From Vulcanimicrobiota bacterium (lineage in GTDB: Bacteria > Vulcanimicrobiota > Vulcanimicrobiia > Vulcanimicrobiales > Vulcanimicrobiaceae), in contig CAWHWQ010000001.1 of the NCBI GenBank assembly GCA_963833095.1, positions 64,001-128,000 on the forward strand: DNA of 64,000 nt. The letters are read 5' to 3'. Shown piece by piece: positions 1-64,000 of the stretch (position 1 is the first letter of the stretch; every line of letters begins with the position of its first letter). The notes under the pieces were generated by a model. That model was given only the letters and a program-made list of their open reading frames with translations, was not told the origin of the DNA and did no database searches. The position numbers and the translations under genes were made by a program.

Positions 1-120
1 GCTGAAGCTGTCGAGATCGACGACCAGCGCGATGCTCGATGCGACGATCACCACGACGACGGTAATGCCCAGCAACACGGCGTAGAGCAGTGAGAGCCGC
101 GAGACGATCGAAAGCTTCAT
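1..120 (-). CDS. Sensor histidine kinase, N-terminal fragment (runs off window)
   Basis: ATG at 118-120 reads MKLSIVSRLSLLYAVLLGITVVVVIVASSIALVVD, a TM helix typical of HAMP kinases; lies directly downstream of an OmpR-type regulator. Confidence 0.7.
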   Translation of the reverse strand, partial: MKLSIVSRLSLLYAVLLGITVVVVIVASSIALVVDLDSFS

Positions 121-144
121 TGCCGCCGTCTTCTTCAACTGGGC

Positions 145-843
145 CTAATTATGCTGCGAGAGCCCGTACCCGACACCCCGCACCGTGCGAATGAACGAGC
201 CACGCTCGCCGGGGCGATCGATCTTCGCACGGAGATACGAGATGTAGGTCTCGACGATGTTCGGTCCACCCTCGAAGTCATGTCCCCACACGATCTCGAG
301 CAAGTGGTCTTTGCTGAAGACACGTCGCGGCTCACGCATGAAAACCGAAAGAAGGTCGAACTCGCGCTGCGTGAGCTCGATGCCGTCCTTCCCCCGCATG
401 AGTTCGCGGGTTTGGGGATTGAGCGCGAGATCGCGCCAGCGGAGCACGTTCTCTTCGATCAATTGCGGCCGGCGCAACTTGGCTTGCAAGCGCGCGATCA
501 ACTCTTCGAACACGAACGGCTTGACCAAGTAATCATCCGCACCCGCGGTGAGGCTCTGAACCTTGTCGTCGGTTCCGCCCTTTGCGGTGAGCATCACGAT
601 CGGCGCTTGGGAAATCTCTCGCAGCTTGGGAAGGAGCGAGATACCGTCGATCTTGGGCATCATGATGTCGAGGACGATCACTTCGGGGTCGAAGCGCCGC
701 ACCAACTCTAGTGCGGCAAAACCGTCGGCGGCGGATTGCACGTCGTAACCTTCGCGCGAGAGTCCGAGCTCGAGCATTTCACGAATCATCCGGTCGTCGT
801 CAACCACGACCACCCGAGCATGAAGTAACGCAGTAGTAGCCAT
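145..843 (-). CDS. OmpR/MprA-family response regulator
   Basis: REC domain (VVDDD, LDIMMP, LTAK, KPF) and winged helix (NIVETYISYLRAKID, TVRGVGY). Confidence 0.95.
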   Translation of the reverse strand: MATTALLHARVVVVDDDRMIREMLELGLSREGYDVQSAADGFAALELVRRFDPEVIVLDIMMPKIDGISLLPKLREISQAPIVMLTAKGGTDDKVQSLTAGADDYLVKPFVFEELIARLQAKLRRPQLIEENVLRWRDLALNPQTRELMRGKDGIELTQREFDLLSVFMREPRRVFSKDHLLEIVWGHDFEGGPNIVETYISYLRAKIDRPGERGSFIRTVRGVGYGLSQHN

Positions 844-870
844 TTCTAGGCCTTAGACTGCCTTCTCGCC

Positions 871-887
871 CTGAGAAGGCCCTGAAC
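871..887 (-). promoter_or_regulatory. MprA-box-like direct repeat
   Basis: Minus strand GTTCAG-N5-TCTCAG just upstream of the regulator start. Confidence 0.45.
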
Positions 888-991
888 CGATGCCTTCATC
901 GGACTCTCGCGTCGTCATCTCGTCCCTCGATTACCGTAGGAAACTTCGGGACTCGATTCCTCGATACAGCTTAAATCAGGGCCTCGGTTGC

Positions 992-1447
992 TTAGGCAGC
1001 ACGCAAGGGTGATGGCCAGCGAGAATAGCGTTGGCCGCAGATCAGAGCGGCCTGCCGGATAGCCTCGAGCGGGTGGACCACCAGCGTCACGCCGTCCCGA
1101 CGGAGCGCCGCCGTCATCACGTCGTCCGGTAACCAGTGGGCAAAGAGATGCACTTCGGAGGTCTGGGCCGCGTGGGCAAGTTGGGCCAGCACCTCGGCAA
1201 GCGTGCAGCATCCCCGCTCGAGGAGCGGAGCGACCAAATCGGATTTGACCCGAGCCGCATTCCAGCCGGTGGCCAAGACCACGACCTTGGTGAGCTCGTT
1301 GCTGCTGCTGGATTCGAAGTCAACCAACGCAGCCCGAACGCTCGCGGCCAGGGCGCTGTCGGTCTGCGCGTGGAGGGTCGCGCCGGCGATGCTTGCACTC
1401 GGACCCGCGGTAAGGACCGCCCCCGAACCGATAACGTAGTCGTTCAT
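992..1447 (-). CDS. Hypothetical protein
   Basis: ORF from MNDYVIG with a GGAG RBS; no recognisable motif. Confidence 0.6.
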   Translation of the reverse strand: MNDYVIGSGAVLTAGPSASIAGATLHAQTDSALAASVRAALVDFESSSSNELTKVVVLATGWNAARVKSDLVAPLLERGCCTLAEVLAQLAHAAQTSEVHLFAHWLPDDVMTAALRRDGVTLVVHPLEAIRQAALICGQRYSRWPSPLRAA

Positions 1448-1509
1448 ACTCCGAGCTTCGCAGGGCGGAGTGCCATCTGTATGGCGCTTGCGAACTCGAC
1501 GGGAACTAA

Positions 1510-1536
1510 AGAGGCGCCGCATATAGCGACGCCTCT
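1510..1536 (-). terminator. Hairpin downstream of the HD-GYP gene
   Basis: AGAGGCGTCGC-TATAT-GCGGCGCCTCT followed by TTAGTT; G-U pair favours the minus strand. Confidence 0.5.
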
Positions 1537-1574
1537 AGCCCACCACCCGGTAAGCATTTCCCCCCGCGCGGACA

Positions 1575-2561
1575 CTACGCAGAGGAAAGGTGTGTATGCG
1601 CGTGCGAGACGATCGTTACGCGTCGCGAGAACATCCCGAGCATCGCATCGATGACATCGGGATCCCACTGCGATCCGCGGCCGTCTTGCAGAACCTTGAG
1701 CGCCTGGCGAGGAGCGATCGGCTGACGATACGGCCGCTCGCTGATCATCGCGTGAAACGCATCGGCGACGGCCACGACCCGCGCTTCGAACGGAATGCTC
1801 GAACCGAAGATGCCGTCGGGATAGCCGGCGCCGTCGTACCGTTCGTGGTGCGCACGCACGATAATGGCGCAACGCTGTAACGACGGTATCTGACTAAGAA
1901 TACGCGCTCCGGCCGCCGCGTGATCGCGCATGATATCCCACTCGTCGAGTTCGAGCGGGGCAGGCTTGAGCAGCACGTGATCGGGCGTCGAAATCTTTCC
2001 AATATCGTGAAGCAGCGCGCACAGCGAGATGAATTCGCTGGCTTCGGCGTTGCAATCCATCGCGGTGGCCAAGCGGCGCGCCCATTCGGCCGTGGCCTTG
2101 GAGTGGCAGCACGTTCCGTAGTCGCGCTCGGCCAACATCGCGAGCAGTGCAGTGGTGCCCTCCATGCCGGGGCTGTCGGGGGTCTCCTCGCCATCACTGC
2201 CGAGCGCGCTACGCTCGATTTCGTTGGCGAGGACATCGAGAAAGGCCAAGAGCCGGCGCTGATCGGTTTCGTAGGCCCCCGCGGCAAGCGCGATCGTATG
2301 GGTCGCGGCGCCGGTCAAATCAACGACAGCCGCTCTGCCGAGGCGAGGGGTTTCGCGTTGCGCCCAGGTTGACAAACCGACCGGCTTGGCCAGCGTCAAC
2401 GACAAGCAGAGGCGATCCAGCAGCACCTCTAGCGCAGGCTCGATCTGGGTGCTCCCCATGAGCGAAGGCATCGTCACGTGATCGGTGGCGGAACGCGCCA
2501 ATTCCGGAATGCTCTGGCCCAATGCCGCCCCCAGGGCGGTCAACGTTCGTACGGCAGACAT
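1575..2561 (-). CDS. HD-GYP domain c-di-GMP phosphodiesterase
   Basis: LHDIGK, HHERYDGAGYPDG, VADAFHAM and RPYR motifs; start placed at MSAVRT. Confidence 0.9.
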   Translation of the reverse strand: MSAVRTLTALGAALGQSIPELARSATDHVTMPSLMGSTQIEPALEVLLDRLCLSLTLAKPVGLSTWAQRETPRLGRAAVVDLTGAATHTIALAAGAYETDQRRLLAFLDVLANEIERSALGSDGEETPDSPGMEGTTALLAMLAERDYGTCCHSKATAEWARRLATAMDCNAEASEFISLCALLHDIGKISTPDHVLLKPAPLELDEWDIMRDHAAAGARILSQIPSLQRCAIIVRAHHERYDGAGYPDGIFGSSIPFEARVVAVADAFHAMISERPYRQPIAPRQALKVLQDGRGSQWDPDVIDAMLGMFSRRVTIVSHAHTHLSSA

Positions 2562-2564
2562 GGC

Positions 2565-2593
2565 AAAAAAGTCCGAGCCAGTTTCGGCTGGGC
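2565..2593 (-). terminator. Intrinsic terminator after the small peptide ORF
   Basis: GCCCAGCC-GAAACT-GGCTCGGAC imperfect stem followed by TTTTTT. Confidence 0.6.
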
Positions 2594-2658
2594 TAATTCC
2601 CCATCGGGGGGGCGTCCGCCGCAACGATGAGGGTCGCAAGGATGAGAAGGGTCAGCAT
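2593..2658 (-). CDS. Unannotated 21-aa peptide MLTLLILATLIVAADAPPMGN (putative signalling pre-peptide)
   Basis: Translated by hand; GGAGG at 2672-2676; hydrophobic core ending in VAA followed by a polar tail; terminator immediately downstream. Confidence 0.6.
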   Translation of the reverse strand: MLTLLILATLIVAADAPPMGN

Positions 2659-2724
2659 GGGTGAGAACAAGCCTCCAAGCAGGTGCAGCGCTGCTATCAC
2701 GATAGCCGCTGGCCCAGGCCAAAA

Positions 2725-2748
2725 GCCCTACTGAAATTTAAGTAGGGC
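2725..2748. promoter_or_regulatory. Inverted repeat, LuxR/NarL-type operator candidate (or terminator)
   Basis: GCCCTACTGAAATTTAAGTAGGGC; minus-strand core TACTTAA-AT-TTCAGTA (7-2-7); -10-like TATCGT at 2699-2704 on the minus strand. Confidence 0.55.
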
Positions 2749-2753
2749 CGTTC

Positions 2754-5399
2754 CTACCCCTCGTTCAGGAGCCCAATTCGTCGGGCTGCGGCGATCGCTT
2801 CCGCCCTCCCATGGCACCCGAATTTATCGATGACGTTCTGGATGTGGGTCTGGACCGTATAAACCGACCGGCCCATCTCAGCGGCGATCTGCTTCGGCGT
2901 CAGTCCAGCTGCCAAGTCGCGCACAACGCGTAATTCCTGCGGAGTAAGCACGATGGCCGTCCCCGGTTCCTGTTCGCGCTGCAAGTGCGCGGCGACGTTT
3001 TCCACATAACGCGCGTATCCGCCGAAGCCGAATTGACGAATCGCCTCGATCGTTTCGTCGATTCCGTCGGGCGCATAGGACGGGCTCTTGGCAGCCCGCG
3101 CCAGCTCCTCGACGGCTTTGCGCATGCACGGCCCCGCCTCGTGTTGGCCGTGGTTTCTTCGCTTGAGCAAACGCGCAGCAGAGGTATGGCGTCCTGCGAC
3201 GATTTCGGCAAGCACGAGAATGGCCAAGGCAAAATCCAAAATCACGGCACCGGAGTACTGCTCCGGCGCAGCGATGTCGTCCACGAGACTCAAGGTCGTG
3301 GTGACCAAGGCGCCGCTTTCCTTGAAACGGCCGTCGAGCGCCAGAGCCAGCGCGCAGCTCGCCCGTACGATCGCACGGTCGGGGATGTGAGCTTGGCGAT
3401 CGATCACGCTTCCGAAGAGCCGGTGCGCATCCGCATAGTTGCCCACCCACGCATGCCGGTGCGCCTGACTGGATGCAAGGTATGTGCTCAGAGCCAGCGC
3501 GTCGCGAGGCGTAAGCTCCGCGAGCTGCTTCTCAATCTGGACAGCACGATCGGCATTTCCGCGGCGCGTTTCGAGACTGAGCATGAGCACCAGGGCGTTT
3601 TGAAGGTCCACGTAATCGCCGGCTCGCGTCGCGGCGGTCGCCGCCTGCTGCGCAAACCAGAGGCTCTGCGCCGAATCGCTTTCGCCAAACAGTGTCAGGA
3701 GTGACAGATTCCGGAATGAACGCGACGCGATGCTCCACAACGCGATCCTCGATCCGAGTTCGGCTGCCTCGGACAGCCGTTGACGCCCTCTTTCGATCTC
3801 GCCGACGTTGACGTGCGCTACGCCAATACGAAAGGCGATGCGCGCGAGCCATTCATCATTCTCAACGAGCGCGCTTTGAGCTTCGGCGGAATCGATGAGT
3901 CTGCGCGCCTCGGCCATATCCCCGGATCTGGCACGCCATTGCGCTAAGAGCGCTTCACCCTCCGCCCGGATCGGTCTGGGCAACGCCGGCTCTGAGAGCA
4001 AGTCCGACAAGAGATCCATGGCGTTCGCTTCAATGTTCGTGCGGTGTACTGCGAGACGAAGCATCAACTGCCCGCGCAATTCGGTCGATTCGATTGAGCG
4101 CGTGGAACGCGCAATCTTGCGCTCGCCTTCGTCGTATCTGCCGCGCGCGAGATCCAGAAGCCCGCGCAGCCCGGTGACGACGGCGTTTTTCTCGAACGCA
4201 TTCCCCAGCGACGCCGCGGTCAGCGACTCGAGCTCGTCGGCAAATCCGCTATCTAGTAATCGAATGCCGTGGGCGGCGAGCAGCCTCAGGGCGTCGTTCG
4301 GCGAATGCGAATCGACGTACAAGCGCAGCGCTTGCGTGACGTTGCCCCGCTGTTCAAGAATTTGGCCGAGCGTCGAGAGCCGGTCGCGCTGCACGCCACT
4401 GCCGCGCAATTCAATTTGGTGGCGTACGAAATCGCGGAAGAGGTCGTGCAGCCGATAGCGTCCCGGTTCGTACTCGTGAATGAACGCGACACGGGCGCGT
4501 AGATCCTCAATCAATGCCGCCGCGCGATCGAATCCGGCAGCGACCATCACGTCGAGATCGATCTCCGGAAGCAAAGCAGCGGTCTCGATAAAGTTCTGTT
4601 CCTCGCCGCTGAGCGTTTGGTACACTTGCTCGGCGAGATAGCGATAGATCATCTCGCGCGTCATCGACGAGATGTTGCGCAGATCGACTGAGCGTGTCGA
4701 CGAGCGCAGCGCGAAGGTCATCGCCGTCGCCCATCCATCGGTGAGCTGCAGGAGCTCGACTAATTCCTCATCGCGCACGCCCAAGCGGAAGGTGCGCGCG
4801 GCCTCTTTAGCTTCTTCGACCGAGAACTTCAGATCGTGTTCGTCGATCGCGAGGTCGCTTTCGCCGTAGGCGAGCCACGTGCCGATCGGTAAGCCGCTGG
4901 TTGCACGCGAGGCGATGATCCACTGCACCCGACCCTTGGTGCGTTCGATTAGCGACGTGACAAATCGCGCGACTTCGCGATCGCCCTGCGCGACGTGCAA
5001 ATCGTCGATCGCGATCACGCCGCGATACGAGCGCAAATGCGAATGCATCCACAGCGCCAGATCCGCGCCCGGCGACTGCGCTCCGGCATTCTTTTCGTAC
5101 GCGCCGGCCAGCGTTCCGCGCGCGTCGGGGGCGATCTCTACGACCGCGTCGGCGAACCCGCGAAGAAATCCGAGTAGCCCGGCGTTTTCAGACAATACGT
5201 CGTAACGAACGTGGGGCTCAGCGAGCGTATCGAGATAATGACGCAGGGCTACGGATTTTCCGTACCCCGCGGGAGCCACGATCAACACGACGCGCTGCAT
5301 CGCAGCAGAGGCGATCCGCTCGATGATGCGCCGCCGGATGATCGGAACGAAAACCCCGCCGGTCTCGATTTTTCCGTCGGGGCGAACGGGTCGAATCAT
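2754..5399 (-). CDS. MalT-like STAND ATPase-TPR-LuxR transcriptional regulator
   Basis: Walker A APAGYGKS, Walker B IAIDDLH, TDGWATA, YRLHDLFRDF, helical repeats, C-terminal LuxR HTH (LTPQE...TVQTHIQN). Confidence 0.9.
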   Translation of the reverse strand: MIRPVRPDGKIETGGVFVPIIRRRIIERIASAAMQRVVLIVAPAGYGKSVALRHYLDTLAEPHVRYDVLSENAGLLGFLRGFADAVVEIAPDARGTLAGAYEKNAGAQSPGADLALWMHSHLRSYRGVIAIDDLHVAQGDREVARFVTSLIERTKGRVQWIIASRATSGLPIGTWLAYGESDLAIDEHDLKFSVEEAKEAARTFRLGVRDEELVELLQLTDGWATAMTFALRSSTRSVDLRNISSMTREMIYRYLAEQVYQTLSGEEQNFIETAALLPEIDLDVMVAAGFDRAAALIEDLRARVAFIHEYEPGRYRLHDLFRDFVRHQIELRGSGVQRDRLSTLGQILEQRGNVTQALRLYVDSHSPNDALRLLAAHGIRLLDSGFADELESLTAASLGNAFEKNAVVTGLRGLLDLARGRYDEGERKIARSTRSIESTELRGQLMLRLAVHRTNIEANAMDLLSDLLSEPALPRPIRAEGEALLAQWRARSGDMAEARRLIDSAEAQSALVENDEWLARIAFRIGVAHVNVGEIERGRQRLSEAAELGSRIALWSIASRSFRNLSLLTLFGESDSAQSLWFAQQAATAATRAGDYVDLQNALVLMLSLETRRGNADRAVQIEKQLAELTPRDALALSTYLASSQAHRHAWVGNYADAHRLFGSVIDRQAHIPDRAIVRASCALALALDGRFKESGALVTTTLSLVDDIAAPEQYSGAVILDFALAILVLAEIVAGRHTSAARLLKRRNHGQHEAGPCMRKAVEELARAAKSPSYAPDGIDETIEAIRQFGFGGYARYVENVAAHLQREQEPGTAIVLTPQELRVVRDLAAGLTPKQIAAEMGRSVYTVQTHIQNVIDKFGCHGRAEAIAAARRIGLLNEG

Positions 5400-5415
5400 G
5401 TGCTCCTAGGCGCCT

Positions 5416-5739
5416 TCAGCCAGGGGAAGCTCGGTACTCTTCCTGTCCCTCATAATACCCCAACAGCAGCTCTTCGACATAGAGCAGATGCAGATCGCGG
5501 TCAAGCTTCGAATAAGCCGCTGCGTTTTCGGCACGAAACCCGTCCCAATCAGCCTTGGAATTCCAAACATCCATGCAGAGATAGACTCCCGTCTCCGCCC
5601 GATGCCGAAACAGCCGCGTCCGCCGGTAACCGGGATGGCTTGAAAAAAGGGCGACCCAGGGGCCTGCGGGGCCATAGGCATGCTCGAACGCGCGAACCTG
5701 CGCGGGATGAACCCGGTAGCGGTAGAGCACTTCGATCAT
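5416..5739 (-). CDS. ABM (antibiotic biosynthesis monooxygenase)-like dimeric alpha-beta barrel protein
   Basis: FEHAYGPAGPW, HPGYRRTRL and YLCMDVWNS pattern. Confidence 0.65.
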   Translation of the reverse strand: MIEVLYRYRVHPAQVRAFEHAYGPAGPWVALFSSHPGYRRTRLFRHRAETGVYLCMDVWNSKADWDGFRAENAAAYSKLDRDLHLLYVEELLLGYYEGQEEYRASPG

Positions 5740-6335
5740 CGTCGAAGGTCGAACTTTGCGGGCAACGGCACGTCCCCTTTGCCGATGGTCCGGCTGACAT
5801 CATACGCAATGAGATCACCCAGCGCGTCGAGCCGTGCCGCCAGCCACGTGTGTTGAGCCGGACACGTGATTTCCCCGAGCTCGAGCACCAGGGCTCCATC
5901 CTGCGCATCGACCTGCCGGAAGGCATAATAGTCGTGCAATCCCACCGTGAAATTGTCCGGCATGAAACGAAACGGAAAGAGCGGTGCGTAAAGCGCGCGC
6001 CAGAGCTCCGCGGCGTTGCGATCGGCGAGGCGATGATAGCCGATCGATGCGCCGCTGGTGCACGCCGGAACGGCGCCGTCAAAATGAATGAAGATGGCCA
6101 TTCCGACTGCATAGCGACCGTCGAAATCGGCCGGCTCACGAATCACGTGAAGTCCGTGCGCGCGCAGGACGCGCGTTGCTTCGTCGGCGACCACCGGGGT
6201 CCAATCACGCTCGCCGGACGCGCCTAGGTTGCATGCACGCGTTGGAAAACTCGCGCAAGACGCCGGACGCCCTTCATGGCCTGCCGAGATCAAGACATCG
6301 GCATGGACGAGCGCCGCGAAAACCAGCTCCAGCAT
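5736..6335 (-). CDS. N-acetylmuramoyl-L-alanine amidase-like protein (Amidase_3)
   Basis: Zn-ligand pattern ISAGHEG...E...IFIHFDG...LVLELGEI. Confidence 0.7.
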   Translation of the reverse strand: MLELVFAALVHADVLISAGHEGRPASCASFPTRACNLGASGERDWTPVVADEATRVLRAHGLHVIREPADFDGRYAVGMAIFIHFDGAVPACTSGASIGYHRLADRNAAELWRALYAPLFPFRFMPDNFTVGLHDYYAFRQVDAQDGALVLELGEITCPAQHTWLAARLDALGDLIAYDVSRTIGKGDVPLPAKFDLRR

Positions 6336-9175
6336 TATGAGCCCGCGACCAGCGCGGAGAGCGTCGCCGAGGGTTCGACCTGCAGTTCGCTCCTGAGCAC
6401 TTCGCGATATTGCCGATAGGTGCGCAGCGCTGCCGCGCGATCACCGACCGCGAGATGCGCACGAATTGCGACTTCGCGTGCCGGCTCGTCACACGGATCG
6501 CAAGCGATCACATCGCCGGCAAAGGCAAGGGCGGCATCAGGATCGCCGCGCTCAAGTGCGTCCGCCGCCAATCGGTGCGCAATCCCCGTGCGCAGGTCAT
6601 CCATGCGCTGCGCTACCGGAGCGAACCACTCCCAGCGTTCGAGCGCACCTGCGCGTTCTTCACGCAAACGTTCCCAGGCGCGTCCAAGAGCTGCGCGGTC
6701 GCCTTCGCGTAGCCGGTCGCGCGAACGTAGCGCCAAGGCGGCGCGATCGATCTCCCATACGTCGACGAACGCGTCGGCATGCAGCCGATATCCGTCGGCT
6801 TCGCGTTCCACTGCGTCCTCGCGCCCAAGATGCCCGCGTAAACGGTGCAGACAAACGCTCAGCGCATTGCGCGCGGCAAAATCGTCGAGATCCGGCCAAA
6901 GCATTGCCGCCAGGCGCCCACGCAGTGTCGGCTCGCGGCGCTGCGCGATCGCTGCGAGCAGTTCGAGTTCGCGCCCCGACACACGCGCTAGCGTGCCGTC
7001 CACACGCACGCGCCCACCGAGAATCTCAAGTGCGAGCGGCGCCGCTTCGCTGCGGTCGCGCGTGATCTGCGCGACGAAATTCGAGAGCATTCCAACGTTC
7101 TCGTGCTGGTTGGCAAACGCGCCCACCGCGTGAACGAACGCTGGTGCGTCACAGTGCGCAGCGGCCTCTTTCGCGCGCGCGGATGCCGCATCGAACGCGG
7201 TGGGATCGCACAGCGCCAGGGCTATACCCGCCAACGCTTCAACAAACGGCATATGCACCTGGCCGGCCAACTCGAGCGCCGAGTTCGCAAGCGCGGTGCG
7301 TTCCTCGTCGTCGCGCGAGCGCGAGAGAGCGATCAGCCGGCCAAACACGACGAATTTCGGGATGTCGGCGGCGCAGGGTTGTACGCTGTGCCCGCGCGCC
7401 GCTGCGGCGAGATAGGCAAAGCCGGCAACGCCGCCGCGCGTCACGAGGCCTTCGAGCTCCGCGGCGATCGCGTTAAACGCCGGCCGGTCACCCGAAAACC
7501 ACGCGGCGATGAGCGATTCGGCAGTATCGAACGCCATGAAATTGGGCAACCCTGACTGTATTGCGCGCTCGTGCGCGCGGGCCAAGAACTGACGCTCGAG
7601 CGACCATTCCCCACGCACGCGCGCGATGTCGGCACCTAACGCCAGATACGTCCCCGACGCGACGACGTGCATTTGATCGATCAGCGGAAGCGCAGCATTG
7701 AGGTCCCTCTCACCGAGATCGAAATGACCGCTACGCGCGCGCAAGATTCCGCGTAGATACAAGACATGGCCATCAAGCATGGTCGCGGGCGGATCGGAAA
7801 ATCCGATCTGCCCTTCAAAATCCGCAATTGCGACGAGCGCTTCGTCGAGCTTGCCCACGTAGCTCATCAGCAAGATGCGAAAAACGAAGACGTAGTAACG
7901 CTCCATCGGCGTTGCGTTACGGGCGAGAGTCCTCCACACCGTTTCGGCCTCGTCGAGCAGCGCTGAGCTATCGACGCAGAAGATGCGCATCAACGCGGTG
8001 ACGCCCCACAAACGTGGATACCGCGCAACGATCGCCCGGTCTAGACCTGAGAGAACCTGCGCGTAGCGCATCGACGGAGCCGGCTCGCGCACCACTTCAA
8101 GCGAGCCAAGCGCACGCGCCGCAGCGTGTTGATCGCCGCGGGCGATATGCAGCTCTGCCGCGCGTTGAAAATTACCGCGACCTTCTTGCGTTTGCGCCAG
8201 CCGCAAAAGCAACGCATCACGCCGGTCCTGCGCATGCTCGAGCAAAAGTGCGCAAAGTAGCGGGTGCAGTGAAAATGAACCGTTCTCCCCGCGCTCGATG
8301 AAGGCGGCGTCCCGGGCAAATTCGCTCACATCGTCAACGATCGATGGATCGTCGAGGGCGGCGCGCAAGTCGTCCGCAGTCGCCTGCGGAATTGCAGCGC
8401 AAGCGAAGAGCGCGTCGAGCATGCGGCGATTCAACCCGGCGAGCACCTCGTCGGCGAGATAGTCGTGCAATTCGTCAAAAGCAACGTCGTCGAGTCGCTC
8501 CAGCAGTTGGTCGATCCGCCCTTCGCTTGCGAATCGCCTCAAAAGGAATACGGCGACCGGCCATCCTTGCGAGACCCTAAAGATGCGCTCGATCGAGCTG
8601 TCCTCGATCGTAAGCGGCGCAAAAATTTCGCGAATGTCGGCTGGGTTGAATGCAAGGTCGCCGGCACGTAACGTGACGATTTCGTGGGGCACCGCGTATT
8701 TCGTCAGGTGCCCGCGCAGTGGCTCGCGCGAGCAAATGACCACGGTTCGTCCGGCAGGCCGAGCCACGAGGAGCCGTGCGAAAAGTTCGCGGGCGCCCGG
8801 AGCGTCCGCCAGACGCTCGACGCCTTCGAAGACGATGCAGCCTTGGGCGGGTTCGCGCCAAACGTCGAGCGCCAGCGACACGCGCTCTGCGACGCTGGTG
8901 CCGCCATCGCCAAGCATCAACTCGCGTTGCGTCAGGTCGCGTTCGCGACCCGGATTTTCGCCGGCGAGAGCCGGGATGAGGCAGCGCGCCAAATCGAGCT
9001 CGTCTCGGACGTTCGCGCAATCGCAAACCGCGCCGCTCCCGCGCTCGGCGAGAAATTGCTGCACCAGCGTCGATTTGCCAAAGCCCGCCGGGGCGACGAT
9101 CGCAACCAGCCGGGCATCCACCTTGCGCAGCCGTTCAAGAAGCCGGTCGCGCCGGAGCGAGCCGCCCACCACCAT
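6335..9175 (-). CDS. MalT-like ATPase-TPR regulator with C-terminal SARP-type wHTH and BTAD
   Basis: APAGFGKS, SQGWPVA, LWPDLDDFAARNALSVCLHRLR, and BTAD motifs DPCDE...ELQVEPS. Confidence 0.88.
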   Translation of the reverse strand: MVVGGSLRRDRLLERLRKVDARLVAIVAPAGFGKSTLVQQFLAERGSGAVCDCANVRDELDLARCLIPALAGENPGRERDLTQRELMLGDGGTSVAERVSLALDVWREPAQGCIVFEGVERLADAPGARELFARLLVARPAGRTVVICSREPLRGHLTKYAVPHEIVTLRAGDLAFNPADIREIFAPLTIEDSSIERIFRVSQGWPVAVFLLRRFASEGRIDQLLERLDDVAFDELHDYLADEVLAGLNRRMLDALFACAAIPQATADDLRAALDDPSIVDDVSEFARDAAFIERGENGSFSLHPLLCALLLEHAQDRRDALLLRLAQTQEGRGNFQRAAELHIARGDQHAAARALGSLEVVREPAPSMRYAQVLSGLDRAIVARYPRLWGVTALMRIFCVDSSALLDEAETVWRTLARNATPMERYYVFVFRILLMSYVGKLDEALVAIADFEGQIGFSDPPATMLDGHVLYLRGILRARSGHFDLGERDLNAALPLIDQMHVVASGTYLALGADIARVRGEWSLERQFLARAHERAIQSGLPNFMAFDTAESLIAAWFSGDRPAFNAIAAELEGLVTRGGVAGFAYLAAAARGHSVQPCAADIPKFVVFGRLIALSRSRDDEERTALANSALELAGQVHMPFVEALAGIALALCDPTAFDAASARAKEAAAHCDAPAFVHAVGAFANQHENVGMLSNFVAQITRDRSEAAPLALEILGGRVRVDGTLARVSGRELELLAAIAQRREPTLRGRLAAMLWPDLDDFAARNALSVCLHRLRGHLGREDAVEREADGYRLHADAFVDVWEIDRAALALRSRDRLREGDRAALGRAWERLREERAGALERWEWFAPVAQRMDDLRTGIAHRLAADALERGDPDAALAFAGDVIACDPCDEPAREVAIRAHLAVGDRAAALRTYRQYREVLRSELQVEPSATLSALVAGS

Positions 9176-9180
9176 CTTCC

Positions 9181-9219
9181 TGTAATCGGTTTGTAATCAC
9201 CGTGTAATTAGTCCGTAAG
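9181..9219. promoter_or_regulatory. 11-bp-period direct repeats (SARP-type operator candidate)
   Basis: TGTAAT at 9181, 9192 and 9203, and CGTAAG at 9214. Confidence 0.6.
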
Positions 9220-9280
9220 TCCCGGGAAAGCACGCACGGCTACGATGGCGGGGCCAGCCGAGCCAACGGAAAGGCAACCA

Positions 9281-9772
9281 ATGACCGTCGTTACTCAGCC
9301 CACAAGCGTTCTCGTGGTTGGTCCAGAAGCGTCGGTTCGCACCGCCATCGCGCGCCTGCTCTCTTTAGAGAGTAGCGTTCGCGTCGCCGGGACTGCGCCG
9401 AGCATGGCGCAAGCCACCGGTATCGATGCCGATGTGATCATCGACGAGACCCTCTTACACGAGCTCAAGGACGTTTCGATCGCCGACTTCATCACCATGG
9501 TGAAGGCCCTGCCACCGGCCGCCCCGTCTTTTGCGCCCCCTCGCCACCTTCACCCCCTTACCGGTAGCCGGGACATGCGCGCGGCCCTTTCGGACCGCGA
9601 ACTCCAGGTCGTGCGGCTGGTGGCCGAAGGGCTCTCGAACAAGCAAATCAGCATCCGGCTGGAGCTCTCGGATAAGACCGTCAAGAACCACATCTCGCAT
9701 ATCCTCGCCAAGCTGAACCTTTCAGCTCGCACGCAAGTAGCGGTGCACGCGTTGCGTGCCGGCTTGGTCTAA
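9281..9772 (+). CDS. LuxR-family regulator with truncated, degenerate receiver
   Basis: LSDRELQVVRLVAEGLSNKQI...TVKNHISHILAKL; short N-terminus lacks the DD pocket; start 9245 or 9281. Confidence 0.85.
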   Translation: MTVVTQPTSVLVVGPEASVRTAIARLLSLESSVRVAGTAPSMAQATGIDADVIIDETLLHELKDVSIADFITMVKALPPAAPSFAPPRHLHPLTGSRDMRAALSDRELQVVRLVAEGLSNKQISIRLELSDKTVKNHISHILAKLNLSARTQVAVHALRAGLV

Positions 9773-10252
9773 ACGTAGCGCGGCTCCGCGCGAGAAGTCG
9801 TAAACGAGGACGCCGTCGACCGGCGTCTTCGCTGCTGTTTGCACCGCCGAATGAATCCGCTGTAAGAGCGAAAGCCTCCGCCCGTCGCGCGGCAGCCGCC
9901 GAAACACAACGCCATACAGGCGGCCCCGCCGGTTGCGAACCACGATGTCGAAGGGCGCTGCGCGCAAACCGGCGGCAACGAGATCGACGCGGCGCAACGC
10001 GCGTAGCCGGGCCGCGAGTCGCCCGTCAACAAATGCACGCAACTCCCGCGCGATCCGATCGCGCTCGGAGAAAAGCAGCGCACGACGCACATTCCCGAGC
10101 CGGCTTGTAACCGCCGACTCGAAAACGACCAACGCCCGATCGACCAGCGTACGCGGTGTCATGCGCTGCTCGGCAAGGCAAGTCAGAATCGCGGCGCGCA
10201 TCGCGCGCTCAGCAAGGCGAGGAAGGCGTTCGGCGGCGAGCAGTGCGTCCAT
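9722..10252 (-). CDS. Hypothetical protein, possible degenerate PD-(D/E)XK fold
   Basis: PFDIVVRNRRGRLYGVVF strand pattern; Arg-rich. Confidence 0.45.
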   Translation of the reverse strand: MDALLAAERLPRLAERAMRAAILTCLAEQRMTPRTLVDRALVVFESAVTSRLGNVRRALLFSERDRIARELRAFVDGRLAARLRALRRVDLVAAGLRAAPFDIVVRNRRGRLYGVVFRRLPRDGRRLSLLQRIHSAVQTAAKTPVDGVLVYDFSRGAALRLDQAGTQRVHRYLRAS

Positions 10253-10317
10253 GTCCTTGGCATCGTGGGCTACCGCGATGCCAGGCGCATGGCACGATCG
10301 TGTCGGAACATGGCCTC

Positions 10318-13300
10318 ATGCAGCGAATCGACGGACGCTTCATCTACTCCGCGAGCGATCTGAATAATGCGCTCGAGTGCGAACATCTCACCGAGCTCGA
10401 AGCAATGGCAGCGCGGCACGAGCTCGAACGCCCGCAGGCGGGCGACACCGCGGCACTGCTCTCGCGCAAAGGCGACGAACACGAGGAACGCCAGCTCGAG
10501 CGATATCGCAAACAGTACGGCGACGCACTGGTCTCGTTTCCATCCCAGAGCGGACATACGCTGGCCGAGCTGGTTGCGGCACAAGGACGGACGGTTGAGG
10601 CGATGGATGCCGGAGCGCCGTTCATTTACCAGGCAGCATTCTTTGACGGCACCTTTCTCGGACGCACCGATTTCTTGCGGCGGGTCGAACGTCCGTGCGC
10701 CCGGTGGGCCTGGAGCTACGAGGTCATCGACGCAAAGCTTGCGCTCACGCCAAAGCCTTATTATCTCGTGCAGCTTGCTCACTACAGCGCGCACCTTACC
10801 GCCATCCAAGGCACCGCTCCGCAATCGATGCACGTCCTGCTCGGGAGCGGTGCGGAGCGCGCCTTTCGCGTCGACGATTTTGCCGCCTACGAACGCCACT
10901 TGCGGGCGCGGTTCCTTGCCAAGATGGCCGGCGGTTCGAACGTGACGTATCCGCTCGAGGTCGCGCACTGCGACATCTGCCGTTGGCACGATCGCTGCGC
11001 GCAGCAACGGCTCGCCGACGATCACTTGAGCCTCGTCGCGCGAATCCGGCGCGATCAGATCCGGCGGCTCGAGGGAGCCGGCACTACAAGCATGACGCAG
11101 CTCGCAAGCGGCGAGCGCCCCTTCGGCATGGACGAGCGAACGTTTGCGAATCTGCAGGGACAAGCGGCGTTGCAGGTCATCGGGCGTCGCGAACGTCGTA
11201 ACGCCTACGAATTGCTCGACGCCGAGGAGGGCACCGGCTTCGAATTGCTGCCGCCGCTCGATCCGGGCGACCTTTTCTTCGACATCGAAGGCGACCCGCT
11301 CTACGCTCCTGAGCGCGGGCTCGAGTACCTGTTCGGATTTTATTGTCCGAGTGACGAACGATATGTATCATTTTGGGCGCGTTCCGCCGCGGAGGAACGC
11401 ACCGCATTCGAGGCCGCAGTTGACTTTATGTTCGCGCGTCGCGAGCGCTATCCGCGGATGCACGTGTACCACTACGCCTCATACGAGACGAACGTGCTGC
11501 GCCGCCTGATGGGATTTTACGGAACTCGCGAGCGCGAACTCGATGATCTTCTGCGTGGCCAGACCTTTGTCGATCTTTTCGCCGTGGTACGGCAGACATT
11601 GCGCATCTCGCAGCCGAGCTATTCGCTCAAAAAGCTCGAGCCGTACTACGGTATGCAACGCGAAACCGGCGTGCGCCGCGGCGACGACTCTATCGTGATG
11701 TTCGAAACGTGGCTCGCCGACGGCGGCCAAGAGATTCTGGATGACATCGAGCGCTACAACGCCGATGACTGTCGTTCGACGCATCTCCTTCGCGAGTGGC
11801 TGCTCGAGCGACGTGCCGAGTATCAAGCGCGATGCCAGCGAACGTTGGCATGGCGCCAGACCGAACCCGCGCCGGCTCCGCAAGACCCCTCGCGCAGTGA
11901 GCTGGCCGCGCAGCTGCTCGATGCGATCGTCGCACCAAGTTCGCTACGCGAACTGCGCGCGAGTGACGAATCAACGCGCGCGCGGTGGCTGCTCGGGCAT
12001 TTGCTCGACTATCATGCGCGCGAAGCCAAGCCCATCTATTGGAAATATTACGATCGCCTCGAGAACGTCGATCGCTTGCTGGAATTCGACCACGAAGCCC
12101 TGGGTGGTCTCCGACTGCGCGATGACGTTCCACCGTACAAGGTTTCGCCTCGCGATCGAAACTTGGTGTATACGTACACGTTTCCCGACCAAATGCACAA
12201 CCTTGGCACGGACAAGCCGTACTGCCCGCATACGCAAGGCCCGGCGGGAAGCATCGTGTGGCTCGACGACGACCGGAACGAAGTACGGGTAAAGCTTCAC
12301 GGGTCGATTCGTCCCGACCGCCTACGCGCGCTTATCCCGGGCAAGCCGATTCAGACCAACGAGCAACGCGAGGCGCTCGCGCGCATCGCTCAAGCCTATC
12401 TGGAGGGCACGCTCGAGGGCGCGCACCCTGCAACGGTCTCGTTGCTCTTAGGCCGTCGGCCGCGCACACGAACGCCGCGCGAACGGATGCAACCCGAGGT
12501 CGTCGATGCTCGATCGATCGGTGCGCTGATCGCCGACCTCGACGACAGTCACCTCGCTGTTCAAGGACCGCCGGGCAGCGGGAAGAGCACGCTCGCCGCG
12601 GCCGTGATCGCCGAGTTGCTCGCGACGGGTAAGCGGGTCGGTATCGTCGCAGGCGGCCACAAAGCGATCCACAACCTCTTGCACAAAATCGAAGCCCATA
12701 CCGCGCAGATGGGACGCCGCTTTCGCGGACTGCAGAAGTATTCGAGCACAACCGAGGGGTCACAATATGCTTCCGAGGAGGCGGCGAGCTGGATCGAGGC
12801 AACGCCCGACAACGCTGCGTTTGACGGCGTCCACGACTTAGCAGCGGGCACGTCGTGGCTCTTCACCCGACCAGCGATGGCGGGGCGTTACGATTACCTG
12901 TTCATCGACGAGGCGGGACAAATGAGTCTTGCCGACGCCCTTGCGTGTTCGGTCGCGGCGCGAAACGTCGTCCTGCTGGGCGACCCTCTCCAACTCAAGA
13001 GCGTCTCGCAGGGTTCGCATCCGCCCGGAACCGATCTCTCGGTTCTGCAGCACCTCCTGGGTGCGCGCGAAACGATCGATCCGCGTGACGGCATCTTCCT
13101 CGATCGCTCGTACCGGATGGCGCCATCCATCTGCAGCTTCATCTCGCACGCGGTCTACGAAGATCGCTTACTCGCAGCTCCCTCCTGCGCGCGTAACCGC
13201 GTCGATGCGCCCGGATGGCTAGGCAGCGGCCTGCGCTTTCTTCGCATTACGCACGACGGCAATACGCGCTCGTCCGACCAAGAAGCGCGCGCGGTGGCCG

Positions 13301-13728
13301 AAGCGGCTCGCGAGCTGCTGCAGGGGACGGTTACGATCGGCGAGCGGGCGCCGCGTGCTTTAGAGGAGAGCGACCTGATCGTCGTTTCGCCGTACAATGC
13401 GCAGCGCAAGTTGATTCGCAAACGCCTCGAGGAGCAAGGGCTTTCCGAAATCCGCGTCGGCACGGTCGATAAGTTCCAGGGTCAAGAAGCGGCCGTCGTG
13501 CTGTATTCGATGGCGACCTCGAACGACGGCACGCTGCCGCGCGACCTAGAATTTCTCTTCGAGCGAAATCGCCTTAATGTGGCAATCTCGCGAGCCCAGT
13601 GCCTGAGCATCCTGGTGTGCTCGCCTGATCTGCTCTCGGTCCGCTGCTCGACGCCCGAGCAGATGGCCCTGGTAAACCTTTTGTGCGCCTTTGTTGAAGA
13701 AGCCTCGACCGCAGCCGCGGCCGCCTAG
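10318..13728 (+). CDS. TM0106-family RecB-like nuclease / RNase H-like / SF1 helicase fusion
   Basis: SASDL...C, GRTDFL...YEVIDAK, QLAHY, FFDIEGDP, YNADDC, QGPPGSGKS, IDEAGQ, TVDKFQGQE and RLNVAISRA motifs. Confidence 0.9.
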   Translation: MQRIDGRFIYSASDLNNALECEHLTELEAMAARHELERPQAGDTAALLSRKGDEHEERQLERYRKQYGDALVSFPSQSGHTLAELVAAQGRTVEAMDAGAPFIYQAAFFDGTFLGRTDFLRRVERPCARWAWSYEVIDAKLALTPKPYYLVQLAHYSAHLTAIQGTAPQSMHVLLGSGAERAFRVDDFAAYERHLRARFLAKMAGGSNVTYPLEVAHCDICRWHDRCAQQRLADDHLSLVARIRRDQIRRLEGAGTTSMTQLASGERPFGMDERTFANLQGQAALQVIGRRERRNAYELLDAEEGTGFELLPPLDPGDLFFDIEGDPLYAPERGLEYLFGFYCPSDERYVSFWARSAAEERTAFEAAVDFMFARRERYPRMHVYHYASYETNVLRRLMGFYGTRERELDDLLRGQTFVDLFAVVRQTLRISQPSYSLKKLEPYYGMQRETGVRRGDDSIVMFETWLADGGQEILDDIERYNADDCRSTHLLREWLLERRAEYQARCQRTLAWRQTEPAPAPQDPSRSELAAQLLDAIVAPSSLRELRASDESTRARWLLGHLLDYHAREAKPIYWKYYDRLENVDRLLEFDHEALGGLRLRDDVPPYKVSPRDRNLVYTYTFPDQMHNLGTDKPYCPHTQGPAGSIVWLDDDRNEVRVKLHGSIRPDRLRALIPGKPIQTNEQREALARIAQAYLEGTLEGAHPATVSLLLGRRPRTRTPRERMQPEVVDARSIGALIADLDDSHLAVQGPPGSGKSTLAAAVIAELLATGKRVGIVAGGHKAIHNLLHKIEAHTAQMGRRFRGLQKYSSTTEGSQYASEEAASWIEATPDNAAFDGVHDLAAGTSWLFTRPAMAGRYDYLFIDEAGQMSLADALACSVAARNVVLLGDPLQLKSVSQGSHPPGTDLSVLQHLLGARETIDPRDGIFLDRSYRMAPSICSFISHAVYEDRLLAAPSCARNRVDAPGWLGSGLRFLRITHDGNTRSSDQEARAVAEAARELLQGTVTIGERAPRALEESDLIVVSPYNAQRKLIRKRLEEQGLSEIRVGTVDKFQGQEAAVVLYSMATSNDGTLPRDLEFLFERNRLNVAISRAQCLSILVCSPDLLSVRCSTPEQMALVNLLCAFVEEASTAAAAA

Positions 13729-13748
13729 AGGAGAACCTCGCCCCGGCC

Positions 13749-14639
13749 TTGGAACTCGCAGGTATGCAACACCGGCCCAATTGGATCACCGGCATCGCGT
13801 TACTCGCGATTCACGTCGGCGCTCTCCTCGCGTTCTTTCCCGCGTTCTTTTCGTGGTCGGGGCTTATCGTCGCGATCGTCATTTCGAATCTCACCGGCGC
13901 CTTCGGCATCACGCTGTGCTACCATCGCACGCTGACGCACCGCGCGCTGCGAATGGTGCGGCCGCTCGAGTACGCGACGGCAATCATGGGTGCACTCGCC
14001 TTTCAGGGCGATCCGATCAACTGGGTTGCGACACATCGCATTCACCACGCGCACGCCGATCGTCGCGGCGACCCGCATAGCATCCGCCGCGGGCTGACCT
14101 GGGCCCACGTTACGTGGCTCTTCCGCACCAACGAAAATTTGCCCAGCGACGCGCAAGCTAAACGCTACACGCCCGACCTCTGGCCGGATCCGGTCTATCA
14201 AGCGTTGCGCTATCTCTATGTGCCGATGCAGATCGGCCTGGCGGTGCTCCTCTTCGTCCTCGGCGGCTGGTCGTGGGTTGTGTGGGGCATTTTCGTGCGC
14301 TTAGTGTTTACCTATCATGCCACCTGGCTCGTGAACTCAGCCGCGCACGCCTTCGGCTATCGCACCTATCGCACGCCGGATCGATCGGTCAACTCCTGGT
14401 TTGTCGCATTGGTTTCTTGGGGCGAAGGTTGGCACAACAACCACCACGCCTTCCCGTTCTCTGCGCGCCACGGTTTGAAGTGGTTTGAGATCGATTGCAC
14501 CTGGTGGGCGATCAAAGTAATGGCCGCGATGAAGCTGGTAGATAAAGTCCGTGTTCCGACGCGCGACATGCGTGAGCGTCTGGCCGGCGCCCAGAAAGAT
14601 CTGCAACGGCGCTACTTCCGCCGCATGACCCTGGAGTAA
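13749..14639 (+). CDS. Delta-9 fatty acid desaturase
   Basis: His boxes HRTLTH, HRIHH and HNNHH. Confidence 0.93.
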   Translation: MELAGMQHRPNWITGIALLAIHVGALLAFFPAFFSWSGLIVAIVISNLTGAFGITLCYHRTLTHRALRMVRPLEYATAIMGALAFQGDPINWVATHRIHHAHADRRGDPHSIRRGLTWAHVTWLFRTNENLPSDAQAKRYTPDLWPDPVYQALRYLYVPMQIGLAVLLFVLGGWSWVVWGIFVRLVFTYHATWLVNSAAHAFGYRTYRTPDRSVNSWFVALVSWGEGWHNNHHAFPFSARHGLKWFEIDCTWWAIKVMAAMKLVDKVRVPTRDMRERLAGAQKDLQRRYFRRMTLE

Positions 14640-15433
14640 TGACCGACGACGATCTCCGGCGTTACCAAACGCAAGGATTCATCGTTTTCCCGAACTTCAA
14701 ATCACCGCAAGAGGTCGTTGCGCTGCGCGAACGCGCCGCCGCAATCGTTGACGCGTTCGAACCCACCAGGGCCGCCTCGATCTTCTCGACAAAAAACGAT
14801 TCCGCGCGCAGCGACGCCTACTTCATGGAATCAGGCGAAGCAATTCGCGCCTTTTTCGAAGAGGACGGGCGCACGATCAATAAGATCGGCCACGCGATGC
14901 ACGATCTCGATCCTGTGTTTGACGCGTTTTCCCGCGGCGCGCGCTTAGCGCAGATCGCCGCGCGAGTCGGCTTGCGCGAACCGCTGATCTACCAGTCGAT
15001 GTACATTTTCAAGCAGCCGCACGTCGGCGGCGAAGTTGACTGGCATCAAGACGCCGCTTTCTTCGACACGGATCCACCCAGCGTTACCGCGTTTTGGTTT
15101 GCGCTGGAAGATGCGACGCGTGATAACGGCTGTATGTGGGTGCAGCCGGGCGGACATCGTTCGCCGCTACGTGCGCGCTTTGTGGCGAACGGCGCCGGCG
15201 CGCGTTTGCATTCGGTCGACCCGGCCCCGTGGCCGACCCTGAGCGAAGCGATTCCACTCGAGGTGCAGGCCGGCGCGCTCATCGTCTTCGACGGCCTTCT
15301 CCCGCACTACAGCGCGCCCAATCGTTCCGCGCATTCGCGCCACGCGTACACCCTGCATGCGGTCGACGGCGCGTCTGCCTACTCACCGGCCAACTGGCTG
15401 CAGCGTACGACGATTCCACCGCGCGGGTTCTAA
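14639..15433 (+). CDS. Phytanoyl-CoA dioxygenase (PhyH) family 2OG-Fe(II) oxygenase
   Basis: QSMYIFKQP, WHQD, NGC and LPHYSAPN motifs. Confidence 0.9.
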   Translation: MTDDDLRRYQTQGFIVFPNFKSPQEVVALRERAAAIVDAFEPTRAASIFSTKNDSARSDAYFMESGEAIRAFFEEDGRTINKIGHAMHDLDPVFDAFSRGARLAQIAARVGLREPLIYQSMYIFKQPHVGGEVDWHQDAAFFDTDPPSVTAFWFALEDATRDNGCMWVQPGGHRSPLRARFVANGAGARLHSVDPAPWPTLSEAIPLEVQAGALIVFDGLLPHYSAPNRSAHSRHAYTLHAVDGASAYSPANWLQRTTIPPRGF

Positions 15434-15474
15434 CCGATGGAATAGCCGGGGGAATCCGCCGATTATATAGGGGT

Positions 15475-15894
15475 ATGGCCGACATTATGCATCTGGTCAA
15501 AATTGCCGTTCCCCCCGAACGGGTCTACGAGGCGCTTACGACGCCCGAAGGGGTCCGCAGCTGGTGGACCCGTGACGCCGATCTCGATGCCGTCGCGGGC
15601 GGTACCGGCACGTTCCGGTTCCACGGCGGAAGCGACGTAACCGCGGTTACGGTGAAAGAACTCGAACCGCCGCTGCACGTGCTCTGGAAAACGGAATCAT
15701 CGTTTCGCCCCGAATGGGAAGGCACAACGATCGTCTTCGACTTGCGCGTGGACGGCGGGGGAACGGTGCTTTCGTTTGCCCACCGCGGATTTGAAACGGC
15801 CGACGAGCGGTATGCGATGACGACCACCGGCTGGGGCGTGTATCTGTCCAGCTTGCAACAATATCTCGAAACCGGCAGAGGGAACCCAGGATAA
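15475..15894 (+). CDS. SRPBCC/AHSA1 domain protein
   Basis: PPERVYEALTT..G..SWW, TVLSFAH and GWGVYLSSLQQYLETG motifs. Confidence 0.88.
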   Translation: MADIMHLVKIAVPPERVYEALTTPEGVRSWWTRDADLDAVAGGTGTFRFHGGSDVTAVTVKELEPPLHVLWKTESSFRPEWEGTTIVFDLRVDGGGTVLSFAHRGFETADERYAMTTTGWGVYLSSLQQYLETGRGNPG

Positions 15895-15922
15895 AAAAGA
15901 GACCCGATGATCACGCATCGGG
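15893..15922 (-). terminator. rpoC terminator (possibly bidirectional)
   Basis: Minus strand CCCGATG-CGTGAT-CATCGGG followed by TCTCTTTTTT. Confidence 0.7.
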
Positions 15923-15936
15923 CCTGTTGTTTCGTC

Positions 15937-15993
15937 GGTCCCTCGACTACGCTTATGAACGCTACGCGTTCAATTGCTACGCTCGGGATGACA
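15937..15993. repeat. REP-like structured element
   Basis: CTACGC three times at a 15-nt period (15947, 15962, 15977); inner TGAACG/CGTTCA stem; ends in GGGATGACA. Confidence 0.4.
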
Positions 15994-15999
15994 AGCGTA

Positions 16000-19800
<3,801 letters not shown>

Positions 19801-19950
19801 GTTGAGGAGAGCTCCTGGTACGAGTGCTATCCGGGTCGCCTACGCAGGGTACCGCATCTCACGTTGTCGTAAGGGGTCCCACCGTCGCTCCACCGGACCA
19901 ACCGAGCAGCCACCCTCGTCAGAGCGGTACCGGTCCAGGCACAGGCAGAT

Positions 19951-19979
19951 AGTATACCACTGCCAGGAACCCGACTCAA
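19951..19979 (-). promoter_or_regulatory. sigma70-like promoter of rpoC
   Basis: TTGAGT-N17-TATACT with extended -10 TG. Confidence 0.7.
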
Positions 19980-20001
19980 GGGTGGGGTAGTTGCGCTCGC
20001 G

Positions 20002-21267
20002 ATGCCGCCCGACGACACCCAAATGCGCGCCGCGCTACGGTCAATTTTCGACGCCGCGGTTGCCAGCGCCGACCCGCGAAAGGTCTTGGCTGCCCACCTC
20101 CCGCAGCCGCCCTCCGGCCGCGTTATCGTGGTGGGCGCGGGCAAGTCGGCGGCCCTCATGGCTGCAGCGCTCGAGGCTGCCTGGCCGCAGGTTCCGCTCG
20201 AGGGACTCGTTGTAACGCGCTACGGCCACGCGGTTCCGACCCATTCTATAGAAGTACTGGAAGCGGCCCACCCCGTTCCGGACGCTAACAGCGAGCGAGC
20301 GGCCGATCGCATCCTCGAGTGCGTGCGAGGACTGGGACCCGGCGATACCGTCATCGCCTTGATCTCCGGTGGCGGTTCGGCGCTGATGGCCAAGCCGGCC
20401 CCGGGTCTGACCTTGGCCGATAAGCAAGCAGTCTCGGAAGCGCTGCTTACCTCCGGCGCTACCATTACCGAAATGAACGCCGTCCGCAAGCACCTCTCGG
20501 CGATTAAGGGCGGCCGGCTTGCCCAGGCGGCAGCGCCTGCGCGGGTCATAACCCTCGCGATCAGCGACGTTCCCGGTGACGACCCCGCGACGATCGCGAG
20601 CGGGCCGACGCTCGCCGACCCGACGACCCTCCCCGAGGTGCGCGCAATCATCGAGCGCTACGGCATCAGCCTTCCGCAGGCCGTCCCGCCGTATCTCGAC
20701 CGCGCCGCGGAAACGCCAAAGCCAGGGCAGATCGCGCAGGACGTGCGCTTGATCGCAACGCCGGCCATGGCCCTGCGCGCGGCAGCCGCGAAGGCAAGCG
20801 AGCTCGGCTTCGCGCCCTTGGTTCTCGGCGAGCTCGAAGGCGAAAGCCGGGATCTGGGGATCGTGATGGCCGGCATTGCACGCAGCGTGCGCGCGCACTC
20901 GGTCCCGATCGCGCCGCCTGCGGTGCTCATTTCGGGCGGTGAAACCGTCGTGACCATCGGCAGTGGCCCGGCCGGCCGCGGTGGGCGCAACATGGAATTT
21001 CTTTTGAGTCTCGCGCTCTCGCTCGAAGGTGCGCCCGGAATGTGGGCTGTCGCCGCTGATACCGATGGGCGCGACGGTAGCGAAGATGCCGCGGGCGCAT
21101 TTGTCACGCCCAACACACTGCTTCGCGCGCGAAGCGCGCACGTCGACGCGAGCGACTTACTCAATCGACACGACAGTTATAGCTTTTTCGAAGCGATCGG
21201 GGATATCTTGGTCACCGGCCCGACACTCACCAACGTCAACGCGTTGCGCGCCGTCATTATCGCGTAA
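20002..21267 (+). CDS. Glycerate 2-kinase (TtuD/GckA, MOFRL family)
   Basis: GAGKS, HPVPD, ISGGGSAL, SDVPGDD, GGE..V, GRGGRN and TGPTLTNVN motifs. Confidence 0.92.
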   Translation: MPPDDTQMRAALRSIFDAAVASADPRKVLAAHLPQPPSGRVIVVGAGKSAALMAAALEAAWPQVPLEGLVVTRYGHAVPTHSIEVLEAAHPVPDANSERAADRILECVRGLGPGDTVIALISGGGSALMAKPAPGLTLADKQAVSEALLTSGATITEMNAVRKHLSAIKGGRLAQAAAPARVITLAISDVPGDDPATIASGPTLADPTTLPEVRAIIERYGISLPQAVPPYLDRAAETPKPGQIAQDVRLIATPAMALRAAAAKASELGFAPLVLGELEGESRDLGIVMAGIARSVRAHSVPIAPPAVLISGGETVVTIGSGPAGRGGRNMEFLLSLALSLEGAPGMWAVAADTDGRDGSEDAAGAFVTPNTLLRARSAHVDASDLLNRHDSYSFFEAIGDILVTGPTLTNVNALRAVIIA

Positions 21268-21315
21268 CGTTGGCCGAGGAGGCGCCTCCTGCGGTGGCTA
21301 ACCCACCAAACATAA

Positions 21316-22377
21316 ATGCCCGCGAAACGATCGACACCGGCCTCCGGGTCGGGTCTGGCCGCGGTAGCTGAACGCGCTGGTGTTTCACTCGCGACGGCTT
21401 CGCGCGTCCTGACCGGGAGCAGTCATCGTGTCTCGCGCGATTTGCGTGAGCGGGTCCTTCACGCTGCAGAAACCTTGGACTACGTCCCCAACGCTAGCGC
21501 CCGCAGTTTGAGTACCGGCATGCGCAAGATCGTCGGTGTGCTGCTCCACGACATGCTCGATTCGCAGAACTACGAGTACATTCGAGCACTCGAAGAGTCC
21601 GCCGACCGCGCCGGCTGGCTAATCATGCTCGCAAACGCGAGTCGCAACGTCGAAAAAGAGTTCCGCTACCTTCGCGAGTTTCGTGCCGAGCGCGTCGGCG
21701 CCATTGTCCTCGGTGGTTCGGGAATCGATGATGACGAGTACCGCGCGCGTCTGAACCGCGAGCTGGAAAGTTATGTCAAACATGGCGGACGCGTGGTTGT
21801 GGGCGCGCGGCACGGCTTGCCGTTCACGGAGTTCGTTCCGGACAACGTGGGTGGTGCGAAGGCCGCGATCGAACATTTGCTCGAGCGCGGACATCGCCGC
21901 ATTGGAATCATCACCGGACCCCGTGCGACTACCGGCACGACGGATCGGCTCCTCGGCGCAAAGAAGGCGTTAGAGGAACAGCGGCTCGCGTGGGATGAGT
22001 CGCTCGTCGTGGAAGGCGACTCACGACGCGCGAGCGGTGTTGCAGGATGCGAGCGCCTCCTCTCGCGTGCTCCCGACATCACTGCCATTTTCGCGATGAG
22101 CGACGATATGGCGTTTGGCGTTTACGAGGCGGCAAGCGCCCACGGCCTGCGGATTCCGATGGACCTTTCCGTTATCGGATACAACGATGTTGCGATGGCG
22201 CGCGTGCTCTCGCCGCCGCTAACGACTGTGAGCTATCCGACCGCCGAACTCGCCCGTGGAGCTGTCGAGGCCTGCGTCGGAGAGGTCGCGCTCGAGCGGA
22301 TGCACGTCGTTGTTCCAAGCGAGTTGATCGTTCGCAAGAGCGTCGGCGCTCCCCGCGTGATGTCCGGCGGCACCTAG
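21316..22377 (+). CDS. LacI-family transcriptional regulator
   Basis: VAERAGVSLATASRVL HTH; GHRRI; IPMDLSVIGYND; PPLTTV. Confidence 0.93.
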   Translation: MPAKRSTPASGSGLAAVAERAGVSLATASRVLTGSSHRVSRDLRERVLHAAETLDYVPNASARSLSTGMRKIVGVLLHDMLDSQNYEYIRALEESADRAGWLIMLANASRNVEKEFRYLREFRAERVGAIVLGGSGIDDDEYRARLNRELESYVKHGGRVVVGARHGLPFTEFVPDNVGGAKAAIEHLLERGHRRIGIITGPRATTGTTDRLLGAKKALEEQRLAWDESLVVEGDSRRASGVAGCERLLSRAPDITAIFAMSDDMAFGVYEAASAHGLRIPMDLSVIGYNDVAMARVLSPPLTTVSYPTAELARGAVEACVGEVALERMHVVVPSELIVRKSVGAPRVMSGGT

Positions 22378-22416
22378 CGTTCGAACGACCATCGGCACGG
22401 GTATAAGGTCCCCGTT

Positions 22417-22950
22417 ATGGCTATCATCGGAATTATCGGCGCAGACGATCGAGCGGTCGCTATCGGCAAAATGCTGAAGCATGGCGGCAACGTCGTCTGC
22501 TTCAGCGACCTTGACGACGACCGCACATCACAATCAGCAGCAGAGGTCCTCGGCGAGGGAACGTTTGCTACTACACCACATCAACAAGCAGTAACTTGCG
22601 ACACGCTGTTCCTAACCATTCACTGGCAAGACCTCGAGCGAGCGCTCGTCGAACTGGGCACGTATAAAGACGGCATCGTGGTTGATGCCACGCGGCCTCC
22701 GGATCTCGGGCAGCTCAGCGGTGCAGAGCTGCTCGCGCACAAGCTCGACAACCCGCACGTCGTCAAGGGCTTCGTCGAGCCGCTTGACGGCGACGAAAGC
22801 GAGTTCATTCGCATTGCCTCGGATGATCCGGCGGCGCGCGCCGAGGTCGGGGAACTTATCGCGCACTGCGGACGCAGCGCACTCGACGTGGGACCGCTTG
22901 CGAACGCCCGCACAATCGAACGCGCGGTCGCCGAACACCTTTCACGGTAA
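22417..22950 (+). CDS. NADPH-dependent F420 reductase-like protein (degenerate Rossmann motif)
   Basis: IVVDAT, SGAELLA, HVVKGF and DVGPLANARTIE; GxGxxG replaced by GADDRA. Confidence 0.6.
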   Translation: MAIIGIIGADDRAVAIGKMLKHGGNVVCFSDLDDDRTSQSAAEVLGEGTFATTPHQQAVTCDTLFLTIHWQDLERALVELGTYKDGIVVDATRPPDLGQLSGAELLAHKLDNPHVVKGFVEPLDGDESEFIRIASDDPAARAEVGELIAHCGRSALDVGPLANARTIERAVAEHLSR

Positions 22951-25900
22951 GCGAACCCGCAGACTAAGCTGCGCGGTACGTGCCATGGGGTAACTCATCG
23001 GCACGTACCCGCCGCGCCCGTAGCTCCACGGCAGCGCCGGCGTGATCCCGTTATTGGTCGGCACCCCGTTGCCCACGTAGCCAGGTGGTCCGATCAAATA
23101 CGGATTGCCCTGGAGCTGCGTCGGCGTCGTCACGTTGAGGACGTTGGACCAATCGAAGGCAATGGTCAGCCGGGAGGTTGCGTCGTCCTCGACGTGGAGC
23201 GAGAGCAGCAATTGGGGCGGTGTGCGCAACGTGTTGGGGTCGCTTCCTTCGGCCGTTCCAAGCGAGCCGACGTACGGATTGCTCTGCGCATTGTATGGTT
23301 GCGCCGGATTTTCCAGGAAGTAATAGTTGTAGCCTGGGTTGTAGTAGTTGTCATTGGGAATTTGCTCGGGTTTATCCGTGACGGGATTGAAGATCCAGAT
23401 CATCGTTCCATTGCCGTACGGATATCCCGATTCGTACGAGAGTGACGGCGTGATGCGTAGGCGCCGGTTATTCAAATCGAGCTCGTAGGACAGCATGGCC
23501 GTCAGATCAGGCACGTAGCCGGCGGGGAAAAGATGCCCGGCCGCAACCGCAGCCGCGTTGAGATCGTTGAATGCGAATTGCGACGCACTTGAGGAATAGG
23601 CACGAACGGTGTTCGCGGTGAGTTCGAAACCGCCACGCTTGACGTACAATTCGAATCCGTGCGCCCGCAAGTCGCCCGCATTGGTCGGGACGCCAACGCC
23701 GTTTGGGCTTTCGCCTGACGCGATTGCAGAGCGAAAATTGTAGGGCAGGACGTCGATGCGATTGGTCTCGTCGCTCGCGTAGTAGGTCACGCGTACTTGA
23801 GTCCGGCCGCCGCTCTCGAACGAGTACGTCTGGTTGCGGCCGACCTCGGGCGCAAGCGGTGCGAACGGCGCGGGCGAACCTGATGGGCTCACGTTGGTCG
23901 AATCGACGCGATCGGTTTCGAGCGGGGCCGGCGCGACCGTGTTGTGATCGTAGGTGACGCGTACCGAATATTGGTTGCCGATGCGGTAGGATGCCGCAAC
24001 GTGCGGATCGAGGGCCGCCTCGTTATAAGCGGACCCGCTACTGGGAACGACGTGCGTGCCCGTCAGGCGCAGCGCGCCGGTCAGATCGAAGCGACGCGAG
24101 AGCGACCACGTGTCACCCGTGTAGACGAGATAGGATTGCAGCGTTGGGTTTGAGGTGATGTATTCATCCGCCGTTGGTACCACCTGATCGAGAAACGAGG
24201 TGTTGACCCGGTAGTCGGCGCCGTACTTAATGTCGTGCCGATCGCTTGCTGCATCATCGACGTCGTACGACAGACCGGTTTCGCGAGCGCCCTGCTGCGC
24301 CGACAGCGAGATGACTCCGTCAGGATAGGAGAGATCGTCCCAAAACGGGCCGCCCGCCGACGACCCGTACTGCGAACGATAGACCTGAATGCGCGAGAGC
24401 GCGTGCGCGCTCGTGTGCGCCCACGCGATCTTGGCTAACGCAAAACTCCCGCGGAGCCCCGAAGCATAGGTGACCGGCGTGTTTGGATTCACCTCCCCCG
24501 GAAACGTCGTGGAGGTACCGTCGAAGGCACCGACGGTTTCGCCCGGATAGGGCGTACCGTACTGATTGTAAGCGGCCTGTCCAGTGAGCATCACGAGCGA
24601 AAGATCGTCGCGCGCATCCAAGGCGAAATGAACGTTTCCCGCGAGCGTCGCCGTGCCGCGTGACTGCAATGCGAGTCCGTACGTGCCGGCTTCCGATGGG
24701 TAAAACGTGTAGCCGTCGCCGTAGGTGAAGTACTCGCTCGAGAGCGTCGTTGCGAACGCGTAGCGCCAACGCAAGTCCGGCGTCGCCCACAACGCTTCCA
24801 GCGAGAGGCCCTGAAGCTGCGTGCCGAAGCCGCTGCTAAGCGTCGCAATCGTGCGACCGGGATAGATGCCGGTTGCCGGGATCTCGTCGATGATTCCGCC
24901 CAGTGCGTTCTCGCCTTGCGCCTCGTAACCGGCCAGCGTCACCGTCGTCGATCCGATACCGGTCGTTGGGAGCTGCGCACCGGCGATATTGCCGCCGGGC
25001 TCCGCCACGATGCCCTGCGGAACAGGAACGGAGTCGTAGTCGAAGATCGCGTCCGAAATCTTTCCACCGCGCAAGATCGCATTAGCGAACGAATCCTGGT
25101 CCACGCCCGGCACGCCGGCGATCGCACCCTGCACGCTACCGCTTAAATAATTCCCGAGCCCGGACGCCGACGCGACCGGCGCGAGCGCTTGAGCACGTGA
25201 TCCATTCACGGTGAAGGCGTCGCTAGTCGAACCTACCTCAAAACTCGACGAGCGCGCGCGCACGCTCCCGATCGTCTTGAGTACCGGCGCGAGCGCAAAT
25301 TCGAGGTGCGCTCTCCCGCCGGGAAGCACACCGATACCGCTCTCTGATGCATCAGCGTATCCGCTTGCGCGTACCGAGACGAGGTACGTTCCTGCAGCGA
25401 CACCAAGGAGCGTAAACGATCCGCGCGCGTCGGTGCGCACCGCGTACCGTCCCGCATTCGAAACCGCCGACACGCCCGCATTGGCGATGGGCAATCCGCT
25501 TGCCGAACGAACGATTCCAAGGATCGTACCAGTCGTTGATTCCGCTGCGCGCGCAGCGGCGCAAGAGGCGATTGTCGCCACAACTGCGAGCGTGACCAGC
25601 GCCGCCGTGCGCAGCGCCGCTGCAAGCATGCACTCAACGCACAGCGCGATTATGGCGTATGACAGCAGCACCGGCCCCGCGTGCGCCACGAGCACCGAGC
25701 GTGGATCGAACACGCCGACGCCACCGAATCGGACCTCGTAGCCCTCCATGGCGATTACGAGCCCAAGCGAGAGCGTGAGCGCGCACGCATTCCACCAAAA
25801 GCGTTGCGCAACTCCGGAAGGACGTAATCCAACCAACTCGTCGGGGGCAAACCAGCGCACGGCGGCCGCGTACCATGCCAGCATGACGCTCAAGAGCAAG

Positions 25901-26061
25901 GCCACGGCCGCGGCGGGCCGCAACGCCTCCTGGTGAAAATCCGAAGGGCCGATGCCCCATAAGCCATTGTTCGAAAGCCATTCGGTGATCCCGTCACCGA
26001 AGATCGCGGCCCAGAGGGCAACCGCGACCAGCATCCCGAGAATGAGCAGCGTTCGACGCAT
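22942..26061 (-). CDS. TonB-dependent receptor with carboxypeptidase-regulatory domain and an in-frame N-terminal multi-TM extension
   Basis: GTILGIVRS..GLPIANA, GTYLVSV..SGY, amphipathic beta strands, C-terminal RTAQLSLRVRL. Confidence 0.8.
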   Translation of the reverse strand: MRRTLLILGMLVAVALWAAIFGDGITEWLSNNGLWGIGPSDFHQEALRPAAAVALLLSVMLAWYAAAVRWFAPDELVGLRPSGVAQRFWWNACALTLSLGLVIAMEGYEVRFGGVGVFDPRSVLVAHAGPVLLSYAIIALCVECMLAAALRTAALVTLAVVATIASCAAARAAESTTGTILGIVRSASGLPIANAGVSAVSNAGRYAVRTDARGSFTLLGVAAGTYLVSVRASGYADASESGIGVLPGGRAHLEFALAPVLKTIGSVRARSSSFEVGSTSDAFTVNGSRAQALAPVASASGLGNYLSGSVQGAIAGVPGVDQDSFANAILRGGKISDAIFDYDSVPVPQGIVAEPGGNIAGAQLPTTGIGSTTVTLAGYEAQGENALGGIIDEIPATGIYPGRTIATLSSGFGTQLQGLSLEALWATPDLRWRYAFATTLSSEYFTYGDGYTFYPSEAGTYGLALQSRGTATLAGNVHFALDARDDLSLVMLTGQAAYNQYGTPYPGETVGAFDGTSTTFPGEVNPNTPVTYASGLRGSFALAKIAWAHTSAHALSRIQVYRSQYGSSAGGPFWDDLSYPDGVISLSAQQGARETGLSYDVDDAASDRHDIKYGADYRVNTSFLDQVVPTADEYITSNPTLQSYLVYTGDTWSLSRRFDLTGALRLTGTHVVPSSGSAYNEAALDPHVAASYRIGNQYSVRVTYDHNTVAPAPLETDRVDSTNVSPSGSPAPFAPLAPEVGRNQTYSFESGGRTQVRVTYYASDETNRIDVLPYNFRSAIASGESPNGVGVPTNAGDLRAHGFELYVKRGGFELTANTVRAYSSSASQFAFNDLNAAAVAAGHLFPAGYVPDLTAMLSYELDLNNRRLRITPSLSYESGYPYGNGTMIWIFNPVTDKPEQIPNDNYYNPGYNYYFLENPAQPYNAQSNPYVGSLGTAEGSDPNTLRTPPQLLLSLHVEDDATSRLTIAFDWSNVLNVTTPTQLQGNPYLIGPPGYVGNGVPTNNGITPALPWSYGRGGYVPMSYPMARTAQLSLRVRLP

Positions 26062-26077
26062 GGGCTGCTGCTTCGGG

Positions 26078-26470
26078 CTACTGCTTGACGATTGCTGCCG
26101 TCGATGCGCTGGCTTGACCGAATGTAAGTGCCGAAGATCCCGCATGATAGCCGTTCTTGCTCAGGATAAAGGCCAGAATATCGACGTACTGGGTATGCGA
26201 AAGGCTCGCCGGCGCGTTCATCGGCATGTTGGTCGTCATATAAGTAAAGATGTCGCTGACATCCGCCTTGACCTTGGTACTCAGCGTCTTAAAGTTTGGA
26301 CCGCTTAAAGCCGGACCGGCTCCGCCCTCGAGCTGCGTCCCATGACAGAGTGCGCATTTGGCTGCGAAAGCGGAAGCACCAGCGGAGACCTGCGCTGAGG
26401 TGAACGATATCGGAGTCGCGGCAGCAGCAACTAGCACGGCTGCTGCCGTGAAAAGGGAGAGAACCTGCAT
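26078..26470 (-). CDS. Periplasmic monoheme cytochrome c (candidate XoxG-type electron acceptor)
   Basis: Signal peptide, CALCH, GPAL and NMPMNAP motifs. Confidence 0.85.
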   Translation of the reverse strand: MQVLSLFTAAAVLVAAAATPISFTSAQVSAGASAFAAKCALCHGTQLEGGAGPALSGPNFKTLSTKVKADVSDIFTYMTTNMPMNAPASLSHTQYVDILAFILSKNGYHAGSSALTFGQASASTAAIVKQ

Positions 26471-26476
26471 CCGCGA

Positions 26477-26932
26477 TCAGCGTCGAGCGACTTGCGCGTG
26501 GACGTCGTCGAGATCTTCGATCGTATTGAGCGTCACGGCGTCTTTGATCGCCCCACTCTTAATGCCCGACGACGCGCGCATCTTTCCGGCCAGTTCGTCA
26601 GAATGTTTGTAGCCGCGCACCGCATCGTTGTGCTTCTTGATCCTCTCGGGCGAGATCGATCCGCCATTCTGCGCGAGGACCCATTCCTCGAACTCAATGT
26701 ATTTCGGATGATTCCTCTTGATGAACTCCACCGTCTTCTGCCGATCGAGTCCCAGCGCGTCCAGCGTCATTTGGTCGAAACCTTTCCCGCACTCGTCATA
26801 GCTATCCGGAAGCACCCCGGCGGCAGCTAACGTCAGCTTCGTCCAAAGACGCGGCAAGTGGATCGCGCCGAGCGGTCCGGCCGTGTCCGAGCTGATGAGG
26901 GGAACGACATGTTCGAGCGTTACGGTTGGCAT
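26477..26932 (-). CDS. DUF5069-like protein
   Basis: GPLGAIHLPRLW.K...G.LP..Y..CGKGFDQM.L..LG pattern. Confidence 0.7.
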   Translation of the reverse strand: MPTVTLEHVVPLISSDTAGPLGAIHLPRLWTKLTLAAAGVLPDSYDECGKGFDQMTLDALGLDRQKTVEFIKRNHPKYIEFEEWVLAQNGGSISPERIKKHNDAVRGYKHSDELAGKMRASSGIKSGAIKDAVTLNTIEDLDDVHAQVARR

Positions 26933-26941
26933 TGATGTCTC

Positions 26942-27862
26942 CTAAGCGTTAGTTGGTTGTTTGAGAGTGTGCTGTCCGTGGCGATCGAGAAAGGTCAACT
27001 CAGAAACGCCGGACTTGTCGAGCTGCCCAAGTCGTAGGGCTTTCATGCGCTCGAACTGATCGAAGGTTGCTTGGGCCACCGGTAGTGAGAGGTCGTGATC
27101 GCGGGCAAGACCCAGCGCGATCCCCGAATCCTTCGCCGCGTGTTCGGCAGAAAAGTAGACATCGTGTTCGCGATTCTGCATGTCCTCGCCATCGGTCTCG
27201 AGGACGCGCGAGTTTGCTCCAGTTTGCGAAAACACTTCTCGCAGCATCGTCAGATCGAGTCCAAGCGCATCGCCCAGGCCCAAACCCTCAGCAAGGCCCG
27301 CAGTGTTGATGTTCATAACCATGTTGACTAGGGCTTTGACTTGCGCGGCGCGGCCGGCTTGGCCAACATAGCGAAGCGACGCGCTCATCTTGGCAAGCAT
27401 TGGTTCGACGCGATCGAAGATCTCACGACGACCGCCGACCATCAAGTACAACGTGCCGTTGCGCGCTTGCGGAATCGAACTTGCCATGCACGCTTCCAGC
27501 GAGTGCGCACCGCGGGCTTCCGCGCGCCGCTGCACCTCCACGTGAATCGCCGGCGTCACCGTCGCGCAGTTGACGAAGATCTTTCCTTTTGCGCCCTCGA
27601 GCAGACTGTCACCGCGTTCCGCGAAGATGCGTTCCATCGCGGCGTCGTCGGTGACCACCGTGATAATGATGTCCGCATGTGCGGTGACGTCCGCAAGCCT
27701 GGTGTAGGCGGTACCCTTGGTCTGTGCGGCTGCGTCCTGCGCCGCTTCGCTGCGAATATCGTAGTAGGCGACCACTGGGTAGCCGACCTCCGCCAAGCGT
27801 TGACCGATGTTCGCGCCCATGCGACCAGCGCCGACGATCCCGATAGTAGGAAGCTTGCTCAT
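26942..27862 (-). CDS. NAD(P)-dependent beta-hydroxyacid dehydrogenase family protein (3-HIBADH/GarR-like)
   Basis: GIVGAGRMG Rossmann motif, LYLMVGG, catalytic Lys in VKALVN, KDSGIAL. Confidence 0.88.
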   Translation of the reverse strand: MSKLPTIGIVGAGRMGANIGQRLAEVGYPVVAYYDIRSEAAQDAAAQTKGTAYTRLADVTAHADIIITVVTDDAAMERIFAERGDSLLEGAKGKIFVNCATVTPAIHVEVQRRAEARGAHSLEACMASSIPQARNGTLYLMVGGRREIFDRVEPMLAKMSASLRYVGQAGRAAQVKALVNMVMNINTAGLAEGLGLGDALGLDLTMLREVFSQTGANSRVLETDGEDMQNREHDVYFSAEHAAKDSGIALGLARDHDLSLPVAQATFDQFERMKALRLGQLDKSGVSELTFLDRHGQHTLKQPTNA

Positions 27863-28689
27863 CCGTTTCCATTCGGTTTGAAGTAGGTGATGTGATACGC
27901 ATTCAAGATCTGGTCGATCTTCGACTGCTGCTGCACGAGGACGCGATTGAGTTGGATAACGAGCGCGTCATTCCCCGAGCGAGTAGCCATCGCCATCGGA
28001 AACGTGTATTGCTCGGGCGAGCCTTGGCTGCGCGCGTTGGGGATGATCACGGCGGTCAGGTCGGGATGCTGCCCGACGAAGTAGCCGACCGCGGGGTCCC
28101 AGGTCAGGCCTACGTTGATCGTGCCGGCCTGCACGGCGTCGACGATTGCTTGCGGTGATGCATCTTCTTCGTCTGCCGTCATGAATGGCTTGGCACCGAT
28201 CGTGAGGGCCCGAAGTTTGAGACCGATCTCCACCGGCGTATCGACCTCGTAGCCGATCTTGACCTGGTGGAGCTCGGGCGAATCGAGCGACGTGATCCCG
28301 TCAGCGCGCGATCCTTTCTTATAGACGAACACATAGGACGAAATGTAGTACGGGCGCGTGGTTTGGAGATCGGCAATAGTATAGGGTACGTCAACGACCA
28401 GATCGCATCGGCCCTTGTTGACATACAGATGCACCATCTCAGTGAACCCGTCCTCACCTCGGATCGACTTCCATACATAAACCACTGGCCTCCCCAAGCT
28501 CGCGCCGATCAACTGTGCAATGTGATTTTCAAATCCGTTGCCTGCACGATTCGAGTAGGGCATGTAGTCTGGGTCGGCGCAGACGCGCAACGGCACGACC
28601 GCCGGGGCCGGCGGCGCTGCCGCCGCCGTACCCCATAGCAGGAGTGCTCCGATAATCGCGCCGCCGAGTTGCAATCGGCGCATCATCAC
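27859..28689 (-). CDS. xoxJ: XoxJ/MxaJ-like periplasmic binding protein
   Basis: LRVCADPDYMPYSN...GFENHIAQL and TRPYYISSYVFV motifs; translationally coupled to xoxF. Confidence 0.85.
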   Translation of the reverse strand: MMMRRLQLGGAIIGALLLWGTAAAAPPAPAVVPLRVCADPDYMPYSNRAGNGFENHIAQLIGASLGRPVVYVWKSIRGEDGFTEMVHLYVNKGRCDLVVDVPYTIADLQTTRPYYISSYVFVYKKGSRADGITSLDSPELHQVKIGYEVDTPVEIGLKLRALTIGAKPFMTADEEDASPQAIVDAVQAGTINVGLTWDPAVGYFVGQHPDLTAVIIPNARSQGSPEQYTFPMAMATRSGNDALVIQLNRVLVQQQSKIDQILNAYHITYFKPNGNG

Positions 28690-30473
28690 TCGATCGTGAA
28701 GACGACGAGGTCACCGCCGAGCGTCGTGTATTTCGCCAAGTCCGCAGCTGCACCAACGGCACCGAGGCCCGCCGTGGGGTTGGTGAGTCCCGCCGCAAGG
28801 CCGATACCGGCCCAGCCGCCGACGCCCGCAAGAATTGCGACGTACTCTTTTCCGCCGTAGGAATAGACGATCGGTGAACCGATCATGCCCGACGGCATCT
28901 TTTGCTTGAAGAGCAAACCGCCGGTCTTGGTGTCGACGGCCTTGAACCATCCATCCATCGTTCCGTAGAACGCGATCCCATTGGCGGTTGCGACGCCGCT
29001 CCAGGCCGGAAAGTGCTCGTGATCGCTCCACACGATCTTGCCGGCATTGGGATCCCATGCAATCACTGCGCCGCCATAATTACCCGGCCCGCGGTACATC
29101 TTCACAATGGCGCCGACGAACGGGAATCCGGCTTTATATTTGACTGCAAAGGGTTGATAGTCTTCGCACCAGTGGTTGGTTGGGACGATGAAGTACCCAG
29201 TCGACGGATCGAATGCCGCCGGCTGCTGATCCTTGCTTCCGATCGACGCAGGGCAGATGCCCTTGGTGTTGTAGCCCTGCCGCGTCGAGTAGGCCGTGTT
29301 CTGGTTCGGTTTTCCGGCCGCGACGTTATAGTCGTATGCCCAGTTGACCGATGGATCGAACTTGTTGGCAAGGAGCAATTTGCCCGTTTCGCGATTTAGC
29401 TCGAACGCAAAACCGTCGCGATCGAAGTGCACGAGCGCCGGCACGTCTTGGTTCTGGACTTTGATGTCGGCAAGAATCATCTCGTTGACGCCGTCGTAGT
29501 CCCATTCATCGTGCGGCGTCATTTGAAACGCCCACACGGCCTGGCCGGTTCCAGGATGACGGGCGAAGATCGTCATCGACCACTTATTCTCACCCGGCCG
29601 CTGCGACGGATTCCACGTCCCTGGGTTGCCCGTTCCGTAGTAGAAGAGATCGAGCTTGGGATCGTAGGAGTACCAGCCCCAGGTCGTTCCGCCGCCGACT
29701 TTCCATTCGTCGCCGCGCCACGTCGCGGTGCCTTGGTTGCGCGGACCGTGGAAGCCGCTGCCGATGAGAATATCGGAATCCGGCCCCTCGCTGTATGCGC
29801 GCCAAACCTGATGTCCGCTGTGCAAATCGAGGCCCGTAACGTATCCGCGGACGCCGAATTCACCCCCGGAAACACCGACGATGACGCGGTTCTTTTCCGG
29901 GATGACGAGTGGCGCCGAAGTCAGCGTTTGACCCAGTTCGGGATCGGCTTCCTTATATTTCCAATCGACTTTCCCGGTAGCCGCGTCGAGCGCGTAGACG
30001 TTCCCGTCGAGCGCGTCGGCGATGATCATGCCGTTCCCGTAGCCGACGCCACGATTGACCAGGTCGCAGCATGCGACCGACGTTGCAAAGGTGTCTTGCG
30101 TCGGCGTGTATTCCCATTTGATGTGATAATCGTCCAGCGACACCGCGTAGACGTGATTGGGATAGGCGCTTTCAAAATACAGCGTGTCGCCGATCACGAG
30201 GGGCTGCCCTTCATGGCCGCGCGTGGCTCCGGTCGACATCATCCAGGCGACGTGCATATTCTTGGCATTATCGGTCGTGATCTGTGTGAGGTCACTGTGC
30301 CGCAGGTTTGCAAAATCGCCCGCGGGCATCACCCATTGATTCGGATTCTGGCTCATGTCGTTTAGCGAGACCTGCTGTTGAGCTCCCGCCGTCTGACTGT
30401 GAAGAAGGTACGCGCTGAGCAATCCAATAGCAAGCAGCGGCACGAGGACCACTGCAAAAAGACGTGTCTTCAT
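28686..30473 (-). CDS. xoxF: PQQ- and lanthanide-dependent methanol dehydrogenase
   Basis: Signal peptide, GHEGQPLV, vicinal ACCDLVNRG, GGEFGVRG, GTGNPGTWNP, HDEWDYDGVNE (extra Ln-binding Asp), GVGGWAG. Confidence 0.92.
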   Translation of the reverse strand: MKTRLFAVVLVPLLAIGLLSAYLLHSQTAGAQQQVSLNDMSQNPNQWVMPAGDFANLRHSDLTQITTDNAKNMHVAWMMSTGATRGHEGQPLVIGDTLYFESAYPNHVYAVSLDDYHIKWEYTPTQDTFATSVACCDLVNRGVGYGNGMIIADALDGNVYALDAATGKVDWKYKEADPELGQTLTSAPLVIPEKNRVIVGVSGGEFGVRGYVTGLDLHSGHQVWRAYSEGPDSDILIGSGFHGPRNQGTATWRGDEWKVGGGTTWGWYSYDPKLDLFYYGTGNPGTWNPSQRPGENKWSMTIFARHPGTGQAVWAFQMTPHDEWDYDGVNEMILADIKVQNQDVPALVHFDRDGFAFELNRETGKLLLANKFDPSVNWAYDYNVAAGKPNQNTAYSTRQGYNTKGICPASIGSKDQQPAAFDPSTGYFIVPTNHWCEDYQPFAVKYKAGFPFVGAIVKMYRGPGNYGGAVIAWDPNAGKIVWSDHEHFPAWSGVATANGIAFYGTMDGWFKAVDTKTGGLLFKQKMPSGMIGSPIVYSYGGKEYVAILAGVGGWAGIGLAAGLTNPTAGLGAVGAAADLAKYTTLGGDLVVFTIE

Positions 30474-30547
30474 TCGTTTACTCCTGGCACCCGGTGTGCG
30501 TCGCCCTCAAGCGTAGGTTCGCGGGATTGTGCTTGGCAATCGACCGC

Positions 30548-30611
30548 CCTGATGATCATCAAACCTGATGATGCCGTCCAACAGGGACCCGCGCTTACGG
30601 CTGATAATCAG
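30548..30611. promoter_or_regulatory. TGAT-based palindromes and repeats in the xoxF/luxR divergent intergenic region
   Basis: TGATGATCATCA (30550-30561), CCTGATGAT twice (30548, 30564), CTGATAATCAG (30601-30611). Confidence 0.45.
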
Positions 30612-30617
30612 TCCCTT

Positions 30618-31325
30618 ATGGACGTTGACGCGGTGTACCATCGTCCCACCACCATACCCCCGCTTGCGGGTCGGGTCGGCGTCGCAATTGTCGCGAACCG
30701 GCACACGACTGCCGCTGCTCTCGCGGAGCTTTTGAGTGCCGATCCGGAACTTGCGCTACTCGGCATCTCCGACGCCGCGGGTGGAGCAGCGTTGCTTACC
30801 GATCACTCGCTTCGCGTACTTATCGTGAATCTCAGCCTTACCGACGATGACGGTGATTCGGGGACCTCAGAGGGCGTGCGCTTTATCCGCTATGCAAAGC
30901 AGATAAGGCCCGACGTCGGAGTTCTCTCGCTCAAGCGCAAGGTCGACGAACATCAGCTTCGCGCCGCGCTTGATGCAGGTGCCGATGCGTGTTGTCTCGC
31001 GGTCACACCCGGCGCACGGCTGCGCAAGGCGATCAAAGTTGTCGCCGACGGCGCGACCTGGCTCGATCCCGAGGTCGCGCACGCGCTGTTTCACAGCGAG
31101 CCGCGCGACGCGCACGACGCACCGGTTCCGACGCCGCACCTGTCCCCACGCGAGCAACAGATCTTGCGCCTCGTTGTGGAAGGGTATTCAAACGAGGAAA
31201 TCGCGCAACACTTACAGTGCGCGTATCCTACGGTGCGGACGCATCTGGCGCACATGTATCGCAAACTCGAAGTTGACGATCGCGTTTCGGCGGCAGTCTA
31301 CGCGCTGCGCCACGGCCTCACGTGA
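30618..31325 (+). CDS. NarL/LuxR-family atypical response regulator
   Basis: REC-like fold with VLIVNLSL (Asn at the phospho-Asp position); LSPREQQIL...TVRTHLAHMYRKL HTH; start approximate. Confidence 0.85.
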   Translation: MDVDAVYHRPTTIPPLAGRVGVAIVANRHTTAAALAELLSADPELALLGISDAAGGAALLTDHSLRVLIVNLSLTDDDGDSGTSEGVRFIRYAKQIRPDVGVLSLKRKVDEHQLRAALDAGADACCLAVTPGARLRKAIKVVADGATWLDPEVAHALFHSEPRDAHDAPVPTPHLSPREQQILRLVVEGYSNEEIAQHLQCAYPTVRTHLAHMYRKLEVDDRVSAAVYALRHGLT

Positions 31326-33304
31326 TTGTGGCGTTTGCCGCGCTTCTCGCAATCGCAACGCCGACGCCAACGCCAACACCCTCCCCGCTTCCGGTCATCG
31401 GCACGGTTCGTGTCGTCACCGGCTCGCAAGAGTCGATGCATAATCTTCCTGTACCGGCGTCACTGTTGGATCAGCAAGCGATCCTCAACCTCCCCGCCGT
31501 TACAGGCGACCAGCTGCTGCGCTATTTGCCCGGCTTCGACCGCAATCGCAGCAATAGCATGTTCACCAACTACGGACAGCTACGTGTTTCATTTGCAGGG
31601 TTGGGCAACGATCGCGGACTCGTCCTTGCCGACGGCATTCCGGCGCAGGACGGCTTCGGTGGACAAGTTGATTGGGCCCAATTTCCCGCGCCGGATCTGA
31701 TTCGCGCCGAACTTCTGCGTGGACCGGGATCGGCGCTCTACGGCGGGGGCGCGGTCGGTGGCGTTCTCGCGCTCCAAACCTACGGCCCAACTCCGGAACT
31801 CGCCGGCCCCGCGGAGGGAACTGTCAGTTTCTCCGGCGGCACGCACGCGTTTGCGCAAACCTACGCGCAATCCACCGCGCCGCTCGGCGGCAAACTCTCG
31901 GCGTCGGTTTCGGCGCTCGCGCAACAGTTGCAATACAACGATCTGGCGCCGGGGTACCAGACCGCGCGCGATAACGAGGCGCAATCGCAAAGCAGCATGG
32001 CAAACATCCGGCTGCGCTATGCAGCCGACGCGAACACGATCCTCGAGTACGGCTACCTCGGCGCGTGGGATTATCAGCAAGAAGGGCGACCGAACTACGA
32101 TTTCTGGCGAAAGCTGGTGCAGAACGCGGTGCGCATCGCCCACGGGACACGTCAGTCATCGCTGACCGCCAGTTTCTACCAGCGCAACGGCTTCGTTACC
32201 AATCGCGCCGACATGTATCCCAGCGCCCCGGGAACGCTGCTCTATACGCAGTACGTTCCGACGCACGAGAACGGCGTGCTCCTGAGCTGGATCGTCGGCA
32301 ACGAGCGTTCGACCTTCGCCGTGCTCGGTAACGCAAAATTCGTCGGCGGCGTAAGCGATCAGTACAATGGCGCCGGCGCATTCACCGTCTCGGGCAGCGG
32401 CTCGCAAGATTCCTCGGGTATCGCGCTTGAGGAGACGCTGCGCGGCCCGCGATTCGAAGTGGTTGGAGGGGTGCGGGCCGACTCGATTGACCTTGTGAAC
32501 GCCGCGACCCAAAAAGGTGCAGTGATTACAACCATCGCGCCACGCGTCGATCGCGCACTTTCACCGCGAGCCGCCGTGCGCTACGATCTAAGCAAAGAGC
32601 TGGCCTTTCGAGCATCGGCCGGCGGCGATTTCCGCGCACCCTATCTGAACGAATTGATCCGCGGCTATCAAATCGGCGCGGTCCAGTACCTGCCCAACTC
32701 GGCGCTGGTACCCGAACGCAGTTCATCTCTGGTCGCTGGGTTCGATTGGATCCACGCAAACAACGAGATTTCCGCTGATTTCACGCACGCGTTTGTCAAC
32801 GATGCGATCGACTTTCGCACGATCAGTCCGACGGTGCAAATGCGCAGCAACTTCTCGCATACGCAAACCGACGGGACGACCATCGTCTACGTTCGACGCC
32901 TACGAGGATGCTCAAAGTTCACGCTCTGGGGAACCCAGCAATATTCGCGCATCATTGTGGGCACGGCCGGTGAAGACGGAAAACAGCTCCCCTATGTCCC
33001 CAAGGCATCGGCGAGCGCCGAGTACGACGCACCGGTCGGCGCCGTGCAGACCGGGGTAAGCATCAACTATTCCGGGATGACCTGGGCCGACGACCTGAAC
33101 CAACAACCGCTCGGTAGCGCCGTTACCGCGGGCGTGCATGCGATCGTTCCGCTCCGCGATGGCGTGAGGATCATCTTCAACGCAGACAACGTGACGAATG
33201 CACGCTATCTCTCCAGCATCGACCGTTACGCGCCGCCCCAGGTTCTCTCACTCGCACTCACCGCGCCGGTCGGGAGCCCGCAAGCGGCAGCCTGCTCGAG
33301 ATAA
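31322..33304 (+). CDS. TonB-dependent receptor
   Basis: Plug motifs LVLADGIP and AELLRGPGSALYG; FRAPYLNEL, LVPERS and NADNVTN. Confidence 0.9.
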   Translation: MIVAFAALLAIATPTPTPTPSPLPVIGTVRVVTGSQESMHNLPVPASLLDQQAILNLPAVTGDQLLRYLPGFDRNRSNSMFTNYGQLRVSFAGLGNDRGLVLADGIPAQDGFGGQVDWAQFPAPDLIRAELLRGPGSALYGGGAVGGVLALQTYGPTPELAGPAEGTVSFSGGTHAFAQTYAQSTAPLGGKLSASVSALAQQLQYNDLAPGYQTARDNEAQSQSSMANIRLRYAADANTILEYGYLGAWDYQQEGRPNYDFWRKLVQNAVRIAHGTRQSSLTASFYQRNGFVTNRADMYPSAPGTLLYTQYVPTHENGVLLSWIVGNERSTFAVLGNAKFVGGVSDQYNGAGAFTVSGSGSQDSSGIALEETLRGPRFEVVGGVRADSIDLVNAATQKGAVITTIAPRVDRALSPRAAVRYDLSKELAFRASAGGDFRAPYLNELIRGYQIGAVQYLPNSALVPERSSSLVAGFDWIHANNEISADFTHAFVNDAIDFRTISPTVQMRSNFSHTQTDGTTIVYVRRLRGCSKFTLWGTQQYSRIIVGTAGEDGKQLPYVPKASASAEYDAPVGAVQTGVSINYSGMTWADDLNQQPLGSAVTAGVHAIVPLRDGVRIIFNADNVTNARYLSSIDRYAPPQVLSLALTAPVGSPQAAACSR

Positions 33305-33328
33305 CCGATTTTTGGGCATAAATCGGAC

Positions 33329-33751
33329 ATGAAGAGCTTACGACCAATTCTTGCCACGGTGACGGTGCTTGCAATGCTCGCACTTGGTGTGCCCGCAACG
33401 CCGGCCCGAGCCGATGGCGCAGCCAGCACACGGAATTTGATTCTTCTCGGCGGTGCCGCGGCGGCGTATTTGATCATCGCGCACAACCGTAAGGTGCACG
33501 AGCAGCAGGCCCAAAACGCGCAGCGCCAGGCTGCGCTCGAAGAACAGAGCAACGATGACTCGTCGGCATACGCGCAGGCCGAACATGCCTACCAAGAAGA
33601 GGTTGCCGTCAACGGCGAACTCCAAAAGGAAGTCGCCTATCAGCATTCGGTTGTCGAGGCGCAGCGCGACGAGTTGGCATCATTGAGCGTACACGACGAT
33701 GCCGGCCCCGGTAACGTCGCGATGGTTTCCTATGGTTGGGGGAACGTGTGA
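33329..33751 (+). CDS. Hypothetical secreted coiled-coil protein
   Basis: Signal peptide ending PARA, hydrophobic segment, Gln-rich helix. Confidence 0.65.
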   Translation: MKSLRPILATVTVLAMLALGVPATPARADGAASTRNLILLGGAAAAYLIIAHNRKVHEQQAQNAQRQAALEEQSNDDSSAYAQAEHAYQEEVAVNGELQKEVAYQHSVVEAQRDELASLSVHDDAGPGNVAMVSYGWGNV

Positions 33752-34104
33752 AGCAGCTCCTCGCTATGGCGCTGCTCGCGAGCGCTCTCGCCGCTTGTGC
33801 GAGCCACGATCCGCAGTCAACGGCAAACGGCGTGACGCGCGCGGTGTACAACGACGACCTCTCTGCGGTAACACCGTACTTCGATGACGCGCTGCGGCCG
33901 CAGGTATCGCGCGCCGGGGTCGGTGTGATCTCAGACAAAATGCACGCGCTGGGGAGTTACAGCGGGCTCACCCTGCTGGCGAAGGACTCGGCCAAGAATG
34001 AGTACACCTATCGAGCCAGTTTCTCCAAAGGCACGATGAACGTGATCGTGCGCCTCGACGATGACGGGCGCCTAGCCGCGTACCGCGTTTTTCCGTCGAG
34101 CTAG
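33748..34104 (+). CDS. Lipoprotein, DUF3887-like
   Basis: Lipobox LAAC; overlaps the upstream stop (GTGA). Confidence 0.6.
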   Translation: MKQLLAMALLASALAACASHDPQSTANGVTRAVYNDDLSAVTPYFDDALRPQVSRAGVGVISDKMHALGSYSGLTLLAKDSAKNEYTYRASFSKGTMNVIVRLDDDGRLAAYRVFPSS

Positions 34105-34188
34105 CTAGGCCCAACCGTCTGCCCGCAGGATGCGGGTGAAGTGTTCGGAGCACAGGACGTGCGATCGGCCGTAGGCCGACCGCACCGT

Positions 34189-36396
34189 CTATAAGCTGCT
34201 TGCGCGGTCGAGCGTGAGGAACGTGCGCGCGAACAGTTCTGCCGGAAGCGGATGGCCGAGCGCATAGCCTTGCACGTACTGGCACCCGGTATCGACCATC
34301 ACTTCGAGCTGCATCATATTCTCGACGCCTTCTGCTACGACGGTCATCCCCAGCTCCGATGCGAGCCGCACGACCGTGACGGCGACGGCACGGGCTTTGC
34401 TATCGACTTCGCTCTTGGTCACAAAAGAGCGGTCGATCTTGAGTACGCTTGCCGGAACATCGCGCACGCGACCCAGCGATGAACCGCCGGTGCCAAAGTC
34501 GTCGATCGCGCAGTGCACACCGATCTCGCGCAGGCTACTCACGAGTGCCGCCACGTCGCCGTCATCACTTGCAACGACGCTCTCGTTGATCTCGACGATC
34601 AACGCCTCACCCGGCATTGCCGTACGTTCGAGGAGATCGCGAATGCGATCGCGGCATTGACGGTGCAAGATTTGCCGCGCAAACAGGTTGACCCACACGG
34701 TAAAGTCGGGAATCTCGCGGCGCCATTCGCCGGCTTGTAGAAGACTCTGCTCCATGACGTTCCAGCCCACGTGTTCCCCGATAGACAACCGCTCCAGGAG
34801 TTCGATGAAGTGTGCCGGCGCGACGATACCGCGATCGGGATGAATCCAGCGGAGCAGCGCTTCAGCCCCAGCCACCCGCCATGCGCGCGTGGCGTCATCG
34901 TATCGGAAGATCGGCTGAAAGAACGGCACCAGTTCGCCCCGCTCGACCGCTCGATGCAGTTCACCGACCAGCGACGGCGACTCACCCACCTGTAGGTCCG
35001 GCGAGTACACGATGGCGTGTGTCGGCGACTCCTTGGCGCGGTCGAGCGCAATGTCGGCTTTGCGCAGCATCTCGTCGGCCGACCCGGCCCGAATCATGCG
35101 AACGGCGCCCATTGAGACCGAGATGAAGACCCGCGAACCGTCGGCATCGAACGGCGCATCGTAGAACTGCCGCAACTCGGTCATGATCGCGTGCGGACTG
35201 CGATCGTCAACGACAGCGACGGCAAATTCGTCGGCGCTGACTCGCGCGATCATGTACGACGTCGGGAACGAAGCGCGCAAACGGATGGCCATCTGCTGCA
35301 AGACGTGGTCGGCCGCGACCCGTCCCACGCCCTGATTGAGCAAACGCATGTCGTCGACGTCCATGATCACCAGCACGATCGCCGAATCCGCGTGCCGAGT
35401 GATCCATTCGACGAGACGCTCGCGGTTGGGTAGGCCGGTGAGCTCGTCGACGAAGGCGCGGCGCGAAAGGCGCGCGACCAGTTCCCAGCGTTCGTCGACC
35501 AACCCAGCCAAGAGAAAGACCATGAGCGATGAGGCAAAGAGAAAGCCTTGCGCTTGCACCAGCAGTTCGGCCTGGAGGCCCAGCGTCGCTTGCATCGCCA
35601 CCATCGTTGCCATCGTCACTGCCCATGCGGTGATCGAAGCGAGCGCCGCGCCGCGAACGCCGTAGCGGATCGCCAGCCACGACATCGCCACGAATGAAAG
35701 ATCGAGGATGGGCTCGTGCGTCAGCGAGGAGAGATAGATGCCCCCTGACACCAGCAAGGCGGTGGCGGCCACGAGCGCAACGATCTCGCCGCGGGGCGGA
35801 TCCTGATGTTCGGCCGGCGAGCTCGTCTGGCGCCATCCGATGAAGGTCGTGATCGCGGGCACGAGCGACATGATCGAGGCCACGTCGCCTAATACGAAGC
35901 GAGCAAGTTGCTGCGGCACGTCATCGGGCGCGACCTTGCCGATCGCGACGAGCAGCGTGATGGCGATCGGGCCGAGGACGAGTGGCGCAGCGATGCCGAT
36001 GATTCCGCAAAACCACGCGACATCGCGCAAATTCCGAAGCGGCAGCGTGACGCGCAAACGCTGGACGACCAAACGAACGGCGAGGGCGAAGACGACCGCG
36101 AGCGTGATCTGCACGAAAAGCGTCGACCAGGCGGGATGTGCGTGACGCTCGACGAGCGCCCACCGTAGCATTGCGCTCGCTGGGATCAGCGGCCACCACT
36201 TCCAGCCGAGATACAGCAGCAGCAGGACGTCGATCGCGAGCACGGGATAGACCGGCGACGCTCCGCCGCCGGCGAACAGCCACTCAGTCAACGCGTCGAG
36301 AAGTTGCCACAACACCAAGAAGCCGACGATACAGACCGCCGTTTGTTGTGTAGTGAGTGGCCGTTGCGCGAGAGAGCGCACGCCTGCGATGTTCAT
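34189..36396 (-). CDS. MASE1-GGDEF-EAL protein (degenerate SADEF; likely phosphodiesterase)
   Basis: Multi-TM N-terminus; DELTGLPNR, SADEF, FQP...EALLRW and DDFGTG motifs. Confidence 0.9.
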   Translation of the reverse strand: MNIAGVRSLAQRPLTTQQTAVCIVGFLVLWQLLDALTEWLFAGGGASPVYPVLAIDVLLLLYLGWKWWPLIPASAMLRWALVERHAHPAWSTLFVQITLAVVFALAVRLVVQRLRVTLPLRNLRDVAWFCGIIGIAAPLVLGPIAITLLVAIGKVAPDDVPQQLARFVLGDVASIMSLVPAITTFIGWRQTSSPAEHQDPPRGEIVALVAATALLVSGGIYLSSLTHEPILDLSFVAMSWLAIRYGVRGAALASITAWAVTMATMVAMQATLGLQAELLVQAQGFLFASSLMVFLLAGLVDERWELVARLSRRAFVDELTGLPNRERLVEWITRHADSAIVLVIMDVDDMRLLNQGVGRVAADHVLQQMAIRLRASFPTSYMIARVSADEFAVAVVDDRSPHAIMTELRQFYDAPFDADGSRVFISVSMGAVRMIRAGSADEMLRKADIALDRAKESPTHAIVYSPDLQVGESPSLVGELHRAVERGELVPFFQPIFRYDDATRAWRVAGAEALLRWIHPDRGIVAPAHFIELLERLSIGEHVGWNVMEQSLLQAGEWRREIPDFTVWVNLFARQILHRQCRDRIRDLLERTAMPGEALIVEINESVVASDDGDVAALVSSLREIGVHCAIDDFGTGGSSLGRVRDVPASVLKIDRSFVTKSEVDSKARAVAVTVVRLASELGMTVVAEGVENMMQLEVMVDTGCQYVQGYALGHPLPAELFARTFLTLDRASSL

Positions 36397-36427
36397 CTTG
36401 GGTGGGCGTGGTTCCCGTTATGAAGGA

Positions 36428-36457
36428 TGAAGGCCCGGCCAAGCGGCCGAGCCTTCA
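36428..36457 (-). terminator. Hairpin downstream of rpoB
   Basis: 13-bp stem TGAAGGCTCGGCC/GGCCGGGCCTTCA; G-U pair favours the minus strand; weak U tract. Confidence 0.6.
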
Positions 36458-36487
36458 GTTCGTTGTGGTGCACCTTACGAATTGATG

Positions 36488-39400
36488 CTAAAAGTCATCT
36501 TCTTGCGGGTTCTCAACGTACGGGGCTTCCTCTTCCTCGTCTTCAAAGGGCTTCTCTTCCTCGTACGAATCCTCGTCTTCTTCCTCGAGCTCGTAACCCT
36601 GCACACCCTCGACGTCGGTGTCCTCGGTCTCTTCTTCCGGGGTGAAGATCTCGTCCGCCTCGGCTTCGCGCACCGGCATCGGCGGCGGCGTCGGAAGCGG
36701 AATCGTCGCGTCCAGCGGTTTGCTGTCGTCGATCTCTTCCTCTTCCTCTTCCAATTCCGCTTCGGGATCCTCGACCTCGGTCGGGTCGCCGATACCCTCG
36801 GCGGCCGCCGCTTCGGCAAGCACTTCGCGTGCCGCGACCTGCGTCTGCGAGGGCACGGGTTGATCGTCGCCCATGAGCAGACCGATCTCCTGACGCTCGC
36901 GTTCGCCCAGATCGTCGTCCTGCATGCGAACGTCGATCTCTTCGCGATTCTCGGTGAGCACTTTGACGTCGAGCGCCAGCGACTGGAGCTCCTTGATAAG
37001 GACTTTGAACGATTCCGGAACGCCCGGTTCCATCACGTTCTCGCCCTTGACGATCGCTTCGTACGTCTTCACGCGACCGACGACGTCGTCGGACTTGACC
37101 GTGAGCAGTTCTTGCAGCGTATAGGCCGCACCGTACGCTTCGAGCGCCCAGACTTCCATTTCACCGAAGCGCTGACCACCGAACTGCGCCTTACCGCCCA
37201 GCGGCTGCTGCGTGATCATCGAGTACGGTCCAGTCGAACGCGCGTGGATCTTGTCGTCGACTAAGTGCGCGAGTTTGAGCATGTAGATCATGCCGACGGT
37301 GATCGGGCGCGAGAAGCGCTCACCCGAACGGCCGTCACGCAGCCACGTCTTGCCGTCGGGCGCCATACCGGCGTCCTGCAGCCACTCGGCGATGTCCTCC
37401 GCGTGCGCGCCGTCGAAAACCGGCGTCGCGACATTCATGCCGAGCATACGCGCAGCCCATCCCAGATGCGTTTCCATGATCTGGCCAAGGTTCATACGCG
37501 AGGGAACACCGAGCGGGTTGAGCACGATGTCGACCGGCGTACCGTCTTCCAGATACGGCATGTCTTCTTCCGGCAGCACTTTGGCGATGACGCCTTTGTT
37601 GCCGTGACGTCCGGCCATCTTGTCGCCTTGCAGAATCTTACGCTTCTGCGCGACGTAGACGCGCACCAGATGATTCACGCCCGGCGAGAGTTCGTCGCCG
37701 TTCTCGCGCGAGAACACCTTGACGTCGATGATCTTGCCCTTTTCGCCGTGCGGAACTTTGAGGCTCGTGTCGCGAACTTCACGCGATTTCTCGCCGAAGA
37801 TCGCGCGCAGCAGGCGCTCTTCCGCCGTCAGCTCGGTCTCGCCCTTGGGCGTGACCTTACCAACAAGAATGTCTTCCGGGCGAACTTCGGCACCAATGCG
37901 GATGATGCCGCGCTCGTCGAGATCCTTGAGCGCGTCTTCACCGACGTTGGGAATGTCGCGCGTAATCTCTTCTGGTCCGAGCTTGGTATCGCGGGCCTCG
38001 CACTCGTACTCCTCGATGTGAATCGAGGTGAAGCGATCTTCCTTGACCATGCGTTCGCTGATCAAGATCGCGTCTTCGTAGTTGTAACCTTCCCACGGCA
38101 TGAACGCCACGAGCACGTTCTGCCCCAGCGCCAGTTCCGCTTCATCGGATGACGGGCCGTCGGCGAGCACTTGACCCGCCTGGACATGCTCGCCCAGTTT
38201 GACGATCGGACGCTGGTTGATACACGTGCCCGCATTGCTGCGCACGAACTTGAGCAGATCGAAGACCTTCTCGGTGCCGTCGTCGAGCTTGAGCGTGATG
38301 CCTTTGGCGTCGACGGCTTCAACCGTGCCGCTCAGGTTGGAAACAATGAGCGATCCCGAATCCTTGGCAGCGCGATACTCCATTCCGGTGCCCACGATCG
38401 GGGCGTCCGGACGGAGCAACGGCACGGCTTGACGTTGCATGTTCGCGCCCATCAGCGCGCGGTTGGCGTCGTCGTGCTCCAAGAACGGAATGAGCGCGGT
38501 TGCGACCGACACGATTTGCTTGGGTGAAACGTCCATCAGCTGGACGCGCAGCGCCGGCTCTTCGATGTATTCTTCCGCGTAACGGCAGACAACGGAGTCC
38601 GAGGTGATCAGTCCCGCAGGGTCGACCTGCGTGTTGGCTTGAGCAATGATGTACTCGTCTTCGCGGTCGGCGGTGAGATAGATGATCTCATCGGTCACGC
38701 GGCCATCTTGCACGACCCGGTACGGCGTCTCGATGAAGCCGAATTTATTGACGCGCGCATAGGTCGCAAGCGAACCGATCAGACCGATGTTCGGACCTTC
38801 CGGCGTTTCGATCGGACAGATGCGGCCGTAGTGCGAGTGGTGAACGTCGCGAACTTCGAAGCCCGCGCGTTCGCGCGAGAGACCGCCCGGCCCGAGGGCT
38901 GAGAGACGGCGCTTGTGGGTCAGTTCGGCCAGCGAGTTGGTCTGATCCATGAACTGCGAGAGTTGCGATGAACCGAAGAACTCTTTGATCGCAGCGACGA
39001 CCGGACGGATATTGATCAGCGCCTGCGGCGTGACCGTCTCGATGTCTTGCACCGTCATGCGCTCGCGCACGACGCGCTCGAGGCGCAGCAAACCGACGCG
39101 GAATTGATTCTGCAACAGTTCACCGACCGAACGCACGCGGCGGTTACCGAGGTGATCGATGTCGTCCTTGGCGATGATGCCGGTCGCGACTTTGATCAAG
39201 CGGCGGATGACGGCGATCATGTCCGAGCGCGTGAGGCACTTGACGTCGATCGAGGGTTCTTCCAAACCCGCGTACTCGTTGATCTGAAGCGTCGGCGTCG
39301 TGAGGCGCTCATCAGCGTCGGGGTTCTCGATGCGGTAGTGGAACTTGCCGCCCAGTTTGTAGCGGCCGACGCCCGCGAGGTCGTAGCGCTTCTCGTCGAA

Positions 39401-40378
39401 GAACAGCGACTCGAGGAGCTTCTCCGCGTTCTCCGCGTTCTCGGGCTCGCCCGGTCGCAGCTTCTTGTAGATTTCCTTGAGCGCGTCTTCGCGCGTCTTG
39501 ATGTCTTTGTCTTTGTCGATCGAGTTCTGGACCAGCGGCGAATTGTTGAACAGCGCGAGAATCGCTTCGTCACTCTCCCAATTCAAGCCGAGATCCGGGC
39601 GCGAAAGCGCGCGAATAAAGGTCGAGACGTAGATCTTGCGGTTCTTATCGATGCGAACGCCGATCGTGCCCTCGGTCTCGTCGTTTTTCGTACCGTTGTC
39701 GGTCTCGAATTCGATCCAGGCGCCGCGGTTCGGAATGATCGTCGCGTTGTAGGTCGGGCGCGCATTGGTGTCGACGTCTTGACTGTAGTACACGCCGGGC
39801 GAACGCACGAGCTGACTTACGATCACGCGCTCCGCGCCGTTGATCATGAAGGTGCCCTTGTCGGTCATGAGCGGGAAATCGCCCATGAAAATTTCTTGGT
39901 CGGGAATGCCTTTGATTTCGCCGGACTCGGCCGTGATCAAGCGGACGCGCACGCGCAACGGCGCGCTGTAGGTCATGTCGCGTTCGCGACACTCTTCAAT
40001 AGAATACTTGGGCTCGCCGAGCGAATGCTCGCCAAACTCGAGAATCAAATTGCCGGTGAAGTCTTTGATCGGCGAGATCGAAGAAAATGCCTCGCCGAGA
40101 CCGTCGGTCTTGAACCAATCGAAGCTGGCTTTTTGCAGTTCGATCAGATTCGGAATCTCGAGCACGTGCGGAATTTTCGCAAACGTGTAACGCGAGCGCT
40201 TGGGCCCGGGATCCGGGGGCTGCTCGATCGTGAACGCTCCCGCCGCCATCGGGAACGACTGCGGCACGGCCGTCGTTGTTACGCCCGCATTGGGCGCAGG
40301 ACGCTCCGTGCGCTTCGACTTGCCCTTACTCGCCGCGGAGCTCTTCGCGGTCGCTTTCGGTGCCGTCGTTTTCGCCAT
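36488..40378 (-). CDS. rpoB: RNA polymerase beta subunit
   Basis: [36 protein letters not shown] and [13 protein letters not shown] motifs. Confidence 0.99.
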
Positions 40379-40517
40379 TATCTCTCTCTTACTGACCTTT
40401 GAGGTTGGGCAGGGTGCCACACAAGCAAAAGAGGCCGAGTTCGTCCCCTCACATCACAGGGTCTTGACTCGTCCTTCTTTATTCTTATGGCTTATTCGCC
40501 CCGGGGCATAGACGAAG

Positions 40518-40546
40518 ATTTTAACATCGGGTCGCCTGGGCGTCAA
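40518..40546 (-). promoter_or_regulatory. sigma70-like promoter of rpoB
   Basis: TTGACG-N17-TAAAAT with extended -10 TG. Confidence 0.75.
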
Positions 40547-40564
40547 GGAGGACTCGTTTTGTGC

Positions 40565-40738
40565 TCAATCGGGCTCCAACGCGCCGCGCCGGCGCCCCTG
40601 CTCCCACCACGCGCCGCCCAGCAGCGCGAGGAGCATGCCCGGCAATGCGAGCGAGCCTAGAAAAGCCACCGTCTGTAGGATATAGGGATGCAGGTGATGA
40701 TGTCCGAGTCCGCCCATGATCGCCAAGCAGTATATCAT
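40565..40738 (-). CDS. Small membrane protein
   Basis: His-rich segment followed by one hydrophobic helix; start uncertain. Confidence 0.35.
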   Translation of the reverse strand: MIYCLAIMGGLGHHHLHPYILQTVAFLGSLALPGMLLALLGGAWWEQGRRRGALEPD

Positions 40739-40775
40739 GTCCGCCAAGCTCCCGCCCGGCTTTTCGGCGGGAAGG

Positions 40776-41723
40776 TTACGACGGCGCGAAAAGAACCTTG
40801 CCGCCGCGGCCGGGCGCCTCTGCGGCTTTGAGCGCTTTGGCTGCATCCCGAAGGGGATAGATGCCCGCAACCGGCAGCGGTAGCTCGCCCGCCAATGCAA
40901 GCTCGAAAACGCGCCCGAACGCGGATGCGCGTTGTTCGGCCGACGCGCGCGGCATCCACGTGTTCATCCAGAATCCGCGAACGATCGTCTCCTTGGCGAT
41001 CATGAGTCCGGGCGCGAGTTTCATCGAGGCGCCTGAGAGAGCGCCGAAGACGATCAGCTCGCCGAACTGCGCAAGCAGCTTTTGTAACTCCAGCGTCTGC
41101 GAACCCGCAATCGAATCGACGATACGAGCAAAGCCCGCACCGCCGGTGAGGTCGTGGGCTTTTTTCTCCCAGCCGTCATGCTCGGTAACGACGACGTACT
41201 GCGCGCCGTACTTCTCGAGCTCTTCGGCGGCCTTGGCGCTGCGCACGAAGTTAACGATATTCACGCCGGCCTTTTGCGCGAGCAGCATGAGCGTTTTTCC
41301 GACGGCGCCGTTGGCCGCATTTTGTGCGATCCACATACCCGGTTGCGTGCGCAAGTCCTCGAAGAGCACGACGGTCGAGAGCGGCATCGCGAGCAGTTGG
41401 CAGGCCCGATCGTCGTCGATCGCGTCGGGAACCGGCACGAGTGACGCTGTCGGCGCGATGACCTCGTCGGCCCACGTGCCCCGTGTTAGGCAGGCGTAGC
41501 GTTTGTCGCCGATCCGGCCCACGCATTCGCTTCCACCGGTTGCCGGTAACTTCGGCTTAACGCCGTAGATGCCGCGAATCGTCGCCAGATCGTGATTGTG
41601 GATCGGCGAGCGAACCATCCGCAGCACCACTTCTTCTCCCTCGCGCGGCGCGGGCACCGGGATATCGGCCGGCGCGACGACCTCGGCGGGCTCGCCGAAG
41701 CGCGCGTACTGCAATGCATTCAT
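40776..41723 (-). CDS. MDR-family zinc-independent oxidoreductase (2-enoyl thioester reductase-like)
   Basis: SPIHNHDL, GGSECVG, QNAANGAVG and GGKVL motifs. Confidence 0.88.
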   Translation of the reverse strand: MNALQYARFGEPAEVVAPADIPVPAPREGEEVVLRMVRSPIHNHDLATIRGIYGVKPKLPATGGSECVGRIGDKRYACLTRGTWADEVIAPTASLVPVPDAIDDDRACQLLAMPLSTVVLFEDLRTQPGMWIAQNAANGAVGKTLMLLAQKAGVNIVNFVRSAKAAEELEKYGAQYVVVTEHDGWEKKAHDLTGGAGFARIVDSIAGSQTLELQKLLAQFGELIVFGALSGASMKLAPGLMIAKETIVRGFWMNTWMPRASAEQRASAFGRVFELALAGELPLPVAGIYPLRDAAKALKAAEAPGRGGKVLFAPS

Positions 41724-41758
41724 GCGCGCTTCTTCGGGCCCGCCTCGCGATCTCCGGT

Positions 41759-44581
41759 TTAGATACGGATGGTCGTGGTCATCCAGATCTGGCGGACGGG
41801 AAGAAAATACTCTTCGTTGTTGTTATTAAACGGGTTGGTCGTGTCGGGCGGGTTGAACGCATTGAAGTATCCCTGCGTGCCCAGACCTATGAGGCCAAAC
41901 TGTCCGCTATTCTGGTTGAATACATTGTAGATCCCGAGGTTAAAAGTGATTGGCCCGACCGTCTTGGACGCGTTCGCCGTCGCGTACCAGTATGACGGGC
42001 GGTTGAACCCGTTGTTCTGGGAGACGAAGTGTTCGTCGAAGCGCGCGGTCCAACTGCCGAGGGGGCTTGAATAGCCCGCACCGGCGTTTGCCGTATTCAC
42101 CGGAACGCCGTATATCTGTGCGCCGTTGATCAATCCGCCGTTGGTCAAGAGGATGTTGTCTTGAAGGTCTTGGTACTGAGCCGACTGCATGGCATAATTG
42201 CCGTCGACCTCCAGTCCGCGCACAATCGGAATCTTGGTTTGCAAGTTGATGCCCTTGTACACAGCTTTGCCGGCATTGAACGGAATCGATACCCCGAAGC
42301 TATTGATGCTGTACGTGCTGACGCCGCAAGCCGTGTTCAGCACGCCGGCATACGCACTAAAGTAAGAAGCGGGCGGCAATTCGCTTGCCGGAACGGTCGA
42401 GAGCCCGAACACGCCGGAGATGATCGGATTGAGTTCGGTCGTATCGTATGCATCGACCTCAAACGTCGCTTGATTCGCAAAGCGATGCGCAAGCGCAACT
42501 TCGAGATCGTTGGCCGCTTCGGGCTTGATCAATGAACTTGAACCGCTGCCGAGCGCAACGAGCCCGGATGTACCGCACGTGTTTGCCGGATTGAAGCTCG
42601 GGTTGCTGGCAACCGGCGGGGAGAACGTGATGCCGCCGGTCACGAGCGAGGGATCGGGTTCGCTCGTCGCGCGTCCCCCGGTAATGCGCCAGACGTCGTT
42701 GCTCGTCGGGCGATACACAAGCGAGAGACGCGGATCCAAATTGGTGGTCGATGTGTTGAACGAGCGCTCGACGTCGAGGTCGGCGAAGACCGAGAACCGG
42801 TCGTTCGGCGTCCACGAGTCGTGCGCGAAGTACGAGTTCTCGGTAATGGAGTCGCTCTGGTCAAAGGGTCCGAAGGAGATGAACACGGGCGCAGTGGCGC
42901 CGATCGGCGTGATCGGGTACGATTGACCGCTGTTGTTCTGATAGAGCTGGCGCAGCGAGCTGAACCCGAATGTGAGGTCGTTCTTGCCGCGGGCGTAGTC
43001 GTACTCGATGACCCCACCGTGCGTGAAATAATCGTCTAGGTACGACGCCGCCTGCACGTATTGGTCTTGCGGGCCTTTCTGGTTGACGAAGCTGTAGTTG
43101 TCGATGTAACCGTCGAGGATCAAGTTGCCAGGCCCGATGCCTTGCGTGAGGCGCAGGTCGTAGTCTTGATTCACCGCCGAGTGATAGCGCCCGAGACCGC
43201 CGCCGCTTGGACCATAGAAAGCCGCTGCATACTGCTGCGGCGTGAGGCACGAGTAACCGCCAGGGGCATTACTGAGTGCCGCCAGCGTCGCTCCCGAACA
43301 CGTCGTCGAGTTACCGTTAGGCAACGTGATTTGCACAGGACCACCGGAGACTGCACCATTCGCCGCCGCAAGCTGCACCGGGTATGGCTCGTAGTCGGTA
43401 TCGCCGTTACCCGTCGAATCGGCATAGATCGATGCGTTATAAACCGTGGCGGTCAGCGTCGTGCGCGGCCCGAGTTGGCCGACGACTTTACCGACGAAGT
43501 TCCGCTGGAGATAATCTCCCGTGACATTATAGTTGCACGCTTGTTGATCGCCGGCTGCGATCGAGGGCGGTAGCGATCCACCCGATAATGGACCACTCGG
43601 CGCATTGACCAGCGGCGCGTACGTCTGCCAACTCGGATCGTTCGGGCAGCGGCTCTGCCCGCCGGCCAGCAGATTGCTCTGCAAAATGTTGCCGGCAAGT
43701 TCGCCGTCGGTTCCGTTTATGCCGTACGCGAATGCGTAGCCGACGTGACCGATCGTATCGGACAGCGTAACGCCGGTCATTTGGTGGCCGAGGTCGCCGA
43801 TGCCCTGCGTTATTGCAAAGTGTTGCTGTTGCGTGGGGTTGATCGTCTGGAAGTTGATTGCACCGGCGAGAACCGGTACCGCATACAGGCCGTCTGCACC
43901 AGAGCCGTAGATGACGCTGACGTTGCTAAAGCCCCAGAATTGCGCGACTTGGAAATCATAGGCGCTCCCGTGCGCGCCGATCGGTCCAATCGGGTGACCG
44001 TCTAGCAACACGGCGGACTCCGTCGGATCGAAACCGCGCAGCGAGAGCGATTCGTCATCGCCGAGTGCCGAGCTTGTCGACGCCGTAACGAACGGTAACG
44101 TCGCGAGCGCATCGCCGGCACGCGCGTAGTTTTGATCGACGATGAGCGCCGGCGGAAGGTTGCTGTTGATCGTAGCCGAGGTCTGGAGCGCCGCGTGCGT
44201 ATTGACCGAAACGGCGGCGATCTCTTTGAGACCAGTCGTTCCCGGAATGAGCGCGGTCTGCGTCTCGACCACCGGCTGTCCCGCCTCCACCGTCAAGACG
44301 GGAACGAACGCCGACTGATAGCCGCTCGCGGAAATGGAGATCGAATAGGTTCCGGGCCCCACGCCGCTAAACGAAAACGACCCATCAGCTCTGGTCGTCG
44401 TTTTCTCCACGACGTTCGATCCGCGTCGGAGCTCCACTCGAGCGCCCCCGACCGGAAGCCCGGCGCTCGTTTCAAGGATTCGTCCTGTGACCGTGGTTCC
44501 AGCCGCCGGCGCTTGCGCTAATGCGGGGGAACACACCAAAGAACATGCAAGCAGCAGCGCCGCACAAATACGTAAGATCAT
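41759..44581 (-). CDS. TonB-dependent receptor with carboxypeptidase-regulatory domain
   Basis: Signal peptide, GTYSISISASGY, SLRGFDP, VLLDGHPI, DPRLSLVYRP, GIYNVFN. Confidence 0.88.
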   Translation of the reverse strand: MILRICAALLLACSLVCSPALAQAPAAGTTVTGRILETSAGLPVGGARVELRRGSNVVEKTTTRADGSFSFSGVGPGTYSISISASGYQSAFVPVLTVEAGQPVVETQTALIPGTTGLKEIAAVSVNTHAALQTSATINSNLPPALIVDQNYARAGDALATLPFVTASTSSALGDDESLSLRGFDPTESAVLLDGHPIGPIGAHGSAYDFQVAQFWGFSNVSVIYGSGADGLYAVPVLAGAINFQTINPTQQQHFAITQGIGDLGHQMTGVTLSDTIGHVGYAFAYGINGTDGELAGNILQSNLLAGGQSRCPNDPSWQTYAPLVNAPSGPLSGGSLPPSIAAGDQQACNYNVTGDYLQRNFVGKVVGQLGPRTTLTATVYNASIYADSTGNGDTDYEPYPVQLAAANGAVSGGPVQITLPNGNSTTCSGATLAALSNAPGGYSCLTPQQYAAAFYGPSGGGLGRYHSAVNQDYDLRLTQGIGPGNLILDGYIDNYSFVNQKGPQDQYVQAASYLDDYFTHGGVIEYDYARGKNDLTFGFSSLRQLYQNNSGQSYPITPIGATAPVFISFGPFDQSDSITENSYFAHDSWTPNDRFSVFADLDVERSFNTSTTNLDPRLSLVYRPTSNDVWRITGGRATSEPDPSLVTGGITFSPPVASNPSFNPANTCGTSGLVALGSGSSSLIKPEAANDLEVALAHRFANQATFEVDAYDTTELNPIISGVFGLSTVPASELPPASYFSAYAGVLNTACGVSTYSINSFGVSIPFNAGKAVYKGINLQTKIPIVRGLEVDGNYAMQSAQYQDLQDNILLTNGGLINGAQIYGVPVNTANAGAGYSSPLGSWTARFDEHFVSQNNGFNRPSYWYATANASKTVGPITFNLGIYNVFNQNSGQFGLIGLGTQGYFNAFNPPDTTNPFNNNNEEYFLPVRQIWMTTTIRI

Positions 44582-44603
44582 GAATGAATCACTACGCACG
44601 AAA

Positions 44604-44630
44604 TTTTATCGCTCGTTTATGCCGGGTTTA
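44604..44630. promoter_or_regulatory. 11-bp-period (T/G)TTTA repeats, OmpR/PhoP-type operator candidate
   Basis: TTTTA at 44604, GTTTA at 44615 and 44626. Confidence 0.45.
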
Positions 44631-44690
44631 AGAAATACTATCTTTTCGCCGTTCATGTTTGCGTCATGAGCGCGACGTAGAATCGGGGGC

Positions 44691-45599
44691 GTGCCTACGC
44701 TCGTCACGCTTCCGCCACATTCGGTTCCGATTGTGAGCCACTTCGATTATGTCGCCGTGGACGCCGCGCGAAACCGCGTCTACGCAGCGCACACCGGGAG
44801 CGAGGCGCTGTTGGTCGTCGACGGAAAGTCAGGCGCCGTTCTCGGCCAAGTCAACGTCGGTCCGATGCACGGAGTCGCGGTCGACCCGGCCGACGGAAGC
44901 GTCTACACGGGGGACGGCACCGACCAAACCATCGACAAGGTCGATCCGATATCGATGAAGATCGTTGCGAGCGTTACCGTGCCGGGGAACGTCGACGGGA
45001 TCGAGTACGACCCGCAGCTCCATCGTCTCTACGCAGACGAAGACGGCGGCCCGCATGCGTATGTCATCAACACGGCATCGATGAAGCTGATCGGCACCGT
45101 TACGCTGCCATCGAGCGATCCGGAAGCGATGGCCATCGACCCCGCGACGCACCTCCTCTATCAAAACCTCAACGACAGCAATAGCATCGCCGTCATCGAT
45201 CCGAAAAGCCTCAAAGTCATTAAGGTCATTAAGACCCCGCAAATCGTCAACAACCACCCGCTCCTGTTTAGCAGCCAGCTCAACGAACTCGTGGTTGGCG
45301 GAAAGAACGGCGTCATGTCGGCTTACACACCGTCTGGAAAGCGACTTGGCGACGGTAAGGTCCAACCCGACATCGATCAGTGCAGCCTGGGACAGGGTGG
45401 CGACGAAGAGGTCTGCGCCGGCAAAGGCATCGTGACCCTCGTGAAACTCACCCGCGACGGGGCGCCGGCGGTTGTTGCTACGTTCGATACGAAGCACGCC
45501 GTGCACACGGTTGGAATCGACGAACGCGCCGGCAAGGCTTGGATCGTCTATGCAGCGCCGAACGGCGACTTTATCGAAGCATTAAGGATTGCGCCCTGA
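44691..45599 (+). CDS. YncE-like beta-propeller protein
   Basis: Repeats such as GVAVDP, GIEYDP, AMAIDP and IAVIDP. Confidence 0.8.
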   Translation: MPTLVTLPPHSVPIVSHFDYVAVDAARNRVYAAHTGSEALLVVDGKSGAVLGQVNVGPMHGVAVDPADGSVYTGDGTDQTIDKVDPISMKIVASVTVPGNVDGIEYDPQLHRLYADEDGGPHAYVINTASMKLIGTVTLPSSDPEAMAIDPATHLLYQNLNDSNSIAVIDPKSLKVIKVIKTPQIVNNHPLLFSSQLNELVVGGKNGVMSAYTPSGKRLGDGKVQPDIDQCSLGQGGDEEVCAGKGIVTLVKLTRDGAPAVVATFDTKHAVHTVGIDERAGKAWIVYAAPNGDFIEALRIAP

Positions 45600-45639
45600 G
45601 AAAGGGACACACGCGCGCGCGCGAACACTGCCTTTTCTT

Positions 45640-46314
45640 ATGCGCGTTCTAATCGTCGAAGATGATTCATCGCTACGCCGTTTGATCGCGCGCGGCTTGC
45701 AAGAAGAGGGCCATATCGCCGATGCGTTGCCCGACGGACGCGATTGCGCCGAGTATCTTAATGCCACCGCCTACGATGTGGCGATACTTGACCTCAGCCT
45801 GCCGCACCGCGATGGATTGCTGGTCCTTCGCGACGTTCGCAAGCGCGGGATCCGCACGCCGATTCTCCTTCTCACCGCGCGAGTTGATCCGCGCGACGTG
45901 GTAAACGGCCTCGACGCCGGCGCAGACGATTACTTGCGCAAACCGTTCTCGCTTGACGAGCTGCACGCGCGCCTGCGCTCACTTACGCGCCGTCCGTCCA
46001 CCTGGAGCGAGGATTTGTTGCGATGCGGGGATTTGGTCTTCGACCGGCGCTCGCGCGAAGCGCGCCGCGGCGAACGCCCGATCGACTTGACGTCAAAAGA
46101 AATCGCACTGCTGGAAACGTTGTTGCGCAACGCCGGGCGAACGGTCACGCGCGAAGCGCTGATCGACGCCGTGTGGGATCGCACCGCCGATCCGGCCTCG
46201 AATGTGCTCGACGTGTACGCTCGCCGCCTTCGCGTGAAACTCAGCGCCGTAGGCGAACCGCCCTTGCTCCACACCATTCGCGGTATCGGCTTTAAGTTGG
46301 GAACGACTGCGTGA
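45640..46314 (+). CDS. OmpR-family response regulator
   Basis: MRVLIVEDD, LDLSLP, KPF and HTIRGIGF motifs. Confidence 0.95.
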   Translation: MRVLIVEDDSSLRRLIARGLQEEGHIADALPDGRDCAEYLNATAYDVAILDLSLPHRDGLLVLRDVRKRGIRTPILLLTARVDPRDVVNGLDAGADDYLRKPFSLDELHARLRSLTRRPSTWSEDLLRCGDLVFDRRSREARRGERPIDLTSKEIALLETLLRNAGRTVTREALIDAVWDRTADPASNVLDVYARRLRVKLSAVGEPPLLHTIRGIGFKLGTTA

Positions 46315-47597
46315 GCTTGAGGCGCCGCATCGCGCTCACCATTCCCGTCCTGGTAGCAACAGCGTCGCTGGTATTTGCGACGATCTCACTTGCGGTGCTT
46401 GACCGCACGCTGCGCGCCGAAATGGACGCGAAGCTCATGACGCTCGCTCTCGCGGTCGGGCAAATCGTCGACGATCATGGCGGCAGACTTTCCGTGGACG
46501 CAGATGACATCGCGCAGATTCGATCGCTCCACGGCTCAGACGAGCACATCGCTGTGCTGGATAGTCGCGGGCGCCTCTTTTACGGCGAGAAGCCTCCTGC
46601 GGCTGCGCAGCTCAACGCTTATCGCTTTGCGCGCACGACAAACTTACAGCGGACGACGCGTGGCCTGGGCACGATTCTCGCCTGGCAAAACGACCGCTGG
46701 ATCGCTGAGGTTGCGCGCACGAGCCTGCTCACGTTTATCGCCGTCGGACTGGTGCTGGTCGTCGTAGCGACCCTCTTTTCGCGCGCCCTTGCCGACGCGG
46801 TACTCGGACCGGTTGATCGCATCGCTGCATTGGCCGAACAGATTGAAGCCCGTGACCTCTCAAAACGCATAGGCGCGCGGGGCCGGGATGAGCTCGCGCG
46901 CCTGTGCGCGAGCTTTGACCGAATGCTTGACCGGCTCGAGGCAAGCTTTGAAACCGAGCGGCGTTTCGTGGCTGACGCCTCGCATGAACTGCGCACGCCG
47001 CTCGCAGTCGCGCGTGCCGAAACGGACTTGGCGCTGCGCCGGCCACGCGAAGCGCGCGAGTACCGTGCGGCGCTCCAGTCGATCGACCGTGAGATCACGC
47101 GGCTTGAACTTTTAGTCGATGACCTACTCGATACGATGCGCGATCGCGCGATCGTGCCGAATGAGCCGGTCAATGTCGCGGCCCTGGTAGGGCGCGTGGC
47201 CGAGCGCATGCGAGCGACGTCGCGGGACGTCCGCATCGCCGTGATCGGGGAAACGCTCGTCGTCCGCGGTCACGGCGAGTCGATCGAGCGAGCCGCGACC
47301 GCCGTGCTGCACAACGCCGCCACCCATGGCGGCGGCGGCGAGATCGATGTTCGTGTCGTCGCCGATCCGCAGTGGGTTCGGATCGACGTTGCCGACGACG
47401 GTCCGGGCTTTGCAAACGAAGCGCTCACGCACGCAACCGAACGTTTTTGGAGAGCCGACTCGGCCCGCTCGCGTGGCGGTACGGGCCTCGGCCTTTCGAT
47501 AGCGCGCGTCCTCATCGAAGCGCACGGTGGAGAACTGATGCTGGCAAATCGTCCCGAGCGCGGGGCCGTCGTCAGCTTGCTGCTACCGTCGAGCTAA
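46311..47597 (+). CDS. HAMP sensor histidine kinase
   Basis: DASHELRTPL, DDGPG and GGTGLGLSI motifs; two TM helices. Confidence 0.95.
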   Translation: MSLRRRIALTIPVLVATASLVFATISLAVLDRTLRAEMDAKLMTLALAVGQIVDDHGGRLSVDADDIAQIRSLHGSDEHIAVLDSRGRLFYGEKPPAAAQLNAYRFARTTNLQRTTRGLGTILAWQNDRWIAEVARTSLLTFIAVGLVLVVVATLFSRALADAVLGPVDRIAALAEQIEARDLSKRIGARGRDELARLCASFDRMLDRLEASFETERRFVADASHELRTPLAVARAETDLALRRPREAREYRAALQSIDREITRLELLVDDLLDTMRDRAIVPNEPVNVAALVGRVAERMRATSRDVRIAVIGETLVVRGHGESIERAATAVLHNAATHGGGGEIDVRVVADPQWVRIDVADDGPGFANEALTHATERFWRADSARSRGGTGLGLSIARVLIEAHGGELMLANRPERGAVVSLLLPSS

Positions 47598-47866
47598 TCG
47601 CGCTCGTCGCCCTCTTCCTCGTCCTCGTCTTCATCTTCGTCGTCTTCATCCTCGTCTTCGTCGTCGAGGTCGAAGTCGTCGTCTTCTTCTTCGGGCGACA
47701 TTTCATCGACCGCAGCGTGTATCTCGCGATACATCGCCGCGATCTCGCGGCCAAGCTCTTGACCGCTGCGATCGGAGCTCACGTTCTTGAGCCATTGATC
47801 GAGCGCCGCGATCGTCAAGTGCATCGCGATCACGTCATTTGTCGGAGCGTCGAGTTCGAGTTCCAT
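47594..47866 (-). CDS. Small protein with highly acidic C-terminal tail
   Basis: AAGGA RBS; helical N-terminus followed by an Asp/Glu tract. Confidence 0.6.
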   Translation of the reverse strand: MELELDAPTNDVIAMHLTIAALDQWLKNVSSDRSGQELGREIAAMYREIHAAVDEMSPEEEDDDFDLDDEDEDEDDEDEDEDEEEGDERD

Positions 47867-48001
47867 CACACATCCTTTCAATTGCCTTCAGCGTACTTCA
47901 CCGCGCCTTAAAGGGGCGTTAAGGGCGGCTTCGCTCGCGCCGGGCAAAAAAGGCGGGCGGGGGTGTAACCGCGTATGTAGTTAGCCGGTTAATAATTTTT
48001 G

Positions 48002-49521
48002 ATGCGCAATCCGTTTGCTCACCGCGCCGACGCCCCGATCGGCCTGATCACGATTACCGTCATGCTCGGGCTGATCATGGCGATCATCGACTCGACGATC
48101 GTCAACGTCGCGCTCAACACGATCGGCGGCAACCTCGGCGCCTCGATCGACGAAGTCGCCTGGGTCGCGACCGGCTACATTCTGGCCAACGTCATCGTGA
48201 TGCCGCTCAACGGGTGGCTGACGGCGCCTTCCTCGGGCGCAAGCGCTTTTACGCTGCTTCGCTGGCCGTCTTCACGATTGCGTCGTTCCTGTGCGGAACG
48301 GCGACGAACATCATCGGCAGCTGGTGTTCTATCGCGTGATTCAAGGCATCGGCGGCGGCGCGCTGCAGCCGACCGCGCAAGCGATCATGTTCGAGACGTA
48401 TCCGCCGGAGAAACGCGGCAAGGCGATGGCGATCTTCGGCCTCGGCGCGATGGTCGGCCGGCGATCGGGCCGACGCTCGGCGGCTACATCGTCGACAACG
48501 CCTCGTGGCCGCTGATCTTCTACATCAACATTCCGATCGGCATCGTCGCGTTCTTCATGACGCTGGCGTTCATTCCGAAGCCGAAGTACATCGAACGCTC
48601 GAAAGCGCGGCATCGATTGGATCGGGCTCGGGCTGCTGACCGCCGGCCTTGCATCGCTGCAGTACGTGCTCGAACGCGGCGAACACGACGATTGGTTCGA
48701 CTCGTAGACGATCGTCAATCCTGACGATCGTCGCGGTCGTGGCGCTCGTGCGTCTTCATCTGGAAGATGCTGCGCGAACGATATCCGCTGGTGGATTTGA
48801 AAGTCTTCAAGCTTTCGCGTCGTTCACGATCGGCAACATCATCGGCATCATCAGCGGCTTCGGTCTCTTCGGCACCGCCCTGATTTTGCCGTTGTTCTTT
48901 CAGACGATGCTGGGCTTCACCGCCTTTGATACCGGGCTGCAGCTCTACCCGGTGCGCTCTCGACCGCCGTAAGCATGATGATCGTCTGGCCGCATACTCA
49001 ATCGCATCGACGGTCGCGCGTCGATTGCGTTCGGCTTCCTGATCTTCGCGCCTCTCAACGTGGATGCTTGGCGGCATGTCAACGTGACGCGGGCTATTGG
49101 GACGTCTTCTGGCCGCGCTTGATTCAAGGTTTCGGGCTTGGCTTTCTCTTCGTTCCGCTCACGACGATCTCGCTCGGCGACGTGCCGATGCGCGAAATGG
49201 CCGGCGCGACCGGCGTCTATCACGCTGATTCGCCAGCTCGGCGGCAGCCTCGGCATCGCGATTTTGACGACGCTCCTCGTGCATGAAACGGCCGTTGCTT
49301 GGAACGTCCTCGCGTCGGGCGTGACGCAGACGCACGGCTATTCCGTCGGCGCACTGACCACCATGGTCGCGCAGCAGTCCTCGATGATCGCATACAACTA
49401 TCTCTTCCGCGTCACCGCCATCGTCTTCGCACTTGCAGCGCCGCTGGCATTCCTGATGAAAGTCAAACCCCGGACAGCTGCTGCGCCGGCATCAGCCGCA
49501 CTTGCTGCCGCTGTAGATTAA
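48002..49521 (+). CDS. DHA2/EmrB-family MFS efflux permease, multiply frameshifted
   Basis: DSTIVNVAL, RVIQGIGGG, GPTLGGYI...WPLIFYINIPIG and RQLGGSLGIA found in different frames. Confidence 0.8.
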
Positions 49522-50609
49522 ACGCGTTCGAGCGCATCCAGCGCGTCGGCGCTGGTCGGAGCCCGATCCCGAAACGCCTCGATTCGATAGGGCAAAACGC
49601 CGGCGCGCTCTTTGCTGCGCGCACCGGCGCGCCGGTCGAGGCCGCGGCGGTAAACGTCGGGTCCAACGAGATGAATTGCTTCGCGTGTCGGCTCGTCGTA
49701 ATACTCGGGCCAATGAGCCAGCCAGATGCCGACCGTCGGACGCCCTCCCATCGCAATCGCCGCGTGCAACGGACCGGATGCTACACCGACATAGGCATGC
49801 GCGGCACGCACGAGCGTTACGAGCACGTGTGCGAAGGGGAGATCCAAATCGCCGAATAGATCCGTCGTTGTCGGCGCAAGACCGCTCTCGCGGCCGATGA
49901 CCGCGCTGGTTCGTTCGTCGACCGTTACAACCCGCGCGTGCGGATCGCGACGACGCACCTCGTGCGCAAAAGCAACGACTTCGCGCTCCGGCAAGATTTT
50001 GTCCACCTGCGTGTGACCGCCGGCCGAGAGCACGTATAAGCGCGCGCCGGTGGGGACAACCTCGCGCAGACGCGCCTCGATGCGTTGCGTCACCTCGACC
50101 GGCGCGCGAAACGCAAGCGAACTGCGCAACGGCTGCGAAAGATCGATGGAGGCGAGGCGCGCCGGCGTAATGATACGGCTTGCCAAATAGCGCGCCTTGG
50201 TATGCCAAGGATAGGGCGTGCGTCCGGTCATTTCCGGGTAGCGGCACACCAGCAATATTTCGATGTCATGCTCCTCGATACGTGAGCGCAGTGGCTCCGG
50301 GACGTCGAGCCGGGTGATGCCGTCGGGCGGATGATCGAGATCGAGTCCAAAGTGCGGCTTGGCTCCCTGTTCCGCTCCACTGCCTAGCATCCGCGTTCCT
50401 GAGAAAAGTGGCCGCATCCGTTCGCCGCAATCATAGAGGTGCACGAAATCGTCGCCAAACCGGGTGAGATAGTACTCGTTGCTCGGCTCGAGCAACGGCA
50501 CGACGAACGAGAGATGGACGAAATCCCCGAATCCGTGCGGCCAATAGATCAATACACGCCGGTTCGTCACCGCGCCGAAACCACGCCCGTCGTCAGAGTA
50601 GACGGGCAT
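49518..50609 (-). CDS. GT9 (heptosyltransferase-like) glycosyltransferase
   Basis: HGFGDFVH and YVGVASGPLHAAIA motifs. Confidence 0.7.
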   Translation of the reverse strand: MPVYSDDGRGFGAVTNRRVLIYWPHGFGDFVHLSFVVPLLEPSNEYYLTRFGDDFVHLYDCGERMRPLFSGTRMLGSGAEQGAKPHFGLDLDHPPDGITRLDVPEPLRSRIEEHDIEILLVCRYPEMTGRTPYPWHTKARYLASRIITPARLASIDLSQPLRSSLAFRAPVEVTQRIEARLREVVPTGARLYVLSAGGHTQVDKILPEREVVAFAHEVRRRDPHARVVTVDERTSAVIGRESGLAPTTTDLFGDLDLPFAHVLVTLVRAAHAYVGVASGPLHAAIAMGGRPTVGIWLAHWPEYYDEPTREAIHLVGPDVYRRGLDRRAGARSKERAGVLPYRIEAFRDRAPTSADALDALERV

Positions 50610-50639
50610 CCCCAGCGTGTACGGCGTATCCCTCATGCA

Positions 50640-51668
50640 ATGCTCCACATCGGTGTCGATGCTTGGAATCTCCCTGGCGATCACCGCGGTATCGGCCGCT
50701 ACGTTCGCTCGATCCTCCACGAGTGGCACACCACGTTGCGCGACCGTGTCTACGTCACGCTGATCGTTCCGGAGTGGCACACCTGGACCGTTCGCGCGCG
50801 CTATGCGCGGGAGGTCGGTGATGTTTCGTATCGGATCGTGTCACGTCGCCTGCACGATCGCGCGAAGCTTGACGTACTCTGGTTTCCGTGGAACGGCTGC
50901 AGCTGGCTCGACTTTACTCGTCCCGCCGTCGCGACGTTGCACGACGCGACCAATTTCGTGATTCCGGACTACGCACCGGAGACCCAGGTGATCTTCCGCA
51001 ACGCCGCAGCCCGGTGCGAGCGCCTGATCACCGACTCGAACTTTTCGGCTGGAGAACTCTCGCGCGAACTTGGGGTACCGCTGGAGCGCTTCACCGCGAT
51101 CCCGCTCGGGGTGGATATACCGGCCCAAGTCGCGCACGTCCCCATCTTGCGCGAGCAGCCATACGTGCTCTTCGTCGGAACGGCCGAGCAGCGTAAAGGG
51201 ATTCCAACGCTCGTCCGCGCGATGGAACGCGTGCAACGCGACGATCCTAGCCTGAGCCTGATTATCGCCGGAGAACGTGGTGACGGTTTGCGCGGCGACG
51301 AAAGCATCCACATGCGCGCGCTGGGCTTTGTAGGCGACGACATTCTAACCCAGTACTACCTTGGCGCTTCGGTTTTTGCCTTTCCATCGCGCTACGAGGG
51401 CTTTGGCCTACCGGTGCTCGAGGCGATGGCCCATGGAGTACCGGTAATTACCACGGATGTCACGGCAATTCCAGAAGCTGCCGGCGATGCGGCGCTCTAC
51501 GTACCACTCGATGACGACGTTGCGCTCGCGCAAGCGATTGCGCGTGTTCGCAGCGATAGACAACTCGCATCGTCACTACGTGAGCGTGGTCTGGTTCGCG
51601 CCGCGATGATGACGTGGAAGAAAACCGCAGAAGCAACGCTCGACGTGCTCGAACGAGCTGCGTCGTGA
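50640..51668 (+). CDS. GT4 glycosyltransferase
   Basis: GIGRY, FVGTAEQRKG and PSRYEGFGLPVLEAMAHG motifs. Confidence 0.92.
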   Translation: MLHIGVDAWNLPGDHRGIGRYVRSILHEWHTTLRDRVYVTLIVPEWHTWTVRARYAREVGDVSYRIVSRRLHDRAKLDVLWFPWNGCSWLDFTRPAVATLHDATNFVIPDYAPETQVIFRNAAARCERLITDSNFSAGELSRELGVPLERFTAIPLGVDIPAQVAHVPILREQPYVLFVGTAEQRKGIPTLVRAMERVQRDDPSLSLIIAGERGDGLRGDESIHMRALGFVGDDILTQYYLGASVFAFPSRYEGFGLPVLEAMAHGVPVITTDVTAIPEAAGDAALYVPLDDDVALAQAIARVRSDRQLASSLRERGLVRAAMMTWKKTAEATLDVLERAAS

Positions 51669-52123
51669 GCGGCGACATTCGCTTGGCGACCGGGCTCGCG
51701 ATTCGCGACGGGCGCGTGCTGCTCGTTGCCTCGACCTACCGCTCGCACGAGCAGCCGCTCTGGAATCTTCCGGGCGGTCGCGTCGCCCCGGGCGAGTTGA
51801 TGCTCGATGCCGTCGTTCGCGAAGTGCGCGAGGAAACGGGGCTGCGAGCAACGGTGAGCGAGCTTGCATACCTGAGCGAAAGCTACGATGGCGAGCGCCA
51901 CGTGCTCAACGCAACCTTTGCCATCGACGTGACCGGATCGATCGACGCACCGCAGGCCGGCGATCACGTGGTTGCGGTGGAATGGGTCCCCATCGATCGG
52001 CTCGCTGAGCGCATCGCTGTCGGCGTCGTGCGCGATCCACTGGTTCATTACTTGCGCGACCGCACGCGGTACTTCGGTTACGCGGATGCCGGCGTCACGA
52101 TCGTTTGGCCCGACGAAAACTAA
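51665..52123 (+). CDS. NUDIX hydrolase
   Basis: Nudix box PGGRVAPGE...REVREETG. Confidence 0.9.
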   Translation: MSGDIRLATGLAIRDGRVLLVASTYRSHEQPLWNLPGGRVAPGELMLDAVVREVREETGLRATVSELAYLSESYDGERHVLNATFAIDVTGSIDAPQAGDHVVAVEWVPIDRLAERIAVGVVRDPLVHYLRDRTRYFGYADAGVTIVWPDEN

Positions 52124-52671
52124 GCCGGCTTACGGAGTTCCCACTGGTCGCGGTCCAGAACGTATCCCAGCACATCGACGGGCTGCCCGCGAACGGTTGC
52201 GCCGTGCGGCAAAACACCATCCTCTTCAAATCCGGCGTTTGCAAGAACCGCGCGTGATGGCACGTTCTCGGGCACGCAATAGGCGCGAAGCTTGCGCAGA
52301 TGCAACCGCGAGAACGCCTCCGAGGCGATCGCGTGCACCGTCTCGCTTGCGATTCCCCGCCCACGATAGGCTTGCACGACGCTATAACCAACCTCCGCCG
52401 ATGAGGTGACGCGCTCGCCAACGCGCAGCGACGCCCATCCGACGGGTTCGCTCACGCCCTCGAGGTAAATTAGCCACTCGAAACGGCCCCACGCGCCGGG
52501 CTCGAGTTTGGGCGGACGCGAGGCAACCATGCGCCGGAACTGCACGAGATCGACTTCGGGCAAATCCTGAAATTCGCGCAGGCCCGGTTGCTGCAGCACG
52601 TTCCAGAGCACGTCCGCGCTTTGCGACGTCACCGGGACCAGGCGCAACCGTTCGGTCAAGAGAGCCCGCAT
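52120..52671 (-). CDS. RimJ/RimL-family GNAT acetyltransferase
   Basis: TERLRL, EVGY, YRGRGIASE and NVPSRAVLANAGF motifs. Confidence 0.88.
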   Translation of the reverse strand: MRALLTERLRLVPVTSQSADVLWNVLQQPGLREFQDLPEVDLVQFRRMVASRPPKLEPGAWGRFEWLIYLEGVSEPVGWASLRVGERVTSSAEVGYSVVQAYRGRGIASETVHAIASEAFSRLHLRKLRAYCVPENVPSRAVLANAGFEEDGVLPHGATVRGQPVDVLGYVLDRDQWELRKPA

Positions 52672-53020
52672 GGGACTAGTCATTTCCCGCCGCGCGCGTG
52701 ATTCATGCGTAGAGGAGGACGGGCATATGGTCGATTTGATGGCGACGGTGACGAGTGTGCCGTCGTATTTCATGGGCACGAAGACGCACGCCGAGCATGA
52801 GGAGTTTTTGGCGCAAACCACTGCCGGGCCGATCGACGTGATCGATAACGTTGATCTCGCGCCGCGCGTCCCGGTTGCGCCGGGCGATCAAATCGAGGTC
52901 TGCGGCGAGATGGTTCATGACCCCGGGAAGCCGGTGCCGATCGTGCACTGGACGCATCACGATCCCGCGCATCGTCATCCGGGCGGCTTCATTCGCTTCC
53001 GTGGGCAGGTGTACGCGTAG
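52670..53020 (+). CDS. DUF3465-like protein
   Basis: NVDLAPRVP...GDQIEVCGE...VHWTHHDP...HPGGFI; start uncertain. Confidence 0.7.
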   Translation: MGLVISRRARDSCVEEDGHMVDLMATVTSVPSYFMGTKTHAEHEEFLAQTTAGPIDVIDNVDLAPRVPVAPGDQIEVCGEMVHDPGKPVPIVHWTHHDPAHRHPGGFIRFRGQVYA

Positions 53021-53786
53021 TGTTGCCTTTGATCGCAAGTAGTTCGGGAATCGTCACAAAGCGATAGCCCTCACGGCGCAAACTCTCAATGATGAGACGC
53101 GTTGCCTCGATCTCACTATGACGATCGCAGGTCTTGGCGGAAACGCGGGACGACTTGCACACGATGCCGCGATTTCCATCGTGAAGCACGATGATCGATC
53201 CATCGTGGACGTACGGCACGATCCGATCGGCGATGGTCGCTGCGGGTGGCTCCTCCCAGTCCTTGGCGAGCGGAACCGACCACATCACCGAGGTGTAGCC
53301 GAGACGACGCGCCTGATCGAGGACCAGCCAATCGCGCACTCCGAACGGCGGACGCATGATCGTCGTGTGCACACCTGCCGCACGGTAAATCGCGTCGTCG
53401 GTTCGCGCCAGCGATCCGCGGACTTGCGCTGCATCCATCAAGATCATGTGCGTGTGCGACCAGGTGTGGTTGCCGATTGCGTCGCCGTCACGCACTTCGC
53501 GACGCACGACCGAGGGATAGGCCTCCACCGCGCGCCCGACGACAAAGAACGTCGCGTGCACGCGCTCGCGCTCGAGCACATCGAGTATGGCGGTCGTGTA
53601 CGGCGGATTGGGTCCATCATCAAAGGTGAGCGCCACGATCCGTTGATCGGCCGGCCCGCTCACCAGGGTCTTGCCAAAGATTTGGTTGCTCGGATTTTCG
53701 CAAACTTCGTAGAGCCAGAATCCTGCGAGGGCGAGCAGCGCGCAGGCAAGGAGCGAACGAATCGCCACCGCCGCGGTCGCGGTCAC
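52989..53786 (-). CDS. Polysaccharide deacetylase (NodB/CE4)
   Basis: LTFDDGP, GNHTWSH, RPPFG and IVLHD motifs. Confidence 0.93.
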   Translation of the reverse strand: MTATAAVAIRSLLACALLALAGFWLYEVCENPSNQIFGKTLVSGPADQRIVALTFDDGPNPPYTTAILDVLERERVHATFFVVGRAVEAYPSVVRREVRDGDAIGNHTWSHTHMILMDAAQVRGSLARTDDAIYRAAGVHTTIMRPPFGVRDWLVLDQARRLGYTSVMWSVPLAKDWEEPPAATIADRIVPYVHDGSIIVLHDGNRGIVCKSSRVSAKTCDRHSEIEATRLIIESLRREGYRFVTIPELLAIKGNTTRTPAHGSE

Positions 53787-54451
53787 GGAGCGCTGCCGCC
53801 GTGCGCAAAGGATGCGCGCGCCGCGGCGATCTTTGCGCGAAACGCGGGCGGTCCGAACGAACGAAAGTCATTGACGACCTCTTGGTAGCGCGGATCGGCG
53901 AGCTGTGTGCTCGAGAGCTTGAGCAAATCGTTTGGGTTGGTCTTGCGCAAGTCGATCGTATATTGCCGCCCGGCGGTCGTTGCCCAATAGTGGGGATCGG
54001 TAAAGACGATCGTCCGATCGCCCTGCTTAAAATCGGCCAGTTGCTTCACGTACACCGTGTACTGAACGTTGGTGTCGCCGCGCGGCGGCTTGTCGACGAG
54101 ATCCCACACGCCGTCCTGCACGAGACTTCCAAAGAAGAAACTCACGTCAGTCATCGCCTGCGCGGTCGGCTCACTGATGGTGATCTGCTTGCCGTCGTAC
54201 GAACGAATGCGGTATGAAAACTTCGATTTTCCGTCAACGTCCGACATGTCGTACTCTTCTTCGTAAATTGGCGGCTTGTCATAGCGAATCGAGAGCCGCG
54301 CATACAGCGCGCTGGGCTGGTTTTTGACTTTGTCAACGGCGCTCAGGCTATTGAACTCGGGGTGCGACCCGTACAGCCGGATCCCGACGATCGCCATCAC
54401 GGCGACGAAAATGAAGATGGCCCAAGGAACAACGGTGGTGCGGCGGAGCAT
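53783..54451 (-). CDS. Hypothetical membrane-anchored protein
   Basis: N-terminal TM helix; overlaps the next gene start. Confidence 0.65.
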   Translation of the reverse strand: MLRRTTVVPWAIFIFVAVMAIVGIRLYGSHPEFNSLSAVDKVKNQPSALYARLSIRYDKPPIYEEEYDMSDVDGKSKFSYRIRSYDGKQITISEPTAQAMTDVSFFFGSLVQDGVWDLVDKPPRGDTNVQYTVYVKQLADFKQGDRTIVFTDPHYWATTAGRQYTIDLRKTNPNDLLKLSSTQLADPRYQEVVNDFRSFGPPAFRAKIAAARASFAHGGSAP

Positions 54452-54462
54452 GACGGGCGTCC

Positions 54463-54906
54463 TTACGAATCCGGCGCGGCCGCTTCCTGGTCGAGCACGT
54501 GATTCACGAGCCTGTCGGCGAGCTTATTCTGCTTACGCGGGACGTGTCTGATGTCGACGTGTTCGAAGCGCCGCAGCAGCGTCTGCGCCCGGCGGTGGAG
54601 CGGTTGGAGGTCGGCATGTTTGACCCGGTACTCGCCGCGCATCTGCTTGACGACCAGCTCGGAGTCCAGGCGCACCGCCAGGCGCCGGATGCCGCGCTCG
54701 GCGGCGCGTTCGAGCCCGATGCACAGCGCCGTCCACTCGGCGACGTTGTTGGTGGCGGTGCCGAGGTAACGGCCAACCTCATCGAGGACGGCGCCGTCGG
54801 GGCCAATGAGGACGGCGCCGCTGGCTGCCGGACCGGGGTTTCCGCGCGAGCCGCCGTCTGCAAAAAGCGTCGCGTCGGTGGGAAGCGCGTCAAAAAGGGT
54901 GGCCAT
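54463..54906 (-). CDS. rnhA: Ribonuclease HI
   Basis: ADGGSRGNPG, TNNVAE, DSELVVKQ and HVPRKQNKLAD motifs. Confidence 0.88.
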   Translation of the reverse strand: MATLFDALPTDATLFADGGSRGNPGPAASGAVLIGPDGAVLDEVGRYLGTATNNVAEWTALCIGLERAAERGIRRLAVRLDSELVVKQMRGEYRVKHADLQPLHRRAQTLLRRFEHVDIRHVPRKQNKLADRLVNHVLDQEAAAPDS

Positions 54907-54942
54907 CGTTTCGACCCTGTTCGGCATTGGTATAATGCAGCC

Positions 54943-55287
54943 ATGCGACACGTTATTTTGCGCGGCTTCGCCGCCCTTGCGATTCTTTCGCTGACCTTGA
55001 TCCCGAACGCGGCCCTGGCAGCGAACACATTCTACGGTTTGGTCGTTCACGTTTCGACCAGCAACATCAAGGTTGAGGATCCGCGGACCAAGCAGACCCT
55101 GAGCTTCGAGATCCTGCCGAAATTCGATCAAATCTTCTCGGGTGACGGCAAAACTACGTACCAAATGAAAGACGTTCACGAAGGCCACTACGTGGGTGTC
55201 GTCTACGATCAAAAGGCGCTGGGCATACGCCACGCCGACAAGATCTTTATCCTGAACAACGCCAATCAACGCATCTCAGCGCAATAG
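54943..55287 (+). CDS. Hypothetical secreted OB-fold-like protein
   Basis: Signal peptide ending ALA; TGGTATAAT 6 nt upstream suggests a leaderless mRNA. Confidence 0.65.
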   Translation: MRHVILRGFAALAILSLTLIPNAALAANTFYGLVVHVSTSNIKVEDPRTKQTLSFEILPKFDQIFSGDGKTTYQMKDVHEGHYVGVVYDQKALGIRHADKIFILNNANQRISAQ

Positions 55288-55290
55288 TTC

Positions 55291-55329
55291 AAGGCGGGTC
55301 GCGGTGTTCTTATCGCGACCCGCCTTTTT
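55291..55329. terminator. Intrinsic terminator between convergent genes
   Basis: AAGGCGGGTCGCG...CGCGACCCGCCTT followed by a T tract. Confidence 0.8.
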
Positions 55330-56509
55330 ACGGCTCGAGTACAACTTTGATGTAACCGTCGCTGCGCGTGTCGAATTTAGCGAATGCGTCGGGAGCGTCG
55401 CGAAGCGGCAACCGTTGTGAAACGATGGCGCCTGGCTTCATTCGACCGCTCACGATCATATCGCGCAGATGATCGTTGTAGTTCTCGTCGTCATCCCGCC
55501 CCATGCCGATCATCACGCCCTTCTTGAACAGCGTTCCCCACGGGATCATGTAGTCGCCAAGCTTGGCGGCATCGGTCGGGCCGTGGGGATCGTTATCCAG
55601 AAAGACACCGATGATGCACAGGCGCCCCTTGACCGCGATGATTCGCGCGAGATCGGCGATGACGCTGGTGGGATTTTCCGCCGAGTAGTTGAGGGGATCT
55701 CGTGCCTGAAATCCGATCGCGTCGATGCAGACCGTTGCGCCGAGGTTTGCGTCCTCGCCGCGCCAGGCTATGCCGCTCCGTTCGCGCGCGATCTGCTCGA
55801 GAATGTGGTCGACCGCATGTCCGTCACGCATATCGATCGGTACCGCTCCAAGCTCGCCGGCCTTCTCCAGCCGTTCCGGAATCGCGTCCACGACGAACAC
55901 CTGTCGCGCTCCGCGGACGAACGCACACATCACGGTGAGCAATCCGATTGCGCCGGCACCGTAGACAACCACGATGTCGCCGGTGCGGACGTCGACAAGT
56001 TCTGTCGCGTGAAAGGCCGTCGGCAGCGCGTCGGCAAGCAAGACGAAGTCGTTCTCCCAGCGGTCGCCGGGTTCTCCCGGCAATCTAACGCAGTTTGCGT
56101 CGCCAAAGGGAACACGCAGCAGTTTGGTTTGCGCGCCGGTGTAGCCGCCCATGCCGGGGTAACCATATGCCGCGCCCGCCTTCCCGGGATTGTTCGTAAG
56201 ACACTGCGCGGAATAGCCGTGGACACAGTTCGCGCAGAACCCGCAGCAGATGTGCGTCGGGACGGTGACGCGATCGCCGACGCGGACGTTGACGACAGCG
56301 TCGCCGACCCGTTCGACCACACCAAGCGGTTCGTGACCGATCACCATCGGCGCGCCCGTACTAAGGCGACCCTCGTACATATGCAGATCGGTACCGCAGA
56401 TCGCGGTCGACGTGAGGCGCAGAAGCACGTCGGTGGGCTTGAGCAGCTCCGGTTCGTCTATGGCCTCAATGGTAATCTGTCGAGGCCCCTTGAGCATGAC
56501 TGCATCCAT
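55328..56509 (-). CDS. Glutathione-independent formaldehyde dehydrogenase-like zinc MDR enzyme
   Basis: ICGTDLHMYEG, GHEPLG, CGFCANC...C, AYGYPGMGGYTGAQ, LADALPT and GAGAIG motifs. Confidence 0.75.
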   Translation of the reverse strand: MDAVMLKGPRQITIEAIDEPELLKPTDVLLRLTSTAICGTDLHMYEGRLSTGAPMVIGHEPLGVVERVGDAVVNVRVGDRVTVPTHICCGFCANCVHGYSAQCLTNNPGKAGAAYGYPGMGGYTGAQTKLLRVPFGDANCVRLPGEPGDRWENDFVLLADALPTAFHATELVDVRTGDIVVVYGAGAIGLLTVMCAFVRGARQVFVVDAIPERLEKAGELGAVPIDMRDGHAVDHILEQIARERSGIAWRGEDANLGATVCIDAIGFQARDPLNYSAENPTSVIADLARIIAVKGRLCIIGVFLDNDPHGPTDAAKLGDYMIPWGTLFKKGVMIGMGRDDDENYNDHLRDMIVSGRMKPGAIVSQRLPLRDAPDAFAKFDTRSDGYIKVVLEP

Positions 56510-56605
56510 CGTTCTTCTCCCACGAGCGTATCGCTCTAGTATATACAAAAGCGGTTCCCTTTCCAGCGAAAGGCAAATCGAGGTCGCGGTCTTAATCCAC
56601 GAACC

Positions 56606-59600
56606 ATGATGCGTTCCTTTGTTGCTCTCGTCGCGGTGCTGCTCGCGCCACTGGTTGCGGCTGCGTCCGATCTCCCCACCGCCAACCTCCATTGGCGCGA
56701 AACCGGCCCCGCCGCGCCCGGTGGCCGCGTCACCGCAGTGGCGGGCTCGAATCGCGATGCGTCGCTGTACTATCTCGGCGCGGCCGGTGGCGGCGTATGG
56801 AAGAGTACGGACGGCGGTGCTGCGTGGCATCCGGTGTTCGACAAGGAAAGCGTCGGAGCGATTGGTGCGGTCGCAATCGATCCGAGCAACGATGACGTGG
56901 TATGGGTCGGGACGGGCGAATCCAATCCGCGCAACGACGTCAGTTACGGCGACGGCCTTTACAAGTCGAGCGACGGCGGCAAAACCTGGACGAACATGGG
57001 TCTACGGGAGAGCAAGTACATCTCGCGCATCCTAATCGATCCCACTGACCCCAAGCATGTGATCGTCGGTGCCCTCGGTGACGTCTTTGCCGATTCGGCG
57101 CAACGCGGCGTCTACGTAACGTACGACGGCGGAACGACCTGGACGAAAGCGCTCGACGTGGGGCCCAGCAGCGGCGTTTCGGATTTGGCGATGAGCCCGC
57201 GCACGCCAAACGTCATCTACGCCGGCGTGTGGCAATTTCAACGACGACCATGGACATTTCGCAGCGGCGGCGATCAGGACGGCCTCTACCGTTCGAGCGA
57301 CGGCGGCCGTACGTGGAACAGGCTTACGGGACACGGCCTGCCTGACGGCATCACCGGGCGAATCGGACTTGCAGTCGCGCCGAGCGATCCGCATCGTGTT
57401 TACGCGCTGATCGAAGCCAAGCGCGGCATTCTCTGGCGTTCGGACGACGACGGCGCTACATGGAACCTGGTGAGCTCAAACACCTTGGTCGATCAACGGC
57501 CGTTCTATTTCTCACACATCGAAGTCGACCCAAGCAATCCCGACCACGTCATCACCGCATCGACGGCGCTCGCCGAGAGCATCGACGGCGGCAAGACGTT
57601 TAAGGCGATCGCGCGCGACGTGCATGGCGACTATCACGCGATCTGGATCGCACCGAACGACCCCAAGCGGATTATCGTCGGCGCCGACGGCGGCTACGCG
57701 CTCACCGTCGATGCCGGGCGCACCTGGACGTTCGCCATGAATTTGCCGATCGGACAGTTCTACCGCGTGGGATTGGGCAACGACAATCCGTACACGATCT
57801 GCGGCGGCTTGCAAGATAATAATTCCTTTTGCGGACCGTCGAATTCGCTCGATACGGGTGGTAACACGAACGCCGATTGGTACGCGGTCGTCTACGATGA
57901 CGACGGGCAGTGGGCTATTCCCGATCCGCGCAACCCCGATCTCATCTGGTCCGATGGACAAGACGGCGCGCTCTTCACCTATAGACGGCGCACACGCGAG
58001 TACACGTTTGCGCAGCCGTATCTGACGACCGTTCAACAAGATTACGACATTGCGACCAGCCCCTACCGGTTCAATTGGGAGTCGCCTATCGGCTTTGCGC
58101 CCTGGGATCCTCGTATCGCGTGGTTCGGCGGCAACGTCGTGTTCCAATCGACCAACGGCGGCTATAGCTGGCGCGCGATCAGCCCCGATCTCACGCGCAA
58201 CGATAAGGCGCATCAACAACCGGCCGGCGGCCCGATCACGCATGACGTCACAGGCGCCGAATACTCCGATACGATCCTCGACATCGAAGGCTCGCAGCTT
58301 TCGCCGGGCGAGATCTGGGTCGGCACGGACGACGGACTCGTGCAGATGACGCGCGACAGCGGTGCGCACTGGGAAAACGTCACGCCGCGCGACGCGAATA
58401 CCTACGGCCGGTTCGAAACGGTCGCGCCCTCACCGTTGGAGCGCGGCACGGCCTACGCCGTGCAAGACGCGCACCTGATGGGCGACGGCGCACCGCGCGT
58501 CTGGATCACAAGCGACTACGGCGCGCACTGGCGATCGATCGTGAACGGCTTGCCGAACGATCTGTGGACGCGCTCGATTCGTCCCGACAATCGCAATCCC
58601 GCGCTCGTGTATCTCGGCACCGAAGAAGGCGTGTGGATCTCCTACGATCGCGGCTCGCACTGGCAGCGCTTGCGCAATAATATGCCCGCCACCTCGATCC
58701 GCGATATTCGCATTCAACCAACATTCGACGATCTCGTCCTGGCGACGCACGGCCGGTCGATCTGGGTGATGGACGACATTCGACCCCTGCAAGAGCTTCC
58801 GAGCGCAGTTGCTGCGGGTGCCTGGCTATTCGAGCCGCGCACCTCGTACGAATACAATCTCACCACCAAGACCGAGGGCAACTACACAAACTATACGGCG
58901 AACAATCCCCCCTACGGTGTTCCGATTTCGTATTATCAAGCGACGCCTCAGGCGACCGCCCCGCAAGTGACGATCCGCGATGCCTCGGGCCGTATCGTGC
59001 GTACGCTTACCGGCTCCAACGCCTCGGGCATCAATCGTGTGGTCTGGAACTTCACGGCAGCACCGCCCGTCAAGTGGTTCGGCGCCGCCAATCGCTACTT
59101 CCAAGGTCCCGATGACGGAGCCATGGTGGTGCCCGGAACCTACACGGCGCACATATCGTTGAATGGCCGCAACTTCGTGAAGCGTTTTTCGGTCAAAGCC
59201 GACCCGCAAGCCACCGAAACGTTGGCGCAGATGAGGCAGAGTTACGAAGCCTTCGCAACGTTGAACCAAATCTACTCAAGCGTCGATACGATGCTCAATC
59301 ACCTTGATCTCGTCGGAAAGGCGCTTGTGGGCGAATCCGCGCAGACCGGCAGCGATGCCGCTGACGCGCTCGCGCGCGCACGCGAGCAGCACGCTGCCGT
59401 AATGGCTGCGCTCACGGCGAACTACACGAACAGCGAAGATTCCGTCTCCCGCCCAGGTGCCTTGCGCGAGAATCTGGACAGCGCGCTTTCGTCGCTAAAC
59501 TCGTTTCCGCTGCAAGCCATCGTCACTCCGGCAGCCACGCAGTTCTACGCCCGCATCGGCGCCGAATACCGCAACGCACTCCGCGCGTACAACGCCTACA

Positions 59601-59680
59601 GCGCTTCGATTCCGACGCTCAACCGGACGCTGACGGGAGCAGGACTGCAACCGATGCCGGCGCTCCCGGTCGAACCGTAG
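56606..59680 (+). CDS. Secreted BNR/Asp-box beta-propeller (VPS10/sortilin-like glycosyl hydrolase)
   Basis: Repeated SxDGGxTW, GGLQDN and ATHGRSIW motifs. Confidence 0.88.
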   Translation: MMRSFVALVAVLLAPLVAAASDLPTANLHWRETGPAAPGGRVTAVAGSNRDASLYYLGAAGGGVWKSTDGGAAWHPVFDKESVGAIGAVAIDPSNDDVVWVGTGESNPRNDVSYGDGLYKSSDGGKTWTNMGLRESKYISRILIDPTDPKHVIVGALGDVFADSAQRGVYVTYDGGTTWTKALDVGPSSGVSDLAMSPRTPNVIYAGVWQFQRRPWTFRSGGDQDGLYRSSDGGRTWNRLTGHGLPDGITGRIGLAVAPSDPHRVYALIEAKRGILWRSDDDGATWNLVSSNTLVDQRPFYFSHIEVDPSNPDHVITASTALAESIDGGKTFKAIARDVHGDYHAIWIAPNDPKRIIVGADGGYALTVDAGRTWTFAMNLPIGQFYRVGLGNDNPYTICGGLQDNNSFCGPSNSLDTGGNTNADWYAVVYDDDGQWAIPDPRNPDLIWSDGQDGALFTYRRRTREYTFAQPYLTTVQQDYDIATSPYRFNWESPIGFAPWDPRIAWFGGNVVFQSTNGGYSWRAISPDLTRNDKAHQQPAGGPITHDVTGAEYSDTILDIEGSQLSPGEIWVGTDDGLVQMTRDSGAHWENVTPRDANTYGRFETVAPSPLERGTAYAVQDAHLMGDGAPRVWITSDYGAHWRSIVNGLPNDLWTRSIRPDNRNPALVYLGTEEGVWISYDRGSHWQRLRNNMPATSIRDIRIQPTFDDLVLATHGRSIWVMDDIRPLQELPSAVAAGAWLFEPRTSYEYNLTTKTEGNYTNYTANNPPYGVPISYYQATPQATAPQVTIRDASGRIVRTLTGSNASGINRVVWNFTAAPPVKWFGAANRYFQGPDDGAMVVPGTYTAHISLNGRNFVKRFSVKADPQATETLAQMRQSYEAFATLNQIYSSVDTMLNHLDLVGKALVGESAQTGSDAADALARAREQHAAVMAALTANYTNSEDSVSRPGALRENLDSALSSLNSFPLQAIVTPAATQFYARIGAEYRNALRAYNAYSASIPTLNRTLTGAGLQPMPALPVEP

Positions 59681-59741
59681 CCTCCGCCTCTGCAGAATAT
59701 TCGGATAGCGCAAACGCGGGCTTGACCGTTAAGATGAACCC

Positions 59742-60254
59742 ATGAACAAGCATCATGTCTTTCTTGGCGCTGCCGTCTTAGCCATCGCGCTCTGCGCGGC
59801 TCGCGCGCCGGCACAAGTTACGGTACCGAATAGCCAACCGACGGCGGCGAGCGAACAAGACGTCCAGATGTTGCGCGAGAACATTCGTTCGTCTCGCAAG
59901 AAGGTCGTCGCAGCCAACATGAACCTTACCGCTGACGAGGCTGCCAAGTTTTGGCCCGTGTACGATCAATACCAATTAGACCTCAACAAGATCGGTGACG
60001 CGCGCTGGCAACTCATGAAAGAATACGCTTCGAGCTATCCAAACGTCACCGCGGACCAGGCGAAAGGCTTCATGGCGCGCTCGACCCAAATCGATCAACA
60101 GATGATTGCGCTACGCGAGCAGTACGTCCCGGCGTTCGAAAAAGTTATCTCGCCCAAGAAGGTCGCGCTGTGGTATCAGATCGACCGGCAAATCGACTTG
60201 CTGGTCAATATACAGTTGGCGTCGTTGCTACCGCTGGTGGATCCGACGAAGTAG
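59742..60254 (+). CDS. Secreted helical protein (Spy/CpxP-like)
   Basis: Signal peptide; MNLTADEAAKFWPVYDQY. Confidence 0.65.
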   Translation: MNKHHVFLGAAVLAIALCAARAPAQVTVPNSQPTAASEQDVQMLRENIRSSRKKVVAANMNLTADEAAKFWPVYDQYQLDLNKIGDARWQLMKEYASSYPNVTADQAKGFMARSTQIDQQMIALREQYVPAFEKVISPKKVALWYQIDRQIDLLVNIQLASLLPLVDPTK

Positions 60255-60255
60255 C

Positions 60256-60618
60256 TTGAAGAACATTGTGCTCGGTTCGCTCCTAGCCGCGCTTTCGCTC
60301 GTGCTGGCGGCACCCGCGCTAGCAGCCTCGCTTGCGTTTCACGTCACCAATAAGACGCCCGATGCGTGGGCGTGGGTCACTGCCAACAGCGCGTATGCCG
60401 GAAACATCGACGGTGCGTGGTGCGTCGCGCCGGGCGAAAAAAGCACACGCACGTTTTCAAATGTCATCGGTCGTCTGCGCGTGGAAGCCACGGTCAAGAA
60501 CTGCGCACATCCGGTGATGCTCGATCGCAGCCTGACCGGCGTCGCCCACAGCTCGGCCTTTTTTGCAACGCGCGAAGGCAGCGGCAAGAACTACGTCTGG
60601 ATGGGGGAGGCTAGGTAA
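60256..60618 (+). CDS. Hypothetical secreted beta-rich protein
   Basis: TTG start, signal peptide, two Cys. Confidence 0.55.
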   Translation: MKNIVLGSLLAALSLVLAAPALAASLAFHVTNKTPDAWAWVTANSAYAGNIDGAWCVAPGEKSTRTFSNVIGRLRVEATVKNCAHPVMLDRSLTGVAHSSAFFATREGSGKNYVWMGEAR

Positions 60619-60834
60619 ATGAAACGCATTCTTATGACGGTCATCGCCATACTTCTAATCGCCGGGTTCGCGCTTCCCACGCGCGCCCTTGCGTTCCAAA
60701 CCACAGTCATCAACAAAACGACGAATTCGTGGGTTTGGGTGACCAGGTATGAGTTCACCGGCTACAACGACACGGGCCGAAGCTTGAGGCAAGCGCCCAC
60801 CAGCGGACCAACGCCCCCCACTCATGGACGCTAG
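60619..60834 (+). pseudogene. Truncated paralog of the upstream secreted protein
   Basis: VINKTTNSWVWVT resembles VTNKTPDAWAWVT; similarity ends after about 50 aa. Confidence 0.4.
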
Positions 60835-61193
60835 TAGGTAATGGTCGACGTCGGGAATTGTCCTCCGGCTGGATGTGCGCCACTTCCAATTCCAAGCTGG
60901 TCATAGGTGCCGGGCGCGACGGGCGTGGTTCCCGGACCCAAGTCGTAGACAATGATGTTCGTTCCGGGCTTTACCAGCTGCGAGTGAGTGCAATACTTAC
61001 CTATCTCAGCCGGTACGCATCCAACGGAGGCGGTTACATAGCGCCCCGTAATAACGATATTACTTTTCCGTTGGCCCGGCAGTACAACAGAGGCGTGATG
61101 AGACGGCACCGCTAGGGCAATCGCGGAGCTACCCAGCACCGCAGCGGTTAGCGCCAAGACGCTGACCTTCGCTAATATCGAATGCTTTTGCAT
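60831..61193 (-). CDS. Hypothetical secreted protein
   Basis: Signal peptide ending AIALA; GGGAG RBS. Confidence 0.5.
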   Translation of the reverse strand: MQKHSILAKVSVLALTAAVLGSSAIALAVPSHHASVVLPGQRKSNIVITGRYVTASVGCVPAEIGKYCTHSQLVKPGTNIIVYDLGPGTTPVAPGTYDQLGIGSGAHPAGGQFPTSTITY

Positions 61194-61493
61194 GAAGACC
61201 GAATCTCCCAATCTCCGGCCGCTATCAACCAGGCAACTTCTCTTACAAAACTGCGTACAGTTCCCTCCGGTTTCGGCGGCTTTCGTGACCTTTAGACTAC
61301 GTCCGCTTCGGGTTTCCGCGCATCACTTCTGTAAGACGGTCCCAGTTTGATAAGGCCGCACCCGATCTGCTCGCGTTCCGCTTGGACGTAACGGCGATTT
61401 ATCCGAACTGACAAGTGGTCACAGTTAGACCTGAAAGCTTCTGGCGCTAGCGCGGTTTGCGTGCGAAGGCTGGGGAATTGCCTTTAAACAAAG

Positions 61494-61526
61494 AAAAACC
61501 TCAAGCAAGAAGTGCTTGAGGTTTTT
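61494..61526. terminator. Bidirectional terminator downstream of tRNA-Pro
   Basis: AAAAACCTCAAGCA-AGAAG-TGCTTGAGGTTTTT. Confidence 0.85.
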
Positions 61527-61530
61527 CGGA

Positions 61531-61608
61531 TGGTCGGGCTGACACGATTCGAACGTGCGATCTCTTGACCCCCAGTCAGGCGCGATAACCAAGCTGCGCT
61601 ACAGCCCG
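61531..61608 (-). tRNA. tRNA-Pro(GGG)
   Basis: Cloverleaf: CGGGCTG/CAGCCCG acceptor stem, anticodon loop CT-GGG-GG, TTCGAAT T-loop, encoded CCA. Confidence 0.95.
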
Positions 61609-61612
61609 TGTT

Positions 61613-61975
61613 CTACGGAGAACCTCGTTCATCCGGCGCGTTACTAGTTGCGCTTCGCGTTTTCTTTTTAGCGGACTTCTTCTTCGCGCTGCTCGAACGT
61701 TTACCGCCGACGGCCTCTTTGAGGGCTTTGCCGGAGACGAAGGCGGGGACTTTGCGCGCGGCGATTTTGATCTTCTCGCCGGTTTTCGGATTGCGGCCTT
61801 CGCGCGCTTTACGCGCGCGGACGACGAAACTGCCGAACGGCGTAAGCGCAACGCGATCGCCTTTCTTCAACGCCCCCGAGATCTCGTCGAGAATCAGGTC
61901 GACGATTTCCCCCGCATGGCGCTTCGTGAGCTCCGCTTCATCGGCAACGCGATCGATCAAATCGGCTTTCGTCAA
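61613..61975 (-). CDS. hup: HU DNA-binding protein with a basic C-terminal tail
   Basis: TKADLID, FGSF...RKAREGRNPKTGEKIKI...VPAF; GAGGAG RBS with TTG start. Confidence 0.93.
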   Translation of the reverse strand: MTKADLIDRVADEAELTKRHAGEIVDLILDEISGALKKGDRVALTPFGSFVVRARKAREGRNPKTGEKIKIAARKVPAFVSGKALKEAVGGKRSSSAKKKSAKKKTRSATSNAPDERGSP

Positions 61976-62069
61976 CGTCGTGTCTCCTCTGCTAAAGGGC
62001 AAGGTTCGAACGTGCGCGGTGGGCGGGAGGGAGGGGATATACGCAGGGGGCGTGGCCCGGCTCCTTCCA

Positions 62070-62496
62070 TTTTTCGAGTATTTTCGCGACGGCTTGAGCG
62101 CGAGTACGTAGGAAAGGGGGCCGAACCCGCCGATGGTGCCCCGGCACGCCGCGGCCGTCACGCTCGTGCGGCGAACACTTCGTCCCGCGCAATATTCGAA
62201 AGATGCACTTCGATCGCCGGAATCCGATCGATCTGATTGCATCGGCGATCGCGTACGAATAGTGCGCGTACGCGCCCGGATTGATGACGATCGCGTCTCG
62301 CGTCGCGCGGGCATGCGTGCAGAGCGTCGACGATCTGTCCCTCGCCGTTGTATTGCTCGCAGCGACCTGAAACCCAGATCGGCGCGCCCACGTGCGATGA
62401 GTTCGTTGACGTCGTCCAGCGTTGCGTTCCGTAGATCTCGGGTTCCCGATCGCCGAGTAAGTTGAGGTTTGGCCCGTGAATAACCAAGACGCGCAT
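62070..62496 (-). CDS. aroQ: Type II 3-dehydroquinate dehydratase (frameshifted; end approximate)
   Basis: HGPNLNLLGDREPEIYG, IEVHLSNI and GTIGGFGPLSY motifs. Confidence 0.85.
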
Positions 62497-62546
62497 TGCG
62501 CTCCATTCTTGAAGGAAAACGCCGCGCCTTTGAGCGAGATGCGTTC

Positions 62547-63432
62547 ATGCCCGATCTCTTGCTCGCCGCGTCGGCCCCCGAGGCCGGCATCGCTTTCGTC
62601 GCCGCCGTAACGACGGAGTTCGTCCGGGAAATCCGCAGCGCCACGATCTTTGGCCGACGGCGACCGCTGCGAACGGGCCGTCTGACGACGGGCGCGGTGC
62701 TGTTCGGCGCAGAGCTTAAGGGCCGCGAGCGCATTTCGCTGCAGATCGCGGCGACGGCCCGATCGGCTCGATCACCGCCGACGCTTGGCTGCTGGACGCC
62801 GGGCGCCATCGGCGCGCGCGGCTACGCGCGCAATCCGCAGGCCGATCTTCCGGTCGATGCGCGCGGGAAAGTTCGACGTCGCCGGCGCGGTGGGCGCCGG
62901 CTCGCTGCAGGTAACGAAATCCTACGAAGTCGGCCAGCCGTACGTCGGCATCACGGCGCTGCAGTCCGGCGAAATCGCCGAAGACCTGGCGGCGTATCTG
63001 TGCCAGTCGGAACAGATTCCGAGCGTCGTCGCGCTCGGCGTGCTGGCGGGTCCGAACGGCGTGATCGCGCGCGGGCGGCGTGCTCGCGCAAGTGCTGCCG
63101 GGCGCGGACGAAGCGGCGATCGACGCGCTGGAAGAGAACGTGCGCTCGCGATGCCGTCGGTCACTTCGCTCGTCTCCGGCGGCGCGGACGCGCAGGCGCT
63201 GCTGCAGGCGCTCGCGGGCAATCTGGAACTGCGCGCGCAGCGCACGCGGCGATGCCTTCGCGTGCTCTCTGCACGCGCGAGAAGGTCGAAACGGCGCTGC
63301 TCGGGACTGGGCGGTGACGAACTGCGCAGCATGGCCGCCGAGCGCGAAACCGAAGCGACGTGCGAATTCTGCAAGAAGCGCTACGTCTTTACATCCGACG
63401 AGCTCCGCGACCTCGCCGCGCGTTCCGCGTAG
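62547..63432 (+). CDS. hslO: Hsp33 redox chaperone (frameshifted)
   Basis: GRLTTGAVL, SGEIAEDLAAYLCQSEQIPS and CEFCKKRY motifs. Confidence 0.85.
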
Positions 63433-63441
63433 CCGAACCGT

Positions 63442-63672
63442 CTAGAGCGTCGGTTCGAACAGAGTGCACGAGATCCTAGTGGCATGCGATACGGTTCGAT
63501 GCGCTGCTGGTAAGGCTTCGCGAATCGACACGCCGTCGTTGAAGTACCACCAGCCGCACTCGCAGCGGATCGGGCGCTCGCCGGCCTGCGGATACGGGTA
63601 TTCGCGTTTGCAGCGCTTGCAGACAACTTCGCCTTCGATCGGCGTTCCCGTGTACGTATCGCTGTCTGCCAT
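63442..63672 (-). CDS. Small Zn-ribbon-like protein
   Basis: CKRC...CECGWWY; 3' end uncertain because of frameshifts. Confidence 0.5.
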   Translation of the reverse strand: MADSDTYTGTPIEGEVVCKRCKREYPYPQAGERPIRCECGWWYFNDGVSIREALPAAHRTVSHATRISCTLFEPTL

Positions 63673-63674
63673 GG

Positions 63675-64000
63675 CTACTCTGTCGAGGAAGCACGCGACG
63701 AATTTTCGACCCGACCGAAAGCACGGCGGGCGCGGCTGCGGTCCAGCTGCCTTAGGATCGCTCACGACTATACCATCCACCTTCACCCCGTTCCCCGAGA
63801 TAAGTCGCTCGGCGGCGCGCTTGCTCTCGGCAAACCCGGCGCGCACCAGCAAGTCGACCACGCGGCTCGCATCGCCCCGCGCGATTTCGGGCAGATCGCC
63901 CAGTCGGAATCTCCTTGCGCTGGACCGTTGCCTCGAAGTCGTTCGCGCGCCGCGCGCGCCGCTTCGGCGCCCGTGATAGCGCGCGACGATCTCTTCGGCC
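63675..64000 (-). CDS. tyrS: Tyrosyl-tRNA synthetase C-terminus (S4 domain), partial and frameshifted
   Basis: AEEIVARYHG and VDLLVRAGFAESKRAAERLISGNGVKVDG motifs. Confidence 0.8.

Follow-up and report, generated by a model that had tools for sequence, protein, structure and literature searches.

Does the short interval between a sensor-regulator gene and a c-di-GMP-enzyme gene in the 64,000-nucleotide stretch of DNA analysed here (the window) hold a gene of its own, and what might its tiny product do? A sequence-only reading of the window had listed a STAND-LuxR gene, an inverted repeat, a TATCGT hexamer, a GGAGG motif, a 21-aa ORF, a U-tailed hairpin and the start of an HD-GYP gene. All of these parts were recovered on the minus strand when read directly from the sequence (Table 1). 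The small ORF starts 96 nt past the regulator stop codon and translates as MLTLLILATLIVAADAPPMGN. Taken together, our analyses make this tiny unannotated peptide gene, placed between the genes of a sensor-regulator and a c-di-GMP enzyme, a good candidate for a new peptide-based regulatory module.

Table 1 Features of the locus, numbered along the window.
Feature	Position	Strand	Evidence
MalT-like STAND ATPase, 881 aa, with repeat-rich sensor region and C-terminal LuxR/GerE HTH	5399..2754 (stop included)	minus	ORF, Pfam, NCBIfam, orthologues
Inverted repeat; 18-bp core 2745..2728 is the proposed operator of the adjacent LuxR HTH	2748..2725	.	Read from sequence, comparative
-10-like hexamer TATCGT, 23 nt past the palindrome core, no -35 match	2704..2699	minus	Read from sequence, conservation
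Shine-Dalgarno (SD) GGAGG within conserved 5'UTR, 13 nt before ATG	2676..2672	minus	Read from sequence, same-genus comparison
Small ORF, 21 aa, stop 2593-2595; K/R-free hydrophobic stretch, then D-A-P-P-M-G-N tail	2658..2593	minus	Read from sequence, comparative
Hairpin (stem 2589..2576) and T6 (2570..2565) between small-ORF stop and HD-GYP start	2589..2565	minus	Terminator scan, fold
HD-GYP (HD_5) protein, 328 aa from ATG 2561, with ~140-aa uncharacterised N-terminal domain	2561..1575	minus	Pfam HD_5
151-aa conserved protein, family not assigned (P0003 from internal Met)	1447..992	minus	Synteny, 50% identity in g33
OmpR-type response regulator, conserved downstream neighbourhood	843..145	minus	Pfam
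Start of HAMP histidine-kinase gene, running on past the window	78..1	minus	HAMP, HisKA and HATPase_c in L110:4652-6079

The regulator is a MalT-like STAND-LuxR protein

The N-terminus of the regulator matched AAA_22 (E 1.2e-6), AAA_16 and nSTAND_NTPase5 in Pfam, as expected of a STAND P-loop NTPase, and a GYGKS P-loop is visible in the translation. At the other end, residues 817-870 matched Pfam GerE (PF00196) with 47.8 bits against a cut-off of 23.5. TPR matches in Pfam and NCBIfam stayed below threshold (E 0.002-0.006). The NCBIfam MalT model aligned to residues 20-440 with an E value of 3e-34, at 118.1 bits against a curated cut-off of 537, and equivalence to E. coli MalT was rejected on this score. 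Orthologues of the regulator were found in all 17 of the 17 same-genus genomes.

The small ORF is a conserved gene

The sequence-only reading had proposed looking for short hydrophobic ORFs downstream of regulator orthologues, and such ORFs were indeed found. The small ORF was intact at 21-22 aa in 17 of the 18 same-genus loci, and was present in 31 of 31 family-level orthologous loci, for which the controls gave 2/31 (reverse strand), 1/174 (other windows) and 5/620 (shuffles). A second, overlapping sample had it in 69 of 73 loci (61 with a strict filter and 8 with a relaxed one). The homologous hydrophobic ORFs downstream of the orthologous regulator measure 19-29 aa, are free of K/R and end in a Pro-rich tail of 4-6 residues. 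Across 53 peptides, K or R occurred in none and Pro was among the last 10 residues in 51, with mostly 4-6 residues in the tail past the first Pro. The codon-level conservation that the same reading called for was also borne out. Length differences amounted to whole codons, entropy at codon positions 1, 2 and 3 was 0.94, 0.54 and 1.09, and pN/pS was 0.60 in frame versus 0.90 and 1.68 in the other two frames.

Furthermore, a scan of 20,026 ORF/start combinations of 18-30 aa in the same genome left 23 that were hydrophobic and K/R-free, among which only this ORF had both a Shine-Dalgarno motif and a Pro tail. Scans of 20 peptides returned no match in Pfam and composition-level matches only in NCBIfam (E of at least 0.029). 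A search of sequencing runs listed no RNA run containing the locus; four DNA runs (contigs only) over positions 2450-2850 showed no variant within the small ORF, an uninformative result. The second STAND-LuxR gene of this genome (L002) has no cassette. Among nine lower-identity paralogues (L097-L105), two have a similar ORF and one a 44-aa lipoprotein-like ORF, and none of eight paralogues with an identified reading frame in an earlier set has the small ORF. Five STAND genes with no LuxR match are directly followed by an HD-GYP gene, and no peptide was seen there. On this comparative evidence the small ORF is a real, conserved gene; its conservation, far above the controls, contradicts the view that it is a chance ORF.

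The palindrome tracks the recognition helix of the adjacent regulator

Folding of the window sequence alone gave -19.1 kcal/mol for the palindrome (z -2.9; 2 of 200 shuffles as good) and -10.9 kcal/mol for the hairpin past the small ORF (z -1.4; 18 of 200), values that put the two structures just partly above chance. TTTT follows the palindrome, and terminator-like sites in the region 1400-6400 were not above chance (7 versus 5.1 +/- 2.4 expected). The palindrome fold, its TTTT and this count would all suit a locus with nothing special about it, in which the palindrome serves only as intrinsic terminator to the regulator gene and a frame of 21 codons arose by chance in the HD-GYP leader.

A palindrome serving solely as a terminator would be expected to have a compensated stem, a variable loop and a conserved U-tract. 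Instead, the core including its loop is invariant or nearly so in same-genus orthologues, the flanks that could extend the stem show no compensation there, and the T-run is missing from many orthologues; a role as Rho-independent terminator only was rejected. A search of the 2.8-Mb genome allowing up to 3 mismatches matched the palindrome at this one site. The palindrome occupies a fixed position in family-level loci, and the spacing from it to the -10 hexamer and to the ATG stays constant across genera. Moreover, half-site position 4 is C with Q-T-H recognition helices (29 of 31 by automatic detection, one more by inspection and one with no site found) and G with Q-A-H helices (7 of 7), while CTCGTCC half-sites accompany RTINTVRTHVSS-type helices in 4 of 4 cases. 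Genus g36 holds both the Q-T-H and the Q-A-H state. Because the loop is invariant in the genus and the half-site tracks the recognition helix, the palindrome is not merely a terminator. These comparisons support the view that the 18-bp palindrome behaves as a site matched to the adjacent LuxR HTH, in line with the earlier proposal of a protein-binding site. Together with the ORF conservation, they already contradict the nothing-special explanation, which we consider extremely improbable.

The co-variation between operator and helix was drawn from related genomes with a handful of independent switches, a point counted against the explanation favoured below. As for the promoter, TATCGT or TATGGT occurs at equal spacing in same-genus loci and TAxxxT in other loci. 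No sigma-70-like promoter was found in the region 1400-6400.

The small ORF is probably co-transcribed with the HD-GYP gene

The HD-GYP protein matched Pfam HD_5 (PF13487) with 130.5 bits, its HD and G-Y-P motifs are visible, and it is predicted to be a c-di-GMP phosphodiesterase. The gene had been placed right after the hairpin, and this placement held: orthologue alignments begin only at the Met of ATG 2561, with the small-ORF unit directly upstream. Of 31 family-level loci, 24 have an HD-GYP gene after the small ORF; in genus g33 that gene is missing and the small ORF still lies beside the regulator.

Within the genus, 14 of 16 comparable spacers fold at -7.6 to -14.4 kcal/mol with differing stems; the hairpin begins 1-5 nt from the stop codon in 14 of 16, and a T-rich tract leads to the HD-GYP ATG, which has no Shine-Dalgarno motif. 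In other genera the hairpin is not conserved (z below -1.5 in 3 of 31), and in L066-L068 8-15 nt separate the small-ORF stop from the HD-GYP start, which indicates an operon. The locus had also been described as a complete miniature transcription unit. That description stands for the parts, but a separate monocistronic unit is not supported, given the genus-level hairpin and T-run and the 8-15-nt gaps elsewhere. The small-ORF unit, lying directly upstream, is probably co-transcribed with the HD-GYP gene, and the hairpin with its T6 is a probable partial terminator or attenuator.

Such an arrangement could also reflect a cis-acting leader or arrest peptide, functionless as a product, in which Pro-Pro pausing 4-6 codons before the stop would melt the hairpin or promote termination-reinitiation. 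The Pro lies at a constant distance from the stop codon, and the stop-proximal hairpin, the T-rich tract and the 8-15-nt gaps would fit as well. The HD-GYP gene has no Shine-Dalgarno motif of its own and starts 8-36 nt past the small-ORF stop, so a cis role for small-ORF translation is conceivable, and this was counted against the favoured explanation. An attenuator should have mutually exclusive terminator and antiterminator structures coupled to leader translation; here the stop-codon hairpin recurs in 14 of 16 same-genus spacers, and no conserved alternative (antiterminator-type) structure was found in the fold of the 145-nt leader. Against a leader peptide, this 145-nt sequence has no folding advantage over shuffles (z +0.6). 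A tunnel-acting leader would not need the hydrophobic K/R-free N-terminal part seen in 53 of 53 peptides, nor does it account for the lack of a conserved hairpin outside the genus or for ORF retention where HD-GYP is missing. The longer homologues described below are a poor fit too, both the 68-aa three-repeat form and the 49-51-aa forms, which have a lipoprotein-type signal and precede an HD-GYP gene with its own Shine-Dalgarno motif. We regard a leader peptide as unlikely.

A two-component system is conserved downstream

The 151-aa protein shares 50% identity with the gene directly after the small ORF in genus g33 and occurs in 12 of 18 family-level loci and in L106-L108 (15 of 21). It had no Pfam or NCBIfam match, and a Foldseek search with its AF2 model (pLDDT 84) gave nothing at E <= 0.001. 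The VIA-align matches of this model, with a best Z of 5.5 and several Xaa-Pro peptidase N-terminal domains at Z 3.4-4.2, were too weak to be used, which leaves no clear PDB match. Sixteen of 18 family-level loci carry the response-regulator gene at 66-90% identity, 15 of these at 75-90%, and the HAMP kinase is conserved downstream of that gene; the pair is present in 16 of 18 family-level loci and in L106-L108. The order small ORF, HD-GYP (where present), 151-aa protein, OmpR-type regulator and HAMP kinase is conserved.

This synteny, and a single hydrophobic helix whose length is usual for small membrane proteins, would suit a small membrane connector, that is, an uncleaved inner-membrane peptide that modulates the HAMP kinase or another membrane protein and links the STAND sensor to the two-component system. 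However, the hydrophobic stretch of 13-16 residues is short for a membrane span, flanking positive charges occur in 0 of 53 peptides, genera g31 and g21 keep the small ORF with no kinase within 7 kb, and the synteny is perhaps just inherited. Such a connector seems improbable to us. As a candidate receptor, the membrane histidine kinase a few genes downstream is on par with the TPR region of the regulator.

Longer homologues point to an exported product

A lipoprotein precursor combines a basic n-region with a hydrophobic core and a lipobox whose last residue is Cys. Cys, K and R are all absent from the window peptide, which carries neither a canonical Sec signal nor a canonical lipoprotein signal; of the secretion-signal features of RRNPP(A) propeptides, it has the hydrophobic core and lacks the basic n-region. 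Its relatives come closer to the lipoprotein rule: Cys is present in 24 of 53, and L-V-A-C directly precedes D-M-P in many same-genus peptides. All three elements occur in a sister family represented by four genomes, where the palindrome type, the -10 spacing and the 5'UTR, with its CTTGGAGGCT context around GGAGG, are alike and are followed by an ORF of 49-51 aa. This ORF has an MTR n-region, a hydrophobic core, L-A-A-C and the C-terminus D-(S)GG-[LM]-P-P-N-x, and the HD-GYP gene downstream of it has its own Shine-Dalgarno motif. In addition, a paralogous cassette in G023 encodes a 68-aa form with three tandem D-A-P-S-P-G-F copies that differ mainly at synonymous positions. An exported product with an active tail is suggested by the lipoprotein-type homologue, whose tail is similar, and also by the three tail-like copies in tandem. 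From these comparisons, the Pro-rich polar C-terminal tail looks like the functional part of the peptide.

Is the peptide sensed by the regulator?

The pairing had been likened to RRNPP quorum systems. Membership in that family did not hold up, because Pfam and NCBIfam place the receptor among STAND ATPases that end in a LuxR HTH and not among RRNPP homologues (AAA_22/AAA_16/MalT-like N-terminus, GerE C-terminus and sub-threshold TPR matches only). The adjacent propeptide ORF typical of RRNPP(A) systems is present as the conserved 21-aa ORF.

A full RRNPP-like autoinduction loop would be a special case of the favoured explanation. The peptide would be exported, cleaved after V-A-A and re-imported, and the heptapeptide would bind the STAND-LuxR sensor and turn on the peptide/HD-GYP promoter. 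The receptor gene, operator and small ORF are adjacent, and both the sensor region (residues 400-800), which diverges three times faster than the NTPase module (0.36 vs 0.11), and the tail diversify fast, as in pherotype systems. Opp/Dpp-type binding proteins were matched 12 times in the genome, 11 times above cut-off, which indicates capacity only. Tandem pheromone copies inside one propeptide are described for RRNPPA systems in the available part of PMC11343458. On the other hand, the receptor is not homologous to RRNPP receptors, the conserved kinase nearby is an alternative sensor, and lipoprotein-type homologues would remain tethered rather than diffuse. Tail and sensor distances gave a partial correlation of 0.15 when controlled for the NTPase module (permutation p ~0.18). 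Co-folding of sensor region 330-800 with the 21-aa peptide (alignments A3 and A1) scored 0.22 against a mark of 0.32, for a chain shorter than those of the calibration set, and speaks neither way on binding. We consider the full loop possible but doubtful.

A conserved regulatory cassette

Comparison across genomes demonstrates the reality of the gene, its conservation, its linkage and the operator-HTH co-variation. We favour, with moderate confidence in the mechanism as a whole, a conserved regulatory cassette of Baltobacteraceae-type Eremiobacterota. The C-terminal HTH dimer of the MalT-like STAND-LuxR protein would bind the 18-bp palindrome just past its own stop codon, where the bound site abuts a putative promoter with a -10 hexamer and no -35. 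In this way the regulator would control, and most likely activate, the tiny gene and the genes behind it, here the HD-GYP phosphodiesterase gene, perhaps together with those of the 151-aa protein and the two-component pair. The predicted product is a 21-residue peptide without positive charges. Its hydrophobic N-terminal part may be a reduced segment for export or anchoring that derives from a lipoprotein-type signal peptide or is akin to one, and its Asp/Pro/Gly tail of 6-7 residues would be the functional part outside the cytoplasm, either cleaved free or held at the membrane. Acting in trans, the peptide would be a signal or would modulate events at the membrane. In Aquilonibacter, the hairpin and T-run at the peptide stop codon might lower read-through into HD-GYP.

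Further observations were counted against this explanation. The tail is near neutral (pN/pS 0.81), the three-repeat precursor was found in G023 only (1 of 251 family genomes searched), and the palindrome is unclear in 5 of 6 g33 loci, yet the small ORF is retained there. A more far-reaching version, which we put forward only tentatively, is a peptide autoinducer outside Bacillota built on a MalT-type STAND scaffold. The STAND-LuxR protein would activate the adjacent mini-gene, the exported tail, free or lipid-anchored, would be sensed by the fast-evolving repeat domain of the regulator or by the linked kinase, and the co-transcribed HD-GYP enzyme would lower c-di-GMP, giving species-specific cell-cell signalling.

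ORFs of about 20 codons are missed by genome annotation, and few features of the locus keep their place as stably as this one throughout a family of uncultured soil (and peat) Eremiobacterota. The cassette, with a regulator, a matched operator, a peptide and a second-messenger enzyme, is concrete and testable; for example, it predicts a specificity swap between helix Thr/Ala and half-site C/G. Should the peptide prove to be a signal, communication by genetically encoded peptides through a cytoplasmic or membrane receptor would be extended to a further phylum and to a novel receptor scaffold, with a link to c-di-GMP. As a membrane modulator or leader, the peptide would still represent a new small-protein family with a defined regulator.

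Comparison with known systems

Like MalT/LAL STAND-LuxR regulators, the window protein has an N-terminal P-loop STAND module, a long helical-repeat sensor and a C-terminal GerE HTH; unlike them, it scores far below the MalT equivalog cut-off (118 vs 537 bits). The ligands known for this class are small metabolites, and we know of no MalT/LAL regulator with a dedicated adjacent peptide gene. In the literature outside subscription journals, we found neither a paper connecting a STAND-LuxR regulator with a peptide gene next to it nor one on peptide signalling in Eremiobacterota.

TnaC and Erm leaders are likewise encoded by ORFs some 20 codons long that lie immediately before the gene they regulate. 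They share with the present ORF a conserved residue set at a constant distance from the stop codon and, in this genus, a hairpin that begins there. The conserved hydrophobic K/R-free N-terminal part, the longer lipoprotein-type and multi-repeat homologues and the retention of the ORF without HD-GYP set the present ORF apart. In PatS/HetR of heterocyst-forming cyanobacteria, the C-terminal few residues of a tiny ORF are the active signal on a transcription factor. The likeness lies in a tiny ORF with a short C-terminal active part in a diderm bacterium, and a TonB-dependent-receptor-like gene in the cluster suggests an outer membrane in the host here. Nevertheless, the two systems are unrelated in sequence and family, HetR does not belong to the STAND proteins, and PatS/HetR is not known to have an operator linked to an adjacent regulator gene.

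A further parallel in layout is found in the RRNPP(A) systems of Bacillota (Rap/Phr, NprR/NprX, PlcR/PapR, PrgX, AimR/AimP and Rgg/SHP); RRNPP_Detector-type surveys are framed around that phylum in the available part of PMC10075063. The present module differs in its STAND NTPase with a C-terminal LuxR/GerE HTH, where RRNPP receptors have an N-terminal HTH, in its eremiobacterotal host and in a peptide without a basic n-region. In both, a repeat-type sensor regulator adjoins a very short ORF that encodes a hydrophobic N-terminal part and a short C-terminal part, apparently the active unit. The tail diversifies fast between species here, and one relative has tandem tail copies, as RRNPPA propeptides do (PMC11343458, available part).

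Layout of the module and class of the regulator

The gene for the 881-aa MalT-like STAND-LuxR protein (hereafter the regulator), the inverted repeat, the TATCGT and GGAGG motifs, the frame for a 21-aa hydrophobic peptide (the small ORF), the hairpin and the start of the HD-GYP gene, a predicted c-di-GMP phosphodiesterase gene, were each read at their places on the minus strand, and the coordinates and description in the sequence-only reading are therefore correct. The listed HD-GYP ORF opens at TTG 2639, and orthologue alignments begin only at Met 2561. In the window alone, two hairpins and an ORF are weak evidence: folding z calculated from the window sequence was -2.9 for the palindrome and -1.4 for the second hairpin, terminator-like matches in the region showed no excess over chance, and no sigma-70 consensus promoter was found there.

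The regulator carries a GerE/LuxR HTH at residues 817-870 and weak TPR matches in mid-protein. The NCBIfam MalT model matched residues 20-440 with an E-value of 3e-34, yet the score was 118 bits where the cut-off is 537. Judged by these matches, the protein is a member of the MalT/LAL class of STAND-LuxR proteins and not a MalT equivalog.

Directly upstream, a second STAND protein has an N-terminal AAA_16 domain and, unusually, C-terminal Trans_reg_C and BTAD domains; behind its gene come an ORF without family assignment and a gene resembling ABM monooxygenases. A paralogous STAND-LuxR cassette in compared genome G132 (locus L108) is likewise preceded by an ABM homologue.

Features of the module, its neighbours and compared loci (positions within the window unless a genome or locus is named)
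Feature	Position	Strand	Remark
STAND-LuxR regulator ORF, 881 aa, stop TAG	5399..2754	minus	N-terminal P-loop STAND module (AAA_22, AAA_16)
Inverted repeat, 24 nt	2748..2725; 18-bp core 2745..2728		3' of regulator TAG
TATCGT, -10-like	2704..2699	minus	23 nt beyond palindrome core
GGAGG (SD)	2676..2672	minus	
Small ORF, 21 codons	ATG 2658, end 2593	minus	
Small hairpin with T6	stem 2589..2576; T6 2570..2565	minus	
HD-GYP gene ATG	2561	minus	
151-aa protein	992-1447	minus	
ABM monooxygenase-like gene	5416-5739	minus	
199-aa ORF	5736-6335	minus	
Second STAND protein, 946 aa	6335-9175	minus	
TonB-dependent-receptor-like pair	L110:1223-4628	minus	outside window start
68-aa ORF of genome G023	L109:3846-4052	minus	
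Tandem STAND-LuxR duplications, genus g36	G134:C6:60562-65832; G224:C18:2779-8051; G117:C3:163904-169192; G101:C6:903586-908872		

Conservation of the small ORF

Regulator orthologues at 62-83% identity were present in 17 of 17 genomes of the same genus, Aquilonibacter, and an intact ORF of 21-22 aa occupied the same position downstream of the regulator in 17 of 18 loci, the window's included; at the remaining one (L008) it is broken by a 1-nt frameshift. In a phylum-wide search of 301 genomes, from which 40 further matches were sampled, the own family had relatives of the regulator at E ≤1e-40 in 181 of the 206 genomes searched and the sister family in 3 of 3; the remaining 19 families had none. 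Both tallies count genomes flagged as unpublished (G025; G236, G211, G262, G264, G290 and G252), whose sequence was not used, and all comparative samples were drawn from related genomes.

A hydrophobic ORF behind an SD, 19-42 aa long and in most cases 20-29, was found in 31 of 31 full-length orthologous loci; the same filter returned 2 of 31 on the reverse strand, 1 of 174 in other windows and 5 of 620 in shuffles. A second sample of 80 loci, 73 of them with at least 330 nt downstream, overlaps the first because the same species collection underlies both; here the ORF was recovered in 61 of the 73 loci with a strict filter and in 8 more with a relaxed one (69/73). The exceptions were two loci without the ORF and two seemingly frameshifted loci (L208, and L174, identical with L008), in which a single-base frameshift lies within the ORF and the conserved tail goes on in another frame; these are either assembly errors or pseudogenes. 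Several loci at 72-81% protein identity (L037/L167, L038/L168, L040/L175, L173 and L176) are labelled Alphaproteobacteria, Candidatus Acidoferrum or Acidiferrales, and are probably mislabelled Eremiobacterota bins.

Changes in ORF length comprise whole codons. Entropy at codon positions 1, 2 and 3 was 0.94, 0.54 and 1.09, and pN/pS was 0.60 (0.55 in the hydrophobic part, 0.81 in the tail), compared with 0.90 and 1.68 in the other two frames. Lys or Arg occurred in none of 53 peptides, Pro was among the last ten residues in 51 and Pro-Pro was present in 34, with mostly 4-6 residues after the first Pro. No Pfam or NCBIfam family matched the peptides. Furthermore, a scan of the own genome (2.8 Mb, 8 contigs, 81% completeness) covered 20,026 combinations of ORF and start (18-30 aa), of which 23 were hydrophobic and free of K/R; only the window small ORF among them combined an SD with a tail Pro. 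With conservation far above the controls, the small ORF is best regarded as a gene, and the earlier observation is confirmed and gains considerable strength, the interpretation built on it being supported in part.

The palindrome as a probable regulator-matched site

With 3 mismatches allowed, the palindrome occurs once in the own genome. Family-wide, the 18-bp palindrome holds its position about 85 to 68 nt ahead of the small-ORF start, preceded by AAACGG and followed about 23 nt later by TAxxxT. Within the own genus, the core, would-be loop included, shows little or no variation; the 5' flank able to lengthen the stem varies without compensation, and the T-run after the palindrome decays. 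The half-sites differ by lineage (CTACT, CTAGT, CTACCC and CTCGTCC), and their changes follow the recognition helix of the neighbouring HTH. Q-T-H helices went with C at half-site position 4 in 29 of 31 cases by automatic detection and in one more by eye, the last being siteless, Q-A-H helices with G at that position in 7 of 7 (L082 among them) and RTINTVRTHVSS-type helices with CTCGTCC in 4 of 4, counts that overstate the number of independent events because the genomes are related. Genus g36 holds both states, Thr/C and Ala/G (L078 and L096 versus L080). In genus g33, the palindrome was not recognised in 5 of 6 loci, and the helix there is of a different, R-V-H-I-A-N type.

Such tracking of a protein helix is not expected of a pure RNA hairpin, and together with the invariant loop it argues for a putative operator-like site matched to the regulator rather than a mere terminator. 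The palindrome ends at the would-be start of a -35 element, for which no match was found, a placement that fits an activator-dependent promoter; we infer activation rather than repression by the regulator. The 7-2-7 pattern noticed earlier presumably resembles described NarL-type sites.

Longer and repeated forms of the peptide

In genus g21 of the sister family, four genomes have an ORF of 49-51 aa at the equivalent position, which is marked out by the stop of the LuxR gene, a palindrome CTACC-N8-GGTAG, a -10-like hexamer at equal spacing and a 5'UTR that likewise ends in a CTTGGAGGCT context. It starts with M-T-R, continues through a hydrophobic core, L-A-A-C and a Ser/Gly/Thr/Pro/Gln-rich linker, and ends in D-(S)GG-[LM]-P-P-N-x; we take it to be a lipoprotein-type precursor. 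The Aquilonibacter peptides read like this precursor minus its linker: in many of them L-V-A-C stands right ahead of D-M-P-P or D-M-P-A, and others, the window's included, have A-A-D.

A paralogous cassette in genome G023 consists of a STAND-LuxR gene (28% identity), a palindrome CCCTACCC-N5-GGGTAGGG past its stop and an HD-GYP gene behind. The 68-aa ORF between the two genes begins with a hydrophobic part and contains D-A-P-S-P-G-F three times in tandem, with a basic residue after every unit; most differences between the copies are at synonymous third positions. Among 251 family genomes, G023 alone had this form.

The lipoprotein-type and three-repeat forms suggest that the product is exported and that its short Asp/Pro/Gly tail would be the functional unit. 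On the other hand, the short peptides of the family have no basic n-region and the window peptide has no Cys, which argues against a canonical export signal. The own genome has a signal peptidase II gene, and Opp/Dpp-type binding proteins are represented by 12 matches, which indicates capacity only. The proposal that the tail is the active part of an exported signal is thus plausible from the homologues, with the window peptide itself bearing no canonical signal for export. A purely membrane-level role of the peptide is also possible.

Downstream genes and the spacer hairpin

Of 31 family-level loci, 24 have the HD-GYP gene behind the small ORF; five, all of g33, lack it, and two lie on contigs that stop short of its place. 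In Aquilonibacter, the spacer of 26-36 nt forms a hairpin (-7.6 to -14.4 kcal/mol in 14 of 16 comparable loci) that opens at or just past the stop codon and whose stem differs between species, and a T- or pyrimidine-rich tract after it reaches the SD-less HD-GYP ATG. Other genera have no such hairpin (z below -1.5 in only 3 of 31), and their gap may measure 8-15 nt, which argues for an operon of small ORF and HD-GYP gene as the general arrangement, with the Aquilonibacter hairpin probably a partial terminator or attenuator acquired later. The first proposal, of a complete miniature transcription unit ending at the hairpin, is not borne out. A different, GC-rich hairpin (GGTGGCGC ... GCGCCACC) without a T-run is conserved 10-45 nt past the small-ORF stop in g33 loci L083-L088.

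Genus g33 keeps the small ORF although the HD-GYP gene is missing; the ORF is followed there by genes for the conserved 151-aa protein, an OmpR-type response regulator, a HAMP histidine kinase and a TonB-dependent-receptor-like protein, which in the window and most family-level loci come after HD-GYP. This retention ties the peptide gene to the regulator and not to HD-GYP; of the suggested linkage, the association with the regulator and that with HD-GYP as a neighbour both stand.

The small ORF might instead act in cis as a leader. The hairpin at the stop codon and the fixed Pro position fit this; the hydrophobic part conserved without charges, the existence of longer homologues of lipoprotein type and with several copies, and the ORF kept where HD-GYP is missing do not.

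The 151-aa protein ends in Ala-Ala, mostly ...R-A-A, in all 15 orthologues examined (L141-L154, L106-L108), an ending that resembles a C-terminal degradation tag. A confident model of the protein (pLDDT 84) had no clear match among solved structures. Genus g36 has two STAND-LuxR copies in tandem, 33-37% and 43-45% identical to the window protein, with the small ORF after the second. At L060, L061 and L063-L065, HD-GYP genes directly follow STAND proteins without a detectable LuxR HTH match, and no small ORF was seen; STAND and HD-GYP pairing seems common in the own family.

Candidate receptors and comparison with known systems

The repeat-rich middle of the regulator (sensor region) diverges three times faster than the NTPase module (0.36 versus 0.11). 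Distances between tails did not follow those between sensor regions (partial r 0.15, p about 0.18). A feedback loop with sensing by the TPR region is a hypothesis, and the linked histidine kinase is just as plausible a receptor. 3' of this kinase lies the TonB-dependent-receptor-like pair (CarboxypepD_reg and Plug, then an 839-aa ORF), which most family-level loci keep in place with 53-63% identity; its presence suggests that there is an outer membrane and perhaps a route of uptake.

In the literature searched, PMC10075063 included, no account turned up of a peptide gene dedicated to and adjoining a STAND-LuxR regulator, or of Eremiobacterota signalling by peptides. For RRNPPA systems, pheromone propeptides with tandem duplications have been described (PMC11343458). 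In its working, as predicted here from sequence, the cassette comes closest to RRNPP/Rgg-SHP modules, with a receptor gene, an adjacent mini-ORF, a C-terminal active unit and a fast-evolving signal. It falls outside RRNPP on receptor homology, its putative receptor being a STAND-LuxR protein.

Follow-up and report, generated by a model that had tools for sequence, protein, structure and literature searches.

The xoxF locus of a soil Eremiobacterota bacterium raised the question of why two genes for predicted cytoplasmic proteins, a dehydrogenase (DH) and a DUF5069-like protein, should lie within a transcription unit for periplasmic methanol oxidation. The locus was analysed within a stretch of 64,000 nucleotides (the window). 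In the accessible part of PMC10875860, XoxF, XoxJ and XoxG are described as the usual core of such clusters, and the word "hydroxyisobutyrate" was absent from that part. An earlier note on this DNA had described an xox operon interrupted by the two genes, whose products might handle the XoxF product in the cytoplasm. We were interested in whether the pair belongs to the xox genes, and in what it might do.

Gene Organization of the xoxF Locus

Five ORFs, xoxF-xoxJ-DH-DUF5069-like-cytochrome c, were arranged head to tail, all on the minus strand. Their tight packing, already pointed out in the earlier note, was reproduced both in the coordinates and in the gaps. xoxF (28686..30473) and xoxJ (27859..28689) overlapped by 4 nt, as did xoxJ and the DH gene (26942..27862), both being ATGA overlaps taken from the coordinates; an ATG one codon further into xoxJ would leave an overlap with xoxF of 1 nt, not 4. 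Read directly, the gap between the DH gene and the DUF5069-like gene (26477..26932) was 9 nt, with AGGAG before the ATG of the latter, and 6 nt separated this gene from that of cytochrome c (26078..26470). Further downstream, a large envelope protein was encoded on the same strand (22942..26061), with an N-terminal membrane part, a CarboxypepD_reg domain (PF13620) and a TonB-receptor-like barrel (PF00593); it probably starts at the ATG at 26061, 16 nt past the cytochrome stop.

On the plus strand, a TonB-dependent receptor with Plug and barrel domains (31322..33304; PF07715, PF00593) was divergent from the xox unit, and a LuxR/GerE-type regulator (30378..31325; PF00196, 67.3 bits) overlapped the receptor gene by 4 nt. 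The regulator ORF as listed runs into the start of xoxF, and its true start is therefore probably further in. In genus relatives lacking xox, the TonB-dependent receptor still adjoined DH and the large envelope protein was retained; no match to the regulator was found in the xox-less relatives L113-L118. A scan for promoters and terminators gave counts no higher than chance.

XoxF, XoxJ-Like Protein, and Cytochrome c

XoxF, which carries a signal peptide, scored above the cut-off of the PQQ methanol/ethanol dehydrogenase family (TIGR03075, 603.8 bits; cut-off 480.05), and its best solved relative was 4mae (E 7e-209). In lanthanide-type XoxF proteins, the catalytic Asp is followed two positions later by an additional Asp (D-Y-D), and a vicinal Cys-Cys is a further mark. 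In the alignment to 4mae, WDYDGVNEM was identical and VACCD was kept. XoxF of the 4mae type has been reported to convert methanol to formate in vitro.

The XoxJ-like periplasmic binding protein stayed below both family cut-offs (TIGR03871, 188 bits against 212.15; TIGR03870, 119.8 against 258.1) and matched PF00497 with 26.7 bits; a XoxJ-like role fits its place after xoxF and its SBP_bac_3 fold. The cytochrome, a small monohaem protein with a signal peptide, was of generic class I (PF13442, 41.4 bits) with CALCH, and fell below the XoxG/cytochrome cL cut-off (TIGR03872, 24.7 bits; cut-off 147.8). It is the probable electron acceptor of XoxF. A cytochrome c gene followed the DUF gene in 14 of 46 Eremiobacterota loci.

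The Dehydrogenase Belongs to an E[A/G]CMASS Subfamily of HIBADH

Matches to PF03446 (103.9 bits) and PF14833 (72.1 bits) placed DH in the HIBADH superfamily. As the earlier note had stated, the Rossmann GxGxxG motif and the catalytic Lys (GxxxxxxKALVN) were kept, the Lys being invariant in alignment A3, and neither DH nor the DUF5069-like protein had a signal peptide when judged by eye. The replacement of a DAPVSGG-type loop by EACMASS was confirmed by alignment, in which EACMASS fell opposite DAPVTGG of 3w6u and EGPVSGS of 3doj. The motif E[AGT]CMASS was present in 80/86 DH orthologues, and the protein was 60-67% identical between phyla, with a mean column identity of 74% in the cross-phylum alignment. 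Asp35, which suggests that DH uses NAD+, was also invariant; as a rule, NAD+ is preferred where strand beta2 ends in an acidic residue.

The best NCBIfam matches of DH were tartronate semialdehyde reductase (TIGR01505, 134.8 bits) and HIBADH (TIGR01692, 118.5 bits). These matches, together with the retained catalytic Lys/Asn and KD motif, would suit an ordinary C2-C4 hydroxy-acid or semialdehyde oxidoreductase, forming glycerate from substrates such as glyoxylate, hydroxypyruvate or tartronate semialdehyde, with DUF5069 as a structural or regulatory subunit. However, every equivalog was missed by more than 170 bits (cut-offs 340.75 and 291.6, respectively), and the carboxylate-binding Ser-Gly-Gly loop, [ST]-G-G in the HIBADH and tartronate semialdehyde reductase equivalogs, is replaced by an invariant CMASS.

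The DUF5069-Like Protein Is the Partner of DH

The DUF5069-like protein scored just below the Pfam gathering score (PF16798, 25.7 bits; cut-off 27), and many of its close homologues carry a precomputed PF16798 match. Its AF2 model (pLDDT 94.7) matched 3omd (Foldseek E 3.3e-4, TM 0.70/0.73; VIA Z 15.2, rmsd 2.6, 132 residues), and its nearest Atlas clusters were DUF5069 (score 0.95). Beyond 3omd, the fold matches were partial helix-hairpins with Z ≤5.4. The DUF5069 fold was thus confirmed at the level of the predicted model. A structure of this family has been available since 2010, with no function attached to it, and a literature search found no paper mentioning DUF5069 or PF16798.

The Cys in YDECGKGFD, to which the earlier note had drawn attention, is present (Cys48) and occurred in 27/30 DUF rows of the DH-linked orthologue group. 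It is not conserved in the DUF5069 family as a whole; H25, R28, K32, D53, E82, N102, N136 and D140 are the polar residues conserved family-wide.

DH and DUF were adjacent and intact in the order DH>DUF in 39/46 Eremiobacterota loci, and in the opposite order, DUF>DH, in 19/34 loci of Chloroflexota, Latescibacterota and Gemmatimonadota. Two natural in-frame fusions were also found, P0412 (446 aa, 3 contigs) and P0421 (462 aa, 4 contigs). Apparent fusions in three further genomes (G013, G022, G024) were discarded, their long frames being separate frames or frameshifts. Judged from sequence, DH and DUF5069 form a real functional unit, as had been supposed, because across four phyla the two genes lie side by side, in one order or the other, natural fusions occur, and both proteins conserve their subfamily residues. 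An alpha/beta hydrolase gene followed the pair in 18/46 Eremiobacterota loci. Nothing on the DH-DUF5069 pair was found in print; the literature joining xoxF and 3-hydroxyisobutyrate dehydrogenase, in the parts that were accessible, looks unrelated to it.

Outside the pair, DUF5069 was fused to an ArsR-type HTH (P0304, 8 members), to GAF (P0322, P0354, P0373) and to Amidohydro_2 (P0248, 8 members on 17 contigs), and occurred as tandem doublets. Such architectures raise the alternative that DUF5069 acts as a regulatory domain or small-molecule sensor, switching DH here, and a DNA-binding or enzyme domain elsewhere, in response to a metabolite, and not as a catalytic or carrier partner. Consistent with this, DH was present without DUF in six genomes of the window's genus. 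An AF2 model of the fusion P0412 from an unpaired alignment (pLDDT 86.1, pTM 0.64) folded both domains without confident docking of one on the other; this model, which came without PAE values, weighs neither for nor against a mutual placement. However, the HTH and GAF fusions use Cys-less paralogue types outside the DH-linked orthologue group, whereas the fusions to enzymes (DH, GFA, Amidohydro_2) involve the Cys type, and the family-wide polar residues fit binding or catalysis alike. We regard a sensor role as unlikely. Among 401 Eremiobacterota genomes, the Amidohydro_2 fusion P0248 was not recovered in fused form, and no Amidohydro_2-like gene was found near the pair in any locus examined.

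The Pair Is Older Than the xox Genes Around It

Among the 401 Eremiobacterota genomes, 277 had DH, usually between rpoB and rpoC in a flanking synteny that is very stable, and 48 had XoxF. The association of xoxF with the pair held within the phylum: DH and/or DUF lay directly downstream in 27/27 assessable XoxF loci, and the arrangement xoxF-xoxJ-DH is not due to chance, because it was seen in 25 of these 27. Enrichment of the pair near C1 genes, by contrast, for the most part did not hold up in the neighbourhood survey. Most copies lie away from such genes; xoxF was present at 13/46 Eremiobacterota pair loci and 0/34 loci of other phyla, and a methanol/ethanol-type PQQ dehydrogenase above the cut-off was found in 0/5 complete non-Eremiobacterota genomes with the pair. 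DH and DUF5069 are the older resident module, and xoxFJ and cytochrome c sit around it; the picture of an xox operon with inserts has to be reversed.

The branching of the DH tree agrees with taxonomy, and the xox label on it needs 8 changes, of which well-supported branches force at least 5. On these grounds, transfer of the xox-DH-DUF block as a whole was rejected. In the XoxF tree, sequences of family f3 fell inside family f1, and f1 as one clade was not rejected (AU p 0.224), so independent insertion of xoxF is unsupported. Because vertical inheritance of xoxF, followed by losses, is likewise not rejected by this test, the adjacency of xoxF and the pair may be inherited synteny.

This history also bears on whether DH is an ordinary hydroxy-acid oxidoreductase, next to xoxFJ by inherited order and supplying at most glycerate for C1 assimilation. 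Most genomes with the module have no xoxF, the rpoB-rpoC synteny is stable and vertical inheritance was not rejected, all of which would agree with such a role, as would a glycerate 2-kinase-like gene (20002-21267) in the same rpoB-rpoC island as DH in the window's genus. However, a glycerate kinase is nearby in this genus only, no hydroxy-acid theme was seen among the neighbours in other phyla, and the conserved cysteines and the GFA fusions (below) would be left unexplained. We therefore consider this role somewhat unlikely.

Another possibility is that the pair serves the cofactors of XoxF, in PQQ salvage or reduction or in lanthanide handling. pqqC and pqqB adjoin the pair in three loci (L014, L020, L037), in the window's genus the cluster has TonB-dependent receptors on its flanks, and this genus has XoxF yet no pqqC (0/17 genomes). 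DH, however, is present in 15/17 of the same genomes, on which count a role in PQQ biosynthesis was rejected; moreover, the pair also occurs where a genome has no PQQ alcohol dehydrogenase at all, and both proteins are predicted to be cytoplasmic. A cofactor role is thus highly improbable.

A Possible Role in Aldehyde Oxidation

Fusions of DUF5069 to GFA (PF04828) were found in P0267 and P0419 from Poribacteria, which may hint at thiol/aldehyde chemistry. GFA is a broad and mostly uncharacterised family, and no GFA-like gene was found near the pair in any locus examined. In the window genome (G000, 80.7% complete), FrmA, Fae, Gfa, glutathione synthetase, EgtD and MshA gave nothing above cut-off; the best match to class III Zn-dependent ADH had 72.3 bits (TIGR02818; cut-off 543.95), and PF04828 had no match. 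Class-III-ADH-like genes were present in 5/5, 4/5 and 15/16 genomes of families f2, f19 and f20, in which DH was absent, whereas families f1 and f3 had DH in 276/326 genomes and class-III-ADH-like genes in 8/326. This complementarity at the family level amounts to two or three independent contrasts. Neither gene was found in family f6 (0/19), and two Latescibacterota genomes had both.

A C1 or aldehyde role of the pair is possible. We tentatively propose that DH and DUF5069 would constitute an oxidoreductase module of two cytoplasmic proteins, ancient and autonomous, which in the window would be co-transcribed with periplasmic methanol-oxidation genes retained around it. The module may use NAD+ to oxidise a small, reactive aldehyde that is bound as a hemithioacetal. 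The thiol would be supplied by the invariant Cys125 in the substrate loop of DH and/or by Cys48 of DUF5069, Lys176, the family's catalytic Lys, would act as the base, and the alpha/beta hydrolase encoded after the pair in many Eremiobacterota would release the acid. In xox-bearing cells, XoxF would provide the substrate, formaldehyde; elsewhere, the substrate would be endogenous formaldehyde or a similar aldehyde. To our knowledge, no HIBADH-family enzyme oxidises hemithioacetals. The more specific scheme, in which Cys48 of DUF5069 captures formaldehyde or a small aldehyde and DH oxidises the protein-bound hemithioacetal with NAD+, is quite doubtful. If true, it would be a formaldehyde dehydrogenase system on the HIBADH fold with no need for a low-molecular-weight thiol, and would explain how glutathione-less Eremiobacterota handle the XoxF product.

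With these results DUF5069 gains its first testable partner, its Cys-bearing branch being tied to a sharply defined dehydrogenase subfamily. The ties, namely the gene order seen in four phyla, the two natural fusions and the association with XoxF throughout the phylum, define a system of two proteins that lends itself to expression and assay. If aldehyde/thiol chemistry is the true function, the pair would provide Eremiobacterota with the cytoplasmic step that is missing from their use of methanol, and several abundant soil phyla with a new kind of formaldehyde detoxification; otherwise, the module is still a very strongly conserved enzyme pair, given the identity between phyla.

Comparison With Known Systems

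The window protein shares the seven-helix fold of DUF5069 (PF16798; 3omd, Leptospirillum rubarum) and keeps the family-wide conserved residues, but differs in that its orthologue group has the conserved Cys48 and is tied to one dehydrogenase subfamily. With the beta-hydroxyacid dehydrogenases (HIBADH, GarR/GlxR, GLYR1; 3w6u, 3doj, 1vpd), DH shares both Pfam domains, the Rossmann GxGxxG, the catalytic Lys-x3-Asn and the KD motif, and solved members are matched with E values of about 1e-25 to 1e-29. Its loop is E[A/G]CMASS where theirs is [DE][AG]PV[ST]G[GS], it has Asp35 where NADP-type members have NRT/NRS, and, unlike them, it has a dedicated DUF5069 partner that is also found fused to it.

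By analogy, the pair may follow a logic similar to formaldehyde oxidation by Gfa, FrmA/AdhC and FrmB/FghA, with a capturing or activating protein, an NAD+ dehydrogenase and a hydrolase. The fusion of DUF5069 orthologues to a GFA domain and the family-level complementarity of DH with class-III-ADH-like genes are points of likeness. There is, however, no kinship in sequence or fold, DH having the HIBADH fold and not that of Zn-ADH, and DUF5069 not being GFA; the hydrolase of the pair is of the Abhydrolase_6 type, with none in the window, and no glutathione synthetase was found in G000.

Like the canonical xoxF-xoxG-xoxJ clusters (Methylacidiphilum fumariolicum XoxF, 4mae; Methylorubrum XoxF, 6oc5), the window has a XoxF with the lanthanide-type DYD, and a XoxJ-like protein and a c-type cytochrome in the xoxF transcription unit. 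In contrast to them, xoxJ is separated from the cytochrome gene by two genes for cytoplasmic proteins, the cytochrome falls outside the cL/XoxG type, and the genus is without pqqC. Both additional genes predate the xox genes and are more widely distributed.

The DH-DUF pair is the resident part of the cluster

On its minus strand, the window carries five head-to-tail ORFs: xoxF (30473-28686), followed by genes for a XoxJ-like binding protein (28689-27859), a HIBADH-family dehydrogenase of 306 aa (DH, 27862-26942), a DUF5069-like protein of 151 aa (DUF, 26932-26477) and a cytochrome c of 130 aa (26470-26078). A large envelope protein on the same strand probably starts at the ATG at 26061, 16 nt past the cytochrome stop. 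The tight packing described in an earlier note, with overlaps and gaps of 9 and 6 nt, was confirmed from ORF coordinates and sequence. That note had also regarded the DH-DUF pair as interrupting a xox operon, which the gene distribution did not bear out. Of 41 relatives (including the unpublished genome G036), 34 carry DH and 28 a DUF orthologue; XoxF orthologues were limited to 11. In 17 orthologue loci retrieved together with 8-kb flanks, DH adjoined DUF 16 times, and only 3 of those 16 include xoxF. In the Eremiobacterota set of 401 genomes, whose DH tally takes in 13 unpublished genomes, DH was found in 277 (249/296 in family f1, 27/30 in family f3, and the window's own genome) and in none of the 74 genomes of the other 19 families, whereas XoxF was found in 48, all from f1 or f3. 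A frequent locus order was rpoB, opposite-strand receptor, DH, DUF, alpha/beta hydrolase and rpoC. Within the window's genus, which the naming of close homologues gives as Candidatus Aquilonibacter (Eremiobacterota), the island consists of a receptor with xoxF-xoxJ-DH-DUF-cytochrome c, with DH-DUF, or with DH only (six genomes), or is shorter still. By these distributions and locus orders, DH and DUF are the old residents. What varies is the cytochrome on one flank and, on the other, the regulator together with xoxF and xoxJ.

DH and DUF form a functional unit

DH and DUF are a functional unit. One genome per species was scanned with a DUF alignment; this gave 590 confirmed loci, of which the best 80 were kept. 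Forty-six of these were counted as Eremiobacterota, including L065, whose DH is identical to that of G038, a genome of the window's class; the remaining 34 came from Chloroflexota, Latescibacterota, Gemmatimonadota and a few others. Intact DH directly preceded DUF in 39 of the 46. In the others, DH was in pieces (L049), cut by a contig end (L035), 1.2 kb from DUF (L055) or absent from the locus (L036 and L052), and L040 and L079 lie at contig ends. Among the 34 loci of other phyla, the order was reversed in 19, with DH directly after DUF; DH lay 324 nt beyond DUF in L080 and 2 kb off on the other strand in L098, 11 had no DH within 6 kb, and 2 were at contig ends. The other neighbours in these phyla have no theme in common; among them are lysA, omega-aminotransferase, ArgE-like, asd, hom, GFO/IDH/MocA, QueF-like, enolase-superfamily, DegT and nitroreductase genes. 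Related genomes are not independent, and such counts overstate the statistical weight. Moreover, two natural in-frame DH-DUF fusions were found, P0412 (3 contigs) and P0421 (4 contigs), the latter with a Q/T-rich linker between DH and DUF.

DH carries both HIBADH-family domains and the catalytic Lys, and missed every equivalog cut-off of the NCBIfam models by a wide margin. Its EACMASS motif aligned with DAPVTGG and EGPVSGS of solved relatives. E[AGT]CMASS was found in 80 of 86 DH orthologues, and 82 of 86 have Cys at the same position. DHs of loci outside Eremiobacterota share 60-67% identity with the window DH, and mean column identity in the cross-phylum alignment was 74%. The Rossmann site has an invariant Asp35, a residue that points to NAD+. 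Within its known superfamily, DH represents a new and sharply delimited subfamily. The stretch ETDGEDMQNR(D/E)H (residues 220-236 of P0412, about 219-235 of the window DH) is near-invariant across phyla. Residues 220-236 are the lowest-confidence part of the DH domain in the P0412 fusion model (pLDDT <60), and the stretch could be a lid ordered only with substrate or partner.

The Pfam score of DUF (25.7) is slightly below the DUF5069 threshold of 27. Its model (pLDDT 94.7) has seven helices, and the sole match of this fold was 3omd, the orphan structure of DUF5069 (Z 15.2, TM 0.70-0.73). The predicted fold confirmed DUF as a member of this uncharacterised family, which comprises 481 clusters at 50% identity (E ≤ 1e-3). 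Many relatives among P0242-P0390 and P0409-P0421 are tandem doublets of about 300 aa, and others are fused to an ArsR HTH, GAF, Amidohydro_2 or GFA domain. Cys48 was retained in 27 of 30 rows of the DUF orthologue alignment, missing only in three distant paralogues; in DUF5069 at large, its column is not a conserved one.

Possible activity of the pair

No export signals were seen by eye, and the pair is cytoplasmic. DH retains the family catalytic residues, with an altered substrate loop, and one Cys is conserved in each partner. Our preferred but tentative proposal is that DH and DUF would oxidise an aldehyde with the help of a thiol; where xox is present, this aldehyde would be formaldehyde. 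A hint for such chemistry comes from Poribacteria, in which Cys-type DUF orthologues are joined to a GFA domain (PF04828), namely in the singleton P0267 and in P0419, an NCBI record named GFA family protein; GFA itself is a broad family. In the window's genome, which is 80.7% complete, nothing scored above the cut-offs for FrmA, Fae, Gfa, glutathione synthetase, EgtD or MshA. Genes resembling class III ADH (E 1e-80 or better) were found in families without DH (f2 5/5, f19 4/5, f20 15/16) and in 8 of 326 genomes of f1 and f3, with unpublished genomes in these tallies. Against the proposal, the contrasts behind this complementarity that are independent number very few; f6 lacks both genes, and both occur in two Latescibacterota genomes. 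A Zn-dependent alcohol dehydrogenase gene (55328-56830, minus strand), 25 kb from xoxF, is a possible alternative candidate for formaldehyde handling; its best NCBIfam match was glutathione-independent formaldehyde dehydrogenase (216.8 bits, cut-off 636.95).

We know of no HIBADH-family enzyme with thiol/aldehyde substrates, and the survival of DH without DUF in six genomes is a point against thiol-assisted oxidation. Ranked after it, and rather doubtful, is the reading of DH as an ordinary enzyme of hydroxy acids or semialdehydes, with DUF as its regulator. A sensor role of DUF is considered improbable, and a cofactor-related role of the pair very improbable.

The rpoB-rpoC island

A split rpoBC operon is unusual. 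In the window, rpoB (36488-40420) and rpoC (16003-19800) are separated by 16.7 kb that hold the entire xox/DH island. Among the 46 Eremiobacterota loci, rpoB was upstream in 18 and rpoC downstream in 7, and DH-DUF-hydrolase lies between them in other Eremiobacterota too. The alpha/beta hydrolase, a further hint of thiol/aldehyde chemistry, comes directly after the pair in 18 of the 46 loci, though not in the window. Aligned to a relative's rpoC, the window rpoC (minus strand) falls in three frames (19800-17347, 17345-16536 and 16533-16003). Because rpoC is essential, an assembly indel error is most likely; therefore, caution is needed with any other broken frame of this MAG. The island also holds, on the plus strand, a glycerate 2-kinase-like gene (DUF4147 and MOFRL, 20002-21267; NF041176 247.6 bits, cut-off 550) and a LacI-type regulator (21316-22377), both seen only in the window's genus. 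In the f3 loci L014, L019-L021 and L025, an EgtD-like histidine methyltransferase (PF10017), an OpuA-type betaine ABC transporter and glutamate dehydrogenase lie near the pair. pqqC/pqqB are near the pair in L014 and L020, the latter reading pqqC-pqqB-DH-DUF, with no xoxF.

Link between the pair and XoxF

Among the 30 XoxF loci listed, 25 have xoxF-xoxJ-DH and two (L133 and L142) have DUF directly after xoxJ or xoxF; three (L132, L140 and L148) are cut by contig ends, L140 being from an unpublished genome and not counted. A pair gene was thus directly downstream in 27 of 27 assessable loci listed (26 of 26 without L139, from an unpublished genome), and XoxF loci with the module were spread over many genera. 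Looked at from the pair, xoxF was present in 13 of the 46 Eremiobacterota loci and in none of the 34 of other phyla (best 80 of 590), and none of five complete non-Eremiobacterota genomes with the pair has a methanol/ethanol-family PQQ enzyme over cut-off. The link is complete when read from XoxF and weak when read from the pair. Reading two tallies side by side, 44 of 48 XoxF genomes have DH, which adds little because the background DH rate is 85% in f1 and f3.

The DH tree agrees with taxonomy, and the xox label requires 8 changes on it; in the AU test, simple vertical descent of XoxF was not rejected (p 0.224). The most parsimonious history is thus that xoxFJ, DH and DUF were linked early and that xox was lost many times. 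This history is compatible with selection for co-transcription and also with plain inherited synteny, the rpoB-rpoC region being very stable in the phylum.

pqqC was not found in any of 17 genomes of the window's genus, two of them single-contig, and XoxF is present in 8 of the 17. The genus may depend on imported PQQ, and the TonB-dependent receptors on either side of the cluster (31322-33304 and 22942-26061) could import PQQ and/or lanthanides.

In targeted literature searches, neither the coupling of DH with DUF5069 nor the location of XoxF beside this module throughout the phylum was found in print. The DH coupling makes DUF5069 testable. The window XoxF scored 603.8 bits with TIGR03075 (cut-off 480), matched the solved XoxF methanol dehydrogenase 4mae at E 7e-209 and, in alignment to it, keeps WDYDG and the Cys-Cys pair; it clearly belongs to the lanthanide type. 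The cytochrome c is generic class I and not of the cL/XoxG type (24.7 bits, cut-off 147.8). Compared with the known XoxF/XoxJ/cytochrome unit, the xox part of the window is a variant of that unit.
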